From Marsupella aquatica (taxonomy: Eukaryota > Plantae > Marchantiophyta): 64,000 nucleotides of DNA. The first letter of the stretch is position 1, and each line of letters begins with the position of its first letter. The notes below the pieces were generated by a model. That model had not been told where the DNA came from. It searched no databases and worked only from the letters and a program-made list of their open reading frames with translations. Below are positions 1 to 64,000 of this stretch, one piece after another. Made by a program: the position numbers and the translations under genes. The stretch spans positions 16,290,148 to 16,354,147 of the forward strand of contig OZ316891.1 of the NCBI GenBank assembly GCA_973895155.1, written 5' to 3'.

Positions 1-622
1 CCTCATCATCATCGCTAAGATCCACAACGTTGATGACGGAGCGTACTTGTGCTGGCTGGGCGATCGGTGGTGGGGTTTGGCTAGGCTGCGGCTGAGGCTG
101 AAGCTGAGCCTGAGGTTGTATGGGTATGGGTACGGGTAAGACTGAGTTGGTCATGTTGGTTGTTGGCCGAGTTCCGATGAAGCTCTATAGGTGCTGGTAG
201 AAGTTCTCCGAAGCGAGTGCAGACGACCTTGTCGAACGGGTAGTGCTGGACTCGCTGTTGATGATAGCCCGAACCTGAGCAGGGATGTGGTCAAAGTGAT
301 GTCGTTGCAAGTCGATCATACCCGGGATATTGAAGACCTCATCCGGAAGCCGAAGCAATGCTTCCCAGAACCCGATATATTTGTCTCCGTTGAAGAAGTA
401 CCCGGATACCTCTGCTGGTTGATAAAGCTCACTCTGAGACGGGTAGTCAAAGCTAAGGATGTAGTGGTGTCGTCCTGCTAGGCGGATGGCTCTCTCATAC
501 TCGCGTTCGATCTCGTATCGGCGCGGGTTGGCGTGTTTCAATGAGTCGGCCAAGTGCCTTCCGGTAGATAGGAATTGCGTCCAGAATCGAATGGCCGAGC
601 TGGAGAGGATCGTGTGCGACAT
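1..622 (-). pseudogene. Unknown ORF, probably TE-associated, divergent from the ParB-MTase gene; one in-frame TAG at 185-187, then a Q/P-rich continuation running off the window
   Basis: 145-aa ORF 185-622. The frame stays open past the stop (SFIGTRPTTNMTNSVLPVPIPIQPQAQLQPQPQPSQ...DLSDDDE). A minus-strand TATAAAAG lies near 722-730. Confidence 0.35.
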
Positions 623-1568
623 TCAGAAGAGATAGTAGTGGCGACTTAGAGCGAACAAGAGAGCTAGGGTTGAAGCTGGCGCATGGACTGATGGATTGGT
701 GCACTACAAAGGGTTGGCTCCCCTTTTATACCTTGAGGCTTGTCGATCCCCCGACGTCTCCTCGACGCCCATAGGCTGAACCGCTCACGCTTGTGGTGTG
801 CCGGCCACTCCGCCGGTCTGAGTCAGCGCGTGTCAGTGGCCGCTTCCTTAAGTTCGTTATACGGACCCGAGGGAGGGGCCCCTCCACGCTCGTAACCCGG
901 GTGTGCGAATAGCGACCAGCCGCCAGTCCGAACCTGAATTCCCCCTTATTGCCTAATGATATCCTACCCATAATGATTACCTAAATACTGTCGTTATGCT
1001 AATAATAGTGGCCTAAGACACTCCTAACGCGCATGCCGAGTGCAATTAGACCAAATCACTCATTAACCGCTGTACCGACGGCATCACATTCTTGCCAGCT
1101 TGCTAATTGTTATGCGGTATCAATAGCTACTCCTTGCATACAGCAACCTAGTTACTCAGATTATAGAATAAGGACCATGTCATCGGCGTCACACCTATTC
1201 TATAGCTATTGTTTTTACTAGCGCCGGGCGTTGCCATGACAATCATCCAAATTATCTACTTCAAGGGAAGTTGTTTATAATAGCGCCCGACGCTAGTGTT
1301 CCGAGTGAGGGAGGAAAATGGTCATAACGGTAACATTTAACGGTAACTTCTGAGTTCCGTGTGTGTTACACTTCTTCTACCGCTTGATTTAGCTAATTAA
1401 GTTCTCAGGATACATACGTTGGAATCCGCCAAACTTACAAGCTTCTCGCTTTAATCGAAGAGTTCCGCTGAACTCCACCCTCCTTCTAGAATATATTACA
1501 CATTGAGAGTTGATTAGAGTTCCATAATTTCATTGTACGATAGTTCGTACGCTTCTAGAAGGAAGACG

Positions 1569-4500
1569 ATGGAGGTATTCTCCTCTTCATCCAGAGGGTA
1601 TAGTGTTGTTCCTGACCAAGAGCGAGCTTATTCTGAATCCTTGCAGTCTTTGTTTACTGGTTCAGTTTATACACGTCGTGTAACTCGTTCCACAAAGTTG
1701 CTGCCTCCTACTTCTGTTAGCGTTGTTTTGGTTCCTAAATCTCTGTGTAGAAAGATGGAAAACCTTGACACGATTGCGATCCAAGATGTTTCGGACTGCG
1801 CACTCGCAGAGACTGATCTCATCTCAAAACATGTCATGTGTTTTGGAAAGGATTCTCGTGGATTTGACAAGGAGCCGCCTCGAATCCCTCTATGCCGATT
1901 GGTTCATATGGAGGTGGTTCGTACTTTGCAGAAAGATAGCTCTTCCATCGAGAAGCTGAAAGACTCGTTTTGCAGTATGGGTTACAATTCATCCATAGGA
2001 ATGCGTTTCTATGTGCAGCCAACGGATGAGAATGGAATTGTTCTGACCTATACCCAGGAAATTTGTGAGTCATGGGATCCAATTTGGCAATTGGAGAACG
2101 AGAAGTTTAAGGCTGAATGCGAGGCCGATCCAGATTTTCTTGTGTTGAAGGATAAGATGTTCTCTATCTTCGATGGAAATCACAGGCTGTACTCATGGAC
2201 GCTTGTTACCAAGGAGAACCCTGACAATCCAAAATACCATCCTCGAGTGCTCTGCACAATATTTAAGGGAGACAAGGGATCTCTTATTGAAATTGAGGCA
2301 GCTATGCACACCGTGAATCAGTAAGTTCTCGTTCTTTTTCGGTACCTTCTTTGAATCTTGCGAGTGTTCTATTTAAGAGCGCTCGGTGCTGGTTATAGAT
2401 AAATTGTACTTTGACTCTAACTCGCTGCATCTCTTCATGTAGGCTTGGCCAAGCAGTTGTTGAGCCATCCTGGATTCTCGATGCAGATAGAATTAAACAA
2501 ATTCTGGCGCATGACCTTGAGTATTATAGTAAACTGATTGACCCAGCTAATTTCAAGAAGTTTAAGAGCATTTGGCTAAAGACTCGGAAGGGGTCATGGT
2601 ATACAAAGAAGATGCCACAGGAAGCTCTTGTTTACATTCTATGTGAGAATAAGATAAAGTCCTATTCTCACCAATTCAAGCTTGACATGGAGGCAGCCGA
2701 GGCTCAAGGGAGTCCCTAGTAGGTGGACGAGATTTCCAAACGCCATGCGGCCATGATGAAGGACGCAACCAAAGACTGGGCAGTGAAGTCATCAAAAATT
2801 ACGCCCTTGTTAAGTCCTGAATTTGAAGATTTTCTTAGTACATGTGCAGAAATGTATGTTGTCACAGAGAGAAACAAGAGAGAGAAGAAGCCTGACGCCG
2901 TCGTATGTACAATGGACCGCGCCCAATTGTTCACTGCTGTTTCTGCCCTAGACCCAAAGTTGCGGAGCATCCTACTTGTGGCACATTGCAATCCTGAGCT
3001 GCGGAGACAGTTTTTCCACCCGACAAGTGTTAACGATGACCCAGTCAAACAATGGTGTCATACTTGGATCACTTGGAATAGTGTAGAGGGAATTGCTGTC
3101 GGCATGTTACATTCATGTCTGCGTGAAGTAGAGCAAACTATGCCCGCCACTAGATTGGAAGAGTGGAAATGTGGTTCGTTTGATGATCTCGTTCAGTTTG
3201 TTACAAATAATTCAAGAGATATGGTGATTCTGTGAAGAGTAAGTTCTTTCACACTATGTGGCCTTCAAAGTATCCAGACAAAGAAGACTATACCCAGAAA
3301 AACCAGAAGCGGGCTAAAAGGTATCTTTACAGGTTCTACATGCACATGGAGGTAACCAAACCTGATTACTTCTGGGCATATCCTGCAGCTTTCATGAAGT
3401 GGATTACAATAAGTGAGGATGACGCCATAGCTGATTTGTACTCCATGTACCCAGCGGAGGGCATATTTCCTCCAAGACTACGACAGAATGGGAGAGAACT
3501 CACTGCCCCTGGTATCTAGATACAGATAGATGGGATTCTCCTTTTGATCAAAGGGAGAAAGATGCATTCCATAAGCTTTCAAAGTCCCACATACCAGCAA
3601 AAATTGTGTCCGACATGAAGCAGGGCCTGCTAGACGATGTAGACAAGTCTGCCACTGACTTGCAAAGTATTTATGAAACGACTATTGTTCATGTGGACCG
3701 AAGTCGCAAACCTCAAGCGAAAGCAAAAGCGGAGTTAGCAGCACCAAGCGAGTCAATGAAATCTGGGAGGAAAAGTGAGTATAGTGTTCCCTAGTATGGC
3801 CAGCACTTGGCGCTGGCTTGAACTATCATGCGAATTCACATTTCTTTCTACATTCTTAGGCCTTTGTTGTAACCTAAGTGATTTGCATTTGGTTAGCGCC
3901 TGGCGCTAGCTTGTTTGAATACTCAGGATTTACTTGTTCTAACTAGGACCTATTGGTAATTTAGGAGGGAGGAAGTCTAATACTGCGGGAACAGGAGATA
4001 CTAAAGTGGATGCTACACCTGAAGTTTCTGAGGCAAACACCGGAGCTCGATCGGACCCCATTACTCCTGTCGACAAGGGGAAGGTAATAGTTCCGGTTGA
4101 CGCCACAAGTACCAAGAAGAAACGAAAGAGAGCTATCGAAGGTGGACCTTCTTCAAGGGAGAGTGTTGCAGCATCTGGTGTCCAAGGTGAATTTGGAAAC
4201 TTCAAAACTAGAGTGTCTCGTCATGCCATGGTTGAGACAAGCATATCCGAATTTTTTGACTCGACTTTCAACAAGGGGGAAAAACCTGAATGGGTTAGTA
4301 ATGTGGAGAAGTGGGGGAAGGATCTCGTTAAGTCGGGATATAAAGAGAAGGGTGTTGTGTGGGGAGGAAAAGAAAGATTGTTTGGAGTGGATGCGGGTTT
4401 CATTTACCTACCAACCGGGTTCAAACCAACGATCATAGATAAGAAGGTTCCTAAATGGAACACTCCAAATCACTCCATGGCTAGATCTTTTTTCAAGTCC

Positions 4501-5750
4501 ATGGATCCATTTCTATCAGATGATGGATTCTTTGCAATTCTACACAATGGGGAGTATGATCCCATGTCTCAAGTCATTGCTGCTTGTCAGGAATCGAGAA
4601 AATTTCAGTGCATATGCACGCATAATGTTGTAATGTATGTCCCGATGTACGCGGCAAAGACAGACCGTCAGGTAATCATGTACTCTTAACTATGTCGCAT
4701 TTTGAAATATAACTCGTTTAACCTGGAGTTGCCAACTGACACTTGGGATTGCTTTCCGCAGATGTTTACCCTCAGGCTGGACATATTTGGTCGAATTAAT
4801 GGGAAATGCAAAATTCCCAAAGACCCTAAATTCCGTCCACTCTCCATCAGTGAGGACCCCTCGGTCACCAATTTGATCGGACTCCCTTCTCTCAAATCCG
4901 ATCCATTCCCGCAAATGGAGTTTTCTGGAAATGCTCGCCTGTCTGTTGGGTTTATGCAATCTGTCATTGAGCTTGTCACCCGACCTCGTGATATTTTTAT
5001 GGATTGGACTGCTGGGGCTGGAAGCTCCTTCATTGCTGGAGACTTCTCCGGGAGGTTTGTGCTCGGGATAGAACATAGAAAAGAATTTATTGAAACCACT
5101 TCGAAGGTTTTCATGGATTTGTTATCTCCCAAAGAGATTGCGGTTTTACCTCCACCTATTCCTATTGTCGACAGAAAGAAGCGAGATAAGCTTCGGTCGG
5201 TACTCAATTTTGATTCTGATGATGAGTCCAGTGAAGGTGGAGATGGAGAGGAACAAGGTACAGGGGACTCGGAGGAGGAAAAGGAAGAACCTCGTCGATC
5301 TCCTGATGAAACCGATAGTGATGACTCTTCCGAGTAATGTTCATAAACTCGTAAGCTTCTTTCTCCATTCCCATCAATTTATAACATTGATGTGTTGTTT
5401 TAGAGAAAGGCACCTAACTTCTTGGATTTTGTTTGATCAGGTCAGAGTGGAATGCGAGGAGACGTTTGAAACTGCGAAGGAGGGTTGCTAGACACAACAT
5501 AGAAACACCAGACAAACCTTTTGTTCTTCCCTCCTATGCAGAGAAAGCCGCAAGGAAAGCTGAGAGTACAAGGACGCTTTGCTGGGAAAACAAAGGTCTT
5601 CGGTTACAAAGGGGTGTTGACAGGAAGTTCATTAAACATCCTTATGTTGATGACTTCTCCCGCAGCCAGTACGTAGATGACGAGGCTGTGTCCACGGACA
5701 AATCCGAGAGTACAGATTCTGGTTCCGAATCAGAGTTTGTAGAATTGTGA
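1569..5750 (+). pseudogene. Spliced, decayed gene: N-terminal ParB/sulfiredoxin-like domain plus C-terminal beta-class N4C/N6A DNA methyltransferase-like domain, acidic tail
   Basis: FSIFDGNHRL matches the ParB/Srx DGxHR motif. VDAGFIYLPTGF...FFKSMDPFLSDDGFFAILH resembles the motif IV region. FMQSVIELVTRPRDIFMDWTAGAGSSFIAGDFSGRFVLGIE resembles the motif X-I SAM-binding region of N6_N4_Mtase. Phase-compatible GT-AG introns at 2321-2442, 3775-3946 and 4672-4761, probably also 5334-5403. In-frame stops at 2717-2722 and 3517-3519 and a frameshift near 3225. Confidence 0.7.
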
Positions 5751-5871
5751 CACGTATTGAGGAATTTAGGGAGTAATTTTTTACCAGCGCTTGGTGCTAG
5801 TACCAACTTGTATTCAAATCCTCTCATTGAGTCCTTATAAATTAATGTCTGATTCCTTGTGTTTTTTACAA

Positions 5872-7352
5872 CGGGACACGCTTCCCACGCCAATCACCTG
5901 CTGTTCCTCCTTCAAGATCTTCTTCAGTTGGTTGAGGAGGTACCCGTTGTAATCCCGGCTTGGGTCTGGCCTTTCTGCCAGGTAGACCTGAGCCTTGCCG
6001 ATCTTTGCCCTCGGCAAGTTACAATGCATGGTCACCCGCAAGAAATCGATCATCTCTCCGATGTGCGGGTTGGTGCAGGTGTTCCGGAAGAAGCCATTCT
6101 TCATTGATGGTCCTAGGAATGACCGGAACTCCTTGTCAGGTAAGGTCTTCCTGGTATCAACCTTGGTCTTATTACCCATCGGCAAGCCAAACACCTCGGC
6201 AATCACCTAGGGAGTGAGATAGAAATCCTTCCCATACACCCTCGTGGAACTGGTCTCGGGTTCCCATGATCCTGTGAATTCTAATAAGTCTGAGTTCGGC
6301 ACCTCCGGCTTCAGCCATGATAATCTTACGAAGGCTTCCAAGCCGGATCCGGCCATGAAGCCCTGGTACTTCTTTATCTGCATGGCCGTAAAGCATGCAT
6401 CCTCCTCCCGTGCAAAATGTAATTGCACTTCCTCTGGTAGGATCGCCGCCCAGCCTTTCCAGGTGTCATCCTTTGTTGGAATGGCATTGATGGGATCAAC
6501 CTCCTCCTCTTCGGCTTCTCCCTGCCTCCTGTTCTGCTGCTCTGCTGGCTTCCTTGGTGCCGCCGACCTCGTTCGTTTTGCCGGGGTGGCCTCTTCGTTG
6601 TTGTTTCCTTTCCTCTTCATCTCGGCTGCCATGGATGTTTCTCCTAGCACAGTTGCCTTTGTCCACCCCTCCGTGCTACCCTTCAACTCCCAGTGCGCGT
6701 CGTTGCAGCAGTTGATGGCTTCCCAAATGCCGACGATTCTGTCTTCGCAAAACAGAAGGTCATCGAGCTGATTGGCAGTAGGAGTCCACAAGAACTCAGC
6801 CTTGATGAGTTCTCCTCCTAAGAAGGCGGACTTCTGCAACTCCCACAGTCGAGCGAGCTCCTGCTATTCTCGAGCTGCTCTCTCCGATTCTTCGTCCTCG
6901 TACGTAAGTCCTAATGTACTTAGTTGCCCGTTCAAACAGGCATCCCCAAAAATGTGCCGCTTGATTGACGTTGCTCATACCCTCCTTGACTCGATCGTTG
7001 GTATTTGCTCCCGCCCTGAGTGCTTGCTTAAGCAGCTGACAGTAGTTGGCCTTCCATAGTCGTCTGCCCAGTTTGTGCTTGCAAATGAGCCACCATTCCT
7101 CGCGAGCGGTCCTTACCCCTCTCCTCCTCTGGTCTTTCCTCCCGTTGGTTACCTAACCACCGATGCTTAGCGCGCCCTAACCCTAATCGTGTTTTCTCCC
7201 CCGATGTCCTTACCTCCGGCCACGGCCCGGGTTCCATAGTCACCCTTAATTGTTTATATTTTCCTTGTTTTTGTTACTATACTAATGTGTTTATAGGGTA
7301 CACCTCCATTTCCCCACTTAACTGGCCTAGTGATTCCTGGCTAGGCATCACA
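5872..7352 (-). mobile_element. Truncated, decayed copy of the ORF-bearing Gypsy LTR (5' 1.5 kb)
   Basis: Ends in the same terminus (ctaggcatcaca, 7352) as the LTRs at 45263 and 56121. ORF pieces 5835-7243 are near-identical in protein to the LTR ORF. Confidence 0.9.
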
Positions 7353-8417
7353 CACCAGTTGAGGTGTTGACTTATCAAGGAACTGAGTTCCGTGGAGAGT
7401 TTGAGAGTTTGTGCAAGCAAGCTCTAATTGATCATTGTACTACTTCTAGTGACCATCCTGAGGCAGATGGATTGGCTGAGAGAGTAGTGCAAACTATAAA
7501 GAGAGGATTGTGCAAGTATGGCTTGCAGGTTGGTCATCTAGGAGATTGAGATCTCCAATTACCTTGGTTAGCTATGGGCTACTGTTTTAGTCGGCAAGCA
7601 TCACTTGCATCCTTCTCACCTTATTTCTTGCTCTATGGTTGAGAGCCAGATTTGCTAACAGCTATTTGTCATGATACTGCATTGGTTGTGAACTTGGATA
7701 ATCCTGATGTTTGGGTCAAGGTTTTTTCAGAGAGGGCAAGGATTCTTGAGAGAGTCATGCCCATGGATGGCCTTTGACAACCTTGCCATTACCCAACATC
7801 GTGATACTTTGCGGTATGCCACTATTCGTGGAGGAGGTTATCATGTGAGGATTCAACGATTTCATCCTAGTGATTATGTTTATTTGCAGCGGACAACACC
7901 AACTACACTTGATGTGACCGTAGGTTGGACCATTTTACATGTGCGTGAAGTGTTGCATTCTGGTGTCCTGATGTTGGAAGGGCATGATGGTATGGTTTGG
8001 AAGGATCATGTGCGCAACTGTGCGCCATGCCATCTAGCTTCCAAACATTGATGGTACGGTGGATCCAAGCTTAGCACATGTTTGTGCTAGTTTGAAGTGT
8101 ATGTTGTGTGGATCTACTCAGGGAGAAACTACGTACTATGTTCATTGTGATAAGTGTTCTAGAGGATGACACATGTTGTGTTTGACACCACCATTGCAAG
8201 TGATTCCTAGTGGATCATGGTTGTGTCCTGAGTGTTGATGAATCCGACTAGTTATCAGTTTGTGTTCTCTTGGAAGATATGGATTACAGGTAGGTGATCG
8301 ATGGGGCTCACTTGCACTCGACCTCCTAATCTTCACACCTAAAAAGGTGTATATCAACCTTGTACAAATCATGGCTAGCTAGAGTTAGGGGACCCTACTC
8401 CCAACTAGGGGGGCGAT
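7353..8417 (+). mobile_element. Ty3/Gypsy integrase remnant with C-terminal PHD finger, followed by a PPT
   Basis: QGTEF...HPEADGLAERVVQTIK is an integrase core. CMLC...CDKC..G*HMLC...PSGSWLCPEC at 8098-8235 is a C4HC3 PHD finger. PPT AGGGGGGCGAT directly precedes TG at 8418. Confidence 0.8.
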
Positions 8418-10178
8418 TGTGGGAATTGGACATGAGTTCCACTTGTATTTCATTATCTTGTGTTTGCGATGTGGTAGTGTGACTATGTTTGGATGTATGT
8501 GACAAGCGATCTATGTTGTGTAGCGATGTGTATGCACATGACAGCTGTCACACCATTCTAGGTAGTGTTAGAGTGTACCATACGATCTAGATTCGTAGGG
8601 TATAACTACCGTGCCAGGAAATAGGAAAAAGAAAACAATAAACAGTAAATAGTAAACAACAAATGGATGATAATTTTTTGAGATTTTTTTTTGGAATTTT
8701 TTTTTTGTTGGTTTGTATTTTTGACATTTTTTATTAGTACCCAAAGCTAGTAATAGTAGCGCCTGACGCTAGCCAAAAATGATAGTTTTTAAAAATATTT
8801 TGAAAAATTTGAGTTTTAATGAGACATTTTTTATATTTCATTTTTGCTCGTAATAGTAAAGTTTTGCTCATCTACTTACTATAATATACAATCCCGCCTT
8901 TTTGTGCTCATCGTCCGCTTACAAAATTCACTTTTGGAGGGAACTCATTATTACCATTGGATTTTAAACTTAAATTTTCCTGCCCATCAGATCTGTGTAA
9001 GGAAGAATAAAGAGTTTGTCCTAGCCTGAGGCACGGATCCATGGGCTTCCACCCACACCTAGACTCATATACAAACATCTAGAAAAAGGTCATTGGGAGT
9101 TGAGTTGACATGTGGCTATCATGGGTAGATGGGTCTGACAAGAAAATCTAAGTAGACCCCACTCTAAGTAGACCCCACATGATTGCCCCATTCACGTAAA
9201 GTAAGAAGTATAGACAACGTACAATACAAATTAAGTTGTGAGTTCAATAGGGATGATTTATAGGAAAGTGGAAAAAAATTAAGTCTACTACGAGTAGTGA
9301 AAACATTGTTTTTTTCTAATCTCTATAAAGTACTTTTTCCAGGTTACATTAACATTCAATCCTATATTCTTTATTGCAACAACCTTATTGACCAAAGACA
9401 CAATGGCCCCAAGAATAAAATGGCCCCAACAATGAAATGGGCGGAGTGACAAATGATTGTAACAATAAAATGGTTATAAGGACAAATGTGCAATGCAAGT
9501 TAGGGCAATGGGATGTCATATTTCAAATCACATTATAAAAACCTATCCCATCTCAAAGAGTTAGTGTAATCTACAAAAGTGGAAAAGGAAGGAACAAACC
9601 AATACCATCAATATATTTCAATGATTTTGACACCCTTGGATTGAGTGAAAGGGATCACCTATGGAAGTGAATACCATGGATATTTTTGCTCTTTTTTTGG
9701 GGGGGTGGAAATTTTACATTTATTCCGCGTGAACCCCACGGATGGGGGAACCAGCAGGCCAAACGGCATCATAAAACCTCAACGCCCAAAGGAGGCAATA
9801 ACAAAGAGTTACTCAACCAGGGTCACCAGATCAGGCAAAGATTGCGAAGCCGTTCTTCTAGTGGTCTATGCAACAAGTAACAGCTAGGGAATAAGCACTA
9901 AAAAGGCACGGTAGGTCAGCATAGTGAAAGTATAAAGTGTCAAAGCATTGTCTAGTACTGAAGTAATCCACCTAATCAGTAAGAAGAGGGTGTATACTGT
10001 AACGGGAAAAAGGAAAAAACCAAGGCATGAGCAAGGGCCACCAAGAGTGGTGCAGCTATAAGCTACAGGGATTGAACACAGTGCGGGGGCAGTGGCACTG
10101 TGAATGAGGAAATCACGGGAGTAACGGTGTCAAATGAGAAGACAAAACTCCCAGATAGCCACACAGTATAAATCAATC

Positions 10179-13100
10179 TCACAGAAGGCCGCCATCAATG
10201 GAGGAAGCAATTCGACACGACCCACGTTTGAGAGTGTGAATTCGCTCAATCTCCAGCAGTTCTTTGGCACTCAATAGACGCCGGTGCTTTCGGCTCAAAG
10301 ATGAAGGAGAAAGCACGGAAGCAGCCACAGCGACAGCAGTCAGGTGGTCTAGGGTCTCCGAAATAATCAGCATCTGATCAAAAATCCTATGTCTTGTCTG
10401 GTCAAAGGTCTAAGCATTCCTAGCCAACCAAATGTTCCACAAAATCTGATAGGTAATGTAGATCCGAAGGGAGTGAATAGGTAATTTTCCCACAACAGAC
10501 TTGATAAGGCCAATCAGGGATGGCGTTCCATCGCAGAGTGCACCATGCATCCACCCGTGAGCATCAGTCCAACACCTGCTAGCGTGCCTGCATGAGAAGA
10601 AAATATGTGGGATAGACTCAAGGAGTCCCACACAAAGCACACAACAACCATCAGATTTTCCAATTCTTAGAGCCCTAGAGCCAGAAAATAGACCCTGTGC
10701 AAGAATACGCCATAGAAAGGCTTTTGCTCGGGTAGAAAGACCAGATGTCCACACAACCCTCCACACTTCACTCCATTCCTCATCTGTGAGGGCCTCCGTC
10801 CAGATCCGGTTCAGACGAGCAGTATCAGTGCCTTTTGGGCGCAAAAACTCATAGGCACGAACATTAGTTAATCCAAAGCGATTAGCTCCAACCGCCTGGT
10901 CCAGCCAAAGCCATTGTCGTGCAAGAGGCAAGGTTCCAATGCCGCCAAAGGGAGTTCCACGAATGACTACCGCCAAAGAGAGACAGAGAGCCCTACAAGG
11001 AGATATAAGGCCTCTCAACCGTTGTAGTCGTGATTCAACATTCATCCATGTGCCATCAGCAGCAGACCAGAAATCACCAATTTTTCTAATGCCCAGCTTA
11101 CCAAACGTTCTGGTTAACTCCATAATTACTGAGTCAGGTAGCTCATAGAATCCCTGTAAGCAGCGGACAGTATCTTCGAATCCCCAATGGCCAGGGATAG
11201 GGTCAGAATTAGTAGGGTAGAAGATCAAGTGTTCTCTCAACTGTTCCCAAGCACTCCACAATTGGCTAGTATATGACAATCTCCCAAAGCTACGAGGGGT
11301 GCTAAGAAGTAACTTGTCAGTCATGGAGTACACATTCCTGTGAACAATCTTGTAATTCCGCCATTTCGTCAATCGAAGATTTTCAGAGAACATGCAAGCC
11401 CATTCAGAGTCGGGGTAATCCAAAGCCCCGGTGAACCATTTACTCAAGAGGGCGTCCGAGTGACTTTTGAGGTCCTTCAATCCGAGACCACCGTCCAGCT
11501 TGGGTCGAGTCATCTTGTCCCAAGCCACAAGAGGGATTTGTTTTCCCCCCAATGGGTTGGAGCCCCACAGAAAAATCCTGTTTAAAGCAATCAACTTTTT
11601 AGTCAAGGTAATAGGTGAAAGTAGAAACATCAAGTGATAAACCGGTATGGCCTGAAGCACGTGCTTGATTAACAATAGGCGACCTGTGAAAGAGAGGAAG
11701 CGAGTAGACCAGGATGCTAGCCGTGCATTGATCCGATCCAAGCAGAAGCAATGCAGTTGCTTCTCAGAAAGATTAGAACCAAAAGGGGCACCTAAGTATT
11801 TCTGCACAGTGCTTGCAGCGCTAATTGTACACCCCGTTTTGTGTAGCCAGTCAGGGATCTCATCAATTGCCAAAGGTATAATGATAGATTTGGCCAGGTG
11901 AAGCTTAGCGCCAGTTGCACATTCGTAGCAAGTGATAGTGTTTCTAGCCTGTGTAAAAGCAATCTTCGTGGCAAGAATGAAGAGGCCAAGATCATCGGCA
12001 AAAAGTCTAAAACAAATAGTTAAAGAGGGAGAGATTTGTAGTCCCTGGAGTCGACCAGCCGCAATTTCCGCATGGCAGAAGTCCATCAATGGCTGGGTGG
12101 AAATAGCAAAAAGAAGAGGAGAAAGGGGGCAGCCTTGGCGAACTCCCCTGCACATCTTAATATCATCAGTCCAAAGTCCGTTGACCAGAACTTTAGAAAA
12201 GGAATTACTTAGCAGAGATCGAACTAAGAATATGTAATGTGAGCTCAGGCCCAAAAGATTCATAGTTTCCCAGATATAGAGATGATCGACCTTGTCAAAA
12301 GCTTTCTCAAAGTCAAGCTGCAAAAAGAGAGAGGGAGTCTGCGTGAATTCAATCCAGTTGTGTGTCAACCATGTTAGTGAGATATTTTCCAGTATATGAC
12401 GTCCGGGAATGAAGCCTGTTTGTTGCGGACTAATCATGTGGGGCAGCAGCACCTTCAATCGCAGGGCAAGTAGCTTCGCCAAAATCTTGTATGTGGTCGT
12501 TAGCATGGTCAGCGGCCTCCAGTCGCACAAACGACGCTTGTCAGTCTTCTTGGGGATAAAACGGATCACGCCATCTTTGATCCCATAGGAAATGTGACCA
12601 GTCCTCCAAAAGTCACAGATCATGTCATATAGGTCAGCTTTCACAAAATCCCAGCAGGCACGTAGAACTTCAGCAGTCATACCATCTATCCCTGGTGCTT
12701 TATCATTAGGTAGCAATAGTAGGGTGTCATGTACCTCCTTAATAGTGGGTAAAGCTTCCAATCGGTGGTTCTCAGCGGCAGAGGGGGGAAAATGAGTGTG
12801 CTCGCAAAGTTTTTGTCTAGCAGCACGCATCGCCAAAAGTTCCTCAGCATTGAGTTCCTGCGGAGAATACAGCGCCTCACAGAAATTTTGAACCTCCTTG
12901 ATGATCAGATTTTTGTCATGAATCTCTAAACCATCATCTCCAATTAGGTACTCCATAGTCTCTCTCAAACGTTTTGCTTTGACCAAAGAGAAGTAGAACT
13001 TGGGAGGTTCCTCACCCTGGCCAAGCCAGTTGATCCGGGACAGCTGCCGGTAGTGATGTGCATTCTCAAGTTCCATTTTGCGGACACTGTTATCAGTATA

Positions 13101-14138
13101 GGCAAATTCCTGCAAATCATTCAGAGCATGCTCGTCCATGATAGAGATTTTGAGGAGGCGAAGTTTGTTCCTAAGGATCGCCAGCTCTTCCTCCCGGGGC
13201 ACCGGCAACGATTGCAGCTCCATAAAGCACTTCCGAAATCTTTGGAATGCGTTGGCAAAACGTAAATGAGGATCCGCAGAGGGCACACCATCACCCCGCC
13301 AGGCAGCCTCTAAAAGAATCAGGTTTTTTGCCTTCCAAAGAACAGAGGGGTTCGCCTTAAAATAAGTAGCTCTCTTCTTATTAGAGGCCAAGCGGGGTAG
13401 AGGAATCAGACGGAAGGTAATGAGTACAGGATCATGATCAGAGAGCGCCGATGACCCGTCATGAGTGAGATCCACAATCTCAGCAGTCCATCTCCCTTCA
13501 TCACTAAAGTAAAACCGGTGAAGCCTAGATTGAAATAATCTACCATTTCGGACCCTGCGCTAGGTAAAGGATGCACCAGTTACCTGGCCCAGAATGGAGA
13601 TAACATCCACGAGGTCAAATTTAGTTTTAAGAAATCGCCAGAATTCTAGCTCGCGGCCATAGATAAGAGGGGAAGCGCCAGTGGAGTCTTCAACCCTTTC
13701 GGTCATATTGAAATCACCACAGATAATCCAACAGGCTTGCAGTAAAGCATTGAGCAAATCATTCCACAGCAGCAATCTTTCTCCAGCTGAATTAGGCGCG
13801 TACAAACTTACCAATCCAAAATTGCCCTCCGCATGTTCCATCTGGATCCACACCGCCCTTCCACCATCAAGGAGTCCAGATGAGGTCACCTTGAAAGAAG
13901 GATGGATTAAAATAGCCGTTCCGCCCCTGCCCTCATCAGGGGCGGAGAAAAAGTGCTGAAAAGAAGGTAGAATTGTTCGTAGCACTGTGTCCAGTCTGAA
14001 ACCCTCCACCTTAATCTCCTGAAGGGCCAGCGCATCAAGGGGAGGGCGTAGAGAGGAGGCCCACTTGAGTACAACATGTTTCCAATCTGGATTACAAAGA
14101 CCACAGACGTTCCAAGAGGCGAAATGGAAAATACCCAT
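10179..14138 (-). pseudogene. LINE ORF2: APE endonuclease, reverse transcriptase, zf-RVT; two in-frame stops (13560, 10410)
   Basis: SWNVCG, LQE, GDFN, SDHDP; KAPGIDG, LDFEKAFD, GVRQGCPLSP, FADD, KYLG; CVLC...HIFFSC. Confidence 0.92.
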
Positions 14139-14195
14139 TCTCCTAGTAAATCCATCACCTCAGCTCCCTCCTTAGAGAGAGCGACTAGAGCATCC

Positions 14196-16405
14196 TCATA
14201 AAGGAGTGAGCGGGGACTCCGTAGGTCCCAGCATCAGCAAGGTCAAGACGAGAGGAGGACTTAGAATTGAGTCCGCAGATAGAGATTCAAAAGTCGCTGA
14301 GGCAGCACCAATTCCTTCAGCATCAGCCGTGGATAGCTTCTTCGATTCCCGAGAGAGTCTCCTCTCAGGTGTGACCCAACCAACTGCATCCTGCGATTTA
14401 GAATCCAAAGTGAAATGTAAGGAGCATTGTTTTCGGGCTTTTTTCTTTCCCTTATCTTTCTTTTTATCTTCAGGTGGGGAACGCCGAGCCAATTTCCTTG
14501 CTCGGTCCTTCTTAATGGCAGAGCGCGAGACAATGTCTTCGTATTCTGATAATTCCATATCAGAAGGTATATCAGAGGGCGACAATTCTTCTTCCATGAC
14601 ATTTAAATCCTCAGATCCACCATGGGAAGACGGTACCAAAATCTCCGCAACAGGAGCACCTGAATTTGTGGTCAAATCAGGCATGGGAGTCAAAGGTAGA
14701 GGACACAAATGAGTCTCAGAGGGCAGCACCAAATTTTGAAGCTCATGGATGACTCTTGGGAGTTCAGTATTGCACGCTAGTAGAAGCGAAGAGGGGTCGC
14801 AAGGAACTATATCAATAGCTGCCTCCTCAATCTCCCGAATTGTCACCACAGAGCAGGGATCAGCATCCACGCCTCCAATGCTACCAAAAAGTATAATCTC
14901 AGAAGATGTAGCCTCTACGGGGGGTGCCTCGACATTTGCAGCAGGTTCCTCAACGGGGTTAATTGTAGCATCGGGAGCAGGTGGGACTAACAACGGGTTC
15001 GGCATTTGAGTAGCTCTTTCTGGACTGGGCGCCTTCAAAGGGCAATCTAAACCCGCGGCAGGGGGGAGTCCGCAGTGCGGTGGCTCGGGGCAGGTGTCAG
15101 TTCTTCCTCATCGTGGGCTCTACAATCTCTCGCCAAATGGCCCTTCTTGCTGCACCGAAAGCAGTGAAAGGGAATGTTCTTAAAGATCACCGGTTGCCAT
15201 ATAGAAAGCCCGTTCTTGATTAGTACCTCAACACTCAGTGGTAATTCTCGTTGTGTATCCCACAGGATGCAGGCACGATCATGGGGGTACAAGCTTAACT
15301 CCTCACCTTGGATATAATGTAAAATGTCACCCAAAGATGCAGCCAGCTTCCTGTGGCACGGTTCCAGAACTAAAGCCTGAAAAGGAATTTCAATCCAAAC
15401 CGGAAGAAGGGTGTACGATTCACTGTTGATATCAAAAGAAGGATCCCACGGAAAGGTGAAAATGAACTTTCTATCCAGGAACCAAGGAGCTTCAGCAAGA
15501 GCCAAGTCGCGGTGAGCAGGGTCCTTGAAGACGATCATGTAGAAGTTTTTCCCCACAAACTTAACTTGAGAGATTGGCCATTTCAAATCCACAACAAAGG
15601 TCTTGTTCACCCAAAATTTAAATGTCGGAAGCAGAGGCGGGCAATCGGTGAAGTAACACATCATTGTGCAGTTGAAAAGTTCTTTCACAGTCTCAGTTGC
15701 TTCCTCTAGGGACCACTCGATGGTGGTATGCAGTTTAGAAGGCCAGTCTTGAACTGACAAGTCTGCAATTTGCCTCAGAATGGGGATACAAGCTTCGGCT
15801 TCTTCAGCACGATGATCTGCCTGAGAGCGACTCAAGGGTGGGGCACTCGAAGCACCAGGATCAGCAATTCCAGGTGGGCGAGTGAATTTACCAGCTCCAA
15901 CACTGGTGCGCACCTCATCGGCAATCCTCCTGTCACCAATGTCATCCTGAAAAAGATTCTCATAAGGATTCATCAGTCTTTCCTCCAGGACCTCCATTGG
16001 CACATGTTCTCGACTATGGGAGTCCCACCGTGAGAAGCCATCCGCCTCAGTGCCGGATGGACGAAGCCCATACCAACTTCGTAATTGATTGACTGGGGCG
16101 CAAATCCCAGGAGTGCTATTAGGAACAGCATTGGAGGGACCGCCAGGGCCCGAACGAGCATCCTGATCAGAGAAAATTGCACCAGAGTTGATTCCTCGAG
16201 GTGAAGAAGGCCTAACAGCCAAAGGTACAAGCGGGGAAGAAGAGGACGAGTTAGCCCAGTGGCCAGCCCCCCCCTCAGCGTCTCGCAAAGACTGTGTATC
16301 TCTCATTGCCTGCCCATCACGTAAGTAAGCTGGGCCAAAAGCAAGTGCTCCTCGACCAGTCATGTGAGCGCCAAATCCCGAACCACCTCTCCGATTAGAA
16401 TTCAT
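14196..16405 (-). pseudogene. LINE ORF1 (DUF4283-like plus CCHC zinc knuckle), broken near 15040
   Basis: LLPVWIEIP and CFRCSKKGHLARDC; two ORF pieces in different frames. Confidence 0.85.
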
Positions 16406-17199
16406 CCCAGGTCAACACCGGGTCGAAGGCAGAGGCGTCCAACAACAAATGCAAAGTGAAAAAGGAACGAGAGTAAAATTATTTAGAAAGTGTCGCATTC
16501 AGCAGCCCATAACAGGGACCAAAATAACTCACCGCTGAAAGTAATACACAAGAAGAAGAAGAGGGGGTCCCACTTCAAGTCTCCAATTGTACGCAGCGTG
16601 AAAAGCGACTCTCCAAAGAGGCAAAACACAAACCAGGAGCCGGGAGCATATTCAACTTCAGCGCACAGACACACATCCAAAGGTTTGCATAAATCTCATC
16701 CGTCGACGGGAGGGAGCAGGGTAAAATGCCAGTGAGTAAGCAAAAGATTATGATGCAGTGTAAAGTAGTATCGGTATCCAGAAGGAGCATAAATCAGCAA
16801 GTAAACTGGCACCGATTCGATGATAACGCTGTAATCCAGAACTCTACGAGACGGTTAAGAAGTCGTCAAGCCCTAATGCACTTAACGCAGACCATGAGCA
16901 TCATTTAGATAACCAAAAGATGCGTTGATCAAATCAGCGCACAAAGTAAAACATCTTCCGGAGGGAAGCAACAGTGATCAGCATCCAAGCAGCGACAATG
17001 ACAGGTCAAGACGAGCCAGAGAAACTAAAAAAATCTAAAAAACCTAAAACGCAGAGCTCTGCCAGGTCTCACAGTCCATTAGGTCTCACAGTCTCTCCGG
17101 ATATTTTTGCTCTTAAAGTAGGTGTTTACAAAATACATGTGCTGGCTAACTACTTTCAAAAATGACATGTGCATAACATTGGTATCATATTTGTTTTGT

Positions 17200-18906
17200 T
17201 TTTTTGCTAAGGAGAAGAGAAATTTTCATTTTTCTGAGAGATCATTTATCTTTTGCTCCATGTTGATTCTTCTTCTCTTTCTTCATCATGTTGGAAAGGG
17301 AGGGAGGGTGCCAAAGAGCGAGGATGGGAGACTGGAAGGAGAGAAAGGAAGGGCACACAAGAGGAGATTGAAGAAAAAAGGAAAAAAATTGTGAATTTAT
17401 CTCCCTCCATATAGCTAAGGGCAACCACACTTGACCCTGTAACACCCCAGCCGCCCCCTATCTTGCGTTCCCTCCCATGCTCTCACCCTTGCCACAACAT
17501 TGCTTTCACAATAGCACCTTGGGACATACATTGCCTCAATATCTTTGCCTCAACTTGACAATTTTTCTCGCCTTGACATATTTTTCTCAGTTTGACATCT
17601 TTTTATCTCCTCAACTTTTTATCATATTGACATGTTTTCTCTCCTTGAGATATTTTCCTCACCCCAATGTTATTTTCAATTTCACATTGACATCTTTTTC
17701 TCACCTTGCCATCTTTCCTCTCTGCACCTTTTTTCTCCTCAACATCTTTTATCACCTTAGCATTTTCTCATGCACCTTGATATAGTTTCTCTTCTTGAGA
17801 TATAATTTTATCTTTGGCATCTCTACTCATCTCAGCATCATATTTTCATTTTCATATTTTTTTCTCTCATGGACATGATTTCCTCACCTTAATTTTCCAT
17901 TTTCCATTTTCCTCACCTTGACATTTTTTTCTCTCATTTAACGTTTTTCTCACCTTGTCATCTTTTTCTCTCCTCGACATATTTTTCTCATCTCAGCATC
18001 TTTTTATCTCCTTGATATCTTTTCCTCACCTCAATGTTTTTTTCTCACCTCAACATCTTCTGGGCAACGAATGGGCATCAGGCTATTTGTATATATATAT
18101 ATATATATATTGTGCCAAAATAATGAGACTTCACACCCATAAACTATGACAAATATTTCTATGGTTTTTCATCACAATTGTCTCACAAAATTTGACTTTT
18201 ATTGTCCCAAAGAAAGCCTTGGAAGCAAAGCAAAGAGGGGGAGAGGCAAGGAGAAAGGGGAAGGGGGGGCACATGGATGAGAAAAGAGGGAGAGGCTTCA
18301 TCTTGCCCCATCCGGTCGCAGGTAAGGGGTGGAAAAAGTGTCAAGTTTATTTTCTCACCTCAAAATCTGTTGCTCTACTTTACATCTTTTTCTGCTCAAA
18401 ATCTTTTTCTCTCCTTTGCACACGTTTCTCTCCTCAACATCTTTTGTTCACCTAGACATATTTTCTCTCCTCAATTTTTTTCTCATCTCAACATCTATTT
18501 CTCTCCTCAACATCTTTTCTCTCCTGGACATATGTTTCTCACTTGGACATCTTTTCTCTCTTTGACATCTTTTTTTCTCCTCTACTTCTTTTATCATCTC
18601 AACATCTTTTCCTCACCTCAACATTATTCTCTCCTCAACATCTTTTCGCTCCTTCACATCTTTTATCGCCTCAACATCTTTTCTCTCCTCGACATCTTCT
18701 ATCACCTCGACATCTTTTCTCTCCTTGACATCTTTTATCACCTCGACATCTTTTCTCTCCTAGACATCTTCTATCACCTCGACATCTTTTGCTCACCTCA
18801 ACATCTTTTCTCTCCTCGACATCTTTTATCATCTCAACATCTTTTCTCTCCTCGACATCCTTTTTCACCTCGACATCTTTTGTGCAACGCACGGGCATTG
18901 GGCTAG
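17200..18906 (+). mobile_element. Two tandem non-autonomous Helitron-like units (left boundary uncertain)
   Basis: 3' end GTGCAACGCAC hairpin, then GGGCATTGGG and CTAG|T at 18882-18907. A degenerate equivalent at 18061-18087 is followed by a (TA)n start of the second unit. Confidence 0.6.
17545..18880. repeat. ~18-bp minisatellite (CCTCGACATCTTTTCTCT / ...TTATCA) in two blocks
   Basis: Direct tandem repeats at about 17545-18060 and 18350-18880; they produce the spurious LLDIFYHLDIFS ORFs. Confidence 0.85.
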
Positions 18907-21091
18907 TAACAGGAAATAATTTTCCAGTTTCCTAGCACGGTGTAAAGACTCAGATTCGTATGTTTGGTATGTGTGCTATATGAGCCAATAAGGTTCCGTT
19001 AGGTTTGTGTGAGAGGATAGTTCTCTCTTGTGAGACATTGAAAAGTTATCTTTCAATGTTGAGCCTTGGAGAGGAGAGCTTGTGTGGTGGCTATGGTAGC
19101 TGAGAGCTCTCTCTATGTAATGTGGATTCCTTGAGTGCAAGGTGCGTTGGCTTGACATACGTGTGTGATCGGATCGGACAGGATTGAATGCGTATTGTTG
19201 GCATTGATCGTTGTTTGGATTCTATTGAGATTATTGTGGGTTTTGGACATGTGTGGACATGAATTCCACTTGTATTCCATTCTCTTGTCTTTGTGATGTG
19301 ACAGTGTGACTATGTTTAGATTCATGTGACAAACAATATATGTTATGTAGCGATGTGTATGCGCACGACATCACAGTTGCCTTGCACAACTCCAAACTGA
19401 AACGACCAGGTCAAAGAGCCGACAGCAAGGCTGGCCTATGTATCCGAGACCACCACCACACGCCAAACTCTTCGCTGAAAAATGGGCATGTAAAATTTGG
19501 GATGCCACAAAAATGTTGCTGAAGAAAGAAACTGTTCAGGTATCTCTATAATTATCCACTTCCGGACTATCTACTGCATTGCCTTTCTCCTAACACACCG
19601 GATTTACCGTTGGAGCAACGCGGTGACACCGAAGATAGAATTCCAAACCAATAAACGGAAGTACATCTGCCTCAACAAGGAGGAAATTCTGAGATGTATT
19701 TACTTTGGACAAAAATTAAGAGGATGGTATGGTGATTGATCTCCTCTTGAAAATTCCTTATCGTACATTGCACGCTCCGGTGCTCAAAGCAAAGCCAGGT
19801 CCACAAGTTTGTGTAGTCTTAGTCTGATGCCAAAAAAGAAACTAAAACTTATATTTCCCAAACATAAATCGATCAGAATACATGTGAAATGTCACAGGAG
19901 TTCATCATGCCACAGTAATGCCCAATCAGTACATTTTGAGGAAAATACACTTTTATACTAATTTAAAGCCAACTCGAATCCTCGCCAAACATGAGCAATC
20001 TCAGCATTTGTCAGGAGTATGGGGAATGACACACAATCTAGCTGATCCCACTTGACGGTATTAAACAAACTCAGCTGCAACAGAAACACACAATTCCCCT
20101 CAAATCCCTCGTTGTTGGATGATAGTGGGTTTGTTCCAAATCCTCCCGTGTTCCGACAGACCTGACCACACGAACTGAAGTCCAGCTCTCCAGCTTACCT
20201 CCTTCGGTTAGGCTATCCCGCATTCACCGCTGCCTCCTTTTTCTCTCTCATTTCATTTCTTGCTGTTTCTCCGCTCCTCCCGCTCTTCACGAGCTGACAA
20301 GGGTCTTCAATTACACCGCCAGGCCTACCAATCAAGCAAACAAAGAGCCCTTTCGGACCAATTTGTTCTGCATACGACACGAACAATCAAAGGCTGTCGT
20401 GAACCAGGTCATTGAAACTTACAGCTTTGGGGATTAACATCTGATCGAAATAAAGTAAGGAGAGATATAGCCTTGGTCAAGCTTCATGCCCTCCACACTG
20501 CCAGGCTACAGACAGTGAGACCTAAACTCAAAAGACTCATTCACGACACCCATCTGCCATCCCAACTTCATATGCACAACAGTTCAGCTCAACTGCGATC
20601 GAGCGCAGCTCAGCTTTCAGCCCAATTCTGCCCAAACGCATACGCATCGACAATCTCCAAACATTCTCTATTGAAATCAGATACAATCCAAAGATCCACT
20701 CAGATGCAGGTACTCTGCCAAACACGTTCGTTTGCCTTTGTTCAACCTTCGAGTATCGAGAACTGGCACCACTCGTTCCCCTTTGCACACCGTTAGCCAA
20801 AATCCTCACACTGTCGTTCAACACCCGGTTACAGTCAGTCTATAATTCACCCTCATCAAATGATGCGGGCGCCATGGAATGAGACTCGGACTTGCCCTCA
20901 AATGCACCTCGGGGTGACGACAGTTTGAGGGTGAGAGCCAGGTCAAGGGCTGATGGAATATTACTCTTACACACTCGTAAATCCTGTCAGGAGAAGAGGT
21001 TACCGGTGTGTAACCATTTCTACAGGGGCCTGCTATAATCATAATTTGGTGTCGTGAAAAGTTGAGTCGGTAACCTCTTTCCGGGCCGGGC

Positions 21092-21268
21092 AGGAGTTAC
21101 GTACGCTAATGCAGGGCAGGGCTGGGGTTATAGGCTGTAACCTGCTCCCGGAATATTCAAAGAAGCTTCTCGGCTACCGCTGGTCAGTTTCTTTTCATAT
21201 TCCGGAAGCAGGGTTATAGCCTAGTAACCCTGCGCCCAAACCTGCATTACCCTATACGTAAGCCTCCT
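21092..21268. repeat. Foldback inverted repeat (MITE-like or hairpin) upstream of the glycosyltransferase gene
   Basis: Arms pair: AGGAG-TTACGTA..TAATGCAGG..GGGTTATAGGCTGTAACCTGCTCCCGGAATAT..AAGAA versus TTCTT..ATATTCCGGAAGCAGGGTTATAGCCTAGTAACCC..CCTGCATTA..TACGTAAG-CTCCT. Confidence 0.75.
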
Positions 21269-22536
21269 ACCCTCAACCTTTGGGACAAAACACAATGTAG
21301 TGAGGTAGTTTGCACGTTTTTACCGGCCCTCCTTATCAGTCACTAAATCCCTGCCGTGACTGGTCGGACGCAAATGGCCCGACCCGGGACAGTCTTGGGG
21401 GTCCTCACAAAATTCACATATTTGAGACTCCTGTTGTAGCCCCTGTGTCTCGTACCCCTCTTTGAGTCCGATATTTTCTTAGCCGTTTTCTTATCTAGCC
21501 TCCTGCGGAGCAGGACAGTAGTGTGAGGCTCCCCGTCCCATCCTCCCGTGTTGCCCGTCGGTGGTTAGGTCGGCCCAGTCCTCTGTACAGCGTCTCGTTA
21601 AACATAGGGGAAAGTTTTGTGTTTACATGCTGCGGTCTTCAGAATTAATATCCAAAATGATCACATCTTTGCTAGTTTGATTTCTCATCCCACTCGATGC
21701 TACTTTATCGCTCACCTTCTTTGTCTGCCGTTCTTCTCGTGGTCGTTCCTCGATTCTGCTGTTCGTCCCTGACTGCACGACGACACAAATGGAACTGATC
21801 CCATCGTGTACCCCGAAAAGTTCATTAAATTCATTTGGCCGGGATAATCTGACTGAGACCGGCTTCCAGGTATTGTCGATACATTTAAGATCTAGATGCC
21901 GTTGATCGGCAGACGTGCGGGAGGCAGTCTTTCCAACTCCCAGGGTACTGCCTCACTGATGGCGGGCGTAGACTTATTCATGATGGGGATGCATTGAGAG
22001 TGTTGATTGGAGCAATTGAGTTTTGAAGCTTACATGTCGCAGTCCGCGAGAGAGTGTGGTAGGTCCGGACGTGACAATTCGTCGAGGAAACCTGCTGTCA
22101 ACCAAGAGTTGATGATTCGCCACGAACGATCGAGCACTTGTGTGAGGTTAAATCGTGAGAAACCGCCGCATCCGGAATATCTCTGCTCGTGCTCTGCGTT
22201 TGGTCTGTCCCCGGCGTCTGAAGAAGTTCCAGTTGTGTTCTGAAAGGCAGGGGTGATGGCTCGCGTGACCATGGTTCTCATATTGTGATGTCAAGTTATG
22301 ATGCCTGCGTTGGCGAGGATAGATTTGTGAAGGAGTTAGTCAAATACTGGCGTGGCGATTTTCAGATTAGGATCTGAGAATTAGATAGGATGGCGAGGAT
22401 ACAGTTGTGAAGAACTTCATAAAATTGACGCAAACAGAGGGACAGAACCAAAACCAAAGGCAAAACCTATAGCCTGTTCAAAGTCGAAGTACTGGAGATA
22501 GATCCGTCGACGGTGGATTTTGTAGATAATCCGGAA

Positions 22537-25500
22537 ATGGCTCCGCCGCATCGGGGTGGGAGTTCTGAGCCCACAACCCCGCTACTCGCAGGTGGGCGGG
22601 ATTTCACCCAAGTATTGCTCAGTCCCCGCATATCAGGAACCAAGAGCCCTATGAACAGGCGATCTTTCTCGTCGAAGCGGATGCAAGAGGGTGACATATT
22701 TTCCTATTTCGAAACAGGTCGTTTCGCAGAAGAGGACGAGTCACCTCGAAGCTTGGGAGTGAGCAAGAAGCTGCGTTTTCTAGAACAATTGCTTCTGGGT
22801 ATCCTTGGCGATTGTTTATTTCGCCGTTCGCTTGTAGCTGTGAACTCTTTCAGTTTGAAAAGGAGCGTAAGACAGTCTCTGTTTTTCTTCTTCGGCATTT
22901 TAATATTCACTTTTCTCCTGGTGAAGATCTCGTCCATGGGATGGCTCAGCCTTGACATGGCCCGTGGTCCCGTTTTCTACCCGTCCAAGGTACGTGTGTT
23001 ATACAGCCTTTGCGTGATTTTTAGGCAGTCGCCCGGGAAAATCGCCCGGGAAAATCGTATCTCGTAGGTGCAGAATTGTCAACCTCCTTCTGCCAACCTA
23101 GTATGGCGCTCTTCAGGATTTTTGGCACCTGGGTAAAGCGTTTGAATCTCACGGGATTAGTCAATTGCCAAACCGCCTCGAAGCGGTTCTTAGTTTTTGG
23201 CTGCACGAAGACGTCCATTGCAGGCCACGTGAAGGTGATAACTGCTGGCCAATCCCGAATTTGAGTGGTTGTACCGATTTGAGGCATTAACGGCGTTTTT
23301 ATTCCAATTGAAATTTGCTGGCAGACCTTACCTGATCGATTAGTGGTGAGGACACTCGGAAACATTGCGACATCTGAAGCTATTCTTGAACAAGTTCCCA
23401 GTCTGGATAGACTTGCTTTTGATCAAAAGTCTGTTCTACTGAACGGGGAAATTAGAATTGCGAAGATTCAGGTATCTTCTGTAAGTTACCTCACACCTTG
23501 GTATTTCAGTATGGCATCTACCATACCATAATAATACAGTAGAAGGCACGTTTTAATCTCATGTAAGCTAATGATTGCTCTTCGACTCAGGTCGTACCGG
23601 ACAAAAATAATCTTTGGGCGAAACCTGACAGTGAGACATTCGAGCAATGCATCGGCCGCAGCGAGAGCTACACAGGCATGTATTCTTCCTTCGATTCAAT
23701 AGCAGAGAGCTAAACTGGAAGTTGGAAGTCAAGAACGAGAAGTGACCACTCCTTGGCCCCACAGTACTTATATGTTCAGGTCCAGACTATTCTATTAGAC
23801 TAAAGCAGTTTCACCGTGTGGGAGGTTGTCTGGTCAGTTAGTGCTTCATTGAGCCGAAGAGTAGGTGAACACGTTTACAAGGGTCTTAAGTTTAGCCTGG
23901 AATGAGCCTGAGACCTACGTTGGTGTCTATTTCCTCGTACCGACAATGATCTTGTGCGAGATTGGCTGTTCGTCTTCGAATGCGATTCAAAAGTGCTGGG
24001 GATAAGTCGAGTAGATTCTACCAAAACTTGATGGCGGAATTACATGCTAAGTAATTGTAGGGAAAACGTTTGGAAGGGTCTTAAGATTATCTTGGAATTA
24101 GCCTGAGACCTGCCTTGGTGTCTATTTCCAGTTATCGACAAAGATCTTATTCCAATTGGGCTGTTTGTCTGAGAATGCGTTTCGAAAGTGCTGGGGATAA
24201 GTCGAGTAGATCCCACCGAAACTTGATGGCTGAATTGCATGCTAAGTAATCGTAGTATCTGACTTTAAGAGGAGTCTCAATTGTTTGCAAAGGTCAGAGT
24301 CTCGATGTTAGTTGTATCTCATGGATAATCGTCACTGTCGGGCTGGGTTCCCCAGATCCGGGTGAAGCAACAAATGGCTACATCCTGGTTAATGCCAACG
24401 GTGGACTGAATCAAATGCGCTCAGGAGTACGTGCAATCACTTTCTCTTTGTTGTTTAGATCGAATCAGTCAGTCGGTCGTCGGAGTTGTCCTTCATTCTA
24501 ATCATTGTGTTTGGAACTGACAGATTTGTGACATGGTGGCAGTCGCAAGAATTATGAATGCCACCTTGATTGTCCCATCTCTTGATCATAGCTCGTTCTG
24601 GGATGACCCCAGGTAATGTCTCTGCCCTTTGAAGATTCATTACTTGTTTATCTTTGAGTTGTGAAGAGCTAAGGCCATCCCGGGATGATGTGTCGTCCGT
24701 CCCTTCGTGCTTGCCTCAGGAACTGGTTTTGTGTTATTGCAGTGAATTCAAGGATATTTTTGACGTGCGCCATTTTATCGATTCACTCAAAGAGGACGTG
24801 CGAATTCTGGAAGCACTTCCTCCATCTGTTGCAGGCATCACTCCCTTGAAGAAAGCTCCTATCTCTTGGTCCAAAGTATGCGAAGGGTGACACCGACTTT
24901 TCTACATTTCTTCTCCTTCTAACGTTTGTCGTTTATTTCTTATTCAATTTATGGGTTTTGGATGTTGGTCCGTAAATTTATTTGTTTTAGTTTCTTCTTT
25001 TGCTCAAACGTGAGTAAGTTTCTAGGCTGTCGTCAACTGTGGCACTTCCTCACCTCCAATGTCTTATGAATTTGACTTTCTGTTGTTTTCCATAGATGCT
25101 AAATTCATTCATTTTGTGCAGGCTTCCTATTTTCGAAATGAGCTAGTTCCCTTGTTGGAACAGCACAAAGTCCTATTCTTCACACATGCTGATTCACGAC
25201 TTGCAAACAACGATATACCAGATTACATTCAACATCTGCGTTGTCGTGTCAATTATCGAGCTCTAAGATATGCTGAGCCAATACAAGCGGCTGGTGATAA
25301 ACTTGTAGCTAGAATGCGGAGCGATGAAAGCCCCTATATTGCCCTGCACCTCAGGTTGCTACTCGTACCTGGTTAGTCTATTGTAGACGCCACTTCAAAG
25401 ACAGCTTGCACCAGGACACAGTTGTCGCTTGATTTTTTGGGAAATGTATTGCAATCACATGTTTAGCTGCAAATCTAACACTGGATCTTCTCGATAATAC

Positions 25501-26393
25501 TACCACCACCTGCAGGTATGAGAAGGATATGCTGGCCTTCACTGGATGCACACACGGGTTGTCCACAGCTGAAGCACAGCAACTCTATGAAATGCGGAAA
25601 AATGTGAAGCATTGGAAAGAAAAAGAGATCGATGGAGAGGAAAGACGAAAACAAGGTGGCTGTCCATTGACTCCACATGAAACTGCCCTTTTGATGAGGG
25701 CATTAGGATATCCATCAGCCACAAAGATCTACATTGTTGCTGGCACAATATATGGGAATAGCAGCATGCGAACCTTGACGCAGGCTTACCCCAATATTTA
25801 TTCTCACGCAACTTTGGCTACTGACGAGGAGTTAGCGGCTCTCAAGGGTTTCCAGAATAGGCTTGCAGGTCTGGACTACACTCTCGCTTTGAAGAGTGAC
25901 ATCTTTATCTACACATACGATGGAAATATGGCTAAGGCTGTACAAGGGCATCGAAGATTTGAGGGCCATGAGAAAACTATCAATCCTGACAGGTAAGCCG
26001 GGCCTTAGGTATTGAGATCCCTGTAAATTTTTACAAACATTTTATAGTGTCAGACCTTCGACAATGAATGCATGTCTTGTTTACTGCATAGTCAGGAATG
26101 GACGATGACGTCATCGTTGAAATTTATTGTCCTCTTGCATTGCCTGCAGGCAAAATCTGGTGAGGCTAGTTGATGATTATGAATCGAACGCCATATCTTG
26201 GAATTTATTCGAAACTGAGGTCAGGAGGTTACACGAAAATCGGACAGGAGCTCCTTCCTGGAGAATATCTGGGGATTCTCCAAAGACTGAGGAGAATTTC
26301 TATGCAAACCCGTTGCCAGGTTGCATCTGTAAGAAGACAGAAGCTAGTAAAACAGTTCAAGCCAGTGCCAGAAGACTACTCAAGGGACTTTGA
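22537..26393 (+). CDS. O-fucosyltransferase-family (GT106) glycosyltransferase, FRIABLE1/RRT-like; exons 22537-22989, 23325-23471, 23591-23675, 24356-24426, 24524-24612, 24743-24875, 25122-25354, 25516-25992, 26150-26393
   Basis: N-terminal TM anchor. Motifs [71 protein letters not shown] and ENFYANP. All splice phases are compatible. Confidence 0.93.
23879..24250. repeat. Diverged ~195-bp tandem duplication in intron 3
   Basis: AAGGGTCTTAAG...GCCTGAGACCT...GTGCTGGGGATAAGTCGAGTAGAT...CATGCTAAGTAAT occurs from 23879 and from 24074. Confidence 0.85.
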
Positions 26394-29300
26394 GTATTTA
26401 ACGCTGTTTGAAACAATACTTTCAAATCCCTTTTTCCTGACCCTTTTGGCCGACCACTTTTGCTTCCTCTTAAGAACTGTATAAAGGATCTGAAAAACTG
26501 GAGCATGAGTTGGTCATAATCATTCATGGGACAGCATTCAACTGCGCATGGCAGGTTTTGAGCAGGATGACGGGTGAAGACCCTTTCATCGCATAAGTAA
26601 TTCGCACTCATAAGCAAGCGCAATGGGTGCTCAATGGAATGTATCTCTGATACGGTTCTATGTATGATGAGAGTTTGAAACGGTGTTGGACATAGATTTT
26701 GGACCCTGGACGGTGGGGCAGTGTATGAGCATTGGGAAGCTTTCAAAGGATTCACAGCTGCAACATACACTTCTGAAGTGCAAGTTGTTGCTGCGAGTTT
26801 GTATGGGTAAGCTGATTCATATTTCTACCAAGTAGTAGGTGAAAAGATCCAACTGAAGTAGAGACTTTCTCTACTTCCCAATGGGTTACAGGTGCAAACT
26901 GAGTTGCTGTTCATTTGGAGTTGAGGATTATTATTGCTATGGTAGAAATTGATAAAGGTATACAAATAAGGCGGCTACGATTAGGGTCATATGTCTTCCA
27001 CCCTGATCTTATTTTCGAGGATTATCTATGACAATAAGGAAATGTGTCTCTTTTATGGCGTCAAGGCTCGTGGTCTCTACTTGCTGCGATTTGTGGTGAC
27101 ATGTGCTTTTCTACCAACTTTACCAGTCCCTTGACCTTCGAAATTCTGGAGTCAGTACTCATCTGTCAAATGAGTTTTCAGAGGACGAAAATCCTCAATC
27201 GTCCATCACCAATTATGTTGCTTCTGCATTCATACTGTTTTCTTTCAGATGGAACCTCAACTTCAGATGACAATCGGCAAGCTCTTGTCACCCTAACACA
27301 ACATCCTAGACAACAATGTGTAACAGGATGTTCACTCCCTGTCTGCCTAGTTTGCTGAACTCAAAGTGAGTCAACTCAATTGAAATCGAACAGTAGGCAC
27401 ATTTGCTGGACATTAAATGTGAAAGCGCTGCGTTGACAAGTCGAATTGCAGGCAGTTGACGTACACCATTTTCAGAGCAGGCAAATGAGGACTTTTTGGA
27501 TTGCTCATATCAGGGACAATCAGCAGTGGAGCAGACTTCTAAAAAAAAATCCAATGTCATTTCTTGATTTCTTGAACGGAAAGCTTTTGTTTCTGACGAC
27601 GTAATTGGTTATGGAATTCTCAAGGAACGGATAGTTTTAAGGCATTGTTATAGCAAAATTCTTAAACCACAACTCCTTGTACAAGTGGCTCTGCCTTACG
27701 CCAGTGCTCATTCTGAACTGATTCCTCGAAAAATGCAAGGCACGACTCTTAGCAGCCGTCGCATTTGTGTGCATTTGTGTTTGCCCCTGTGCCTATTCTC
27801 AACCATTGGATGCGATCAAGGGCTCAAACGAAAGAGCTCACCGAGATCTATGGATGGTAAAAATTCCAGCCAAAAATATCAAGTATTGAAGGAGAAAAAT
27901 TACATTTTAAAAATCTCTTCTACCTTATTGGTGGATTTCAAATTCCTGAGATTTTGGCCGTCCATTCAAATTTGAATTCCTTCTATCCTGGCCATCCATA
28001 GTATTTTGCCTCTAGCTATCTTGTCCTTCCATTTCAGAAGGTGATGTAGGGCTAAAAAGAAAGATCTCAATGAGATCTATGGCTTGGTTTTTTCTGTTTC
28101 AAAAATGAATAAATATTTTTAAAAATAAAAATAAAAATAAATTCTTTTTTTGGTCTGCCCTATGTCCGCCGTTACCTTTTGGCTTCCCTGTGTGCAAGAG
28201 TTGAACTCTTATATAATACCCTACAGTGTATGAGAGTGCCTTTTATTCCCATAGTAGTGGTTTAATGCAGTAAGTCCTTAATAAGCCTACTATGTCAAAG
28301 GTTGTGTATTGCAGAGGCAACATTTTAAAAAATCTCCTTCCCGCTGGTCGGAGAACACATCGCTCCCACAGTAATCAATTTCACTTACTAGCGCATGGTT
28401 AGAAAATGTATTTGATCTCTTTGAGGCACAAGGGATTATACATGAAGGTGGGTCACATTTGCCTCCAGGAGCCAATTCTGAAAGGCAACTTATCCTTCTC
28501 TTGGAATTAGTTCGTGGACCCTATCTGTTTTGATTGTATGTGAGGTATGTGTTGGACAATATGTGAAATAGATATGCTGGTGGGATCGCTCATTGCTAAA
28601 GCAGATGGAATGGAAATTGTTGAATCGTTGGTCAGCAGATGGAATGGAAATAGTTGAATCGTTGGTGACCGCCAGTTTCTCGGCAGTCAGAGCTCTCATT
28701 GAGGACTAGGGTGATTTCCTCAAGATAGACTATTGTTTGTTAGCCATGACTGAGAATTGTGCTTCTGACTGCCTCTCGTGCGCGGATGAACTTGACCTTC
28801 CGCTAAAGAAAGAGAAAAAGAGAGAGTCAATCTTGCTTTGCACTATCACGTAGGAGAAACGAATAAAGCTTAGATTCAGACTCACTTCAATGGTTATTCA
28901 GGTTCGCACGGAGCATGTAGCATGTCATTTCAGTGCTTTGTTTGTCTCATAGTCGATCGTTCTTCCTTCTGGACCTGTGCTTATGAGTTCTACTCGTTTT
29001 TCTTCTTCCTGCCCCAATCGTCTGTCAGTGATCTCGTCTGCTTATGCTTTTGTTGAGTGTTTCCCAGGCTCTCGTTTCAAAGCCTTCGGGTACGAGTCTT
29101 TCAGGTTCAATTCTTGCGATCCTTCTGCGCTTCCCGATTCTTGTTGTTGGAGATGTCGAGAGATCAACTAAGTGCCTTGAGTTCTTTCCTTATGAAGTCG
29201 CTCGATTCTCCTCTCAATCTTCCTCTTATCAATTCTCTATTCGGTTTGCTGTCCTTATGGATCCCTCCACGTCTGAAGATCGTATTTGTGCGCGTCCCAT

Positions 29301-30524
29301 TCATGCATAATTTTCGTTCATGAATAGCACCTTCCTCTAATCCCCCCTCCCATCCTTTCTGTCGACTACACTCTTTGATTGTCTGTGCTTTGCTCTGTTT
29401 TGTTCTCGTCGTCATTTGGAGTAGATTGTATTGCCACTACTGGATCGGGAAAGAGGACATTCTAGGATGGGGAGGTGTTCATGTCGACCGTTTTGCTCAC
29501 TATTGAATCGGTGACCATGTGTGCAGTCGGTTACTAGGGCCCAAGATTTAATTACGAAATTGAATCACAATTCACAAAAAAGGGTGGGCAGTTAGTTACT
29601 AGGGGTAAATAAAACCAAGGGTGGGCCTACTACTAACTGAACAGCGGGTAAATAAAACGGTTATTTTTGAAATAAATTTACGTCATCTTTTACAGCACGG
29701 CGTCCTCAATTTTACCAAAAATTTGCAGCAAACACGAAAGGTGACATAATTTCATTGTGGAAACCAATCCGTTCCTGTTTGCAACGCGCCATGATGATGT
29801 GGCGCGCTGTGGAGCCAGGAATTTTGGAAGGAACCTCTAGTGGGGTCCGTAATGAATCTTTGGTCAAGGGCAGAATCTCAACCCAAATTGGGATCCAGCC
29901 TAGAGTTCTATCCAAAGTCAAATTGCATGAAAATAAAAAGTTATAATAAGCACTCCTGCCCTTTTTTGCATTGTTGTTTTATAAATTGAGACTTAGAATG
30001 GCCCCAATGAATGACTCTCCTCACCCAGTCCTCCCTCCCTTACTTGAAAAATGAGTTTAGAAAAATGTGTTTCTTTAGTAAGTGTTTGTTTTAAACTCTT
30101 TTTAAGGCAAGAGGGAAAAGTTGGAGCCTGTCTCGTCTCTACTTTACTCTTTGGTCAAGGGCCCTCTTTGGTTAGGCATTCATTCTTAGGTCTAGAGTGA
30201 CTATGTAACGGCAATTAGTCAAACCTTAGTTGGGTATGTGGCTACGCTTAGACGTGCATTTAATTACACTAGCAAGACTTAGTGAGTGGAACTTAGACTC
30301 GTTACTACAAAGACAGTTGGGCCGTAAGAAGAGTTTAGTCTGTGGAAACTTGGTATGGCTGATAAACTTGGAGTTTTGCAATTAAAGCTCTCTTGTGTGT
30401 TCCCATGCACGTAGCCTCTAGTGAGGTAACCACATATCTCTTGTGATGGTTTCTTGTGGTTTGATGCATGTTGCACATATGAATGTTGTCATATGAATAG
30501 CAGCTGGTTACTCAATAAGCTGGT

Positions 30525-31560
30525 TTTTTTTTTTGGTTTTCTATTTCAATAAAACCTGCAAAACCCCACGGGCAGGGAGGCCAAAAAAGGCAACAAAGCC
30601 ACAAGGGCAGACCACGGAAGGTCAAAAGCATGAAACACTATCAAGACAGAAGGTGACACCAGTAAGTGAGGAGTGGCCCTGTCATCCAAAGGCAATGTAA
30701 GGACCAATCTAAATTATAAATCTAAATTCTAGAGCGGGGAACTCCAGGGGGAGGTGGTCCCGACCAGAGACAAAGGGCGATTCTGTGAACAGAGTTGTTC
30801 AGCAAAAAAGGTGTCATCATTCTAGGCATATATATATGCGGCTCTAGGGCTTTGGAAGCCATTTAGATCTTTCTGTCATCGTTACCTCCTTAGCCCTTAA
30901 GAGACGAGTATGTTTCCTACTTGGGCCAGAGTTCTCACAAGCACCAAGAAAATTGTCAAGCACCAAAGCCAGGAGAGCATTGATGTCAAACAGTCTACAT
31001 CTGCCTGAATTGAAGAAGTGCTCGTTCCTGGCAAGCCATATAGACCAAAGAGCTTGGTAGACTGTAAAGGCTCTAAGTGAGTGGGTCAAGTTCTGGCCCT
31101 TAAAAGATCTGACAAGCAGGAGAATCTCAGTGTCTGACCAGGTAATGACATTAGGAAAGAGTTTAAAAGTCAGATTCCAACATATCTTAGCAAATGTGCA
31201 GTTGAAAAAGACATGAGGTATAGTCTCAATTTCATTGGGACAGAGTTTGCAAATTTCCGTCACCTTGCCCCCGTTAAATAATCTTTGAGCAAGGATTCTC
31301 CAGATAAAGGTACGTGATTTCAACAGCAGATCAGAGGTCCAGAGTGAGTACCAGATAGTGCTCCAGTCAGTCTCAGTAAGAGTCGCTGACCAAATATGAT
31401 TAAGTCTGACAAAGTCCGAACCTGTGGGTCAAAGAATGTTGTACATCCGTGCGTTGGGTAAAGCAAACAACTTGAGGTTCACATCCATGTGCGCCCATCT
31501 CCATTGAAAAGCCGGTCTGCCTATCTCTTCCCTGTCTGTTGATGATCTAAAGGTCTTAAT
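30525..31560 (-). mobile_element. 5'-truncated LINE (ORF2 C-terminus, 3' UTR, poly-A)
   Basis: KSRTFIWRIL...CKLC...HVFFNC...LWSIWLARN; T-run at 30524-30534; shared 3' hairpin. Confidence 0.85.
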
Positions 31561-32789
31561 GCCTAGAATAGTCCAAAGTTAGGGGGAAATACTCGAAAAC
31601 AACTTTTCTTTCCTTATTTTGTAGAATTCATTATTAAGTAGCTTTGCATGTGATATGGGACGCCCCTTTAGAGCGAGCTCCCAAGACATGAACAACAATG
31701 TTTACAAAGACAAACAAACTATTGCGGACGCATCGCGATAGTACTCTTTTAAGAAGGCACCTTGACAAAGGTGATCATGAGTGGTTGCTGATAGCACCTT
31801 CTTGAGCTCCTTGTTGACCTGAACATTGTGCTATGTGTAACAAATTGCTAGCAAAGTCACCGGCCAAGAGTTTTGGTCTCAACTAGATATTGGTTGGGGG
31901 CCAAAAATAGGGGACCAAAGCTTGTCCCGGAGGTAGTAGGTCCCCAAAAGTAAATACGAGGAGAGTATATGTTCTAACATATATCCTCACAAGCCATCAA
32001 TTGCGATCAGTTGAGATCTAGTGCTTCTCCCGCCAAGCCAAGGAACATGAGTAGCACACAAGCATTTAAGATGCATAGAAGTGTGGCATAGGGGAAGTTG
32101 GTTGGCTTCCAGATTGTAGTGCACCCCAAGGTGGGTGGTGCCAACGTGCCATTACTCGACCCGTTGGTCTGGTTTTTTGTGAGGATTTTTGTTGCACACC
32201 CTTGGCGACGGATCATACTTTGAGATCCGTACTAGGTGATCTAAGGGAGCTAGAGGGTGTGTTGCAAAGCGGATGTTTTAATTGTCAAAGATGACCTTTT
32301 GCCAATCCAGCTGGCCAACCCTCCAAAACCTCTTCCAACTTCATGAAATCTCTTTTGTGTATAGATTAATCAATGCACCTCCTTCATTTGCTTTTCTTTT
32401 AATTTCACTTTTTGGGTGCTACCCGGCCTCCGCGACAATCAAGTAGTAACAACTTGTGTACTTTCTAGACACATCATTCAATCTGTCCCTTTTCTGGTTG
32501 TTGGCCTTTGTCTATCATTTGGGTTGGGAGCTCTTAGATTGACTCTCTACTAAAATTCCTTTTGATTAATTACCTGAGATAGTGGTGTCACACCAATAAG
32601 TTGGTCACTAAGTGCATTTCATACCAAATGAGACATGAACTTGTCAGTATTGAGGGTTTGGGCAAGGAGGGATGCGCAATATGCATTTATTAGCACGGAC
32701 TGCGCTAAGTGCGCTTATTTATAGATATACTCTCTAGGTATACTTTGCCTTGTGCCGCTGGAACGTATCAGAGTTTGATTTTTTGATCA

Positions 32790-34738
32790 GTCCCGGCTTA
32801 GGAACTTCTAAGCCTTTGTAGTTGCCCGCCTCTGATTTGGATCTGAAATGTGTCCGTCAACCCAAACTTGCAGCCGCTACCCCCAACCTGCACCCTGTGC
32901 ATCAAGGAGTAGCGTGCTTGGCCCGGCCTTGTCGCCCACATACAAGATTGTACTATCACAACCCTGACTAACAAAATACGCAACATACAATCTTGATTTA
33001 CACGAAGGAAATGGTGGGGTAAAGTATTACTATAGAACTCATTATGCACATACATACGGTTGACTTGACTTCAACATAACAGCAAGCTCAACAACGGTGG
33101 AGTGTACACTGGAACGGAGCCGGCGAGCTCAGTCTTACATCCACCCCATGGTGCACTCTATCCACAAAGGCCGGGACTCCTAGCACATCCTACAAATACC
33201 TAAGTCTAGACTAAAGTCCCCCTACCTTTATCAGGGGGTGCACTAAGTACTACCTAAGCACTATACTTTTGGTTGAGCTGAAGTTTGGCCGTAGAAGGTG
33301 CCTCCTTCTGAAGTCAATCCACATTGGCCTTGAGGGCGTCAATCTTGGCTCTGTACCCGGGTCTGTACCTCGGTCCCTAGCATTGGCATCCTCAACGTCC
33401 TTCTGCCAATTGGCCTCCCGACCCTTCACGTTGTCAATTTGGGTCCAAATCCGCACTATCTCCTCATCCTTCCCAAGTATGGTGTCATTGGGAAAATGAG
33501 TTTTCAAGTAAAGCAGGCTATGCTGATTTGGGTCGGCTTGCCTTGGATTCATCTTTGGTGATTGCTTTACTCTGGTTGGGGAGAAAATGGAGTAAGCCAA
33601 ATTTAAGCTTAAAAGATAAAGACAAAATAAGAATAAAGATGGCAAAGGTTAGCAAAAGTTAAAAGAGTTTTTGGAGGTTTTACTTGAATGCAACACATGG
33701 TAGCTTGAGGTTCAAATTGCATAATTAAGGACAACTAAGATGCGTGCCGTTTGAGAAGTGTTACTAATGGAGTGTGGTTGGCCTTGCGCTGTGGGGTATA
33801 ACCATAAGTGTGGGCCTAAATAAGTGGATCTTATCCTAAACTAACCAAGGGTCAACTAACCCTAATAAGGCCAAACTAACTCAAGTCGAGAACTCAAGTC
33901 AATTCCTAACAATCTCCACCTTGACTCCAATTCACACAATGAGTCAGGTGATATACAATATGTAACTAAGTAACATATCTACATAGTCTCCGGTTTGGCC
34001 CTAACATTAATCATATCCACACAATGACCAAAGTTGTTGGTAGGTAAAACTTTAGTAAGCATGTGTGTTGCATTCTCCTCTAAAGCCACCTTCTCCATAC
34101 ACATATGCTTTGTTTCAATCATCTCATGGATGAAGTGATAACAAATGTCAATGTGCTTTGCCCTGGCATGGAACACAAAGTTCTTAGCTAGATGCAAAGC
34201 ACTTTGACTATCACACAGCAACACCGGTCTTTTAGATAAAAGACCCAAATCACTCACCAATCTCCATAGCTCGATCAGTTCCTTGGTTGCCTCGCAAGCA
34301 ACCATATACTTAGCCTCAATAGTAGACAATGCAACACAAGATTGAGTTACAACTTCTAGCTGATACAACCTCCACCCAGCATAAACACATAGCCTGTAGT
34401 AGACTTCATGTTATCCAAGTTACCAGCATAATTTAAATCTACAAAACCTCCAAACTCTAATGTATAGTCTGCTTTATTGTCAAATAAAATCCCACAATCT
34501 TAGGTTTCTTTCAAATACCGCAAAACCCAGTTCACTGCTTATCAGTGAAGCTTACCAGGGTTTGCCATAAATTTGCTCAAAATGCTAACAGCGTGGGCAA
34601 TGTTAGGTCTAGTGCACGTCATTGCATACATCAAACTACCCACAACACTATCATAGGGAGCTTGTTTCATCGCCAATTTATCACTCTCACTAGAAGGGTA
34701 ATTATTCTTTGAGAGTTTAAAGTGGGAAGCCAATGGTG
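32790..34738 (-). mobile_element. Ty1/Copia remnant: RT C-terminus, RNase H, PPT and 3' LTR (left end approximate)
   Basis: PYDSVVGSLMYAMTCTRPNIA, QSCVALSTIEAKY, CDSQSA, HARAKHIDI. PPT AAGGTGGAGAT precedes TGTTAGG at 33911. Confidence 0.8.
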
Positions 34739-37700
34739 ATCTGGATAAGAAGCTGTATGTGGGCCTAGAATGGAATTTGCAAGAAGCAGCAAGGAATGTG
34801 CTCAAGACAACTGTACAACTATGCGTTGCTGTGCTACTTCACAGGGCGTACCCCGCTTCTTGCAGCTTTCAGAGAATGGGTGGAAGAGGTGATGACGATA
34901 AGGGAGAACTGGTCGGTCCTGCAGATCAAATATGTAGGGAAAAACTTTTACATGGTGGTCTTTGAACATCCTGACCATCGGGACCTGGCACTCAACTATG
35001 CTCCTTGGTTTTATGAGCGTCAATTTGTATATACTCTCCCCTGGGACCCTTCTTTTGATGTTAAAAGTGATAGCTTCACTAAACTACCGGTATGGATAGA
35101 AATCCCTTTTCGTGCTCTTGCATTGGAAGGATGCAGGAGGAAGATCGCAAGCACATTGGGTACTTTGCTCTACTACATCCAGGGAGACCAATTTAGCTCG
35201 TACCCACACGATCGTGCCTGTATTCTATGGGACACTGACAGGGAAGTGCCCTCTAGTGTGAGAATTCATATCCGGGAAGACATTGTGATTTGGCAACCGG
35301 TGACATTTAAAAATATCCCCTACCACTGCTATAAATGTAATCACAAAGGGCACCTGGCTTGCAACTGTAATATGGAGCCAGAGCCGGCTTGCAAACCACT
35401 GGAGGAGGGGGAAGGAGGGTTCCCACCAAACGAGAAGGATGATGAGCGCCATTCGGAAGCGGACCCTGAGGAAATTCACAAAGCAGTAGCCAATGCGGAA
35501 GAAAGGGCTCTCTTTTGGGCTACAATGGCTACTCCACCCCTGCTGGTCCCTTTGGCAATGGCGGTGGACGCTGCTCGGATAGAGCAAAATTCCCGGAGCC
35601 CTACCACCCAGGGAGAGTTTTGGCCTTCCCCTATGCAAACACAACGTGAACTTCGGGATCCTATGCTGGATCCTTTGGTGGGTGAGGAGCAGGGATTGAG
35701 GTGGGCGCTTATCACACATGAGGGCCCCTGTGAGATCCCGGATTCGCAGATTATTCGTCCTGTTATGGTGATTGAGAACCCCTCTGGCCCGGGACCACCA
35801 CTTGAACGGTTGGTACCCGGTTCTGAGCTTGTTGTCCTCCCTTTGGACTCTCTTTCTAGCTTGATAGTGGCTCACCATCCGCTCTCAACCAGAGGGTCGG
35901 GGGAGGAGGAGAACTTCTCTTTTCATGAGGGCTTGGATGCGGAGAAGTCAGAATACAAAGAATATATCCAGCACAGTAAGTTCAAGGCTAGGGCACGTAA
36001 ACAGGAGCTGCGCACTCCGCCAACAGAGAGATCGGAGAAACTTAAAGGTGAGGCTAAGAAGCAAAGATCACTCAATTTCTCACGGGGCTTCTTGTCTGAT
36101 GCAGGTGGGTGTACCTCAAGGGACCCAGGAGAGCGAGGGGAACCACTGCGGCTGGACATGAGAGTGGCTACTGACCCTGTACTGGCACCGGTTCGCTTAG
36201 GTACTCCTTGATTGGATCCCCAAGGCGGGACTCACCCAAAGGCTACATAAGTGGACCAACAAGTGGACAGGCCTTTTCTGGCTAGTCCCCAGGGGGACGC
36301 AACAGGCTCTGAAACCTTCATTTGTGGGATCGGGGACCCTGCTAGAGGACTGCACCAAATTAGCAGGAGAATGGAGGAGATATTCAGGTTGGCCTCGTGG
36401 AACATGTGTGGACTGTGCGAACCAAACCGCAAGCATGTGGTGAAGAATTGGGTTAAATCCTTGAAGACACCCTTGAGCGTGATGGCATTACAGGAAGTGA
36501 AAACATACCAGTTCTGCTTAGACATGGCGTTGAAAGCTATCCTGCCGGACTACCAACACTTCTCTTCTGCACCGGATGAGGGCGGAGGGGGAACGGCGTT
36601 GATGGTCCACCTAGAGATTAAGGTGGTTAGAGCAGGCAAGCTGGACCTGGGACGGGCGGTGTGGGTGATAGTGGACACGGAAGCGGGGAAGATTGGAATT
36701 GCGTGTGTTTATGCCCCCAAACTCTTCTCGCCTGCGAGCCCTGCTATGGAACGATCTAAAGACCTTACTTGCTCAAGTGGACTGGATTATGTGCGGGGAC
36801 TTCAACATGATAGAGCGTAGGTCGGACTCTACGGGTAATTCGCCTCTGATTCGAGGGAGGGAGGCTGAATTTTGGAGATTTCTCAAAATGCATTTTGACA
36901 TGACAGATGCCTGGGACGTCAGAGGCGCTGCTACTGGTCCCTGTTACACATGGAGACGATTTCGGAACGGTGAACTGGTGCAATCAAGGCTTGACAGATT
37001 TTATCTAAGCGAGAAAGGATGGTGGTTGGGAGAATTTGTAGGGCTTATTCACGAGGGAGGCTCCTCTCTATCAGATCATGACCCGGTGCTGCTGGAGGTG
37101 CGGCTAGCTGTACCCCGGGTGACTGGAATGAGGGGGAATGCTAGGATCTTTATGGCCAATCCAGCCTTACTGCGGAGTAATGAGGATATGCAAGGGCTGG
37201 AAGTGGCTTGCAGAAAGGGTAGGGAAAACTTCAATGATCCACACCTCAGATTCGCCAAGGGTAGTGCGCAATTGAGGAGCACATACAAGTTGCTACAGGC
37301 TAAGCCGCGACCAGCGGAGGCAGCAATGAGCGTTCTAAGAGCACAAATGCGTGCCCTTAAATTGTCAATTTTAGAAGCACATTCGGACTCTGACATTATG
37401 GAGTACATGGAGACAGAGGACTCGTTGCATATGACAGAGATTGAGGAAGCTCACAAGGGCCGGAGACTGGCCAGGGTTAAGCGGCTGGGAGAAGGGGAAG
37501 AATCTACTAAATTCTTCTTTGCTACGGTGCGAGCAAAGAGAGCAAGAGAAGCTATGAACTCCCTTACACGTGAAGATGGAAGCGTGATTGTGGATTCTAA
37601 TCAAATTTTGGGGGAGGTGGAGACTTTCTGTAAGAATTTGTATTCAACTCCGGCTCTATCACAGGAAGAGATGGCAGAGCAGAGAAGAGCCCGCATACTC

Positions 37701-40562
37701 CTGTTAAGGAATACCAGATTTGCTTTATCGGCTGGGGAGATCTTGAAGATGGAGGAGCTTCCATCCCTTCAGGAGGTAAAAGAAGTATTGTGGTTGCTGC
37801 CCCGGGACAAATCCCCGGGACCAGATGGATTGACAGCAGAGGTGTACAGAGCGTGTTGGGAATTCATAGGCAATGATCTTGTAGACATGATCCAGGAATT
37901 CTGGCTTTCAGGGGTTCTTGATGGTGGGATCTGTGAGGGCATCATCAAATTCATATCGAAGAAACCAGATAAACGCTACTTAAAAGACTGGAGACCACTG
38001 ACAATGTTAAATACAGTGTACAAGATCATTGCCAAGATTCTGGTGTTGCGTCTGAAACCTCTCCTCCACAAGATTATCAACCCGCAACAGACGGGATTCA
38101 TTCCTGGGCGGCACATCTTAGAAAATATTTTGCTAGCAATGCTAACATGTGATTGGGTGCAACAGAAGAAGAGCCAAGCATTATTCCTGAAGCTGGATTT
38201 TGAAAAGGCATTCGACAGGGTTTGCCATGAGTATATATGGGAGTGCATGCACCTACTTGGGATCAGTGGGCGTTTTATAATGTTGGTTAAAGCGCTGCTA
38301 GTGCAAGCAACCTCTAGGGTTTTGGTAAATGGATTTCTTTCAAACCAGGTGCACTTGGAACGTGGTGTGAGGCAGGGCTGCCCACTATCACCTCTCTTAT
38401 TTGTGATTTCCACATAGCCGCTCATGGATTTTTTGGATGCAGAGATAGTGGAAGGTAGGCTGAGAGGACTACGAATTACCGGGGATCTCATGATCTGCTA
38501 CAGGCTCTTTGCAGATGATGTAGGAATGTTCATCCCAGCAACAGAGCAGGAGTTTGAGGATGTACAAGAATGGCACTGGACTGCTATGAGAAAGCCAGCG
38601 GTGCCAAATTGAATTTAGAAAAGTTGGTGGTGATTCCCCTGGCCATGGAGAAAATTCCACTCTGGCTCACCAATACTGGATGTATTATTAGCCAGAAGGG
38701 GGAGATACAAAAGTACCTTGGAGCACCCTTAGGAGTAGAGCTGCACACAGAGCAGCTACATAAATTCTGCCTGGACAAGATAAGTACTTGACTATCGACC
38801 TGGGTAAACAAGTTGCTGTCATTCACAGGAAGAACCCTCCTGATTAAGCATATCCTGCAAGCTATTCCGATCTATCATGTGATGTACTGTAAAGCTTCAG
38901 TAGAGTTGGCTAAGAAACTGATTGCTCTTAGTAGGGACTTCTTATGGGGATACAACGCCACTGGGGGTAGGAAGATCCCCTTGGTGGCCTGGGACAGGAT
39001 AGCTCAACCACGAGTGGAGGGGGTTCTGGGTTTAAAGATTTCATAAGCCACTCTGACGCTCTTCTCTCTCAATGGTTCACAAAAGCTCTTAACTCTCCTA
39101 ACTTGGAATGGTCTAAAATGTTAGCTGCAAATCTGGCATTGATGGGATGGAGGAACTACAAAGTAATCAAAAGGAACCGATACTCCTTTCAAGACCAGTT
39201 ATTGCTGTGCACACCTAGGTCATTTGTTGGTTTGCCATACACAAGTGGACTATGGAGGAGTTGGGCGATGGTCAGAGCACACCTTTTGTTTGAGCCAGGC
39301 AGGACTGGGACACCGGCGAGATGGAGTATCTACGACACCCTGTGCTGCATGGCAGGATTTCACTCCCTCTCCAATGAAGCCATTGCAGGGATTGCTGCCA
39401 TTTGTGGAAGATTGGGTATTCACTCTATAGGAGATGGATGGTCAACTGAGGATGGAGGATGGAAAGACCTCCCACTGAGATGGCACAACCTGCGCGGATT
39501 CTCTGATGAACACAGAGAATGAGCTCAGTCCTTCCTTGAATGCCTCTGGAACACCAATGAATGTAGGGCGGACTACTTCCTCTATGCCAAACAGTGGGTT
39601 TGGTCGGACAAGGCGGAGAGGCTGCAAGACTTCAGGATTGAGAACTGTCGAGTGTATGAGTTCTTGAGGCCTAAAAGATCAAACCATGGCCGCCTAAACC
39701 GGATTTGGTCTATTTCTAGGACGGAAGTAGAATGGAACATTGGATGGGGAAAGCTCTGGCGCTTGGACTTGCCAACCAGGGGAAAGACTTTCATATGGCG
39801 TACCATTGTTGGGGGCCTCTTCACGGGGGCTAGAGCACGCAGAATTGCAGTGAGCAATGGAGAGTGCAAACTATGCTGCGGTGTGTTGGAGACCATTCCC
39901 CATGTTTTCTTTGGATGTGTTCATGCGGCTAGCTGTTGGGGACTAAGTCACCGCTTCTTACATGAGTTGGGCCTGCCAATATGACAAGGGCTGTTGACTC
40001 TGCTGGACTCTGCCCTTGGAAGAGACCCGATTCAGATTGCCAGGCTTTTTGTTTTGCACCAGTTATTATGGATGCTTTGGTTAGGTAGAAATGCCCATAT
40101 GTTCCAGGTTGATGGCAGGCGTTCTTTTGATCTTGGCCTGGTGCTGTCTGAGATGGCGGAGTGCCTGAATGCTGTGAGCTGTGGCTCACCCTCGGGTAGG
40201 AAAAACTCTCGGTTACGACGGGCAAAGGACCGGATTGACAGCCTGCGTAGGCTTTGGCTCGGTAGTGGTAGGGGATGTTTGGTCTCTAGGGGTTGACAGG
40301 GACTCCTCACTGAGGCCGGTTGGGAAGGCAGGGACCTGATAGGGTGTGTGGGGAGCAGCTCTGTTCCCTTGTGATGGCTTCTAGGGGCTGTTGCCCGTGG
40401 TTGTGTCTCATTTTCCTTTGGGCTCTTTTCTTTGACAAATGAGGTTTGTTTTGTTCTGGTTAGCTCTCTTTCTGGGCCCTTTTGGGGGGGTCTGTTTGCC
40501 GTGTGGCTTGTTTTCCCCGCCCGTGGGGTTTTTCGCGGGTGAAAACTTTTATTATAAAAAAA
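34739..40562 (+). mobile_element. 5'-truncated L1-type LINE (ORF1 partial 34796-36211; ORF2 ~36371-40296 with stops and frameshifts)
   Basis: KLPVWIEIP, CYKCNHKGHLACNC; SWNMCG, GDFN, SDHDP, LDFEKAFD, GVRQGCPLSP, FADD, zf-RVT; A tail at 40556-40562. Confidence 0.9.
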
Positions 40563-40603
40563 CCCTATTCCAAGGAAAGTTGGAACCCAATGGAGTACCA
40601 ACT

Positions 40604-43600
40604 TGTGGTGCGTCCCATGGCTCCCTAAACCCAAGAAACCCCCCAGCTCAAGCCGATTCCCGCAGGTTTCGTGCTTGGCGAGGCCGTTTCCGCAGCTTAG
40701 CGGCATGGGACGCTGCTAACCTTCTACTACTACTATTAACATTTTACACACATATACTGGACAGATCCTTCATCGGGTCATGAGATACGTAGCCGGCCTA
40801 ATATAGGCCTTCCCCTGTCTTCCCTTGTCTTCCCCTCCGTCTTGTTAGGTATGTTTGGATTCCGCCGCCGGAATGATCCCCAATAGGCTTGGTTAAGCCG
40901 CTAAGACCTCTCTCAGCTCGACACATCCAACTCTCACTCCCCTGCTTACTTTCCTTCCTTCTGTTGATGTGGGCACTCTTCACACAAGTTAATGCGACAC
41001 ACAAATAGCAAAATGACTCATTCTGACTGAGTCATACCATGCACTTGCCATACAAACAGTACATCTCATACACAAGTTCTGCGAACTAAGCCGTGAGGCC
41101 AACTCTATTCAGCTCTTAGGCATGAGGAAACATGAATATACACAAGGGTCACTGTATGACTAACCGAGAGCTTCTCGTACTACTTGATCCCAGCCCGGCT
41201 GGTGCAAACTAAAAACTTGCTAAAGAAGAGGCCCTGAGCTCCCCGCTGCCCAGGTACTTATCCTGGTAGTGGATCCGCTATTCTTTGCATCGTAAGCCTA
41301 ATCTACTTAACAGTAATCTACTTGCCCGAATCTACCTATGTACAGCAAGGCAGGAGCACAAGTGTTGCTCCTACCAGTGGGACCGCAATCCCACTAAGCT
41401 AAGTGTCAGGGCCGCTCCTGGTTCTGATCCTAATCCTAAACGTGGAGATCCGCGCCCGCCCTGCCCACTCACGCCTCCTCCCTCCACGTCCGCCCTCCCT
41501 AAAAGGAACGGCGCCCTTGCACCGTCACGACACCGGTGGTGGATCCTCAATGGACGCCCCCAACACTTCCTCCTCAGCCACTGCCGTTGGCCCGCCTACT
41601 GACAGATTACCTGCCCTTCACCGAGTCAACTCTCCATCGGCCTGACTGGGTCCACCTTCGGCTTCAGCCTCGACACCGGCCTCGGCAATACCCACGGCTT
41701 CGGCCTCAGCCACTCCCACGGCTTCGGCTTCAGCCACTCCCTCGGCTTCGGCCTCCCCTTCCCCTAGGGTAGTTGGATCCTTAGCCGTGACCCTGTCTGG
41801 GGTCGGTGCTGGGTCTACCTCCTTGATCACCACGGCCTGTGAAGTCGTATTACTCCTTGACCCTGAAGGTTTCCGCTTCTTCTTCGTTGGTGGCTCGGCA
41901 GCTGGTCCCTTCCCCTTCCCACTTACTTCCGGCACTGGTGCAGGTGGCGCGGCTTGTCCTTCGGCAATTACCACCCCTGGTAACTGGTTTGTCCCAACGG
42001 GAGATGGACCTGCTGCAGCTAAGCATTTAAATACTGCGGCTTGTTTCTTCAGCCGCTCTGTTTGGTTGTCGGCCCGCCGCTGTAGGTTCTCCATCTTCCT
42101 CGTGATTTCCTCCAACTCCTCTTGGGTTTCATCCAGGTCCTTACGTGCCCCCTCCAGCTCGTTTTTGGCCTCCTCCTGCTCCCTGTGGGCTTCCTCCAAT
42201 TCCTTCTTCAAGGTAGCCCTCTCCTCCTGGGTTGCTCTTAGCTCCTTGTCGAGCTCTGCAATGATGACAGACTCCATCTGGTTCATCTTGGCGTAAGTCT
42301 GTTCGAGCATCTCGTCCTTCTCCCTTAGGTCGGCCTTGAAGCTGGCCGTCAGGGACGCAAGCTCCTGCTGCAGCGCCATAATCCCTTGATAGGATTTCCC
42401 TAACTCGACCTCCTTCTGCTCAAGGGCTCCGCGGATTTTCTCGAGCTCCCCTTTCAACGCCCATTCCTTTCTTTGGGTCTCCGCCATGGCCCGGCTGTTG
42501 GCTGTTATGTGGGCCTCCTCTGTATTCTTCAGCTCTTGCTTCCACTTCTCCCTCTCTTTGATCGTGTCGGCCAACTCTTCCTGCGTCTGAGTCAGTTTAT
42601 CCTTGATATTCTGATTATCAGCCTGCGCGGTGTCCAACTGCCCCTGCATGATGTTCAGCTCATGTCGTTTAATCCGCAGTTCATCTTGGGCTTTCTTGGC
42701 CGCCCTTAGATCTTCAATCTCGGCTTCCATCCTCCTAAGCCGCCAAATGACCTCGTCCTTCTTGCTTCTCTCTAAAGCCACCGCTTCTTCTAATTGGTGC
42801 TTCTCCAACTGCTCCCTATGGAAAAAGGGTCCTACCTCCAACTCCTCTCCAAAGATGCCGTGCGCAAGTTCCCCACACATCTCACCATACTCCATGGCTC
42901 TATTCTTAGCGTAGGTGGAGTAAGTAGAAGTGATCGGCATCGCCCATCGTGGCCTCTGCTCCCAAGCCGTCCTGCGGATCTCTTCAATCGTGGCTAGAGG
43001 TTTGCTTCCTTTTTCGGCTAGCCGCCTGATGTCCTCCGGCCAATCTCCTCCTGGTAAATCCTTTTCCTTAGCCAAGGCGGCCTCTTCCTCCTGCTTGATT
43101 CGCTCCTGAAATTCCTGCACCATCTGTTTTATGCCGTCGAAGCTCGGGGGAGCAACATCTGGTGGGGGAGACTCAGGGCTACTCTGCTGGTTGGGGTCCC
43201 CTCGCACTACCCTTGGAAGTGTGGGGACAAACCGGCCACAGGTCCTTACTCCTGGAACGTGATGGTCCGACCCATAGCCGGAATTATCATGGCTGCAGTC
43301 CTCCACTGCCTCCTCTACCTCTTGGACGTCCGGCTTCTCCCTCTCCTCTTCCTCGGTAGGAGCTTCAGGCAATTCTGCCTCAGATTCGGAGCTTGAGGTT
43401 CCCACGTACATTCGAACACCTGGCTTGGATTCCGGCCTGATTCTCTTCTTGTCTCCAGCAAAGGGGTTTTCTCTTGTGAGCCGGTGTAGGCCTACCTCTG
43501 TAGTAGTGTCCTGCATTGTTGCCGTTGCCGTTGTTGTTGCCGATGCCGATTTCTTTTCTTTCTCCAGTAGTTTCAGCAGACTCTGCATGCCTGGTTGCTG

Positions 43601-45263
43601 CATCGGCAAGTCTTCCTTCCTGGGCCTAAACACCTGCTCGATCATAGGACTAACAGGTGGTTGAGGCTTCTCAGCCAACGGCCTCGGCGTTGGAGCTTCC
43701 TCCGGTGCCCTTACCTGCAGGGGAAGTACCGGGGCAAAAGTCTGACTTCTGGCATACCGGCACAACAGCGGCATGTGATAGCCAAGCCGCGACACGCTCC
43801 CCATGCCGATTACCTGCTACTCCTCCTTTAAGATCTTCTTCAATTGGTTGAGGAGGTACCCGTTGTAGTCCCGGCTTGGGTCTGGCCTTTCTGCCAGATA
43901 GACCTGTGCCTTGCCGATCTCTGCCCTCGGCAAGTTACAATGCATGGTCACCCGCAAGAAGTCGATCATCTCTCCTATGTGCGGGTTGGTGCAGGTGTTC
44001 CGGAAGAAGCCATTCTTCGTTGATGGCCCGGGGAACGACCGGAACTCCTTGTCAGGCAAGGTCTTCCTGGTATCAACTTTGGTCTTATTGCCTATCGGCA
44101 AGCCAAACACTTCGGCAATTACCTTGGGAGTAAGATAGAAATCCTTCCCATATATCCTCGTGCAATTGGTCTCGGGTTCCCATGACCCCACGAATTCTAA
44201 TAGGTCTGACTCCGGTACCTCCGGCTTCAGCCATGGTAATCTTACAAAGGCCTCCAAGCCGGATCCGGCCATGAAGCCTTGGTACTTCTTGGTCTGCATG
44301 GCCGTAAAGCATGCATCCTCCTCCCGTGCAAAATGTAGTTGCACCTCCACCGGTAGGGTTGCCGCCCAGCCCTTCCAGGTGTCATCCCTGGTTGGAATGG
44401 CCTTGATGGGATCGACCTCCTCCTCTTCGGCTTCTCCCTGCCTCCTGCTTTGCTGCTCGGCTGGCTTCTTTGGTGCCGCCGACCTTGTTCTTTTTGCCGG
44501 GGTGGCTTCATCGTTGACGGCTCCCTTCCTCTTCATCTCTGCTGCCGTGGAGGTTTCTCCTAGCACCGTTGCCTGGGTCCACCTTTTCGTGCTACCCTTT
44601 AATTCCCAGTGTATGTCGTTGCAGTTCTTGATGGCCTCTCGGATGCCGACGACGCTGTCTTTGCAAAACAGAAGATCGTCGAGTTGATTGGAAGTAGGCG
44701 TCCACAGGAACTCGTCCTTGATGAGTTCGCCTCCTAAGAAAGCCGTCTTCTGCAGCTCCCACAATCGAGCGAGCTCCTGCCGTTCTCGAGCTGCCCTTTT
44801 TGACTCCTCGTCCTCGTAAGTCTTGATATACTCAGTTGCCCGTTCGAACAGGCATCCCCAGAAATGTGCCGCTTGATTGACGTTGCTCATACCCTCCTTA
44901 GGTCGATCGTCGGTATCTATTCTCTCCCCGAGTGCTTGCCTAAGCAGCTGACAGTAGTTGGCCTCCCGTAGTCGTCTGCCTAGTTCGTGCTCGCAAATGA
45001 GCCACCATCTCCTGCAAGCGCTCCTTACCCCTCTCCTCTGCCGGTCCTTCTTCCCGTTGATCCTTCCTAGCCGCCGACGCTTAACGCGCCCTAACCCTAA
45101 TCGGGTTTTCACCCTTAGCCTTACCTCCGGCCTCGGCCCGGGTTCCATGGTTGCCCCTAATTGTTCATATTTTCCTTGTTTTGTCACTATACTAAGGTGT
45201 TCCTAGGGTGCCTTCCTGCTTTACCCACTTAACCGGCCGAGTGATTCCTGTCTAGGCATCACA
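40604..45263 (-). repeat. 3' LTR (4660 bp)
   Basis: Near-identical to 51472-56121 apart from one 10-bp indel and roughly 14 substitutions counted by eye; preceded by the PPT. Confidence 0.97.
41618..45187 (-). pseudogene. LTR-encoded ~1180-aa protein (Athila-ORF1/Transposase_32-like core plus long coiled coil), 3' LTR copy; one CAG>TAG at 43817
   Basis: ORFs 43817-45187 and 41618-43804 are in one frame. First ATG at 45148 in ACCATGG context. The other LTR has Q at this stop. Confidence 0.85.
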
Positions 45264-48200
45264 TAGCTCCCCACTTAATTGTGAAGCGTCCTCGCGAACA
45301 ACTTCATCTTCGTCCATATAGTATTTCTTGAGGCGGTCATAATGGATGCGAACTGGATATACCTCTCCCGTAATGTTGGCCAATTGTACGGAGCCATTGG
45401 GGAACATCATGGTTACTCTAAAGGGTCCTAACCAGCGAGTGTAAAGCTTTCCTGGAAACCTACTATACCTATTGTCATAAAGTAGCACAAGATCACCGGT
45501 ATGAATACTAACTACTTTTAACCTTTTATCATACTGCTGCTTCATGATATTCTGTCTATATTCTACTCTCTCGGCTGAAATCATTCTCGCTTCCTCTAAA
45601 GCTTCTAACCTATATTCTCGCTCCTTTAGGCTCTCCTCCGCTGAGGCTCTTTCCTCAATTGTAACTTGAAATGTCGGTATCTCAAGTTGCATGGGTACCA
45701 GGGCTTCTTGTCCAAAGGTTAAGAAGCCCGGTGTATGACCGGTAGTGGATTTATAGGCAAGATTGTAAGCAAAAACAGCAGCAAACAATTTATCATCCCA
45801 ATCGAGTTTGTTCTGAGCTACTGTCTTGTTCAATATCTTTCCTATGATTCCGTTTGCTCGTTCTGTCAACCCGTTTGCCTTTGGATGGTAGGGAGTAGTA
45901 GGCCTATGTTTAACTAAATACTGCTCATTTAAACGACTAATTATATCATTCAAAAAATGGGTTCCTCTATCACTAACTAATTCTAGGGGTGCTCCATACT
46001 TGGTGAAGATCTGCTCATACATGAATCTAGCCGTAGTAATTGCATCATCCTTCGTTGTTGGTCTGGCCTCTACCCATTTAGTTGCATAATCCGTAGCTAG
46101 GATTATGTACTTGTTCCGTCGAGGGTGGGTCAGTGGTTTCAGAGGTCCAATGTAATCAATACCCCACTTCTCGAATGGTGCCAGAGGTAGAATAGGGTGC
46201 AGTGGATGCCTGGTGGACGCCCTTGGTCCTCCCGCTCGTTGACAAGGATCGCATTGTTTGATAAACTGATAGACATCTTTGTGCAAGGTGGGCCACCAGT
46301 AACCGGCATTTAATATCTTCTTAGACGTGGTTACTGGGGCAAAATGTCCTCCGGCCTCCTCTCCATGCATGGCCCGTAGGACTCGTTTTACCTCTCTCTT
46401 TTCCAAACATCTTTGAATCGTGCCGTTGATTCCATGCTTGTGCAGTATGCCTTTAATGCACTGATACTGTCTGACCTTCCGCACAAAGACTGCGGCTTGC
46501 TCTCGGCTTAATCCTGGCTGTAATCTGGAAGTGCTGAGAAAATGTAAAATCTCAGGGTACCATGTACCAACTATTTCCACAATGAATAGCTCCTCGTCGG
46601 GGAATCGATCATCGATGCAATCCGTGGCAGGTTTACCTGTGATCCTTGAAAAGAAGTCGGCATTGGCATGTAACTTTCCCGGCTTGATCCTCAGCTCATA
46701 GTCAAACTCCTGTAATAGCAAAATCCATCTTGCTACTCTGCCTGTAAGGTCCGGCTTATTGACTAGGTACTTCAAACTTTCATGATCAGTATGAAAGATT
46801 ACCTTGTACCCTAGTAAATAATGTCTAAACTTTTTACAAGAATAAATGACTCCTAATGCTTCTCTTTCCATGGTAGAGTAGTTCCGTTCGGCATCGGCAA
46901 GCTGACGGCTTGCGAAGTATATGGGATGGTCCTTTCCTTTCTCATCCAACTGACTTAGTACTGAGCCAATACAGAAGCCCGAGACATCTACAAAAACATA
47001 AAAATCTTTGTTCCAGTCCGGTGCTATCATGACTGGGGCCTCTACTAACATCTGCTTCAATTCTACCACCGCTGTGACTCGTTCGGGTGTGGGTTCGAAG
47101 TCTGCTCCTGCCTTGAGCATATTGGTTAATGGTAAAGCCAGCTTGGCAAAATCCTTGATGAACCGGCGATAGTAACCAATGCATCCCAAGAAGGATCTTA
47201 CATCCTTTATGTTCGTAGGTTGCATGATATCTAGCCATACTGCTAGCTTACCTTTGTCAATCTCAATGCCCTTCCTTGATACCTTGTGACCTAGTAGCAC
47301 CCCCTCGGTTACTGCAAAAAAACATTTATCTGAGTGTAACTTGAGACCCACCTCTCTACATCTCATGAAGGTTTTCCTGAGGTATTTAGCATGTTTCGAT
47401 GCCTTCCCGAATACTGCAAAGTCATCAATGAAGATTTCCATGAACTTTCTCAAGTAATCATGAAAAATGTTCACCATTAATCGTTGGAACATAGCTGGTG
47501 CGTTGCAGAGTCCAAACGGCATACGATTGAAGACATAGATCCCCCATTCCGTGATGAAGGCCGTCTTGATTTGGTCTTCCTGCCGAATCCTGATTTGGTT
47601 ATAACCAGAGTATCCATCCATGAATGAATATAGTTCATGACTGGCTACCATGTCTAGTACCATATCAATAAACGGTAAAGGAAAATGGTCTTTTAATGTT
47701 GCTTCATTCAGCTTCCTGTAATCCTGACAAACCCGGATCTTGGGTTTACCATCGGGTCCAGCTTTCTTGGGAACTATCACAATTGGAGACACCCAGTCTG
47801 AATGCAGGACTGGAGTGATGAATCCAGCTTCCACTAGTTTGTCGATTTCTGTTTTGACCAACAGGGAATACTTCGGGTTCATCCTTCGAATTGGTTGTCG
47901 AAATGATTTGGCTCCTAACATGAGATCAATTCGATGTTCCCCTAGTGTTGGATCTACTCCCTTTAGATCTTGGTGACTCCATGCAAACACATCCTGAAAT
48001 TCAATCAATAAGTCACTGATCTCTTTCTCGAGCTCAGGTGCTAGGTTTCTCCCTAAGTTCAGTTCTCTTCCCTCTCCTAAGTCGAGCTTCCGATATTGCC
48101 GTGCTTGGATCATATTAATCTGCTTCTTCAAATTCGGGTCCAGTTCGGCTTCCAGTCTCTCTAATCTCATACCTCCATAAACTGGGATCTCGGCTGGACT

Positions 48201-48518
48201 AGCCGAGTCGGTCCCTTCCTTGGTGTCCATAGATTGTCCCCTTATCGGTCTATTCGGTTTTGAATTAGTGGTCGGCTCCCCTTCCTGCCTTGGCTCTAGA
48301 TCGTGTCTGTCCATCTCATCCACCTCTTGCTCCTGAGAGTTAGGCCGCTGTGCTCTCTCGGCTTCTAATAGGGCCTCAATTTGTTCTGCCCTCGTAATCG
48401 GCTTGTATGCCGATCCCTTGGTATTTAATTCCTTGCCGATGATCGATGGCGTTGTGGACCCCGTCGGCTCTGCCACAACGCCTGCAGAAAATCCACTGTC
48501 CCTGCTACTGCTCCCCAC
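45252..48518 (-). CDS. pol: pol: reverse transcriptase, RNase H, integrase (uninterrupted 1088-codon frame)
   Basis: WVSPIVIVPKK, DYRKLN, KDHFPLPFID, DGYSGYNQI, MPFGLCNAP, FIDD, YFASR...ERNYS, HHCC (H...GGH...CDPC), WGIDY, SDRGTHF, NGLTER, WLGPF. Confidence 0.95.
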   Translation of the reverse strand: MGSSSRDSGFSAGVVAEPTGSTTPSIIGKELNTKGSAYKPITRAEQIEALLEAERAQRPNSQEQEVDEMDRHDLEPRQEGEPTTNSKPNRPIRGQSMDTKEGTDSASPAEIPVYGGMRLERLEAELDPNLKKQINMIQARQYRKLDLGEGRELNLGRNLAPELEKEISDLLIEFQDVFAWSHQDLKGVDPTLGEHRIDLMLGAKSFRQPIRRMNPKYSLLVKTEIDKLVEAGFITPVLHSDWVSPIVIVPKKAGPDGKPKIRVCQDYRKLNEATLKDHFPLPFIDMVLDMVASHELYSFMDGYSGYNQIRIRQEDQIKTAFITEWGIYVFNRMPFGLCNAPAMFQRLMVNIFHDYLRKFMEIFIDDFAVFGKASKHAKYLRKTFMRCREVGLKLHSDKCFFAVTEGVLLGHKVSRKGIEIDKGKLAVWLDIMQPTNIKDVRSFLGCIGYYRRFIKDFAKLALPLTNMLKAGADFEPTPERVTAVVELKQMLVEAPVMIAPDWNKDFYVFVDVSGFCIGSVLSQLDEKGKDHPIYFASRQLADAERNYSTMEREALGVIYSCKKFRHYLLGYKVIFHTDHESLKYLVNKPDLTGRVARWILLLQEFDYELRIKPGKLHANADFFSRITGKPATDCIDDRFPDEELFIVEIVGTWYPEILHFLSTSRLQPGLSREQAAVFVRKVRQYQCIKGILHKHGINGTIQRCLEKREVKRVLRAMHGEEAGGHFAPVTTSKKILNAGYWWPTLHKDVYQFIKQCDPCQRAGGPRASTRHPLHPILPLAPFEKWGIDYIGPLKPLTHPRRNKYIILATDYATKWVEARPTTKDDAITTARFMYEQIFTKYGAPLELVSDRGTHFLNDIISRLNEQYLVKHRPTTPYHPKANGLTERANGIIGKILNKTVAQNKLDWDDKLFAAVFAYNLAYKSTTGHTPGFLTFGQEALVPMQLEIPTFQVTIEERASAEESLKEREYRLEALEEARMISAERVEYRQNIMKQQYDKRLKVVSIHTGDLVLLYDNRYSRFPGKLYTRWLGPFRVTMMFPNGSVQLANITGEVYPVRIHYDRLKKYYMDEDEVVREDASQLSGELCDA
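45264..45275 (-). other. Polypurine tract AGTGGGGAGCTA, inside the pol coding sequence
   Basis: Immediately precedes the TG of the 3' LTR. Confidence 0.8.
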
Positions 48519-49783
48519 TTAGCCGTTTCATCCAATTGGTCTACATCCTTTACTTCCTCCGGAATTGCAGCTAAAAAGGTGGATTCTATTGTAAAGCAGT
48601 CCTCGACCTCTTCGTCTTCTTCTTCCAAGTCACCTTCCATTGGTTCTTGCCATAATCCACTGGGGGGTACCTCTGGTCCAAAGACACCTTCTTCGGTTAG
48701 GTTAGTGAGGCATTCTAACCAACGTACTTCATCGGCTGACTCCAGTCCACTATCGTACCCATCTACTTCCCTTATGCTTTTCCTACGGTCATCCTTAGTG
48801 TCCCAGGATACCGTGATAGAGGGGGTCCCGAAAGTGAACTGCTTTTTACCCCAATCTTCTATTACCTCGGCTAGGTACAGCCATGGCCTACCAATCAATA
48901 GCCGGAATGACGTAGGATTTACCGGCTTCATTACTACATAGTTAATGCTAAAGAAGATACCTCCTATCTCTGTCTTGATGCCGGTTAACACTCCCGTCGG
49001 AATGACCTGATATCCATTGGCCATGTTCAACACTCTTCCAGTCATCTCCGGTGTTAGACCCCACCCTTTTGCTGTTGAATCAATCATAATACATACCCCT
49101 GATCCTCCATCGATGGGTACCCGTAGTAATAATTCTCCTTGAATCATTAATGGTAATGCTGGGGCTCCTTGATCTTCTTCTATCATTAGTACGTCGGATC
49201 TGGTTGCTACCTTGGGTAATCTCGGCTTGCCGAGAATAGCCTTCCTTAATTGCTTCCGGAAGTACGGGCTATTTTTCAATAGTTGACCTACTGTTGCCGA
49301 GACTCTAGATTCTAGTACATCTTTAGCCAGGTCATAGGGAACAATCGGCTTCTCTTCTGGTGGTGTTTCCGTCTTGGATTCGGCCAGTTTTGCCACGCTA
49401 GTCTCCACAGCTGTTGGGTCTTCCGAAGCAAACAATGCTTTTGCTCGTTTTACATCCTTGGCAATGGCTTCGGTATTCTCCAGGGTTTCTAATTCTCTTA
49501 GTTGTTCCTTAACACTAGCCGTAACAGAGGGGTAGAACAACTTAGGATGATCTCGATTGAAGTCGCTATCTTGTGAAGGATTGGTTTCACTGGTGGGCTC
49601 ATGGCTTACCTGTATTGCCGGAGCCCTCCCTTCTCCTTCTGTTGATGTTGACGAAGAGTCGATCCTTTCCTCCGTAACCTTCCCTTTATTTTTGGCCAGC
49701 CCATCCCACCTTTCCTTCCTTCTGGTAGATCGAGTAGAGACCCGGTAGCAATCATGATCTAAATCCTCCTCTGAGAAGGTTGA
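48425..49783 (-). CDS. Aspartic protease region
   Basis: VPIDGGSGVCIM active site, LLIGRPWL; frame open from ~49783, including YRVSTRS. Confidence 0.85.
   Translation of the reverse strand, partial: STFSEEDLDHDCYRVSTRSTRRKERWDGLAKNKGKVTEERIDSSSTSTEGEGRAPAIQVSHEPTSETNPSQDSDFNRDHPKLFYPSVTASVKEQLRELETLENTEAIAKDVKRAKALFASEDPTAVETSVAKLAESKTETPPEEKPIVPYDLAKDVLESRVSATVGQLLKNSPYFRKQLRKAILGKPRLPKVATRSDVLMIEEDQGAPALPLMIQGELLLRVPIDGGSGVCIMIDSTAKGWGLTPEMTGRVLNMANGYQVIPTGVLTGIKTEIGGIFFSINYVVMKPVNPTSFRLLIGRPWLYLAEVIEDWGKKQFTFGTPSITVSWDTKDDRRKSIREVDGYDSGLESADEVRWLECLTNLTEEGVFGPEVPPSGLWQEPMEGDLEEEDEEVEDCFTIESTFLAAIPEEVKDVDQLDETAKWGAVAGTVDFLQALWQSRRGPQRHRSSARN
48435..48494 (-). promoter_or_regulatory. Putative -1 programmed ribosomal frameshift signal between protease and RT
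   Basis: G GAT TTT (48494-48488) in the PR frame, 5-nt spacer, perfect 10-bp stem GGCGTTGTGG/CCACAACGCC; pol is in the -1 frame. Confidence 0.75.
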
Positions 49784-51402
49784 TCATCAGATGGTACGAA
49801 CTCTTCCTCGGCATCCTCTTGCCATCCTAGTTCGATGTGGTTGATTTGAACTCCTCCGGGGGTAGTACCTGGCAGTAAGATCTTGATCGGCAAAAGCTTA
49901 TGATTTGCGGCCAGGCCTGCCAACCAAGTAGGACATTGCCCTAGCATATGACCTTCCTATCGGCATCCCATACATAGCTGAGCTGGTTGTCCATCACCCT
50001 CTTTGCGTGCATTCGGGCATTCTCTAGCAAAATGGCCAGGTTGACCACAATTATAGCACGCCGCAAATCTTTGCACATTCGGCCTAGGAGGTACTGACGG
50101 GTTCTGAATAATCCGAGGATACATCTCTCCTGGATTGTTCCTTAACCCTGACCACAGAGATGCAGGTTTGTTGGATAGGTCTCGTGCTCCAGTCTCACTG
50201 ATGCCGAAAACACTATCAGCGGCATCTCCTAAAAAGTACTCTACTTCTCCCTGACATGGTCTGATCTCGGCCACATGCCGAACATGATTAGTATTAAGCT
50301 TAGGACACGCATCTTTATGGTGTCCGGTTTTATAACATAAGGCACACCATACAGAGCTATCCTCCTGTACTACCTTCTTCTTTGGTTTTACCTCTGCAAT
50401 GATAGCCTTAAGTTGCTCGGTAAGGGCTACGATGTTATCTGGTGGCTTAGCCTCCATCTTGACTTTCGTCTTCCCTCTCCTTCTGCCCTTCCTTTTCCTA
50501 GTTTTTTCTTCTTCAGAACTAGAAGATGACTCACTCTTGCTACTCCCACTATTCGAGCTTGACTTATCACTTCTAGACTTCTTGGAATGTTTCTTCTTCT
50601 TATCTTTTTTCTTATGGGGTGATCCCTCCTCTGATGAGGAACTCTCAGACTTAAGCTGTTTCTTCCGGCTTGTGATATCTGCATTAATGTATAATTGAAT
50701 ATCCTTAATTGCTTCGGCTAAAGTCTCCGGGTTCTCCTTCCTAATTGCAAAACTCATCTTCTGTGGCAAAGCATTCACCAACCATTGAAGTTGCATACCT
50801 TCAGATGCATTGGTCTTTGTACGTCTTACCAGTTTCTGAAAGCGTTGCAAGAACTTCCTGAAGGATTTGTTCTCCTTGAACCGAAGTTGTCCCAACTTCA
50901 GCACTGCTAGTTCTGAAGTTCCAATGGGTCGAAACTCCTTAACAAAGAGTGTTTTGAAGATATCCCAGATGGCTTGATCTTCCACATCTAATGCTCTGTA
51001 CCAAGGCCTAGCCTCACCCTTGAACAGGCCGGGAAGAATCTGCATCTTGATGGCCGATTCTCCATTTGCTGCAGCGGTTCCCTCGAAATCATCCAACCAT
51101 TCGTCCGGATCCTCATCTCCTCTCCCATGAAATGCCTTGTAATGTATGCGCGACCGCTGGCTCAATCTGGTCCCTGGCCTCTCGTCTGGCCGTGCCTCTG
51201 GTTCCCCCATGTCGGTTGGAGACTCACTTCTCCTTACCGACTCTTCTTCTGGTATGTCTTCTTCGACGCCACTTCCAGTTTCGGAGCTACCAGCTCTTTC
51301 TGCCCCTCTCAGTCGCTGTGTATCATGCCACCCGGCGAGCTGCTGCAGTCGAGCTCTCTCCCGTTGAATCACTCTTTCTTCCCTCGGCGTAAGGTCAGTC
51401 AT
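49759..51402 (-). pseudogene. gag: gag with three CCHC knuckles; in-frame TAG at 49957 inside the third knuckle
   Basis: FHGRGDEDPDEWLDDFE capsid motif; CALCYKTGHHKDAC, CYNCGQPGHFAREC, CMGCR*EGHMLGQC. Confidence 0.9.
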
Positions 51403-51448
51403 TACCTACGCTTCCGTTCTAACTTCATATCTCACGGCTTAAGAAATG

Positions 51449-51467
51449 CCCCCTCCATCTAGCGCCA
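51449..51467 (-). other. Primer-binding site TGGCGCTAGATGGAGGGGG
   Basis: TGG start 4 nt after the 5' LTR end; cognate tRNA not identified. Confidence 0.75.
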
Positions 51468-51471
51468 AAAA

Positions 51472-54400
51472 TGTGGTGCGTCCCATGGCTCCCTAAACCC
51501 AAGAAACCCCCCAGCTCAAGCCGATTCCCGCAGGTTTCGTGCTTGGCGAGGCCGTTTCCGCAGCTTAGCGGCATGGGACGCTGCTAACCTTCTACTACTA
51601 CTATTAACATTTTACACACATATACTGGACAGATCCTTCATCGGGTCATGAGATACGTAGCCGGCCTAATATAGGCCTTCCCCTGTCTTCCCCTCCGTCT
51701 TGTTAGGTATGTTTGGATTCCGCCGCCGGAATGATCCCCAATAGGCTTGGTTAAGCCGCTAAGACCTCTCTCAACTCGACACATCCAACTCTCACTCCCC
51801 TGCTTACTTTCCTTCCTTCTGTTGATGTGGGCACTCTTCACACAAGTTAATGCGACACACAAATAGCAAAATGACTCATTCTGACTGAGTCATACCATGC
51901 ACTTGCCATACAAACAGTACATCTCATACACAAGTTCTGCGAACTAAGCCGTGAGGCCAACTCTATTCAGCTCTTAGGCATGAGGAAACATGAATATACA
52001 CAAGGGTCACTGTATGACTAACCGAGAGCTTCTCGTACTACTTGATCCCAGCCCGGCTGGTGCAAACTAAAAACTTGCTAAAGAAGAGGCCCTGAGCTCC
52101 CCGCTGCCCAGGTACTTATCCTGGTAGTGGATCCGCCATTCTTTGCATCGTAAGCCTAATCTACTTAACAGTAATCTACTTGCCCGAATCTACCTATGTA
52201 CAGCAAGGCAGGAGCACAAGTGTTGCTCCTACCAGTGGGACCGCAATCCCACTAAGCTAAGTGTCAGGGCCGCTCCTGGTTCTGATCCTAATCCTAAACG
52301 TGGAGATCCGCGCCCGCCCTGCCCACTCACGCCTCCTCCCTCCACGTCCGCCCTCCCTAAAAGGAACGGCGCCCTTGCACCATCACGACACCGGTGGTGG
52401 ATCCTCAATGGACGCCCCCAACACTTCCTCCTCAGCCACTGCCGTTGGCCCGCCTACTGACAGATTACCTGCCCTTCACCGAGCCAACTCTCCATCGGCC
52501 TGACTGGGTCCACCTTCGGCTTCAGCCTCGACACCGGCCTCGGCAATACCCACGGCTTCGGCCTCAGCCACTCCCACGGCTTCGGCTTCAGCCACTCCCT
52601 CGGCTTCGGCCTCCCCTTCCCCTAGGGTAGTTGGATCCTTAGCCGTGACCCTGTCTGGGGTCGGTGCTGGGTCTACCTCCTTGATCACCACGGCCTGTGA
52701 AGTCGTATTACTCCTTGACCCTGAAGGTTTCCGCTTCTTCTTCGTTGGTGGCTCGGCAGCTGGTCCCTTCCCCTTCCCACTTACTTCCGGCACTGGTGCA
52801 GGTGGCGCGGCTTGTCCTTCGGCAATTACCACCCCTGGTAACTGGTTTGTCCCAACGGGAGATGGACCTGCTGCAGCTAAGCATTTAAATACTGCGGCTT
52901 GTTTCTTCAGCCGCTCTGTTTGGTTGTCGGCCCGCCGCTGTAGGTTCTCCATCTTCCTCGTGATTTCCTCCAACTCCTCTTGGGTTTCATCCAGGTCCTT
53001 ACGTGCCCCCTACAGCTCGTTTTTGGCCTCCTCCTGCTCCCTGTGGGCTTCCTCCAATTCCTTCTTCAAGGTAGCCCTCTCCTCCTGGGTTGCTCTTAGC
53101 TCCTTGTCGAGCTCTGCAATGATGACAGACTCCATCTGGTTCATCTTGGCGTAAGTCTATTCGAGCATCTCGTCCTTCTCCCTTAGGTCGGCCTTGAAGC
53201 TGGCCGTCAGGGACGCAAGCTCCTGCTGCAGCGCCATAATCCCTTGATAGGATTTCCCTAACTCGACCTCCTTCTGCTCAAGGGCTCCGCGGATTTTCTC
53301 GAGCTCCCCTTTCAACGCCCATTCCTTTCTTTGGGTCTCCGCCATGGCCCGGCTGTTGGCTGTTATGTGGGCCTCCTCTGTATTCTTCAGCTCTTGCTTC
53401 CACTTCTCCCTCTCTTTGATCGTGTCGGCCAACTCTTCCTGCGTCTGAGTCAGTTTATCCTTGATATTCTGATTATCAGCCTGCGCGGTGTCCAACTGCC
53501 CCTGCATGATGTTCAGCTCATGTCGTTTAATCCGCAGTTCATCTTGGGCTTTCTTGGCCGCCCTTAGATCTTCAATCTCGGCTTCCATCCTCCTAAGCCG
53601 CCAAATGACCTCGTCCTTCTTGCTTCTCTCTAAAGCCACCGCTTCTTCTAATTGGTGCTTCTCCAACTGCTCCCTATGGAAAAAGGGTCCTACCTCCAAC
53701 TCCTCTCCAAAGATGCCGTGCGCAAGTTCCCCACACATCTCACCATACTCCATGGCTCTATTCTTAGCGTAGGTGGAGTAAGTAGAAGTGATCGGCATCG
53801 CCCATCGTGGCCTCTGCTCCCAAGCCGTCCTGCGGATCTCTTCAATCGTGGCTAGAGGTTTGCTTCCTTTTTCGGCTAGCCGCCTGATGTCCTCCGGCCA
53901 ATCTCCTCCTGGTAAATCCTTTTCCTTAGCCAAGGCGGCCTCTTCCTCCTGCTTGATTCGCTCCTGAAATTCCTGCACCATCTGTTTTATGCCGTCGAAG
54001 CTCGGGGGAGCAACATCTGGTGGGGGAGACTCAGGGCTACTCTGCTGGTTGGGGTCCCCTCGCACTACCCTTGGAAGTGTGGGGACAAACCGGCCACAGG
54101 TCCTTACTCCTGGAACGTGATGGTCCGACCCATAGCCGGAATTATCATGGCTGCAGTCCTCCACTGCCTCCTCTACCTCTTGGACGTCCGGCTTCTCCCT
54201 CTCCTCTTCCTCGGTAGGAGCTTCAGGCAATTCTGCCTCAGATTCGGAGCTTGAGGTTCCCACGTACATTCGAACACCTGGCTTGGATTCCGGCCTGATT
54301 CTCTTCTTGTCTCCAGCAAAGGGGTTTTCTCTTGTGAGCCGGTGTAGGCCTACCTCTGTAGTAGTGTCCTGCATTGTTGCCGTTGCCGTTGTTGTTGCCG

Positions 54401-56121
54401 ATGCCGATTTCTTTTCTTTCTCCAGTAGTTTCAGCAGACTCTGCATGCCTGGTTGCTGCATCGGCAAGTCTTCCTTCCTGGGCCTAAACACCTGCTCGAT
54501 CGTAGGACTAACAGGTGGTTGAGGCTTCTCAGCCAACGGCCTCGGCGTTGGAGCTTCCTCCGGTGCCCTTACCTGCAGGGGAAGTACCGGGGCAAAAGTC
54601 TGACTTCTGGCATACCGGCACAACAGCGGCATGTGATAGCCAAGCCGCGACACGCTCCCCATGCCGATTACCTGCTGCTCCTCCTTTAAGATCTTCTTCA
54701 ATTGGTTGAGGAGGTACCCGTTGTAGTCCCGGCTTGGGTCTGGCCTTTCTGCCAGATAGACCTGTGCCTTGCCGATCTCTGCCCTCGGCAAGTTACAATG
54801 CATGGTCACCCGCAAGAAGTCGATCATCTCTCCTATGTGCGGGTTGGTGCAGGTGTTCCGGAAGAAGCCATTCTTCGTTGATGGCCCGGGGAACGACCGG
54901 AACTCCTTGTCAGGCAAGGTCTTCCTGGTATCAACTTTGGTCTTATTGCCTATCGGCAAGCCAAACACTTCGGCAATTACCTTGGGAGTAAGATAGAAAT
55001 CCTTCCCATATATCCTCGTGCAATTGGTCTCGGGTTCCCATGACCCCACGAATTCTAATAGGTCTGACTCCGGTACCTCCGGCTTCAGCCATGGTAATCT
55101 TACAAAGGCCTCCAAGCCGGATCCGGCCATGAAGCCTTGGTACTTCTTGGTCTGCATGGCCGTAAAGCATGCATCCTCCTCCCGTGCAAAATGTAGTTGC
55201 ACCTCCACCGGTAGGGTTGCCGCCCAGCCCTTCCAGGTGTCATCCCTGGTTGGAATGGCCTTGATGGGATCGACCTCCTCCTCTTCGGCTTCTCCCTGCC
55301 TCCTGCTCTGCTGCTCGGCTGGCTTCTTTGGTGCCGCCGACCTCGTTCTTTTTGCCGGGGTGGCTTCATCGTTGACGGCTCCCTTCCTCTTCATCTCTGC
55401 TGCCGTGGAGGTTTCTCCTAGCACCGTTGCCTGGGTCCACCTTTCCGTGCTACCCTTTAATTCCCAGTGTATGTCGTTGCAGTTCTTGATGGCCTCTCGG
55501 ATGCCGACGACGCTGTCTTTGCAAAACAGAAGATCGTCGAGTTGATTGGAAGTAGGCGTCCACAGGAACTCGTCCTTGATGAGTTCGCCTCCTAAGAAAG
55601 CCGTCTTCTGCAGCTCCCACAATCGAGCGAGCTCCTGCCGTTCTCGAGCTGCCCTTTCTGACTCCTCGTCCTCGTAAGTCTTGATGTACTCAGTTGCCCG
55701 TTCGAACAGGCATCCCCAGAAATGTGCCGCTTGATTGACGTTGCTCATACCCTCCTTAGGTCGATCGTCGGTATCTATTCTCTCCCCGAGTGCTTGCCTA
55801 AGCAGCTGACAGTAGTTGGCCTCCCGTAGTCGTCTGCCTAGTTCGTGCTCGCAAATGAGCCACCATCTCCTGCAAGCGCTCCTTACCCCTCTCCTCTGCC
55901 GGTCCTTCTTCCCGTTGATCCTTCCTAGCCGCCGACGCTTAACGCGCCCTAACCCTAATCGGGTTTTCACCCTTAGCCTTACCTCCGGCCTCGGCCCGGG
56001 TTCCATGGTTGCCCCTAATTGTTTATATTTTCCTTGTTTTGTCACTATACTAAGGTGTTCCTAGGGTGCCTTCCTGCTTTACCCACTTAACCGGTCGAGT
56101 GATTCCTGTCTAGGCATCACA
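51472..56121 (-). repeat. 5' LTR (4650 bp)
   Basis: Direct repeat of 40604-45263; followed by the PBS. Confidence 0.97.
52476..56045 (-). pseudogene. LTR-encoded ~1180-aa protein, 5' LTR copy; stops at 53157 and ~53010
   Basis: Same 3570-nt frame as 41618-45187. First ATG at 56006. Both stops are sense codons in the other LTR. Confidence 0.85.
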
Positions 56122-57300
56122 CAACTGGTTTTGCATTCTCCATCCCATACTTGGCAAGTACCTTCTCCTTGAAATACTACCTCTAAGATAACCATAATTG
56201 CCTTTGCTCATTGTCACGGTGAATCTCTATCCCTAGAATCTTCTTGGCCTGACCCAAGTCCTTCATTGAAAACTCCTTACTCAACATTGCTTTCAGATGA
56301 GCAACATCAACCATACTCTCAGCCAGGATTAGCATGTCATCCATGTACAGTACTAAAGTTTGAGTAATTTTCCACCTCATTATGTAAATACAACAATCAT
56401 GTTTACTCCGCGTGAACCCCTAAGACAACATGCAGAAATCAAAATGCTTATTCCACTGTCTAGGACTCTACTTCAAACCGTATAATGAGCGCAAGAGCTG
56501 ACACACCAAGTGTTTGGTCTTCTCGTCAATAATCCTAGAGGCTAAGTCATATAAATCACCACATCAAGCAATCCATGCAAGAAAGCAGTAATTACATCCA
56601 TCTGACCTAACTCAAGATCATAGAGTGTCACAATTGCAAGTAAAACACAGATAATAGTGAGCTTGACAACTGGTGTACCCTTTGGCCACAAGGCATGCCT
56701 GGCTTGTAAGTGTCATTTGGCTTCTTCTTGTACAACCATCTACATGGAACCAGTGTCTTCCCGCGAGGCATGTCCACTAAGCGCCAAGTTGAATTCTTCT
56801 TCAAAGATTTTATCTCCTTCAACGTTGTCTGCATCCACTTATCCTTCTCTAGAGAGGCCATAGCTTCTTCATAGCTAGAGGGGTCTCCATCCTCAGTGAG
56901 CAATATAATACCGAGATCATTGTTGTGCTCAACCAAGTGAACCCGAGGATCTGCAAAACCAAATCTATCAGGGGGTTGGCCAAGATTGGCCCTTGTAGAG
57001 CACCTTAATTGAGTAACTGCACCTCTACCAAAGGGTCTAGTAGCTTCCTCAACACCATCAAGCTCCATCGTAGTGGGTTACTCCACCTGCTCCTCTTGAT
57101 TATCCTGGGATCTTGACAACCATTCTTTGTCAAAAATAATATTTCTACTCACAATTGCCTTGCAATCAATAGGATCCCATAACTCATAGCCCTTCTGCCT
57201 TGGACTAAAGTCTAGAATAATACATTTCTTACACTTGGGATCCAACTTAGACCTGTGTGTCTGCTCAATGTGAACATAGGCAACACACCCAAAAACAAGG
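56122..57300 (-). mobile_element. Ty1/Copia remnant (integrase C-terminus and RT), target of the Gypsy insertion
   Basis: FGCVAYVH, KLDPK, YMDDML, FSMKDLGQAKKILGIEI; the frame continues across the TSD as ENAKPVGTPLGSNF (to ~40576). Confidence 0.85.
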
Positions 57301-57659
57301 TTGTTAAGTAACCCTATCAATAATTAGCCACTGATAGCAGTTGGTCTCAACAACCTCGTTGAACGTGTACATGGTTTCGGAGGCCTTGCTAAAAGTTTGA
57401 ACATGATATCAGTCACTCATATAAGCGACCCGTATCAGTTTAGGGCGGCAACCGCGCCAAAATGTAGAGTAGGGTTTAGAGAGAGAATAAATATTCTTCC
57501 CTTTAATAACCTGAATTTGTTCACGTTAAGAGCTTGTGAGACCTAAAAGATTGTTCTAATACACTTTGAGATATTTAAGTTAACATATCTCAGATTTCAA
57601 GTCTTCATTGACATGCTTAGCTCTGGTGGATGGGAATTTTTAATACATCCTCAGGTATC

Positions 57660-57984
57660 GTGATTGGGGGCAGAAGTTGCAAAGGAAGAAATTTGATTGG
57701 ACCGGTTGGTCACTAAGATGGGATTGACACATGATGTGACAAATCTCAACTATGACAGCCAAAGTGCCTTACATCTAGCTATGAATTGGGTGATGAATAG
57801 TAGAGTAAAACACATCGACATCAGGTACCATTTTATCAAACAAGCAATGTCTGATAAGTTGATTGAGCTAGTCAAGATTGATGCTAAACTCAATCCAATT
57901 GATGCATTTACCAAAGTACTTCCATTGGAGAGTTTCTCAAGACATCATGCGATATTGCTAGTTTTTGCTTTGGAGGACAAGTAG
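57660..57984 (+). mobile_element. Ty1/Copia RNase H fragment
   Basis: DSQSALHLA...RVKHIDIRYHFI...DAFTK. Confidence 0.8.
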
Positions 57985-57994
57985 ATTGACCTAG

Positions 57995-57996
<2 letters not shown>

Positions 57997-58028
<32 letters not shown>

Positions 58029-60295
58029 TATAAATTTTGAAATTTGTTCCGCATGAACCCCACGGATGGGGGAAACAGGCAGGCCAAAATGCGGCAGACC
58101 ATCAAGGGCAGAAAAAAACACACACATCAAAGCGGTAGCATAATCCATAAGAGAGCAAGTCTGAATGTAACTAGGGATCAGACAGGGGATCCCAAGTGTC
58201 AATCCAAGTCAAAAGGAGTATTCCTAGGGATCAGAGTAATCCCAGTCTTAGGAGAACCTGAGGCAAAGTCTAAGTAGAAGCAAGATTGCCCAGTCTAGCT
58301 ACACCAAAGTGTCAACCTGTCAAAGGCAAAAAGGCAATGGAGTAGCCATGCTTCAATGAGTTGTAGTACTTTGAGTATCCCGACCTAAAATCCTAAGTTG
58401 CTCTACTTCAAGGAGAGATCTAGCCTTGGTAAGGCGTACATGCTTGTTGCTCAGGGGCGAAGCTAAAGCAACAGCATTCAGATGGTCAATAGTTTCAGAG
58501 AAAACCTGCCATGTATCAAAAGTCCTCAGTCTAGTTCTATCAAAAGTGTGCCCATTCCTAGCTAACCAGATAGACCATAAAGTCTGGAATAGAAGAAAGG
58601 TACGTAGTGTAGTCCGAGGGGCCTTCCCAGACGTGGAAGGAGTAAGCCCACAATGCTCATCCTGCCAATCACTAAAATTCCATGTATCCAGTCGCTAGTA
58701 GTGACCCAACAATGGATGGCATGCCTGCATAAAAGAAATATGTGCGGGATGGTCTCAACTATTCCCGTGCAAAGCGTACAGCAGCCATCAGATTTACCAA
58801 TTCGTAGCGCCCGTGATCCCGAGAAGAGGCCCTCCGCCAGGATCCTCCACAGAAAGGTTTTGGCTTTCGTGGAGAGATCAGCAGTCCAAACCACTTTCCA
58901 GACATAGTTCCACTCAAGCTCCGTCAGAGTCTCATGCCAAATTTGATTAAGTCTAATAAAGTTAGAGCCCTTCGGGCGGAGCATCTCGTATACCCTACTG
59001 TTAGGTATACTGAAGCGCAGGGGCACCGCCTCCTTATCAAGCCAACGCCATTGCCGAGCCACAGAGTCAAAGGCACTGCCCCGGTGTCCAGATCGAAGAA
59101 CAACATTGAGGAAGGCGAGGCCCCAGCTCTTCTCAGCACCAGAGAAGCCTCTAAATCTAAGAAGTCTATCTTCAAAGTTCCTCCAAACCCCATCCATAGG
59201 GGACCATAAATCACCAACAACTCTGACTCCTAACCTGCCACATATCTTGACAATTATGGCGAGTAGGTCTGTCTCAGCGAGATTGTAGAAGCCTATCAAA
59301 CAACGGAGCAAGTCTTCAATACCCCAATGGCCTGGAATAGCAATCTCCCCAGGAAAGAAAAGCAAATTAGCTCTTACCTCCATCCAAGAAGTCCAGATCT
59401 GACCAATGTAAATTAGTTGACCAAACGAACCGGGAGTACTGAGCAGCATCTTATCTGACATAGAATATTTGTTCCTGCGGACTGTCTTATAGTTCCTCCA
59501 TTAACTAAGTGTAGATTCTCAGCAAACAATCGGGCCCACTCAGAATACGGATGATCCAATGCACCAGTGAACCACTTACTGAGAAGAGCATTCGAATGAC
59601 TTTTGAAATCCTTCAGACCAAGCCCCCCATCAGCTTTTGGTCGGGATAATTTATCCCATGCAACCAGCGGAATACGCTTCCCTCCCTGGTCATTGGTACC
59701 CCATAAAAACAGTCTACTCAATGCTGTCAGTTTCTTGGTTAACAAATTAGGCGATCGCAAAAACATCATATGATACACGGGAATGGCCTGAAGTACATGT
59801 TTGACCAACAGTAATCTACCAGTGAAAGAGAGGAACCGCGTCGACCAGGATGAGAGTCTGGCTCCAATACGGTCTAGACAGAAGTTGTGAAGTTGACTCT
59901 CAGTCAATCCAGTGCCGAAGGGGGCTCCCAAGTATTTCTACACCGAGCCTGGTTCAGAGATCACACATCCAGTGGCGCGAAGCCAATCCGGGATCCCATC
60001 TAAAGCAATGGGTATAACAATTGACTTCCTTAGATTTAGCTTTGCTCCTGTAGCCGTCTCGTAGCAATGAATGGCAGTTCTAGCCTATTTGAAAGCCACT
60101 TCTGCGGCTAGGATGAATAAACCCAGGTCATCGGCAAAGAGACAAAAACAAATATTTAGGAATTCAGAGATCTGTATGCCTTGCAGTCTCCCAGCAGCAA
60201 TCTCCGCATTGAAAAAATCCATAAGCGGTTGTGTGGAAATAGCAAAAAGTAAAGGCGACACGGGGCAGCCCTATCTAACTCCATGAAGCATCTGT
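57997..60295 (-). mobile_element. L1-type LINE 3' half, same family as 9694-17098, ending in an (AAT)n tract
   Basis: GVR*GCPVSPLL, FADD, LGAPFG, RIGKSDGCC, shared 3' hairpin. Confidence 0.88.
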
Positions 60296-63200
60296 ACTGC
60301 CATTGGTCCGTCCTCTGATAGATTACCTGCCTCTGACCGAGTTAACTTTTCATCGGCCTGACTGGGTCCACCCTCGGATTCGGCCTCGGCTCGGAAATCA
60401 TTCTCGGCTACGGCCTCAGCCTCGGCTACGGCCTCCCCGGCCTGCTCAAGAGGTGGATCTGGGATACCGGCCTCATTACTGAGTAGTTTGGCTTGGGCCG
60501 CGCCATCCCCACCTTTGGTGATAGCGGAATCTATTGCTGTGTTCATGCCGGAGGTTGGTACCGGTTTGAGTACGGCTTGAGGGGTCGAATAACCTCCGGA
60601 CCCCGAAGGTTTCCGCTTCTTCTTCTTCACTATCTCCATAGCCGGTTCCTTCCCCTTGCCGCCAACGTCCGGCACCGGGCCGTGTGTCACGGCTGGTCCT
60701 TCGGCAATTACCACCCCAGGTAACTGGTTTGCCCCAACGGGAGATGGACCTGATGCAGCTAAGCATTTAAATACTGTGGCTTGTTTCTTCAGCCGCTCTG
60801 TTTGGTTGTCGGCCCGCCGCTGTAGGTTCTTCATCTTCCTCGTGATTTCCTCCAACTCCTCCTGGGTCTCATCCAGGTCCTTACGTGCCTCCTCCAGCTT
60901 GTTTTTGGCTTCCTCCAATTCCCTGTGGGCTTCCTCCAATTCCTTCTTGGTGGTAGCCCTCTCCTCCTGGGTTGCTCTTAGCTCCTTGTCGAGCTTTGCT
61001 ACGACCTCCGACTCCATGTTATTCATCTTGGCATAAGTCTGGTCGAGCTGGGCGTCCTTCTCCCTTAGGTCGGCCTTGAAGCTGGCCGTCAGGGATGCAA
61101 GCTCCTGCTGTAGCGCAACAATCCCTTGATAGGATTTCCCTAACTCGGCCTCCTTCTACTCAAGGGCTCTGCGGATGACCTCGAGCTCTTCCTTCAGCGC
61201 CCTCTCCCTTCTCTGAGCCTCCGCCATGACCCGTTTGTTGACTGCTATATGGGCCTCCTCTGCGTCTCTCAGCTCCTTCTTCCATTTCTCCCTGTCCTTG
61301 ATTGCGTCGGCCAATTGTCCCTGTGTCTGAGTCAGTTTATCCTTGATAATCTGATTATCAGCCTACGCGGTGTCCAACTGCCCCTGCATGATGTTCAGCT
61401 CATGCCGCTTAATCCGCAGTTCATCTTGGGCTTTCTTGGCCGCCCTTAGATCTTCAATCTCGGCTTCCATCCTCCTAAGCCGCCGGATGACCTCGTCCTT
61501 CTTGCTTCTCTCTAAAGCCACCGCTTCTTCTAATTGGTGCTTCTCCAACTGTTCCATATGGAAAAAGGGTCCTACCTCCAACTCCTCCCCAAAGATGTCG
61601 AGCGCAAGTTCCCCACATATCTCACCATACTCCATGGCTCTATTCTTAGCGTAGGTGGAGTAAGTAGAAGTGATCGGCATCGCCCATCGCGGCCTCTGCT
61701 CCCAAGCCGTCTTGCGGATCTCTTCAATCGTGGCTAGAGGTTTGCTTCCTTTTTCGGCTGGCCGCCTGATGTCCTCCGGCCAATCTCCTCCTGGAAAATC
61801 CTTTTCCCTAGCCAGGGCTGCCTTCTCTGCTTCCCTAAGTCGCTCCTGAAATTCCTGTGCCGTCTGCTTTATGCCGTCAAAGCTCGGGGGAGCGACATCA
61901 GGTGGGGGAGACTCGGGGCTGCTCTGCTGGCTTGGGTCTCCTCAAACTACTCTTGGGAGCGTGGGGATGAACCGGCCACAAGTCCTTACTCCTGGAACAT
62001 GATGATCCGACCCATAGCCGGAGTCATCATTGCTGTAGTCCTCTACCGCCTCCTCCTCAGCTTGGACTACCGGCTTCTCCCGCTGTTCTCCTGGTTCTGT
62101 TGTTAACACGGCTTCACCTCTCACCGGTCTTGGTTCCTCCTCCGGCTTCCGTGTTGATCTCTTGTTCTCCTTGTCGTGGCCGGGAGCTACGGCCTGCTTC
62201 TCCTCGGCTTCGGGACTTAAGGCTCCGACATACATCCGGACTCCCGGCTCGTGTTCCGGCCTCCTTCTCTCCTTGACCCCAGTAAAGGGGTTTTCCCTTG
62301 TAAGCCGGCTTAGGCCCACCTCTGGAGCAGTGTCCTGCATTGGTGTCGTTGTCATTGTCGTTGCCATTGCCGTTCTCTTTTCCTTCTCCAGTAATTTCAG
62401 CAGATTCTGCATGCCTGGTTGCTGCATTGGCAAGTCCTCCGTCCTTGGCCTAAACACCTGCTCAATTGTAGGACTGTCGGGCGGGTTGGGTTTCTCCGTT
62501 GTCGGCGCCTGCTCCGGGTCCTCCTCCGGTGCTCTTGCCGATAGGGGAAGTACTGGGGCAAAGATTTGACTTCTGGCATACCGGCACAACAGCGGCATGT
62601 GATAGCCAAGCCGGGACACGCTTCCCACGCCGATCACCTGCTGTTCCTCCTTCAAGATCTTCTTTAGTTGGTTGAGGAGGTACCCATTGTAATCCCGGCT
62701 TGGGTCTGGCCTTTCTGCCAGGTAGACCTGAGCCTTGCCGATCTCTGCCCTCGGTAAGTTACAATGCATGGTCACCCGCAAGAAGTCGATCATCTCTCCT
62801 ATGTGCGGGTTGGTGCAGGTGTTCCGGAAGAAGCCATTCTTCGTTGATGGCCCGGGGAACGACCGGAACTCCTTGTCAGGCAAGGTCTTCCTGGTATCAA
62901 CTTTGGTCTTATTGCTTATCGGCAAGCCAAACACTTCGGCAATCACCTTGGGAGTAAGATAGAAATCCTTCCCATATATCCTCGTGGAATTGGTCTCGGG
63001 TTCCCATGACCCCACGAATTCTAATAGGTCTGAATCCAGCACCTCCGGCTTCAGCCATGGTAATCTTACAAAGGCCTCTAAGCCGGATCCGGCCATGAAG
63101 CCTTGGTACTTCTTGGTCTGCATGGCCGTAAAGCATGCATCCTCCTCCCGTGCAAAATGTAGTTGCACCTCCTCTGGTAGGGTTGCCGCCCAGCCTTTCC

Positions 63201-64000
63201 AGGTGTCATCCCTGGTTGGAATGGCATTGATGGGATCGTCCTCCTCCTCTTCGGCTTCTCTCTGCCTCCTGCTCTGCTGCTTGGCTGGCTTCTTGGGTGC
63301 CGCCGACCTCGTTCTTTTTGCCGGGGTGGCTTCATCGTTGACGGCTCCCTTACTCTTCATTTCGGCTCCCGTGGATGTCTCTCCTAGCACGGTTGCCTTT
63401 GTCCACCCCTCCGTGCTACCCTTCAACTACTAGTGTATGTTGTTGCAGCGTTTGATGGCTTCTCGGATGCGGACGACTCTATCTTCGCAAAACAGAAGAT
63501 CGTCGAGCTGATTGGAAGTAGGAGTCCACAAGAACTCGGCCTTGATGAGTTTGCCTCCTAAGAAAGCCGTCTTTTGCAGCTCCCACAATCGAGCGAGCTC
63601 CTGCCATTCTCGAGCTACCCTTTCTGATTCTTTGTCCTCGTAAGTCTTGATGTACTCAGTTGCCCGTTCGAACAGGCATCCCCAGAAATGTGCCGCTTGA
63701 TTGACGTTGCTCATACCCTCCTTGAGTCGATCGTTGGTATCTGTTCCCACCCCGAGTGCTTGTCTAAGCAGTTGACAGCATTTGGCCTCCCGTAGTCGTC
63801 TGCCCAGTTCGTTCTTGCAAATGAGCCACTATTCCTCGCGAGCGGTCCTTACCCCTCTCCTCTTCCGGTCCTTCCTTCCGTTGATCCTTCCTAGCCGCTG
63901 ACGCTTAGCGCGCCCTAACCCTAATCTTGTTTTCACCCCCAGTGTCCTTACCTCCGGCCTCGGCCCGGGTTCCATAGTCGCCCCTAATTGTTTATATTTT
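60296..64000 (-). mobile_element. Diverged (subfamily) copy of the ORF-bearing Gypsy LTR, 3' part deleted, continuing beyond the window
   Basis: ORF pieces 60271-63750 are homologous to the LTR ORF, with an in-frame insertion and a divergent C-terminus; several stops. Confidence 0.92.

Follow-up and report, generated by a model that had tools for sequence, protein, structure and literature searches.

How does a plant retrotransposon come to hold a gene of more than a thousand codons inside each of its long terminal repeats (LTRs), and what could the gene do there? LTRs are usually viewed as regulatory DNA, and pipelines presume them to be short and non-coding (1-2 kb by default in ATHILAfinder), whereas in the element studied here, part of a 64,000-nt stretch of DNA analysed as a whole (the window), a gene under selection, which persists in solo LTRs, fills three quarters of the LTR. 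LTR-resident genes are a retroviral feature, as with sag of MMTV and the nef overlap of HIV. The window gene resembles these in being an accessory open reading frame (ORF) doubled by reverse transcription, but its protein is unrelated and several times longer, and the element is a non-infectious plant element without env. In the literature searched we found neither a description of such a layout in plants nor a catalogue entry for it.

The element lies on the minus strand, as do its genes, its LTRs and the further LTR copies described below, and measures 15.5 kb. Self-BLAST and global alignment delimit a 3' LTR of 4660 nt (40604..45263) and a 5' LTR of 4650 nt (51472..56121), which are 99.46% identical over 4660 nt by self-BLAST and differ in the global alignment by 15 substitutions (13 transitions) and one 10-nt indel. 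The LTR termini are TG..CA, and identical 5-bp target-site duplications (TSDs) flank the element (40599..40603 and 56122..56126). A primer-binding site (PBS) seen in the sequence (51450..51467), which may be of the tRNA-Asn type, begins 4 nt past the 5' LTR, and a conserved motif followed by a polypurine tract (together the PPT module, 45264..45299) adjoins the 3' LTR and overlaps the last pol codons. The alignment and these signals uphold the LTR limits that had been proposed from the letters alone (the sequence-only reading). With the order gag-pro-RT-RH-INT, they identify the element as a recently inserted Ty3/Gypsy retrotransposon.

In the internal region, a Pfam scan located RT, RNase H and integrase in pol (45252..48518), whose stop codon lies 12 nt within the 3' LTR; the D-E-D-D residues of RNase H were recognized by eye, and the scan found neither an extra RNase H nor a chromodomain in pol. 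The protease-containing frame (48425..49783) was assigned by eye from a D-G-G-S motif, without a Pfam match, and gag (49957..51405) contains Retrotrans_gag and a zinc knuckle. A stop codon in the second knuckle (49957-49959) is found in this copy only, and the frame is broken between gag and pro near 49780; contigs differ from the window copy at 49959 in all four runs and near 49782 in two. Programmed frameshifting was considered at gag/pro and rejected, since the site lacks a slippery sequence and the contigs show an indel difference there. Between pro and pol, a slippery heptamer (48488-48494), a 5-nt spacer and a 10-bp perfect stem (48448..48494 altogether) form a likely -1 frameshift signal, whose fold is the most stable of the 2055 45-nt windows in the internal region (z -3.1, 500 shuffles), and pol would be produced by -1 frameshifting behind the protease. 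The sequence-only reading did not mention this signal.

Both LTRs contain the same sense frame, of 3585 nt from stop to stop; read from its first ATG, it runs from LTR nt 116 to nt 3646 (3531 nt, 1176 aa) and takes up 76% of the LTR. The layout reported earlier (about 75% of the LTR) stands, while the reported length of 3570 nt is slightly off. The copy in the 3' LTR (41618..45148, 1176 codons) has one stop (43817-43819) and that in the 5' LTR (52476..56006, 1176 codons) has two (53157-53159 and 53010-53012), at the positions given before. Among the ten codons that changed between the LTRs, three became nonsense. The longest open frame has 967 codons, compared with a mean of 128 and a maximum of 295 in 2000 base shuffles of the LTR. 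Because the two LTRs are identical at insertion and each stop is confined to one of them, the ORF was intact when the element inserted. The broader claim of an element intact throughout is shown for the ORF alone; the gag stop and the gag/pro break are undatable.

Two further LTR copies of the family in the window also hold the ORF. One (60296..64000, the 60-kb copy) is 84-90% identical, has six stops and extends past the window end; the other (5872..7352, the 6-kb copy) is truncated to the first 1481 nt and has the same start base and a non-PPT flank, as in a 5' or solo LTR. The dN/dS of the ORF (kappa 3) is 0.43 against the 60-kb copy (1158 codons) and 0.32 against the 6-kb copy (450 codons), falling to 0.22 and 0.15, respectively, in the core domain (aa 255-490), whereas shifted frames used as a control gave 1.17 and 1.52. 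Net indels relative to the 60-kb copy preserve the frame. These data show that the LTR ORF evolves under purifying selection. They also support the earlier proposal of a lineage whose accessory gene sits in the LTR and is doubled at each replication, and no member of the family in the window combines a short LTR with an internal ORF.

Comparison with the REXdb lineages indicates that the element is likely Athila-related. It shares with Athila (OTA clade) the absence of a chromodomain and of an additional RNase H (aRH), the native RNase H catalytic residues, a 5-bp TSD and a sense extra ORF behind pol, and its size falls inside the Athila range (7.3-22.8 kb); the PBS type of Athila is tRNA-Asp or tRNA-Asn. 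It differs from Athila in that the extra ORF, found there between pol and the PPT and placed internally by reviews (PMC7264820), lies beyond the PPT in both LTRs, in its LTR of 4.65 kb, where searches for ATHILA default to 1-2 kb, and in the likely -1 frameshift linking pro and pol. Phygy/Selgy elements have a 4-bp TSD, no extra ORF and 4.4-10 kb, unlike this one. Members of Tat (Ogre, Retand, TatI-III) possess the extra RNase H that the window element lacks, and their native one is degraded; Tat Z1/Z2, which occur in Marchantia, are without aRH (PMC10508981). Ogre, Retand and Tekay elements (Retrosat2 ORF0, Grande gene23) also combine 3-5 kb LTRs with an accessory ORF, but theirs precedes gag or sits between pol and the 3' LTR. 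In an integrase tree built without labelled references or a Tat/chromovirus outgroup, the element groups with proteins of Riccia and Marchantia, away from the angiosperm matches. Its nearest named relatives are liverwort proteins, and the element itself likely comes from a liverwort.

The extra ORF of Athila-type elements "has no assigned function" (10.64898/2026.03.20.713144). Word-index searches with the ORF gave no match; an exhaustive search gave 22, from which P0125, P0135 and P0139 were removed as repeat-driven. No relative was found in the viral contigs searched, and the profile used did not match P0035, a Transposase_32-bearing protein. The domain groups are homologous by hhalign (95.9% and 97.1%), and the ORF of one relative, L009, matches Transposase_32 (E 2.5e-4), although at 21.4 bits it stays under the gathering cut-off of 45 for Transposase_32/ATHILA ORF1, for which the window domain gives no match. 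Through L009, the window domain is related to the "env-like" Athila ORF (ATHILA ORF1 PF03078 / Transposase_32 PF20167; Atlas leads 0.87-0.88). No transmembrane helix is predicted in the window protein (top 19-residue hydropathy 0.98), in which basic NLS-like patches are predicted. Judged by these homologies, the ORF is a relocated Athila-type gene and no orphan.

A globular core domain (aa 265-490; 54537..55214) and a long coiled coil (about aa 790-1050; 52857..53639) are predicted, the latter from sub-threshold coiled-coil Pfam matches; its region has 1% proline and 39% charged residues. The AlphaFold model of the core (pLDDT 85, pTM 0.81) replaced one from a poorer alignment (pLDDT 51), which was not used. 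Among 48,161 PDB chains it best matched VANC21 bound to DNA (9LNK; rmsd 4.0, 198 residues aligned, 9% identity) with a Z of 8.5, modestly above the 7-8 that the tool usually returns as its best for unmatched models, the next-best match being at Z 2.4; against 9LNJ the Z was 8.7. Foldseek found no PDB match at E<=0.001 and no significant match among viral models (best E 0.017, an unnamed protein), a PDB sequence search gave no significant match, and the core domain matched no Pfam family, including DUF1985 and PMD. We conclude that the core has a predicted VANC21-like fold, which by itself shows no function. The sequence-only reading had missed the place of the protein among the known extra-ORF domains of plants (Transposase_32/ATHILA-like, VANC21 fold).

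Among the closest known proteins are VANC21 of VANDAL/MuDR (DUF1985) and the plant mobile domain proteins (MAIN/MAIL1; retrotransposon PMD-A). With VANC21 the window protein shares the predicted core fold over about 200 residues, a coiled coil and a short motif over-represented in the transposon, but the two have little sequence identity, and VANC21 comes from a MuDR transposon while the window gene lies in a retrotransposon LTR, likely of a bryophyte. PMC5735166 reports that VANC binds short motifs, located in non-coding tandem arrays, and removes methylation; PMC13547354 describes VANC as dicot-specific and, like 10.1101/2024.09.27.615353, PMD-C as similar to it.

The candidate target motif in the element is GCCGA. 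It was chosen on the LTR ORF and then compared with synonymous shuffles, which it exceeded in pol (15 occurrences vs 8.1), pro (9 vs 2.2) and gag (8 vs 2.6), so that it is over-represented in all four element ORFs, whereas it is at or below expectation in four of four neighbouring LINE ORFs. It occurs mostly in coding DNA, unlike the VANC motifs: the 1-kb non-coding LTR tail has a single occurrence, and no k-mer there exceeds shuffles. Other lineages have motifs of their own (CCGGA in L002-L006, z 6-14; CCCGA-type in L028; AGTCGA in L032; AATTGG in L009). No motif is enriched in L001, L008, L012 or L021, three of which (L001, L012, L021) nonetheless carry the ORF; weaker enrichment (z 4.9-5.8) occurs in L015, L016 and L019, where no such ORF was seen. 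Mutation bias could be an alternative source of such motifs. Tandem arrays are present in the LTR regions of L005 and L006.

The relatives, all short-read contigs of which none spans two LTRs, suggest how the gene entered the LTR. Of 79 loci, 11 gave a match to the PPT module, which lies directly behind pol in nine and behind the ORF in two (L001, L009); in L012 it was assigned behind the ORF by eye. Behind the module, L002, L004, L005 and L007 have a homologous sense ORF, whereas in L001, L009 and L012 the extra ORF is internal, between pol and the PPT, and L028 and L032 carry this domain as an in-frame fusion at the C-terminus of integrase. These internal and fused ORFs of distant relatives suggest an origin for the gene and do not refute the layout. 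L013 has the module behind pol, yet no sense ORF of at least 150 aa in the 1.4 kb downstream. The bases after the module form an inverted repeat of those before the PBS in L002 (9/11), L006 (10/11) and the window (8/11), and weakly so in L001 (4/11); L006 provides a 1394-nt head and an 869-nt tail without overlap. The window LTR showed no relic PPT module behind its ORF. In relatives whose integrase is about 55% identical, the gene lies either in the LTR or internally, ahead of an LTR of about 1 kb, so that a shift of the PPT boundary likely carried it into the LTR. Support for a single origin of the in-LTR layout is only 53/25. The in-LTR layout also occurs in a distant clade, a point absent from the sequence-only reading.

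The explanation we favour, with modest confidence, is that of an Athila-related element whose gene entered the LTR by a plus-strand priming shift and whose VANC21-fold protein acts as a sequence-specific anti-silencer of its own family; part of the evidence is that relatives differ in whether the PPT module precedes or follows the ORF. The ancestor may have had the order pol, purine run, ORF, PPT and short LTR, as in L001. Priming would have moved to just behind pol, and the ORF with the old LTR would have become the new U3; the gene would therefore be copied into both LTRs every cycle and persist in solo LTRs. Central PPTs are known in a plant element (PMC7197481). Genomic RNA would start near the LTR end, where a TATA-like box (40800..40805), about 200 nt short of the end, is a candidate promoter, and expression of the ORF would rely on a sub-genomic RNA or on a promoter within the first ~100 nt of the LTR. 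The protein may recognize a short motif with a CpG, for which GCCGA is the candidate and which recurs along the element, and counter DNA-methylation or Polycomb silencing; from the modelled fold, we consider it likely that the element uses the protein to escape host silencing. The fold and a candidate motif per lineage make this role directly testable, and if it is true, such factors are carried by retrotransposons as well as MuDR DNA transposons and the lineages offer a natural panel of protein-motif pairs. More tentatively, and rather doubtfully as a whole, a bryophyte Athila-related clade may hold a VANC-like gene in the LTR as a self-contained anti-silencer cassette in each insertion and solo LTR, each of its lineages co-evolving with its own coding-sequence motif, and the Athila "env-like" ORF may be the retrotransposon counterpart, possibly an older relative, of VANC. 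New here are the VANC21 structural match, the in-LTR and internal relatives, the GCCGA enrichment and the likely pro/pol frameshift.

It is a real possibility, if short of probable, that the gene is functional but its LTR position a tolerated accident of PPT choice, double copies and solo-LTR retention bringing no advantage. Relatives do keep both layouts, with the gene internal or fused in some, and it decays after insertion, as the three nonsense changes and the six stops of the 60-kb copy attest. However, the layout has been retained in two or more lineages whose integrases are only about 55% identical, despite a cost of 3.5 kb per LTR, and TATA-like boxes lie upstream of the ORF within the LTR.

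Rather unlikely, in our judgement, is that the same architecture serves another job, the protein tethering the element to chromatin to direct integration, or assisting as an oligomer in the particle or in nuclear import. Chromoviruses carry a targeting domain at the integrase C-terminus, where L028 and L032 have the domain fused. The predicted coiled coil would also suit this role, as would the pentamer modelled for the Athila domain in PMC13547354. In most relatives, however, the domain forms an independent ORF preceded by a spacer of its own; the sole fold match is a sequence-specific anti-silencing protein, and lineage-specific motifs suit a DNA binder acting in trans.

We regard it as improbable that the ORF lies in R/U5 instead of U3, with transcription from the first ~100 nt, the ORF as first cistron and a strong-stop DNA of ~4.5 kb. 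TATAAA does occur at LTR nt 95 in the 5' LTR and at nt 58 and 95 in the 6-kb copy, and rice Retrosat2 is described in PMC3485330 with a U3 of ~240 nt and an R of 2 kb. Yet TATA-like boxes lie close to the LTR end in the window, L006 (~150 nt ahead) and L001 (~100 nt ahead), gag would become the second cistron, and the relatives with an internal ORF place the origin of the gene on the 3' side.

An assembly artefact, a segmental duplication or a chance open frame is very hard to credit, given the exact TSD, PBS and PPT, LTRs that differ at 16 places, further copies with the same start base, a dN/dS far below 1, the homologues and the shuffle control. Summed contig depth is higher over the LTR than over the internal region, which we do not take as copy number. 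In runs X1 and X2, thousands of contigs cover the LTR and the ORF. The LTR start base recurs at 7352 in the window and in one contig of run X6, and four contigs contain exact junctions of other positions with 51472 or 45263.

The minus-strand Ty3/Gypsy element at 40604-56121 carries a long gene inside each of its LTRs, and we are nearly certain that this architecture is real. When the 3' LTR (40604-45263) and the 5' LTR (51472-56121) were aligned, all four marks from which the sequence-only reading had taken the LTR limits were found: TG..CA termini, an exact 5-bp TSD on either side, a PBS starting 4 nt beyond the 5' LTR, and a purine run (PPT) directly next to the 3' LTR. By self-BLAST the LTRs share 99.46% identity across 4660 nt, with 15 substitutions and a single 10-nt indel between them (K2P distance 0.0032); at a substitution rate near 1e-8, the insertion age is of the order of 0.1-0.2 My. 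Both LTRs contain a sense ORF of 1176 codons, spanning LTR nt 116-3646. The two copies disagree at ten codons; three of these are stops, each in a single LTR, so the earlier observation that stops are not shared holds. The longest open frame in the LTR is 967 codons, against a maximum of 295 in 2000 shuffles. The 6.2-kb internal region encodes gag, pro, RT-RH-INT and nothing more, and the pol stop codon lies 12 nt within the 3' LTR.

Two further minus-strand LTR copies bear the ORF, one at 60296-64000, extending past the window end, and one at 5872-7352, with the same start base and a non-PPT flank. The dN/dS of the ORF (kappa 3) is 0.43 against the former and 0.32 against the latter (0.24-0.49 when kappa was varied from 1 to 6), falling to 0.22 and 0.15 in the globular core (aa 255-490), while shifted frames gave 1.17 and 1.52. 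Part of the window occurs in 11 of 14 listed public sequencing runs, none recorded as RNA, five of them containing at least half of its words; the run with the largest share may itself derive from the source of the window. Tens of thousands of contigs from two runs, X1 and X2, map to the window. Contigs of four runs were compared with the element; at two of the window copy's stops, the one in gag (49959) and one of those in the ORF (53159), all four runs differ from it. Four contig joints in X1 and X2 fall exactly on 51472 or 45263, and one contig from run X6 tracks the LTR up to 45263 and then continues into unrelated sequence. In runs X1-X6 the family is present at 43-74% of words under four organism codes, a spread that may stem from labelling, from material collected together or from interspecies transfer.

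The closest named pol relatives are from liverworts (Calypogeia, 62-63%; Riccia, 48-55%; Marchantia, 44-47%), and named angiosperm matches are mostly near 41-42%. No chromodomain or extra RNase H was found in the element's pol, and the TSD is 5 bp long; by the criteria tabulated for REXdb (PMC6317226), this combination agrees with Athila, as opposed to Phygy, Selgy or Tat. Two integrase trees, a quick one of 58 rows and a careful one of 25, group the element with Riccia proteins and metagenome loci, separate from angiosperm proteins; because they include no labelled reference sequences, we infer that the element is Athila-related.

The layout is very probably common to a distant clade as well. 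Next to the LTR in the window lies a conserved module made up of a short motif, a purine run and TG; its pattern matched 11 of the 79 metagenome loci fetched by integrase similarity, in nine directly after pol. Among the latter, a translated homologous ORF lies downstream in L002, L004, L005 and L007 and, by DNA likeness, an ORF start in L006, a count that leaves out L046 and the too-short L003 and L014; no ORF of at least 150 aa was seen downstream in L013. No second module follows the ORF within the 219-1107 nt tail of L004, L005 and L007. In L002 and L006, the bases next to the module form an inverted repeat of those next to the PBS, implying that the LTR begins behind pol, as in the window. 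The module instead follows the ORF in L001 and L009, and by eye in L012; L001, a circularised contig, has a ~1-kb LTR, and another purine run lies behind its pol. In L028 (6933-9740, +) and L032 (1648-4710, +), with LTRs of about 0.55-0.6 kb, the domain is fused to integrase as an in-frame extension of ~1000 residues, in L028 within a single 2992-aa ORF. Since the ORF is internal in the more deeply branching relatives and also in Athila of angiosperms (PMC7264820), the internal position is likely ancestral. A switch of the PPT to an upstream site would then have put the ORF into the LTR, and central PPTs are documented for EVADE (PMC7197481); alternatively, recombination may have inserted the gene into U3. 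The gene may have moved into the LTR once or twice, a single origin having support of only 53/25 in the integrase tree. A literature search, extending to partial texts, turned up no gene residing in the LTR of a plant retrotransposon, a result that subscription papers could change.

In the LTR-encoded protein, a basic N-terminus leads into the core, which an acidic linker rich in proline joins to a predicted coiled coil, and the tail is of low complexity; the protein has two NLS-like patches but lacks a transmembrane helix. An exhaustive search with the core gave 22 matches; of ten that were looked up, three were NCBI proteins, all from Calypogeia. A profile of core homologues matched seven of the 79 loci, and hhalign of the window group against two loci groups gave 95.9% and 97.1%. 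The L009 ORF has a 160-residue match to Transposase_32, scoring under the cut-off. Structure prediction had been proposed by the sequence-only reading; the AlphaFold2 core model (27 sequences; pLDDT 85, pTM 0.81) had only five matches at Z 2 or more among 48,161 chains, led by DNA-bound VANC21, the VANDAL anti-silencing protein (rmsd 4.0, 198 residues aligned, 9% identity), at Z 8.5 with a tool for which a best Z of 7-8 is commonplace. Another VANC21 entry gave Z 8.7. We trust the match because the runner-up reached only Z 2.4 and the whole domain is covered. VANC is reported to resemble PMD/MAIN (10.1101/2024.09.27.615353; PMC13547354), and the literature consulted, partly excerpts, held no link between an Athila-type ORF and the VANC fold. 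Our best guess, with the chances about even, is that the protein acts as an anti-silencing factor.

Against synonymous shuffles, 6-mers with GCCGA rank top in the LTR ORF; three further ORFs, kept out of that ranking, also show GCCGA enrichment (z 3.1, 5.1 and 3.7), and the four LINE ORFs do not. The element has 6.1 GCCGA per kb, against 0.6 in 32 kb of flank, but only 1 in the non-coding LTR tail, a distribution unlike that of VANC targets (PMC5735166). Nineteen ORFs of relatives show distinct motifs by lineage, strong in L002-L006, L009, L028 and L032 and weak or marginal in L015-L019; none stands out in L001, L008, L012 and L021. These patterns are no more than suggestive of GCCGA as a candidate target site, and mutation bias is an alternative source of such excess. 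A very strong, element-wide CCGGA excess was seen in L002, L003, L004, L005 and L006 (100 observed versus 32 expected in L002 pol), and ATCCGG occurs 35 times in the L006 LTR region, whereas no 6-mer exceeded 13 in shuffles.

TATA-like boxes lie ~200 nt ahead of the LTR end and inside its first 100 nt, with comparable boxes in L001, L004 and L006; ATHILA ORF2 is expressed via a spliced sub-genomic RNA. At the pro/pol junction (48448-48494, -), a slippery heptamer that is used in viruses lies 5 nt ahead of a 10-bp stem without mismatches, which ranks first in stability among 2055 internal-region windows and is equalled in 2 of 500 shuffles; no indel at the junction is among the contig differences listed. 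A programmed -1 frameshift from protease to RT is thus likely, as judged from these signals, whereas in relatives there is just one in-frame stop instead, which follows gag in L002 and L006 and lies immediately ahead of RT in L001.

Elsewhere in the window, a host gene fragment at 25433-25996 (+) looks, by eye, like an exon of a plant O-fucosyltransferase family gene. Several open frames of one apparent gene (1518-5337, +) include a ParB-like D-G-N-H-R motif near 2200 and a C-terminal stretch weakly matching N6_N4_Mtase (E 0.0017), and may represent a DNA N4/N6-methyltransferase-like gene. A preprint (10.64898/2026.05.21.726589) reportedly deals with retrotransposon-borne adenine methyltransferases. 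L1-type LINE copies or fragments (DUF4283, endonuclease, RT, zf-RVT) lie at 10410-16411 (-), 30844-31428 (-), 34769-39984 (+) and about 58560-60280 (-), one piece adjoining the LTR copy at about 60290, and a degenerate pyrimidine-rich tandem repeat array occupies 17534-18905.

Follow-up and report, generated by a model that had tools for sequence, protein, structure and literature searches.

A probable −1 frameshift signal at the protease/reverse transcriptase boundary of a Ty3/Gypsy retrotransposon from the liverwort Marsupella aquatica

A long terminal repeat (LTR) retrotransposon in Marsupella aquatica carries an overlap of its protease and reverse transcriptase (RT) frames whose layout is, by analogy, that of a plant-virus-type −1 frameshift site placed at the retroviral pro-pol position of a Ty3/Gypsy element. 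Our preferred reading, to which we assign a probability of about 0.75, is that a programmed −1 frameshift at this boundary yields abundant Gag-protease (Gag-PR) and scarce Gag-PR-RT-RH-INT. The proposal from a sequence-only reading that RT and integrase are made by programmed frameshifting appears to be supported by the frames, the signal, and its within-family conservation, and the protease/RT signal is real, conserved within the family, and probably functional.

The full-length element lies on the minus strand of the analyzed 64-kb stretch of DNA (the window), spans positions 56121-40604 (15,518 bp), and includes the protease/RT site. It is a young, full-length Ty3/Gypsy copy with a 5-bp target duplication and LTRs that are 99.5% alike (99.46% identity by self-BLAST, 15 mismatches). 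The domain order gag-protease-RT-RNase H-integrase, established with Pfam and, for the protease, by homology, is the Ty3/Gypsy order, and it is accompanied by LTRs ending in TG...CA, a target-site duplication, and a primer-binding site. The features of the element are as follows.

51472..56121, minus strand: 5′ LTR, 4,650 bp, TG...CA (self-BLAST, ends, target-site duplication)
40604..45263, minus strand: 3′ LTR, 4,660 bp (self-BLAST, ends, target-site duplication)
56122..56126, minus strand: 5-bp target-site duplication, left copy on the element strand (identical five letters at both ends)
40599..40603, minus strand: 5-bp target-site duplication, right copy on the element strand (identical five letters at both ends)
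51450..51467, minus strand: likely primer-binding site, beginning with TGG, 4 nt past the 5′ LTR (function inferred from sequence)
49957..51405, minus strand: gag ORF with Retrotrans_gag and zinc knuckle (Pfam)
48425..49783, minus strand: protease ORF, zero frame (30-44% identical to relatives in the protease region)
45252..48518, minus strand: RT-RNase H-integrase ORF, −1 frame, 1,088 codons without a stop (Pfam RVT_1, RT_RNaseH, Integrase_H2C2, rve)
52476..56060, minus strand: 1,194-codon extra frame within the 5′ LTR, with two in-frame stops
41618..45202, minus strand: 1,194-codon extra frame within the 3′ LTR, with one in-frame stop at a different place

The 64-kb window contains no tRNA gene. 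The protease ORF has no Pfam match and was assigned by homology; its active-site motif is DGG, which is common to most of the aligned relatives, the usual form being D[ST]G. The coding region of the window copy is interrupted three times, by a stop in gag (the gag ORF ends at an in-frame stop within the second zinc knuckle), by a break between gag and protease, and by the break between protease and RT.

At this last break, the sequence-only reading had described a 94-nt overlap with RT in the −1 frame, an in-phase G GAU UUU followed by a 5-nt spacer and a perfect 10-bp stem, and a loop, GCCGA (48468-48464), able to pair with a downstream UCGGC (48439-48435). All of these coordinates were confirmed, the last as a complementarity. 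The site thus combines an overlapping −1 ORF, an in-phase heptamer, and a structure within 5-9 nt downstream.

48519..48521, minus strand: stop codon that bounds the RT frame on the upstream side of the overlap (no variant listed across copies)
48488..48494, minus strand: slippery heptamer G GAU UUU (GGATTTT), in phase with the protease frame (none of its 7 positions varies)
48483..48487, minus strand: 5-nt spacer, variable in three of five letters and constant in length; holds most of an acceptor-like UGCAG
48473..48482, minus strand: stem 1, 5′ arm (1 of 10 positions varies, at 1.1-1.4%)
48448..48457, minus strand: stem 1, 3′ arm (0 of 10 positions listed as varying)
48464..48468, minus strand: possible stem 2, 5′ arm, in the loop (complementarity; the single variant retains a G-U pair)
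48435..48439, minus strand: possible stem 2, 3′ arm (complementarity; the single variant retains a G-U pair)
48425..48427, minus strand: stop codon of the zero-frame Gag-protease product, 20 codons past the slippery site (no variant listed)

Stem 1 alone has a computed folding energy of −17.2 kcal/mol over its 10 bp. Under criteria that were set after the site had been seen, this heptamer alone among the 469 of slippery type that the window has on its two strands is followed 5-9 nt downstream by a perfect stem of at least 10 bp, and 20,000 dinucleotide shuffles of the overlap returned 1,074 sequences with an in-phase heptamer, eight with a 10-bp stem, and none with both in register. The fold of the 101-nt region is only mildly unusual (z −1.98; 9 of 200 shuffles were as good), and an Rfam search gave a single chance match (E 1.3).

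A private indel in the window copy would be revealed by sibling copies in which protease and RT share a single frame. Eleven sequencing runs were available, none of them RNA, and contigs of seven runs from six studies were compared (X3, X9, X10, and X11 were left out); one of the compared runs is possibly the source of the window itself. Positions 47900-50300 were compared in X1, X5, X4, and X6 (3,164, 2,199, 103, and 23 contigs, respectively) at a 5% threshold and positions 48400-48535 in X1, X2, X7, and X8 (136, 53, 1, and 1 contigs) at a 1% threshold, with X7 and X8 each contributing one short contig of partial cover that stops short of 48425. It should be noted that contigs lose rare variants and that diverged contigs are clipped. 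Within the family, none of the seven runs yielded a copy with protease and RT in a single frame. The 191 contigs covering 48400-48535 in four runs, 59 of which are less than 90% alike, contained no indel and no joint at the 1% threshold, and none of the five indels listed for 47900-50300 in four runs at the 5% threshold falls in 48425-48518. The overlap is crossed gap-free by a single X4 contig (765 nt, with 10 differences) and by a single X6 contig (2 differences over 266 aligned nt). Together, these comparisons rule out a private indel as the origin of the protease/RT break. Three single-base deletions at 48541-48545, seen in one depth class of X1 with a net change of −3, lie above the RT-frame stop.

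The comparison has power because the same data reveal the two other lesions as private to the window copy: at 49959, the gag stop, contigs of all four runs depart from it, and length differences are seen in other copies near 49783, where gag and protease are broken apart and where no in-phase heptamer was seen. Since the gag/protease break is private, only one shift, not two, would be needed in the family. The sequence-only reading had likened the site to the pro/pol shifts of MMTV and HTLV, and the position of the shift does correspond; an MMTV/HTLV-like double frameshift, with a second shift between gag and protease, is ruled out by the private nature of that break.

The pattern of variation across copies points in the same direction. 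In 48400-48535, 17 places vary among the contigs of X1, X2, X7, and X8: 0 of 7 in the slippery site, 3 of 5 in the spacer, 1 of 20 in stem 1, 2 of 10 in stem 2, 0 of 4, 2 of 6, and 2 of 8 in the loops, 5 of 41 upstream, and 2 of 35 downstream. Reading the p-values as modest and post hoc, and the copies as related to each other, the slippery site and stem 1 vary less than unpaired positions (1 of 27 versus 9 of 33, p = 0.015), and RT-frame third positions vary in none of the six cases in stem 1 versus 6 of 11 in unpaired positions (p = 0.037). Past the heptamer, the three RT-frame codon positions hold 4, 1, and 7 changes, respectively (p about 0.05-0.07). Of 20 varying places upstream, 14 are third positions of the protease frame (p = 0.0009), and there is no third-position excess in gag (7 of 17) or in the small RT set (1 of 3), all counted among the 40 of 358 places listed. 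The overlap and its signal are retained across copies, and selection acts on the reading frames, within a scope of one family of about 80-100% DNA identity.

Conservation and covariation, which the sequence-only reading had named as a check on the signal, gave a divided answer: the slippery site and stem 1 are preferentially invariant, and no two-sided covariation was detected. The stem 1 variant at 48479 (1.1-1.4%) breaks its pair unless the partner changes; at the partner, 48451, inspection by eye shows a change in a loose end made up of two contigs, which may or may not belong to the same copies. Both of the stem 2 variants keep G-U pairs, which, as both are transitions, is weak evidence. 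A variant at 48459 (15% of the depth in X1 and 46% in X2) breaks a competing inner helix. Taken together, the data are compatible with a putative pseudoknot.

By analogy with viral sites, we infer ribosomal pausing, slippage, and a skewed product ratio. Ribosomes reading Gag-protease would be held up by the stem, which lies 5 nt ahead, at the point where GAU occupies the P site and UUU the A site. Most would continue for 20 codons and then stop, releasing Gag-PR, and a minority would slip back by one base and go on to produce Gag-PR-RT-RH-INT. Protease would then be made at the level of Gag, and RT, RNase H, and integrase alone would be rationed. In a less supported addition, the loop would pair with 48439-48435 to give a pseudoknot.

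GGAUUUU is the slippery heptamer in RCNMV (red clover necrotic mosaic virus). In PEMV, GGAUUUU with a 5-nt spacer has been tested, and mutation of the U run abolishes shifting; a 5-nt spacer is also stated for RCNMV (PMC4737148). Elsewhere, G_GAU_UUU is named as a shift site (PMC5009743), a GGAUUUU site is described as resembling that of RCNMV (PMC3169540), and the deviation of GGA from the X XXY YYZ heptamer is tolerated (PMC3542737, PMC4737148). The site described here thus resembles those of the pea enation mosaic umbravirus and the dianthoviruses, which also have GGAUUUU and a 5-nt spacer before a structure. However, the plant-virus sites have the zero-frame stop 0-3 nt past the site, whereas here it follows 20 codons on, and they are stimulated by a bulged hairpin that has a long-range partner, where the retrotransposon has a compact stem of 10 bp or a local pseudoknot. 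MMTV and HTLV likewise shift by −1 at the protease/RT boundary (PMC3542737; PMC7075266), but they use two shifts and make little protease, in contrast to the single shift and Gag-level protease proposed for this Ty3/Gypsy element.

Among named relatives, the RT is nearest to proteins of Calypogeia fissa, followed by those of Riccia and Marchantia; these are liverworts, which would fit a liverwort-like host. Related elements (metagenome loci L001-L010, the protein P0056, and the Calypogeia fissa proteins) have 54-73% RT identity and the same protease motifs and linker. In a quick tree of 58 RT rows, from which no rows were dropped, P0056 and three proteins of Calypogeia form a group with the window (SH-aLRT 99), the highest identity being 73%. 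P0056 runs from gag to RNase H in a single frame, and, among gene models, the linker with which P0058 and P0123 begin is joined to the protease tail in P0258. Protease and RT are in one protein in 31 of the 69 homologues listed, a count that the length filter favors. The linker motif directly before the slip site is also present in the single-frame Calypogeia relatives, so that the product of a shift would keep the same linear order as theirs. Because the nearest relatives in the tree have one frame, the signal would have arisen in the lineage of the window, and the −1 break is likely derived in its family. None of 20 metagenome loci has the frameshift signal of the window, and the viral and prokaryote collections contained no relatives among 61 and 142 pattern matches, respectively.

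Other relatives have stop codons where recoding may occur.

L003:178, L004:814, L006:5708, L008:935, L010:67: TAG readthrough-like sites
L001:3142, L002:1910: TGA sites between gag and protease-pol, with hairpins of −32.4 and −38.2 kcal/mol over 90 nt

At all five of the former loci, a single TAG and then CAA-YYA precede RT, at the boundary where the window has its −1 break. These loci form one clade (support 99), four come from one dataset, and the protease was seen in three; six of 292 collected proteins end at the TAG before the RT of this clade. UAG-CAR-YYA, which the clade matches, is a readthrough motif (PMC3542737), and we predict tobamovirus-type readthrough in a retrotransposon. In L001 and L002, gag is followed by a single TGA with a long hairpin and then by protease-pol in frame; L002 has the type II motif UGA-CGG, and type II readthrough is predicted for both. 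The frame breaks of L012 and L019 look like decay and lie away from the site of the window. One further protein, P0259 (106 aa, 47-56% alike), ends five residues past the place matching the slip site and is the sole match to the zero-frame tail in the protease-ORF searches (three near and three longer matches, 314 representatives), which offers only a hint of the same layout.

Three other explanations of the break were weighed. Splicing of the Ogre type is in our judgment unlikely. In that scheme, the AG at 48483-48482 would be the 3′ end of an intron whose removal places an upstream protease-frame exon in line with the RT frame, and unspliced RNA would give Gag-PR. By the 3′ splice-acceptor consensus, the slip site does have an acceptor-like context, a U-tract followed by UGCAG/G at 48483-48482. 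TGCAGG occurs here and nowhere else in the 6,151 nt of internal sequence, no variant is listed for its CAG, and pyrimidines are retained or gained in all three spacer variants, but YAG is common anyway near a slippery-site U run. Eleven upstream GT sites at 49100-48540 would join in frame, and Ogre has a spliced intron at the same boundary (PMC6317226). However, the intron from the best-matching site, 48633 (152 nt), is 22% U and 63% purine, like its coding flanks (21-24% U), it is open in the protease frame, and its removal would lose the linker motif kept in the single-frame relatives. Splicing also leaves unexplained a perfect stem with invariant silent positions.

The stem would instead be incidental if an ancestral indel had broken the frame of a now defective family that spread on the Pol of a single-frame relative. 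Trans-mobilised families are common, the nearest relatives are single-frame, and the window copy has other lesions, yet the 1,088-codon pol frame is intact, variation past the site follows the RT frame, the break is retained in copies less than 90% alike, and an in-phase heptamer with a perfect stem arose by chance in 0 of 20,000 shuffles; we consider this account improbable to a somewhat greater degree than splicing. Lowest in probability we place a Pol made separately, starting at an RT-frame AUG through reinitiation, internal initiation, or a transcript of its own, the first Met being about 68 codons in. Met codons do precede the RT core in the RT frame, but a Pol not fused to Gag would have to enter particles in some other way, and neither the open, codon-biased RT frame from the heptamer onward nor the retention of the heptamer and stem is given a reason. 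Separated ORFs do exist in plant lineages (PMC6317226).

In one survey of plant elements, a single stop separates GAG-PROT and RT in 49% of intact Retand elements, and Ogre has a spacer (35%) or a stop (14%) there; post-protease breaks take the form of a stop in Retand and Ogre or an intron in Ogre, overlaps are given only after gag, and no lineage in its table has overlapping GAG-PROT and RT frames as its prevailing form (PMC6317226). Retand and Ogre thus share with the Marsupella element an expression break between GAG-PROT and RT, but these Tat elements combine a stop or intron with an extra RNase H, whereas here Pfam found one RNase H region only and no additional RNase H of the kind in Tat (Ogre, Retand, TatI-III), including in the protease ORF. 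Selgy, Tcn1, SIRE, and animal Gypsy elements differ in that their two overlapping frames are gag and pol, with −1 shift sites in many animal elements (PMC5009743, PMC6317226); according to PMC5009743, the plant cases of a 2003 survey were +1. Phygy has a 4-bp NCGN target-site duplication, a length of 7.7-10 kb, and no extra ORF (PMC6317226), in contrast to the 5-bp duplication, 15,518 bp, and extra ORF found here; a tRNA-Trp primer is a further Phygy trait. Athila elements are recognized by RT clustering and a tRNA-Asp primer; in the quick tree, used for this comparison, the RT of the window is separate from four flowering-plant rows that carry no reference-based lineage assignment. The unnamed relatives differ as well, having one frame (P0056, Calypogeia), UAG-CAA-YYA before RT, or UGA with a hairpin after gag. 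A pro/pol split in Dictyostelium Skipper is not supported by PMC5006619, which gives it two ORFs with the protease joined to RT.

We found no description of a protease/RT −1 frameshift in a plant retrotransposon, and no such case is named in the available parts of PMC12786077, PMC11963269, and PMC5580714; subscription papers and the per-element tables of the survey may hold minority cases. Control of the Gag-to-Pol ratio in plant Gypsy elements is mostly unknown, and the survey leaves many plant Gypsy lineages unresolved, since random lesions hide the real ORF layouts (PMC6317226). Here, sibling data showed that, of the three interruptions in a single copy, two are private lesions and one is a conserved break. 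The site offers a compact, testable endogenous plant −1 signal, with neighboring clades that have predicted readthrough signals. A broader idea, for which we see the chances as evenly balanced, is that this seed-free-plant Gypsy clade is a natural recoding experiment that has swapped a single frame, a UGA-hairpin after gag, and UAG-CAR-YYA after protease, and in which the family of the window newly evolved a plant-virus-type −1 pseudoknot after protease, the first pro-pol frameshift in a plant retrotransposon. If true, recoding mechanisms swap quickly within one lineage, and annotation tools score functional elements as broken.

The extra frame within the LTRs has a long coiled-coil-like part and no Pfam family at the cut-off; placement of an extra ORF inside the LTR itself is an unusual arrangement. 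Its residues 150-420 resemble unnamed clusters (0.92), with weaker leads (<0.9) to Transposase_32 and ATHILA ORF clusters. Long extra ORFs also follow integrase at L004:4213-6447, L007:3064-4986, L009:3622-5292, and L013:3080-4975, and that of L009 is 23% alike to the LTR frame of the window over about 150 residues. Two more pieces of the same LTR, 84-90% alike, lie at 5872-7354, which starts at the same LTR boundary, and at 60296-64000. The window further holds three partly decayed copies or pieces of L1-type LINEs, at 10410-16411 (minus strand), 34769-39984 (plus strand), and 58562-59937 (minus strand), with DUF4283, endonuclease, RT, and zf-RVT domains; a pyrimidine-rich tandem array of 18-19-nt units at 17534-18917; and a 195-nt tandem duplication at 23861-24255. 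Four consecutive open frames of 170-268 codons occupy 1518-5337 on the plus strand, and the two that were scanned had no Pfam match.

Follow-up and report, generated by a model that had tools for sequence, protein, structure and literature searches.

A long accessory gene in the LTRs of a Gypsy element, probably from a bryophyte, evolved under purifying selection

Results

A complete Ty3/Gypsy element in the window

The stretch of DNA analysed here (the window) is 64,000 nucleotides long and contains, on its minus strand, a complete Ty3/Gypsy element of 15.5 kb with an interior of 6.2 kb, hereafter the main element. It has direct LTRs with TG...CA ends, a target site duplication (TSD), a primer binding site (PBS) and a polypurine tract (PPT), and in a Pfam scan its domains follow the Ty3/Gypsy order of gag, reverse transcriptase (RT), RNase H and integrase. 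Its parts are as follows:

51472..56121, minus strand: 5' LTR (copy B), 4,650 bp, TG...CA ends; direct repeat with 40604-45263 at 99.46% identity
40604..45263, minus strand: 3' LTR (copy A), 4,660 bp; differs from B by 15 substitutions and a 10-nt indel
40599..40603, other copy 56122-56126, unstranded: TSD of 5 bp, read from the element flanks
51448..51471, minus strand: PBS, after a short T spacer downstream of the 5' LTR
45264..45300, minus strand: PPT and upstream junction motif, within the last pol codons; the motif recurs at the junctions of loci L067 and L001
49957..51405, minus strand: gag (Retrotrans_gag and zinc knuckle by Pfam)
48425..49783, minus strand: protease-region ORF, in a frame different from that of RT, assigned by position
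45252..48518, minus strand: pol (RT, RNase H and integrase, from ORFs and Pfam), with its stop codon inside the 3' LTR

The PBS may resemble the 3' end of tRNA-Asn. By Pfam, pol had neither an extra RNase H nor a chromodomain match, the protease-region ORF had no match, and the additional archaeal-type RNase H by which Tat elements (TatI-III, Ogre, Retand) are recognized was absent from both. Over 48425-49956, gag, the protease region and RT each lie in a frame of their own; in the close relative P0069 (1,700 residues), gag and RT domains belong to one protein. The separate frames may stem from natural recoding or from decay. By eye, an uninterrupted Copia-type reverse transcriptase frame can be followed from one flank to the other (40560-40603 and 56122-56400), in support of the boundaries set for the insertion of the main element.

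Elsewhere in the window, a broken Gypsy-type integrase fragment (7360-8240, plus strand) ends in a cysteine/histidine pattern that we take to resemble a PHD finger. An ORF cluster at 1518-5337 (plus strand) has a weak match to N6/N4 DNA methylases (E 0.0017, below the cut-off) and, in an upstream ORF, what we presume to be a ParB-like motif; the cluster is possibly a transposon-borne methylase. There is also a degenerate, C/T-rich array of short tandem repeats at 17530-18885 and part of a host O-fucosyltransferase gene at 25433-25996 (plus strand; E 5e-37).

A long reading frame downstream of the polypurine tract

Each LTR of the main element contains a 1,176-codon frame, oriented like gag-pol and downstream of the PPT. 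Along this LTR gene we distinguish an N domain (codons 87-200), a core (256-470), an acidic/proline linker, a helical middle, a coiled-coil-like region at about 831-1040 (so called from many Pfam coiled-coil matches, all sub-threshold), a basic motif at about codon 1086 and an acidic tail:

52476..55748, minus strand: LTR gene of copy B from its likely start at codon 87; about 1,090 codons with two internal stops
41618..44890, minus strand: LTR gene of copy A from its likely start; one internal stop
54597..55241, minus strand: conserved core domain of copy B, codons 256-470, used in the selection tests; a remote motif may be common to it and to Transposase_32/ATHILA proteins
55749..56027, minus strand: TATAAA box (LTR position 95) and a stop-poor, unconstrained stretch, codons 1-86; candidate promoter and leader
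51472..52475, minus strand: non-coding last LTR kilobase; contains a tract rich in T/TGTA and, about 200 bp short of the LTR end, a TATA-like word

A preliminary description of this DNA had taken the reading frame to include the 86 codons of this likely untranslated leader. Codons 1-87, compared between LTR copies, gave pN/pS values of 1.09, 1.65 and 1.21 with no excess of changes at third positions, and codons 88-200 gave 0.22-0.35; an ATG at 56006 was rejected as the likely start. All four LTR copies of the window retain an in-frame ATG at codon 87, and one short homologue starts at about codon 88. Together, the unconstrained codons, the conserved ATG and the start of the homologue make it likely that the gene begins at codon 87 and comprises about 1,090 codons, codons 1-86 being leader. 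The TATAAA box, which occurs once in the LTR, 21 nt upstream of the first ATG, is intact in copies B, C and D and altered in A, and the last LTR kilobase is likely to hold the main promoter, R and U5 of the element. A PPT-like G run lies 50 nt past the stop of the LTR gene (52420-52440, minus strand), a pattern that recurs twice in the internal region; it might, at a stretch, be a relic of an older priming site.

All present copies of the gene are decaying

Besides the two LTRs of the main element, the window contains two diverged copies:

60296..64000, minus strand: copy C, diverged LTR copy; likely start 63714, six stops and five in-frame indels; runs off the window end
5872..7352, minus strand: copy D, diverged LTR of which the first 1.48 kb is present; TG at 7352, likely start 6978, two stops and two frameshifts

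Since A and B are the LTRs of one insertion, the four copies that we compared represent three lineages. No PPT was found before the TG of copy D at 7352. Copy C adjoins a LINE fragment near 60296 and the rest of its LTR is absent from the window; that LINE (58562-60295) is related to others at 10410-16411 (with Pfam matches to DUF4283, RT and zf-RVT), 30844-31428 and 34769-39984.

Against B, copy C differs by indels of 3, 84, 12, 3 and 33 nt, all five multiples of three (chance 0.004 if a third were in frame), so that the frame-preserving indels noted in the preliminary description hold for copy C; they do not for copy D, in which 2 nt are deleted near 7150 and 4 nt are inserted near 6907, each change breaking the frame. 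With the 3-nt indel common to C and D counted once, the pooled indels are in frame in 5 of 7 cases (p=0.045). The indel near 62100-62200, previously put at roughly 35 codons, measures 84 nt, that is 28 codons, and the 3-nt indel near 63940 (at 63945), which had been offered as evidence, sits in codons 1-87, the probable leader with pN/pS 1.09-1.65, and is therefore no evidence for selection.

In-frame stops occur in every copy (one in A, two in B, six in C and two in D). All 11 are private to a single copy, and 6 of them are single transitions at CG/CHG sites, while the 10 coding changes that separate A from B since insertion comprise 3 synonymous changes, 4 nonsynonymous changes and 3 stops. 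As private stops are present in every copy, selection acted on past transposing ancestors and the present copies are decaying. The earlier characterization of the ORF as a functional protein and not passenger DNA thus applies to the history of the family and not to these copies, all of which are interrupted.

The core changed under purifying selection

Comparison of the core between lineages (codons 256-470) revealed 19 synonymous and 7 nonsynonymous changes for B versus C, 33 and 17 for B versus D, and 26 and 15 for C versus D, which confirms that copies C and D differ from the main element mostly at synonymous sites in this region; the synonymous pairs first noticed near 62620-62670 (GTA/GTG, GAG/GAA, TTA/TTG and TTG/CTA) are all present in the alignment. 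For the three pairs, core dN/dS was 0.10-0.14 without transition weighting and 0.14-0.20 with a transition weight of 4, with bootstrap upper limits of at most 0.36, and for the whole alignable frame it was 0.25-0.46. Hence the proposal of selection on the ORF stands (core dN/dS 0.10-0.20), for three lineages and not four copies.

The synonymous excess might conceivably be a trace of something else, namely of an ORF that is a captured host gene or a passenger, in which earlier host selection or methylation-driven mutation bias left such an excess. That all copies are broken, that 6 of the 11 stops are single CG/CHG transitions and that the window holds only three lineages would agree with this. 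The signal, however, survives both masking and a context-matched permutation. When all CG/CHG columns were dropped, core pN/pS was 0.12, 0.13 and 0.16 (Fisher p <= 6e-6), so that the masked, domain-wise comparison proposed beforehand gave values far below 1. When the observed changes were re-placed onto sites with matching base and methylation context, 17.7, 32.9 and 27.1 amino-acid changes were expected in the core and 7, 15 and 14 were observed (p=0.001 for each pair). Moreover, the adjoining leader lacks the signal, the signal is measured between element copies and so arose after these had diverged, and variants in other sequencing runs agree with it. We regard the passenger explanation as very improbable and largely refuted.

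The variants in question were drawn for the core from four sequencing runs with four different organism codes, runs with a small share being left out. Among the 40 core variants listed (from 89 variant sites), 33 were synonymous; neutral change would give 10.4 on average, and none of 5000 draws exceeded 20. Over the whole gene the signal was much weaker, with 9 of 26 listed variants synonymous and most of them outside the core, a count that omits 2 further sites at stops of B. Within the LTR, the permutation test (p=0.001) shows the linker (codons 471-690) and the coiled-coil region to be constrained like the core; for codons 201-255 and 691-830 most results are non-significant, and the tail loses significance once CG/CHG sites are masked. 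Codons 1-87 of the same LTR and the changes between A and B served as internal controls, and neither carries a selection signal.

The near-identity of the core proteins had been read as constraint, and constraint accounts for it in part. Taken per 50 codons, the synonymous divergence of B from C varies between 0.00 and 0.63, so that some of the identity reflects recent common ancestry of the segment and not constraint alone, and this swing suggests recombination between sub-lineages. We conclude that purifying selection did act in the past on this long accessory gene, carried in the LTRs of a Gypsy element that is likely from a bryophyte.

Homologues and remote family likeness of the protein

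A full HMMER scan gave 21 matches, of which 20 are plausible homologues at 25-48% identity; P0137 was dropped as a bacterial Ig-domain protein. Of the 10 looked up, two have a named source, in both cases Calypogeia fissa. Word-based homologue searches with the ORF yielded no match (one pass covered proteins of 1,379-3,935 residues), neither pol nor the core had a relative among viral contigs, and solved structures gave no sequence match to the protein.

For profile comparisons we aligned 17 core matches and two cluster members, omitting three matches to the N domain only. The resulting profile aligned with Transposase_32/ATHILA ORFs from metagenome loci over about 57 columns, a single motif, at a score of 31.5; across 60 block shuffles the score reached at most 18.9, and the reversed control scored 14.5. 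Across versions of the profile, match probabilities ran from 22 to 72%, with coverage confined to one N-terminal motif. The core and the 21 search matches had no match to Transposase_32, ATHILA or PMD, and neither the core nor its homologues matched any Pfam family at curated thresholds. When profiles were compared, neither single Transposase_32-bearing proteins nor three Athila-like ORFs gave a significant result. The language-model neighbours were Transposase_32, ATHILA, PMD and DUF1985 clusters at 0.85-0.89, with named families scoring under 0.9, and serve as leads only. What links the core to Transposase_32/ATHILA is best described as remote likeness, not membership.

Structure models were poor (pLDDT 33 alone and 52 with 20 sequences), and fold searches with them returned no match at E <= 0.001, a result that does not inform on the fold itself. 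No transmembrane helix was found (highest 19-residue hydropathy 0.98), so that the protein is not a classical envelope. This bears on the possibility that the gene lies in U3 and its product is a structural or transport helper, such as a particle scaffold, a nuclear import factor or an integration tether, instead of a transcription or anti-silencing factor. Such a role would suit the long coiled-coil-like region and the low-complexity linkers; with no chromodomain match in the integrase, help in targeting could come from elsewhere, and nuclear-import roles have been proposed for extra ORFs (PMC7264820). Yet the lack of a membrane segment removes the classical envelope from this group of roles, and related PMD proteins act on chromatin in Arabidopsis (PMC5418596); we consider a helper unlikely.

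Relatives of the host element and the place of the gene within the LTR

The liverworts Calypogeia, Riccia and Marchantia supply the nearest named Pol matches, which makes a bryophyte host likely. A quick tree of 57 rows (RT-RNase H) joins the main element to two Calypogeia proteins and P0069 at support 100; this group falls in a 12-row set (support 95) that has L067 among its members and stands apart from the clade with ATHILA/Transposase_32 loci; L067 is the single one of 80 loci inside this set. In L067 the junction motif and TG follow right after pol, and then come a TATA box and a 632-codon frame, so that this locus appears to have the same layout, with an ORF within the LTR. As its contig has no second LTR, the LTR is placed indirectly, its start being set by the motif alone. 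The N part of the L067 ORF aligned weakly with the core in one profile alignment (E 6e-4, probability 28%), and an HMM search of the 80 loci with the A1 profile detected neither this ORF nor any Athila ORF.

The junction motif precedes TG in the main element, L067 and L001. In the Athila-like L001, a 1,267-codon ORF ends just before the motif and is internal; thus the extra ORF comes before the motif in L001 and after it in the main element and L067. A 6.19-kb repeat of L001 was tried as a second ORF-bearing LTR and rejected, as PPT and PBS define a 1.43-kb LTR that leaves the ORF internal. This ORF occurs at L001 1037-4840 and 13593-17396, has no Pfam match and aligns weakly to Transposase_32/ATHILA ORFs.

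Position within the LTR could also mean position in R. In that case the element would have its sole promoter in the TATA box at LTR position 95, its genomic RNA would open with the gene as first cistron, much as in Ogre or Tekay with their 5' extra ORFs, and gag-pol would be expressed by splicing or re-initiation. The only TATAAA of the LTR does sit upstream of the gene, the TATA box of L067 is likewise upstream of its ORF, and the T/TGTA-rich tract of the last kilobase resembles a plant 3' UTR. On the other hand, this arrangement requires an R of more than 4 kb and a genomic RNA with the gene twice, a TATA-like word occurs about 200 bp short of the LTR end, and the order of pol then gene is that of Athila-type 3' ORFs. 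A gene in R seems improbable to us.

Discussion

Our preferred reading, held with slightly more confidence than doubt, is that the frame is an accessory gene of a non-chromoviral Ty3/Gypsy element, lying inside the LTR and kept by purifying selection in active lineages; it would likely occupy U3 with a promoter of its own and encode a nuclear regulator of the Transposase_32/ATHILA/PMD type that aids element transcription. In the ancestor, the gene would have been located between pol and the PPT, as in Athila-type elements, and a shift of plus-strand priming to the end of pol would have made it part of U3. Reverse transcription would then copy the gene into both LTRs in every round, the genomic RNA would carry it once, after pol, and each LTR, even a solo one, would come with promoter, gene and poly(A) signal, with copies decaying neutrally after insertion. 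The product would be nuclear and regulatory, a role that we borrow from published speculation on PMD and TRP28 proteins. A more far-reaching version, tentative and in our view rather doubtful, is that this priming-site shift brought an Athila-type accessory gene into the U3 of a bryophyte Gypsy lineage, whereby every LTR, solo LTRs included, would be a stand-alone gene for a trans-acting anti-silencing factor able to outlive deletion of gag-pol.

Protein genes in or overlapping U3, duplicated by reverse transcription, are known from animal retroviruses in MMTV sag and lentiviral nef; these genes are much shorter than the LTR gene and their proteins are unrelated to it. Among plant elements, the 3' extra ORFs of Athila (ATHILA PF03078, Transposase_32 PF20167) are alike in belonging to non-chromoviral Gypsy elements without extra RNase H, in being sense ORFs after pol and possibly in the short core motif. 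The main element agrees with Athila in its 5-bp TSD and lack of extra RNase H, and Athila elements are further recognized by a PBS for tRNA-Asp or tRNA-Asn. In contrast to Athila, the ORF of the main element is downstream of the PPT in both LTRs, not between pol and PPT, the LTR gene has about 1,090 codons with no Pfam match and no membrane segment, and the RT sequences group apart.

The PMD ORFs of Ogre and the TRP28 ORFs of Retand resemble the LTR gene: these accessory ORFs occur lineage-wide and encode a plant-transposon domain, many of them show coiled-coil (Smc-like) matches, and a regulatory function has been proposed for them (PMC6317226, PMC11963269, PMC5418596). Their hosts carry an extra RNase H, unlike the main element, and the Retand ORFs are internal and in antisense, in elements whose LTRs measure 315-1,194 bp. 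TRP28 proteins have been put forward as regulators (PMC11963269); PMD proteins act in silencing in Arabidopsis, and anti-silencing has been speculated for transposon-borne ones (PMC5418596). Phygy and Selgy are, like the main element, non-chromoviruses of non-seed plants with a polyprotein that fills nearly the whole interior, but PMC6317226 gives them 4-bp TSDs and lengths of 4.4-10 kb and lists no extra ORF, whereas the main element has a 5-bp TSD and 15.5 kb. Phygy in particular is described by a 4-bp NCGN TSD, 7.7-10 kb and no extra ORF, and on this description the main element, with its 5-bp TSD, 15.5 kb and extra ORF, is set apart from it. ORF0 of Retrosat2, RIRE3 and RIRE8, compared by description (PMC3485330), is an extra ORF shown to be under selection, with Ka 0.26 versus Ks 1.65, in elements with LTRs longer than 3 kb; unlike the LTR gene, it is described as upstream of gag-pol and belongs to a grass element family.

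A review puts extra ORFs in the internal region (PMC7264820). The literature searched on ORFs inside LTRs, with subscription papers mostly outside its scope, contained no description from plants and no LTR gene of this size; it also took in PMC13468544, PMC7466625, PMC11728184, PMC12885004 and bioRxiv 10.64898/2026.03.20.713144. Selection on extra ORFs as such is well known and ordinary, and it is the large gene within an LTR, not found in that literature, that would be new.

LTRs are usually taken as non-coding and neutral, serve as clocks and are masked as repeats. A kilobases-long selected gene in LTRs alters the way such elements are annotated and what a solo LTR is capable of. In addition, the core may widen the Transposase_32/ATHILA/PMD group to bryophyte elements beyond Athila and Tat, and such a wider group would bear on the question of the origin of the plant mobile domain (PMC5418596).
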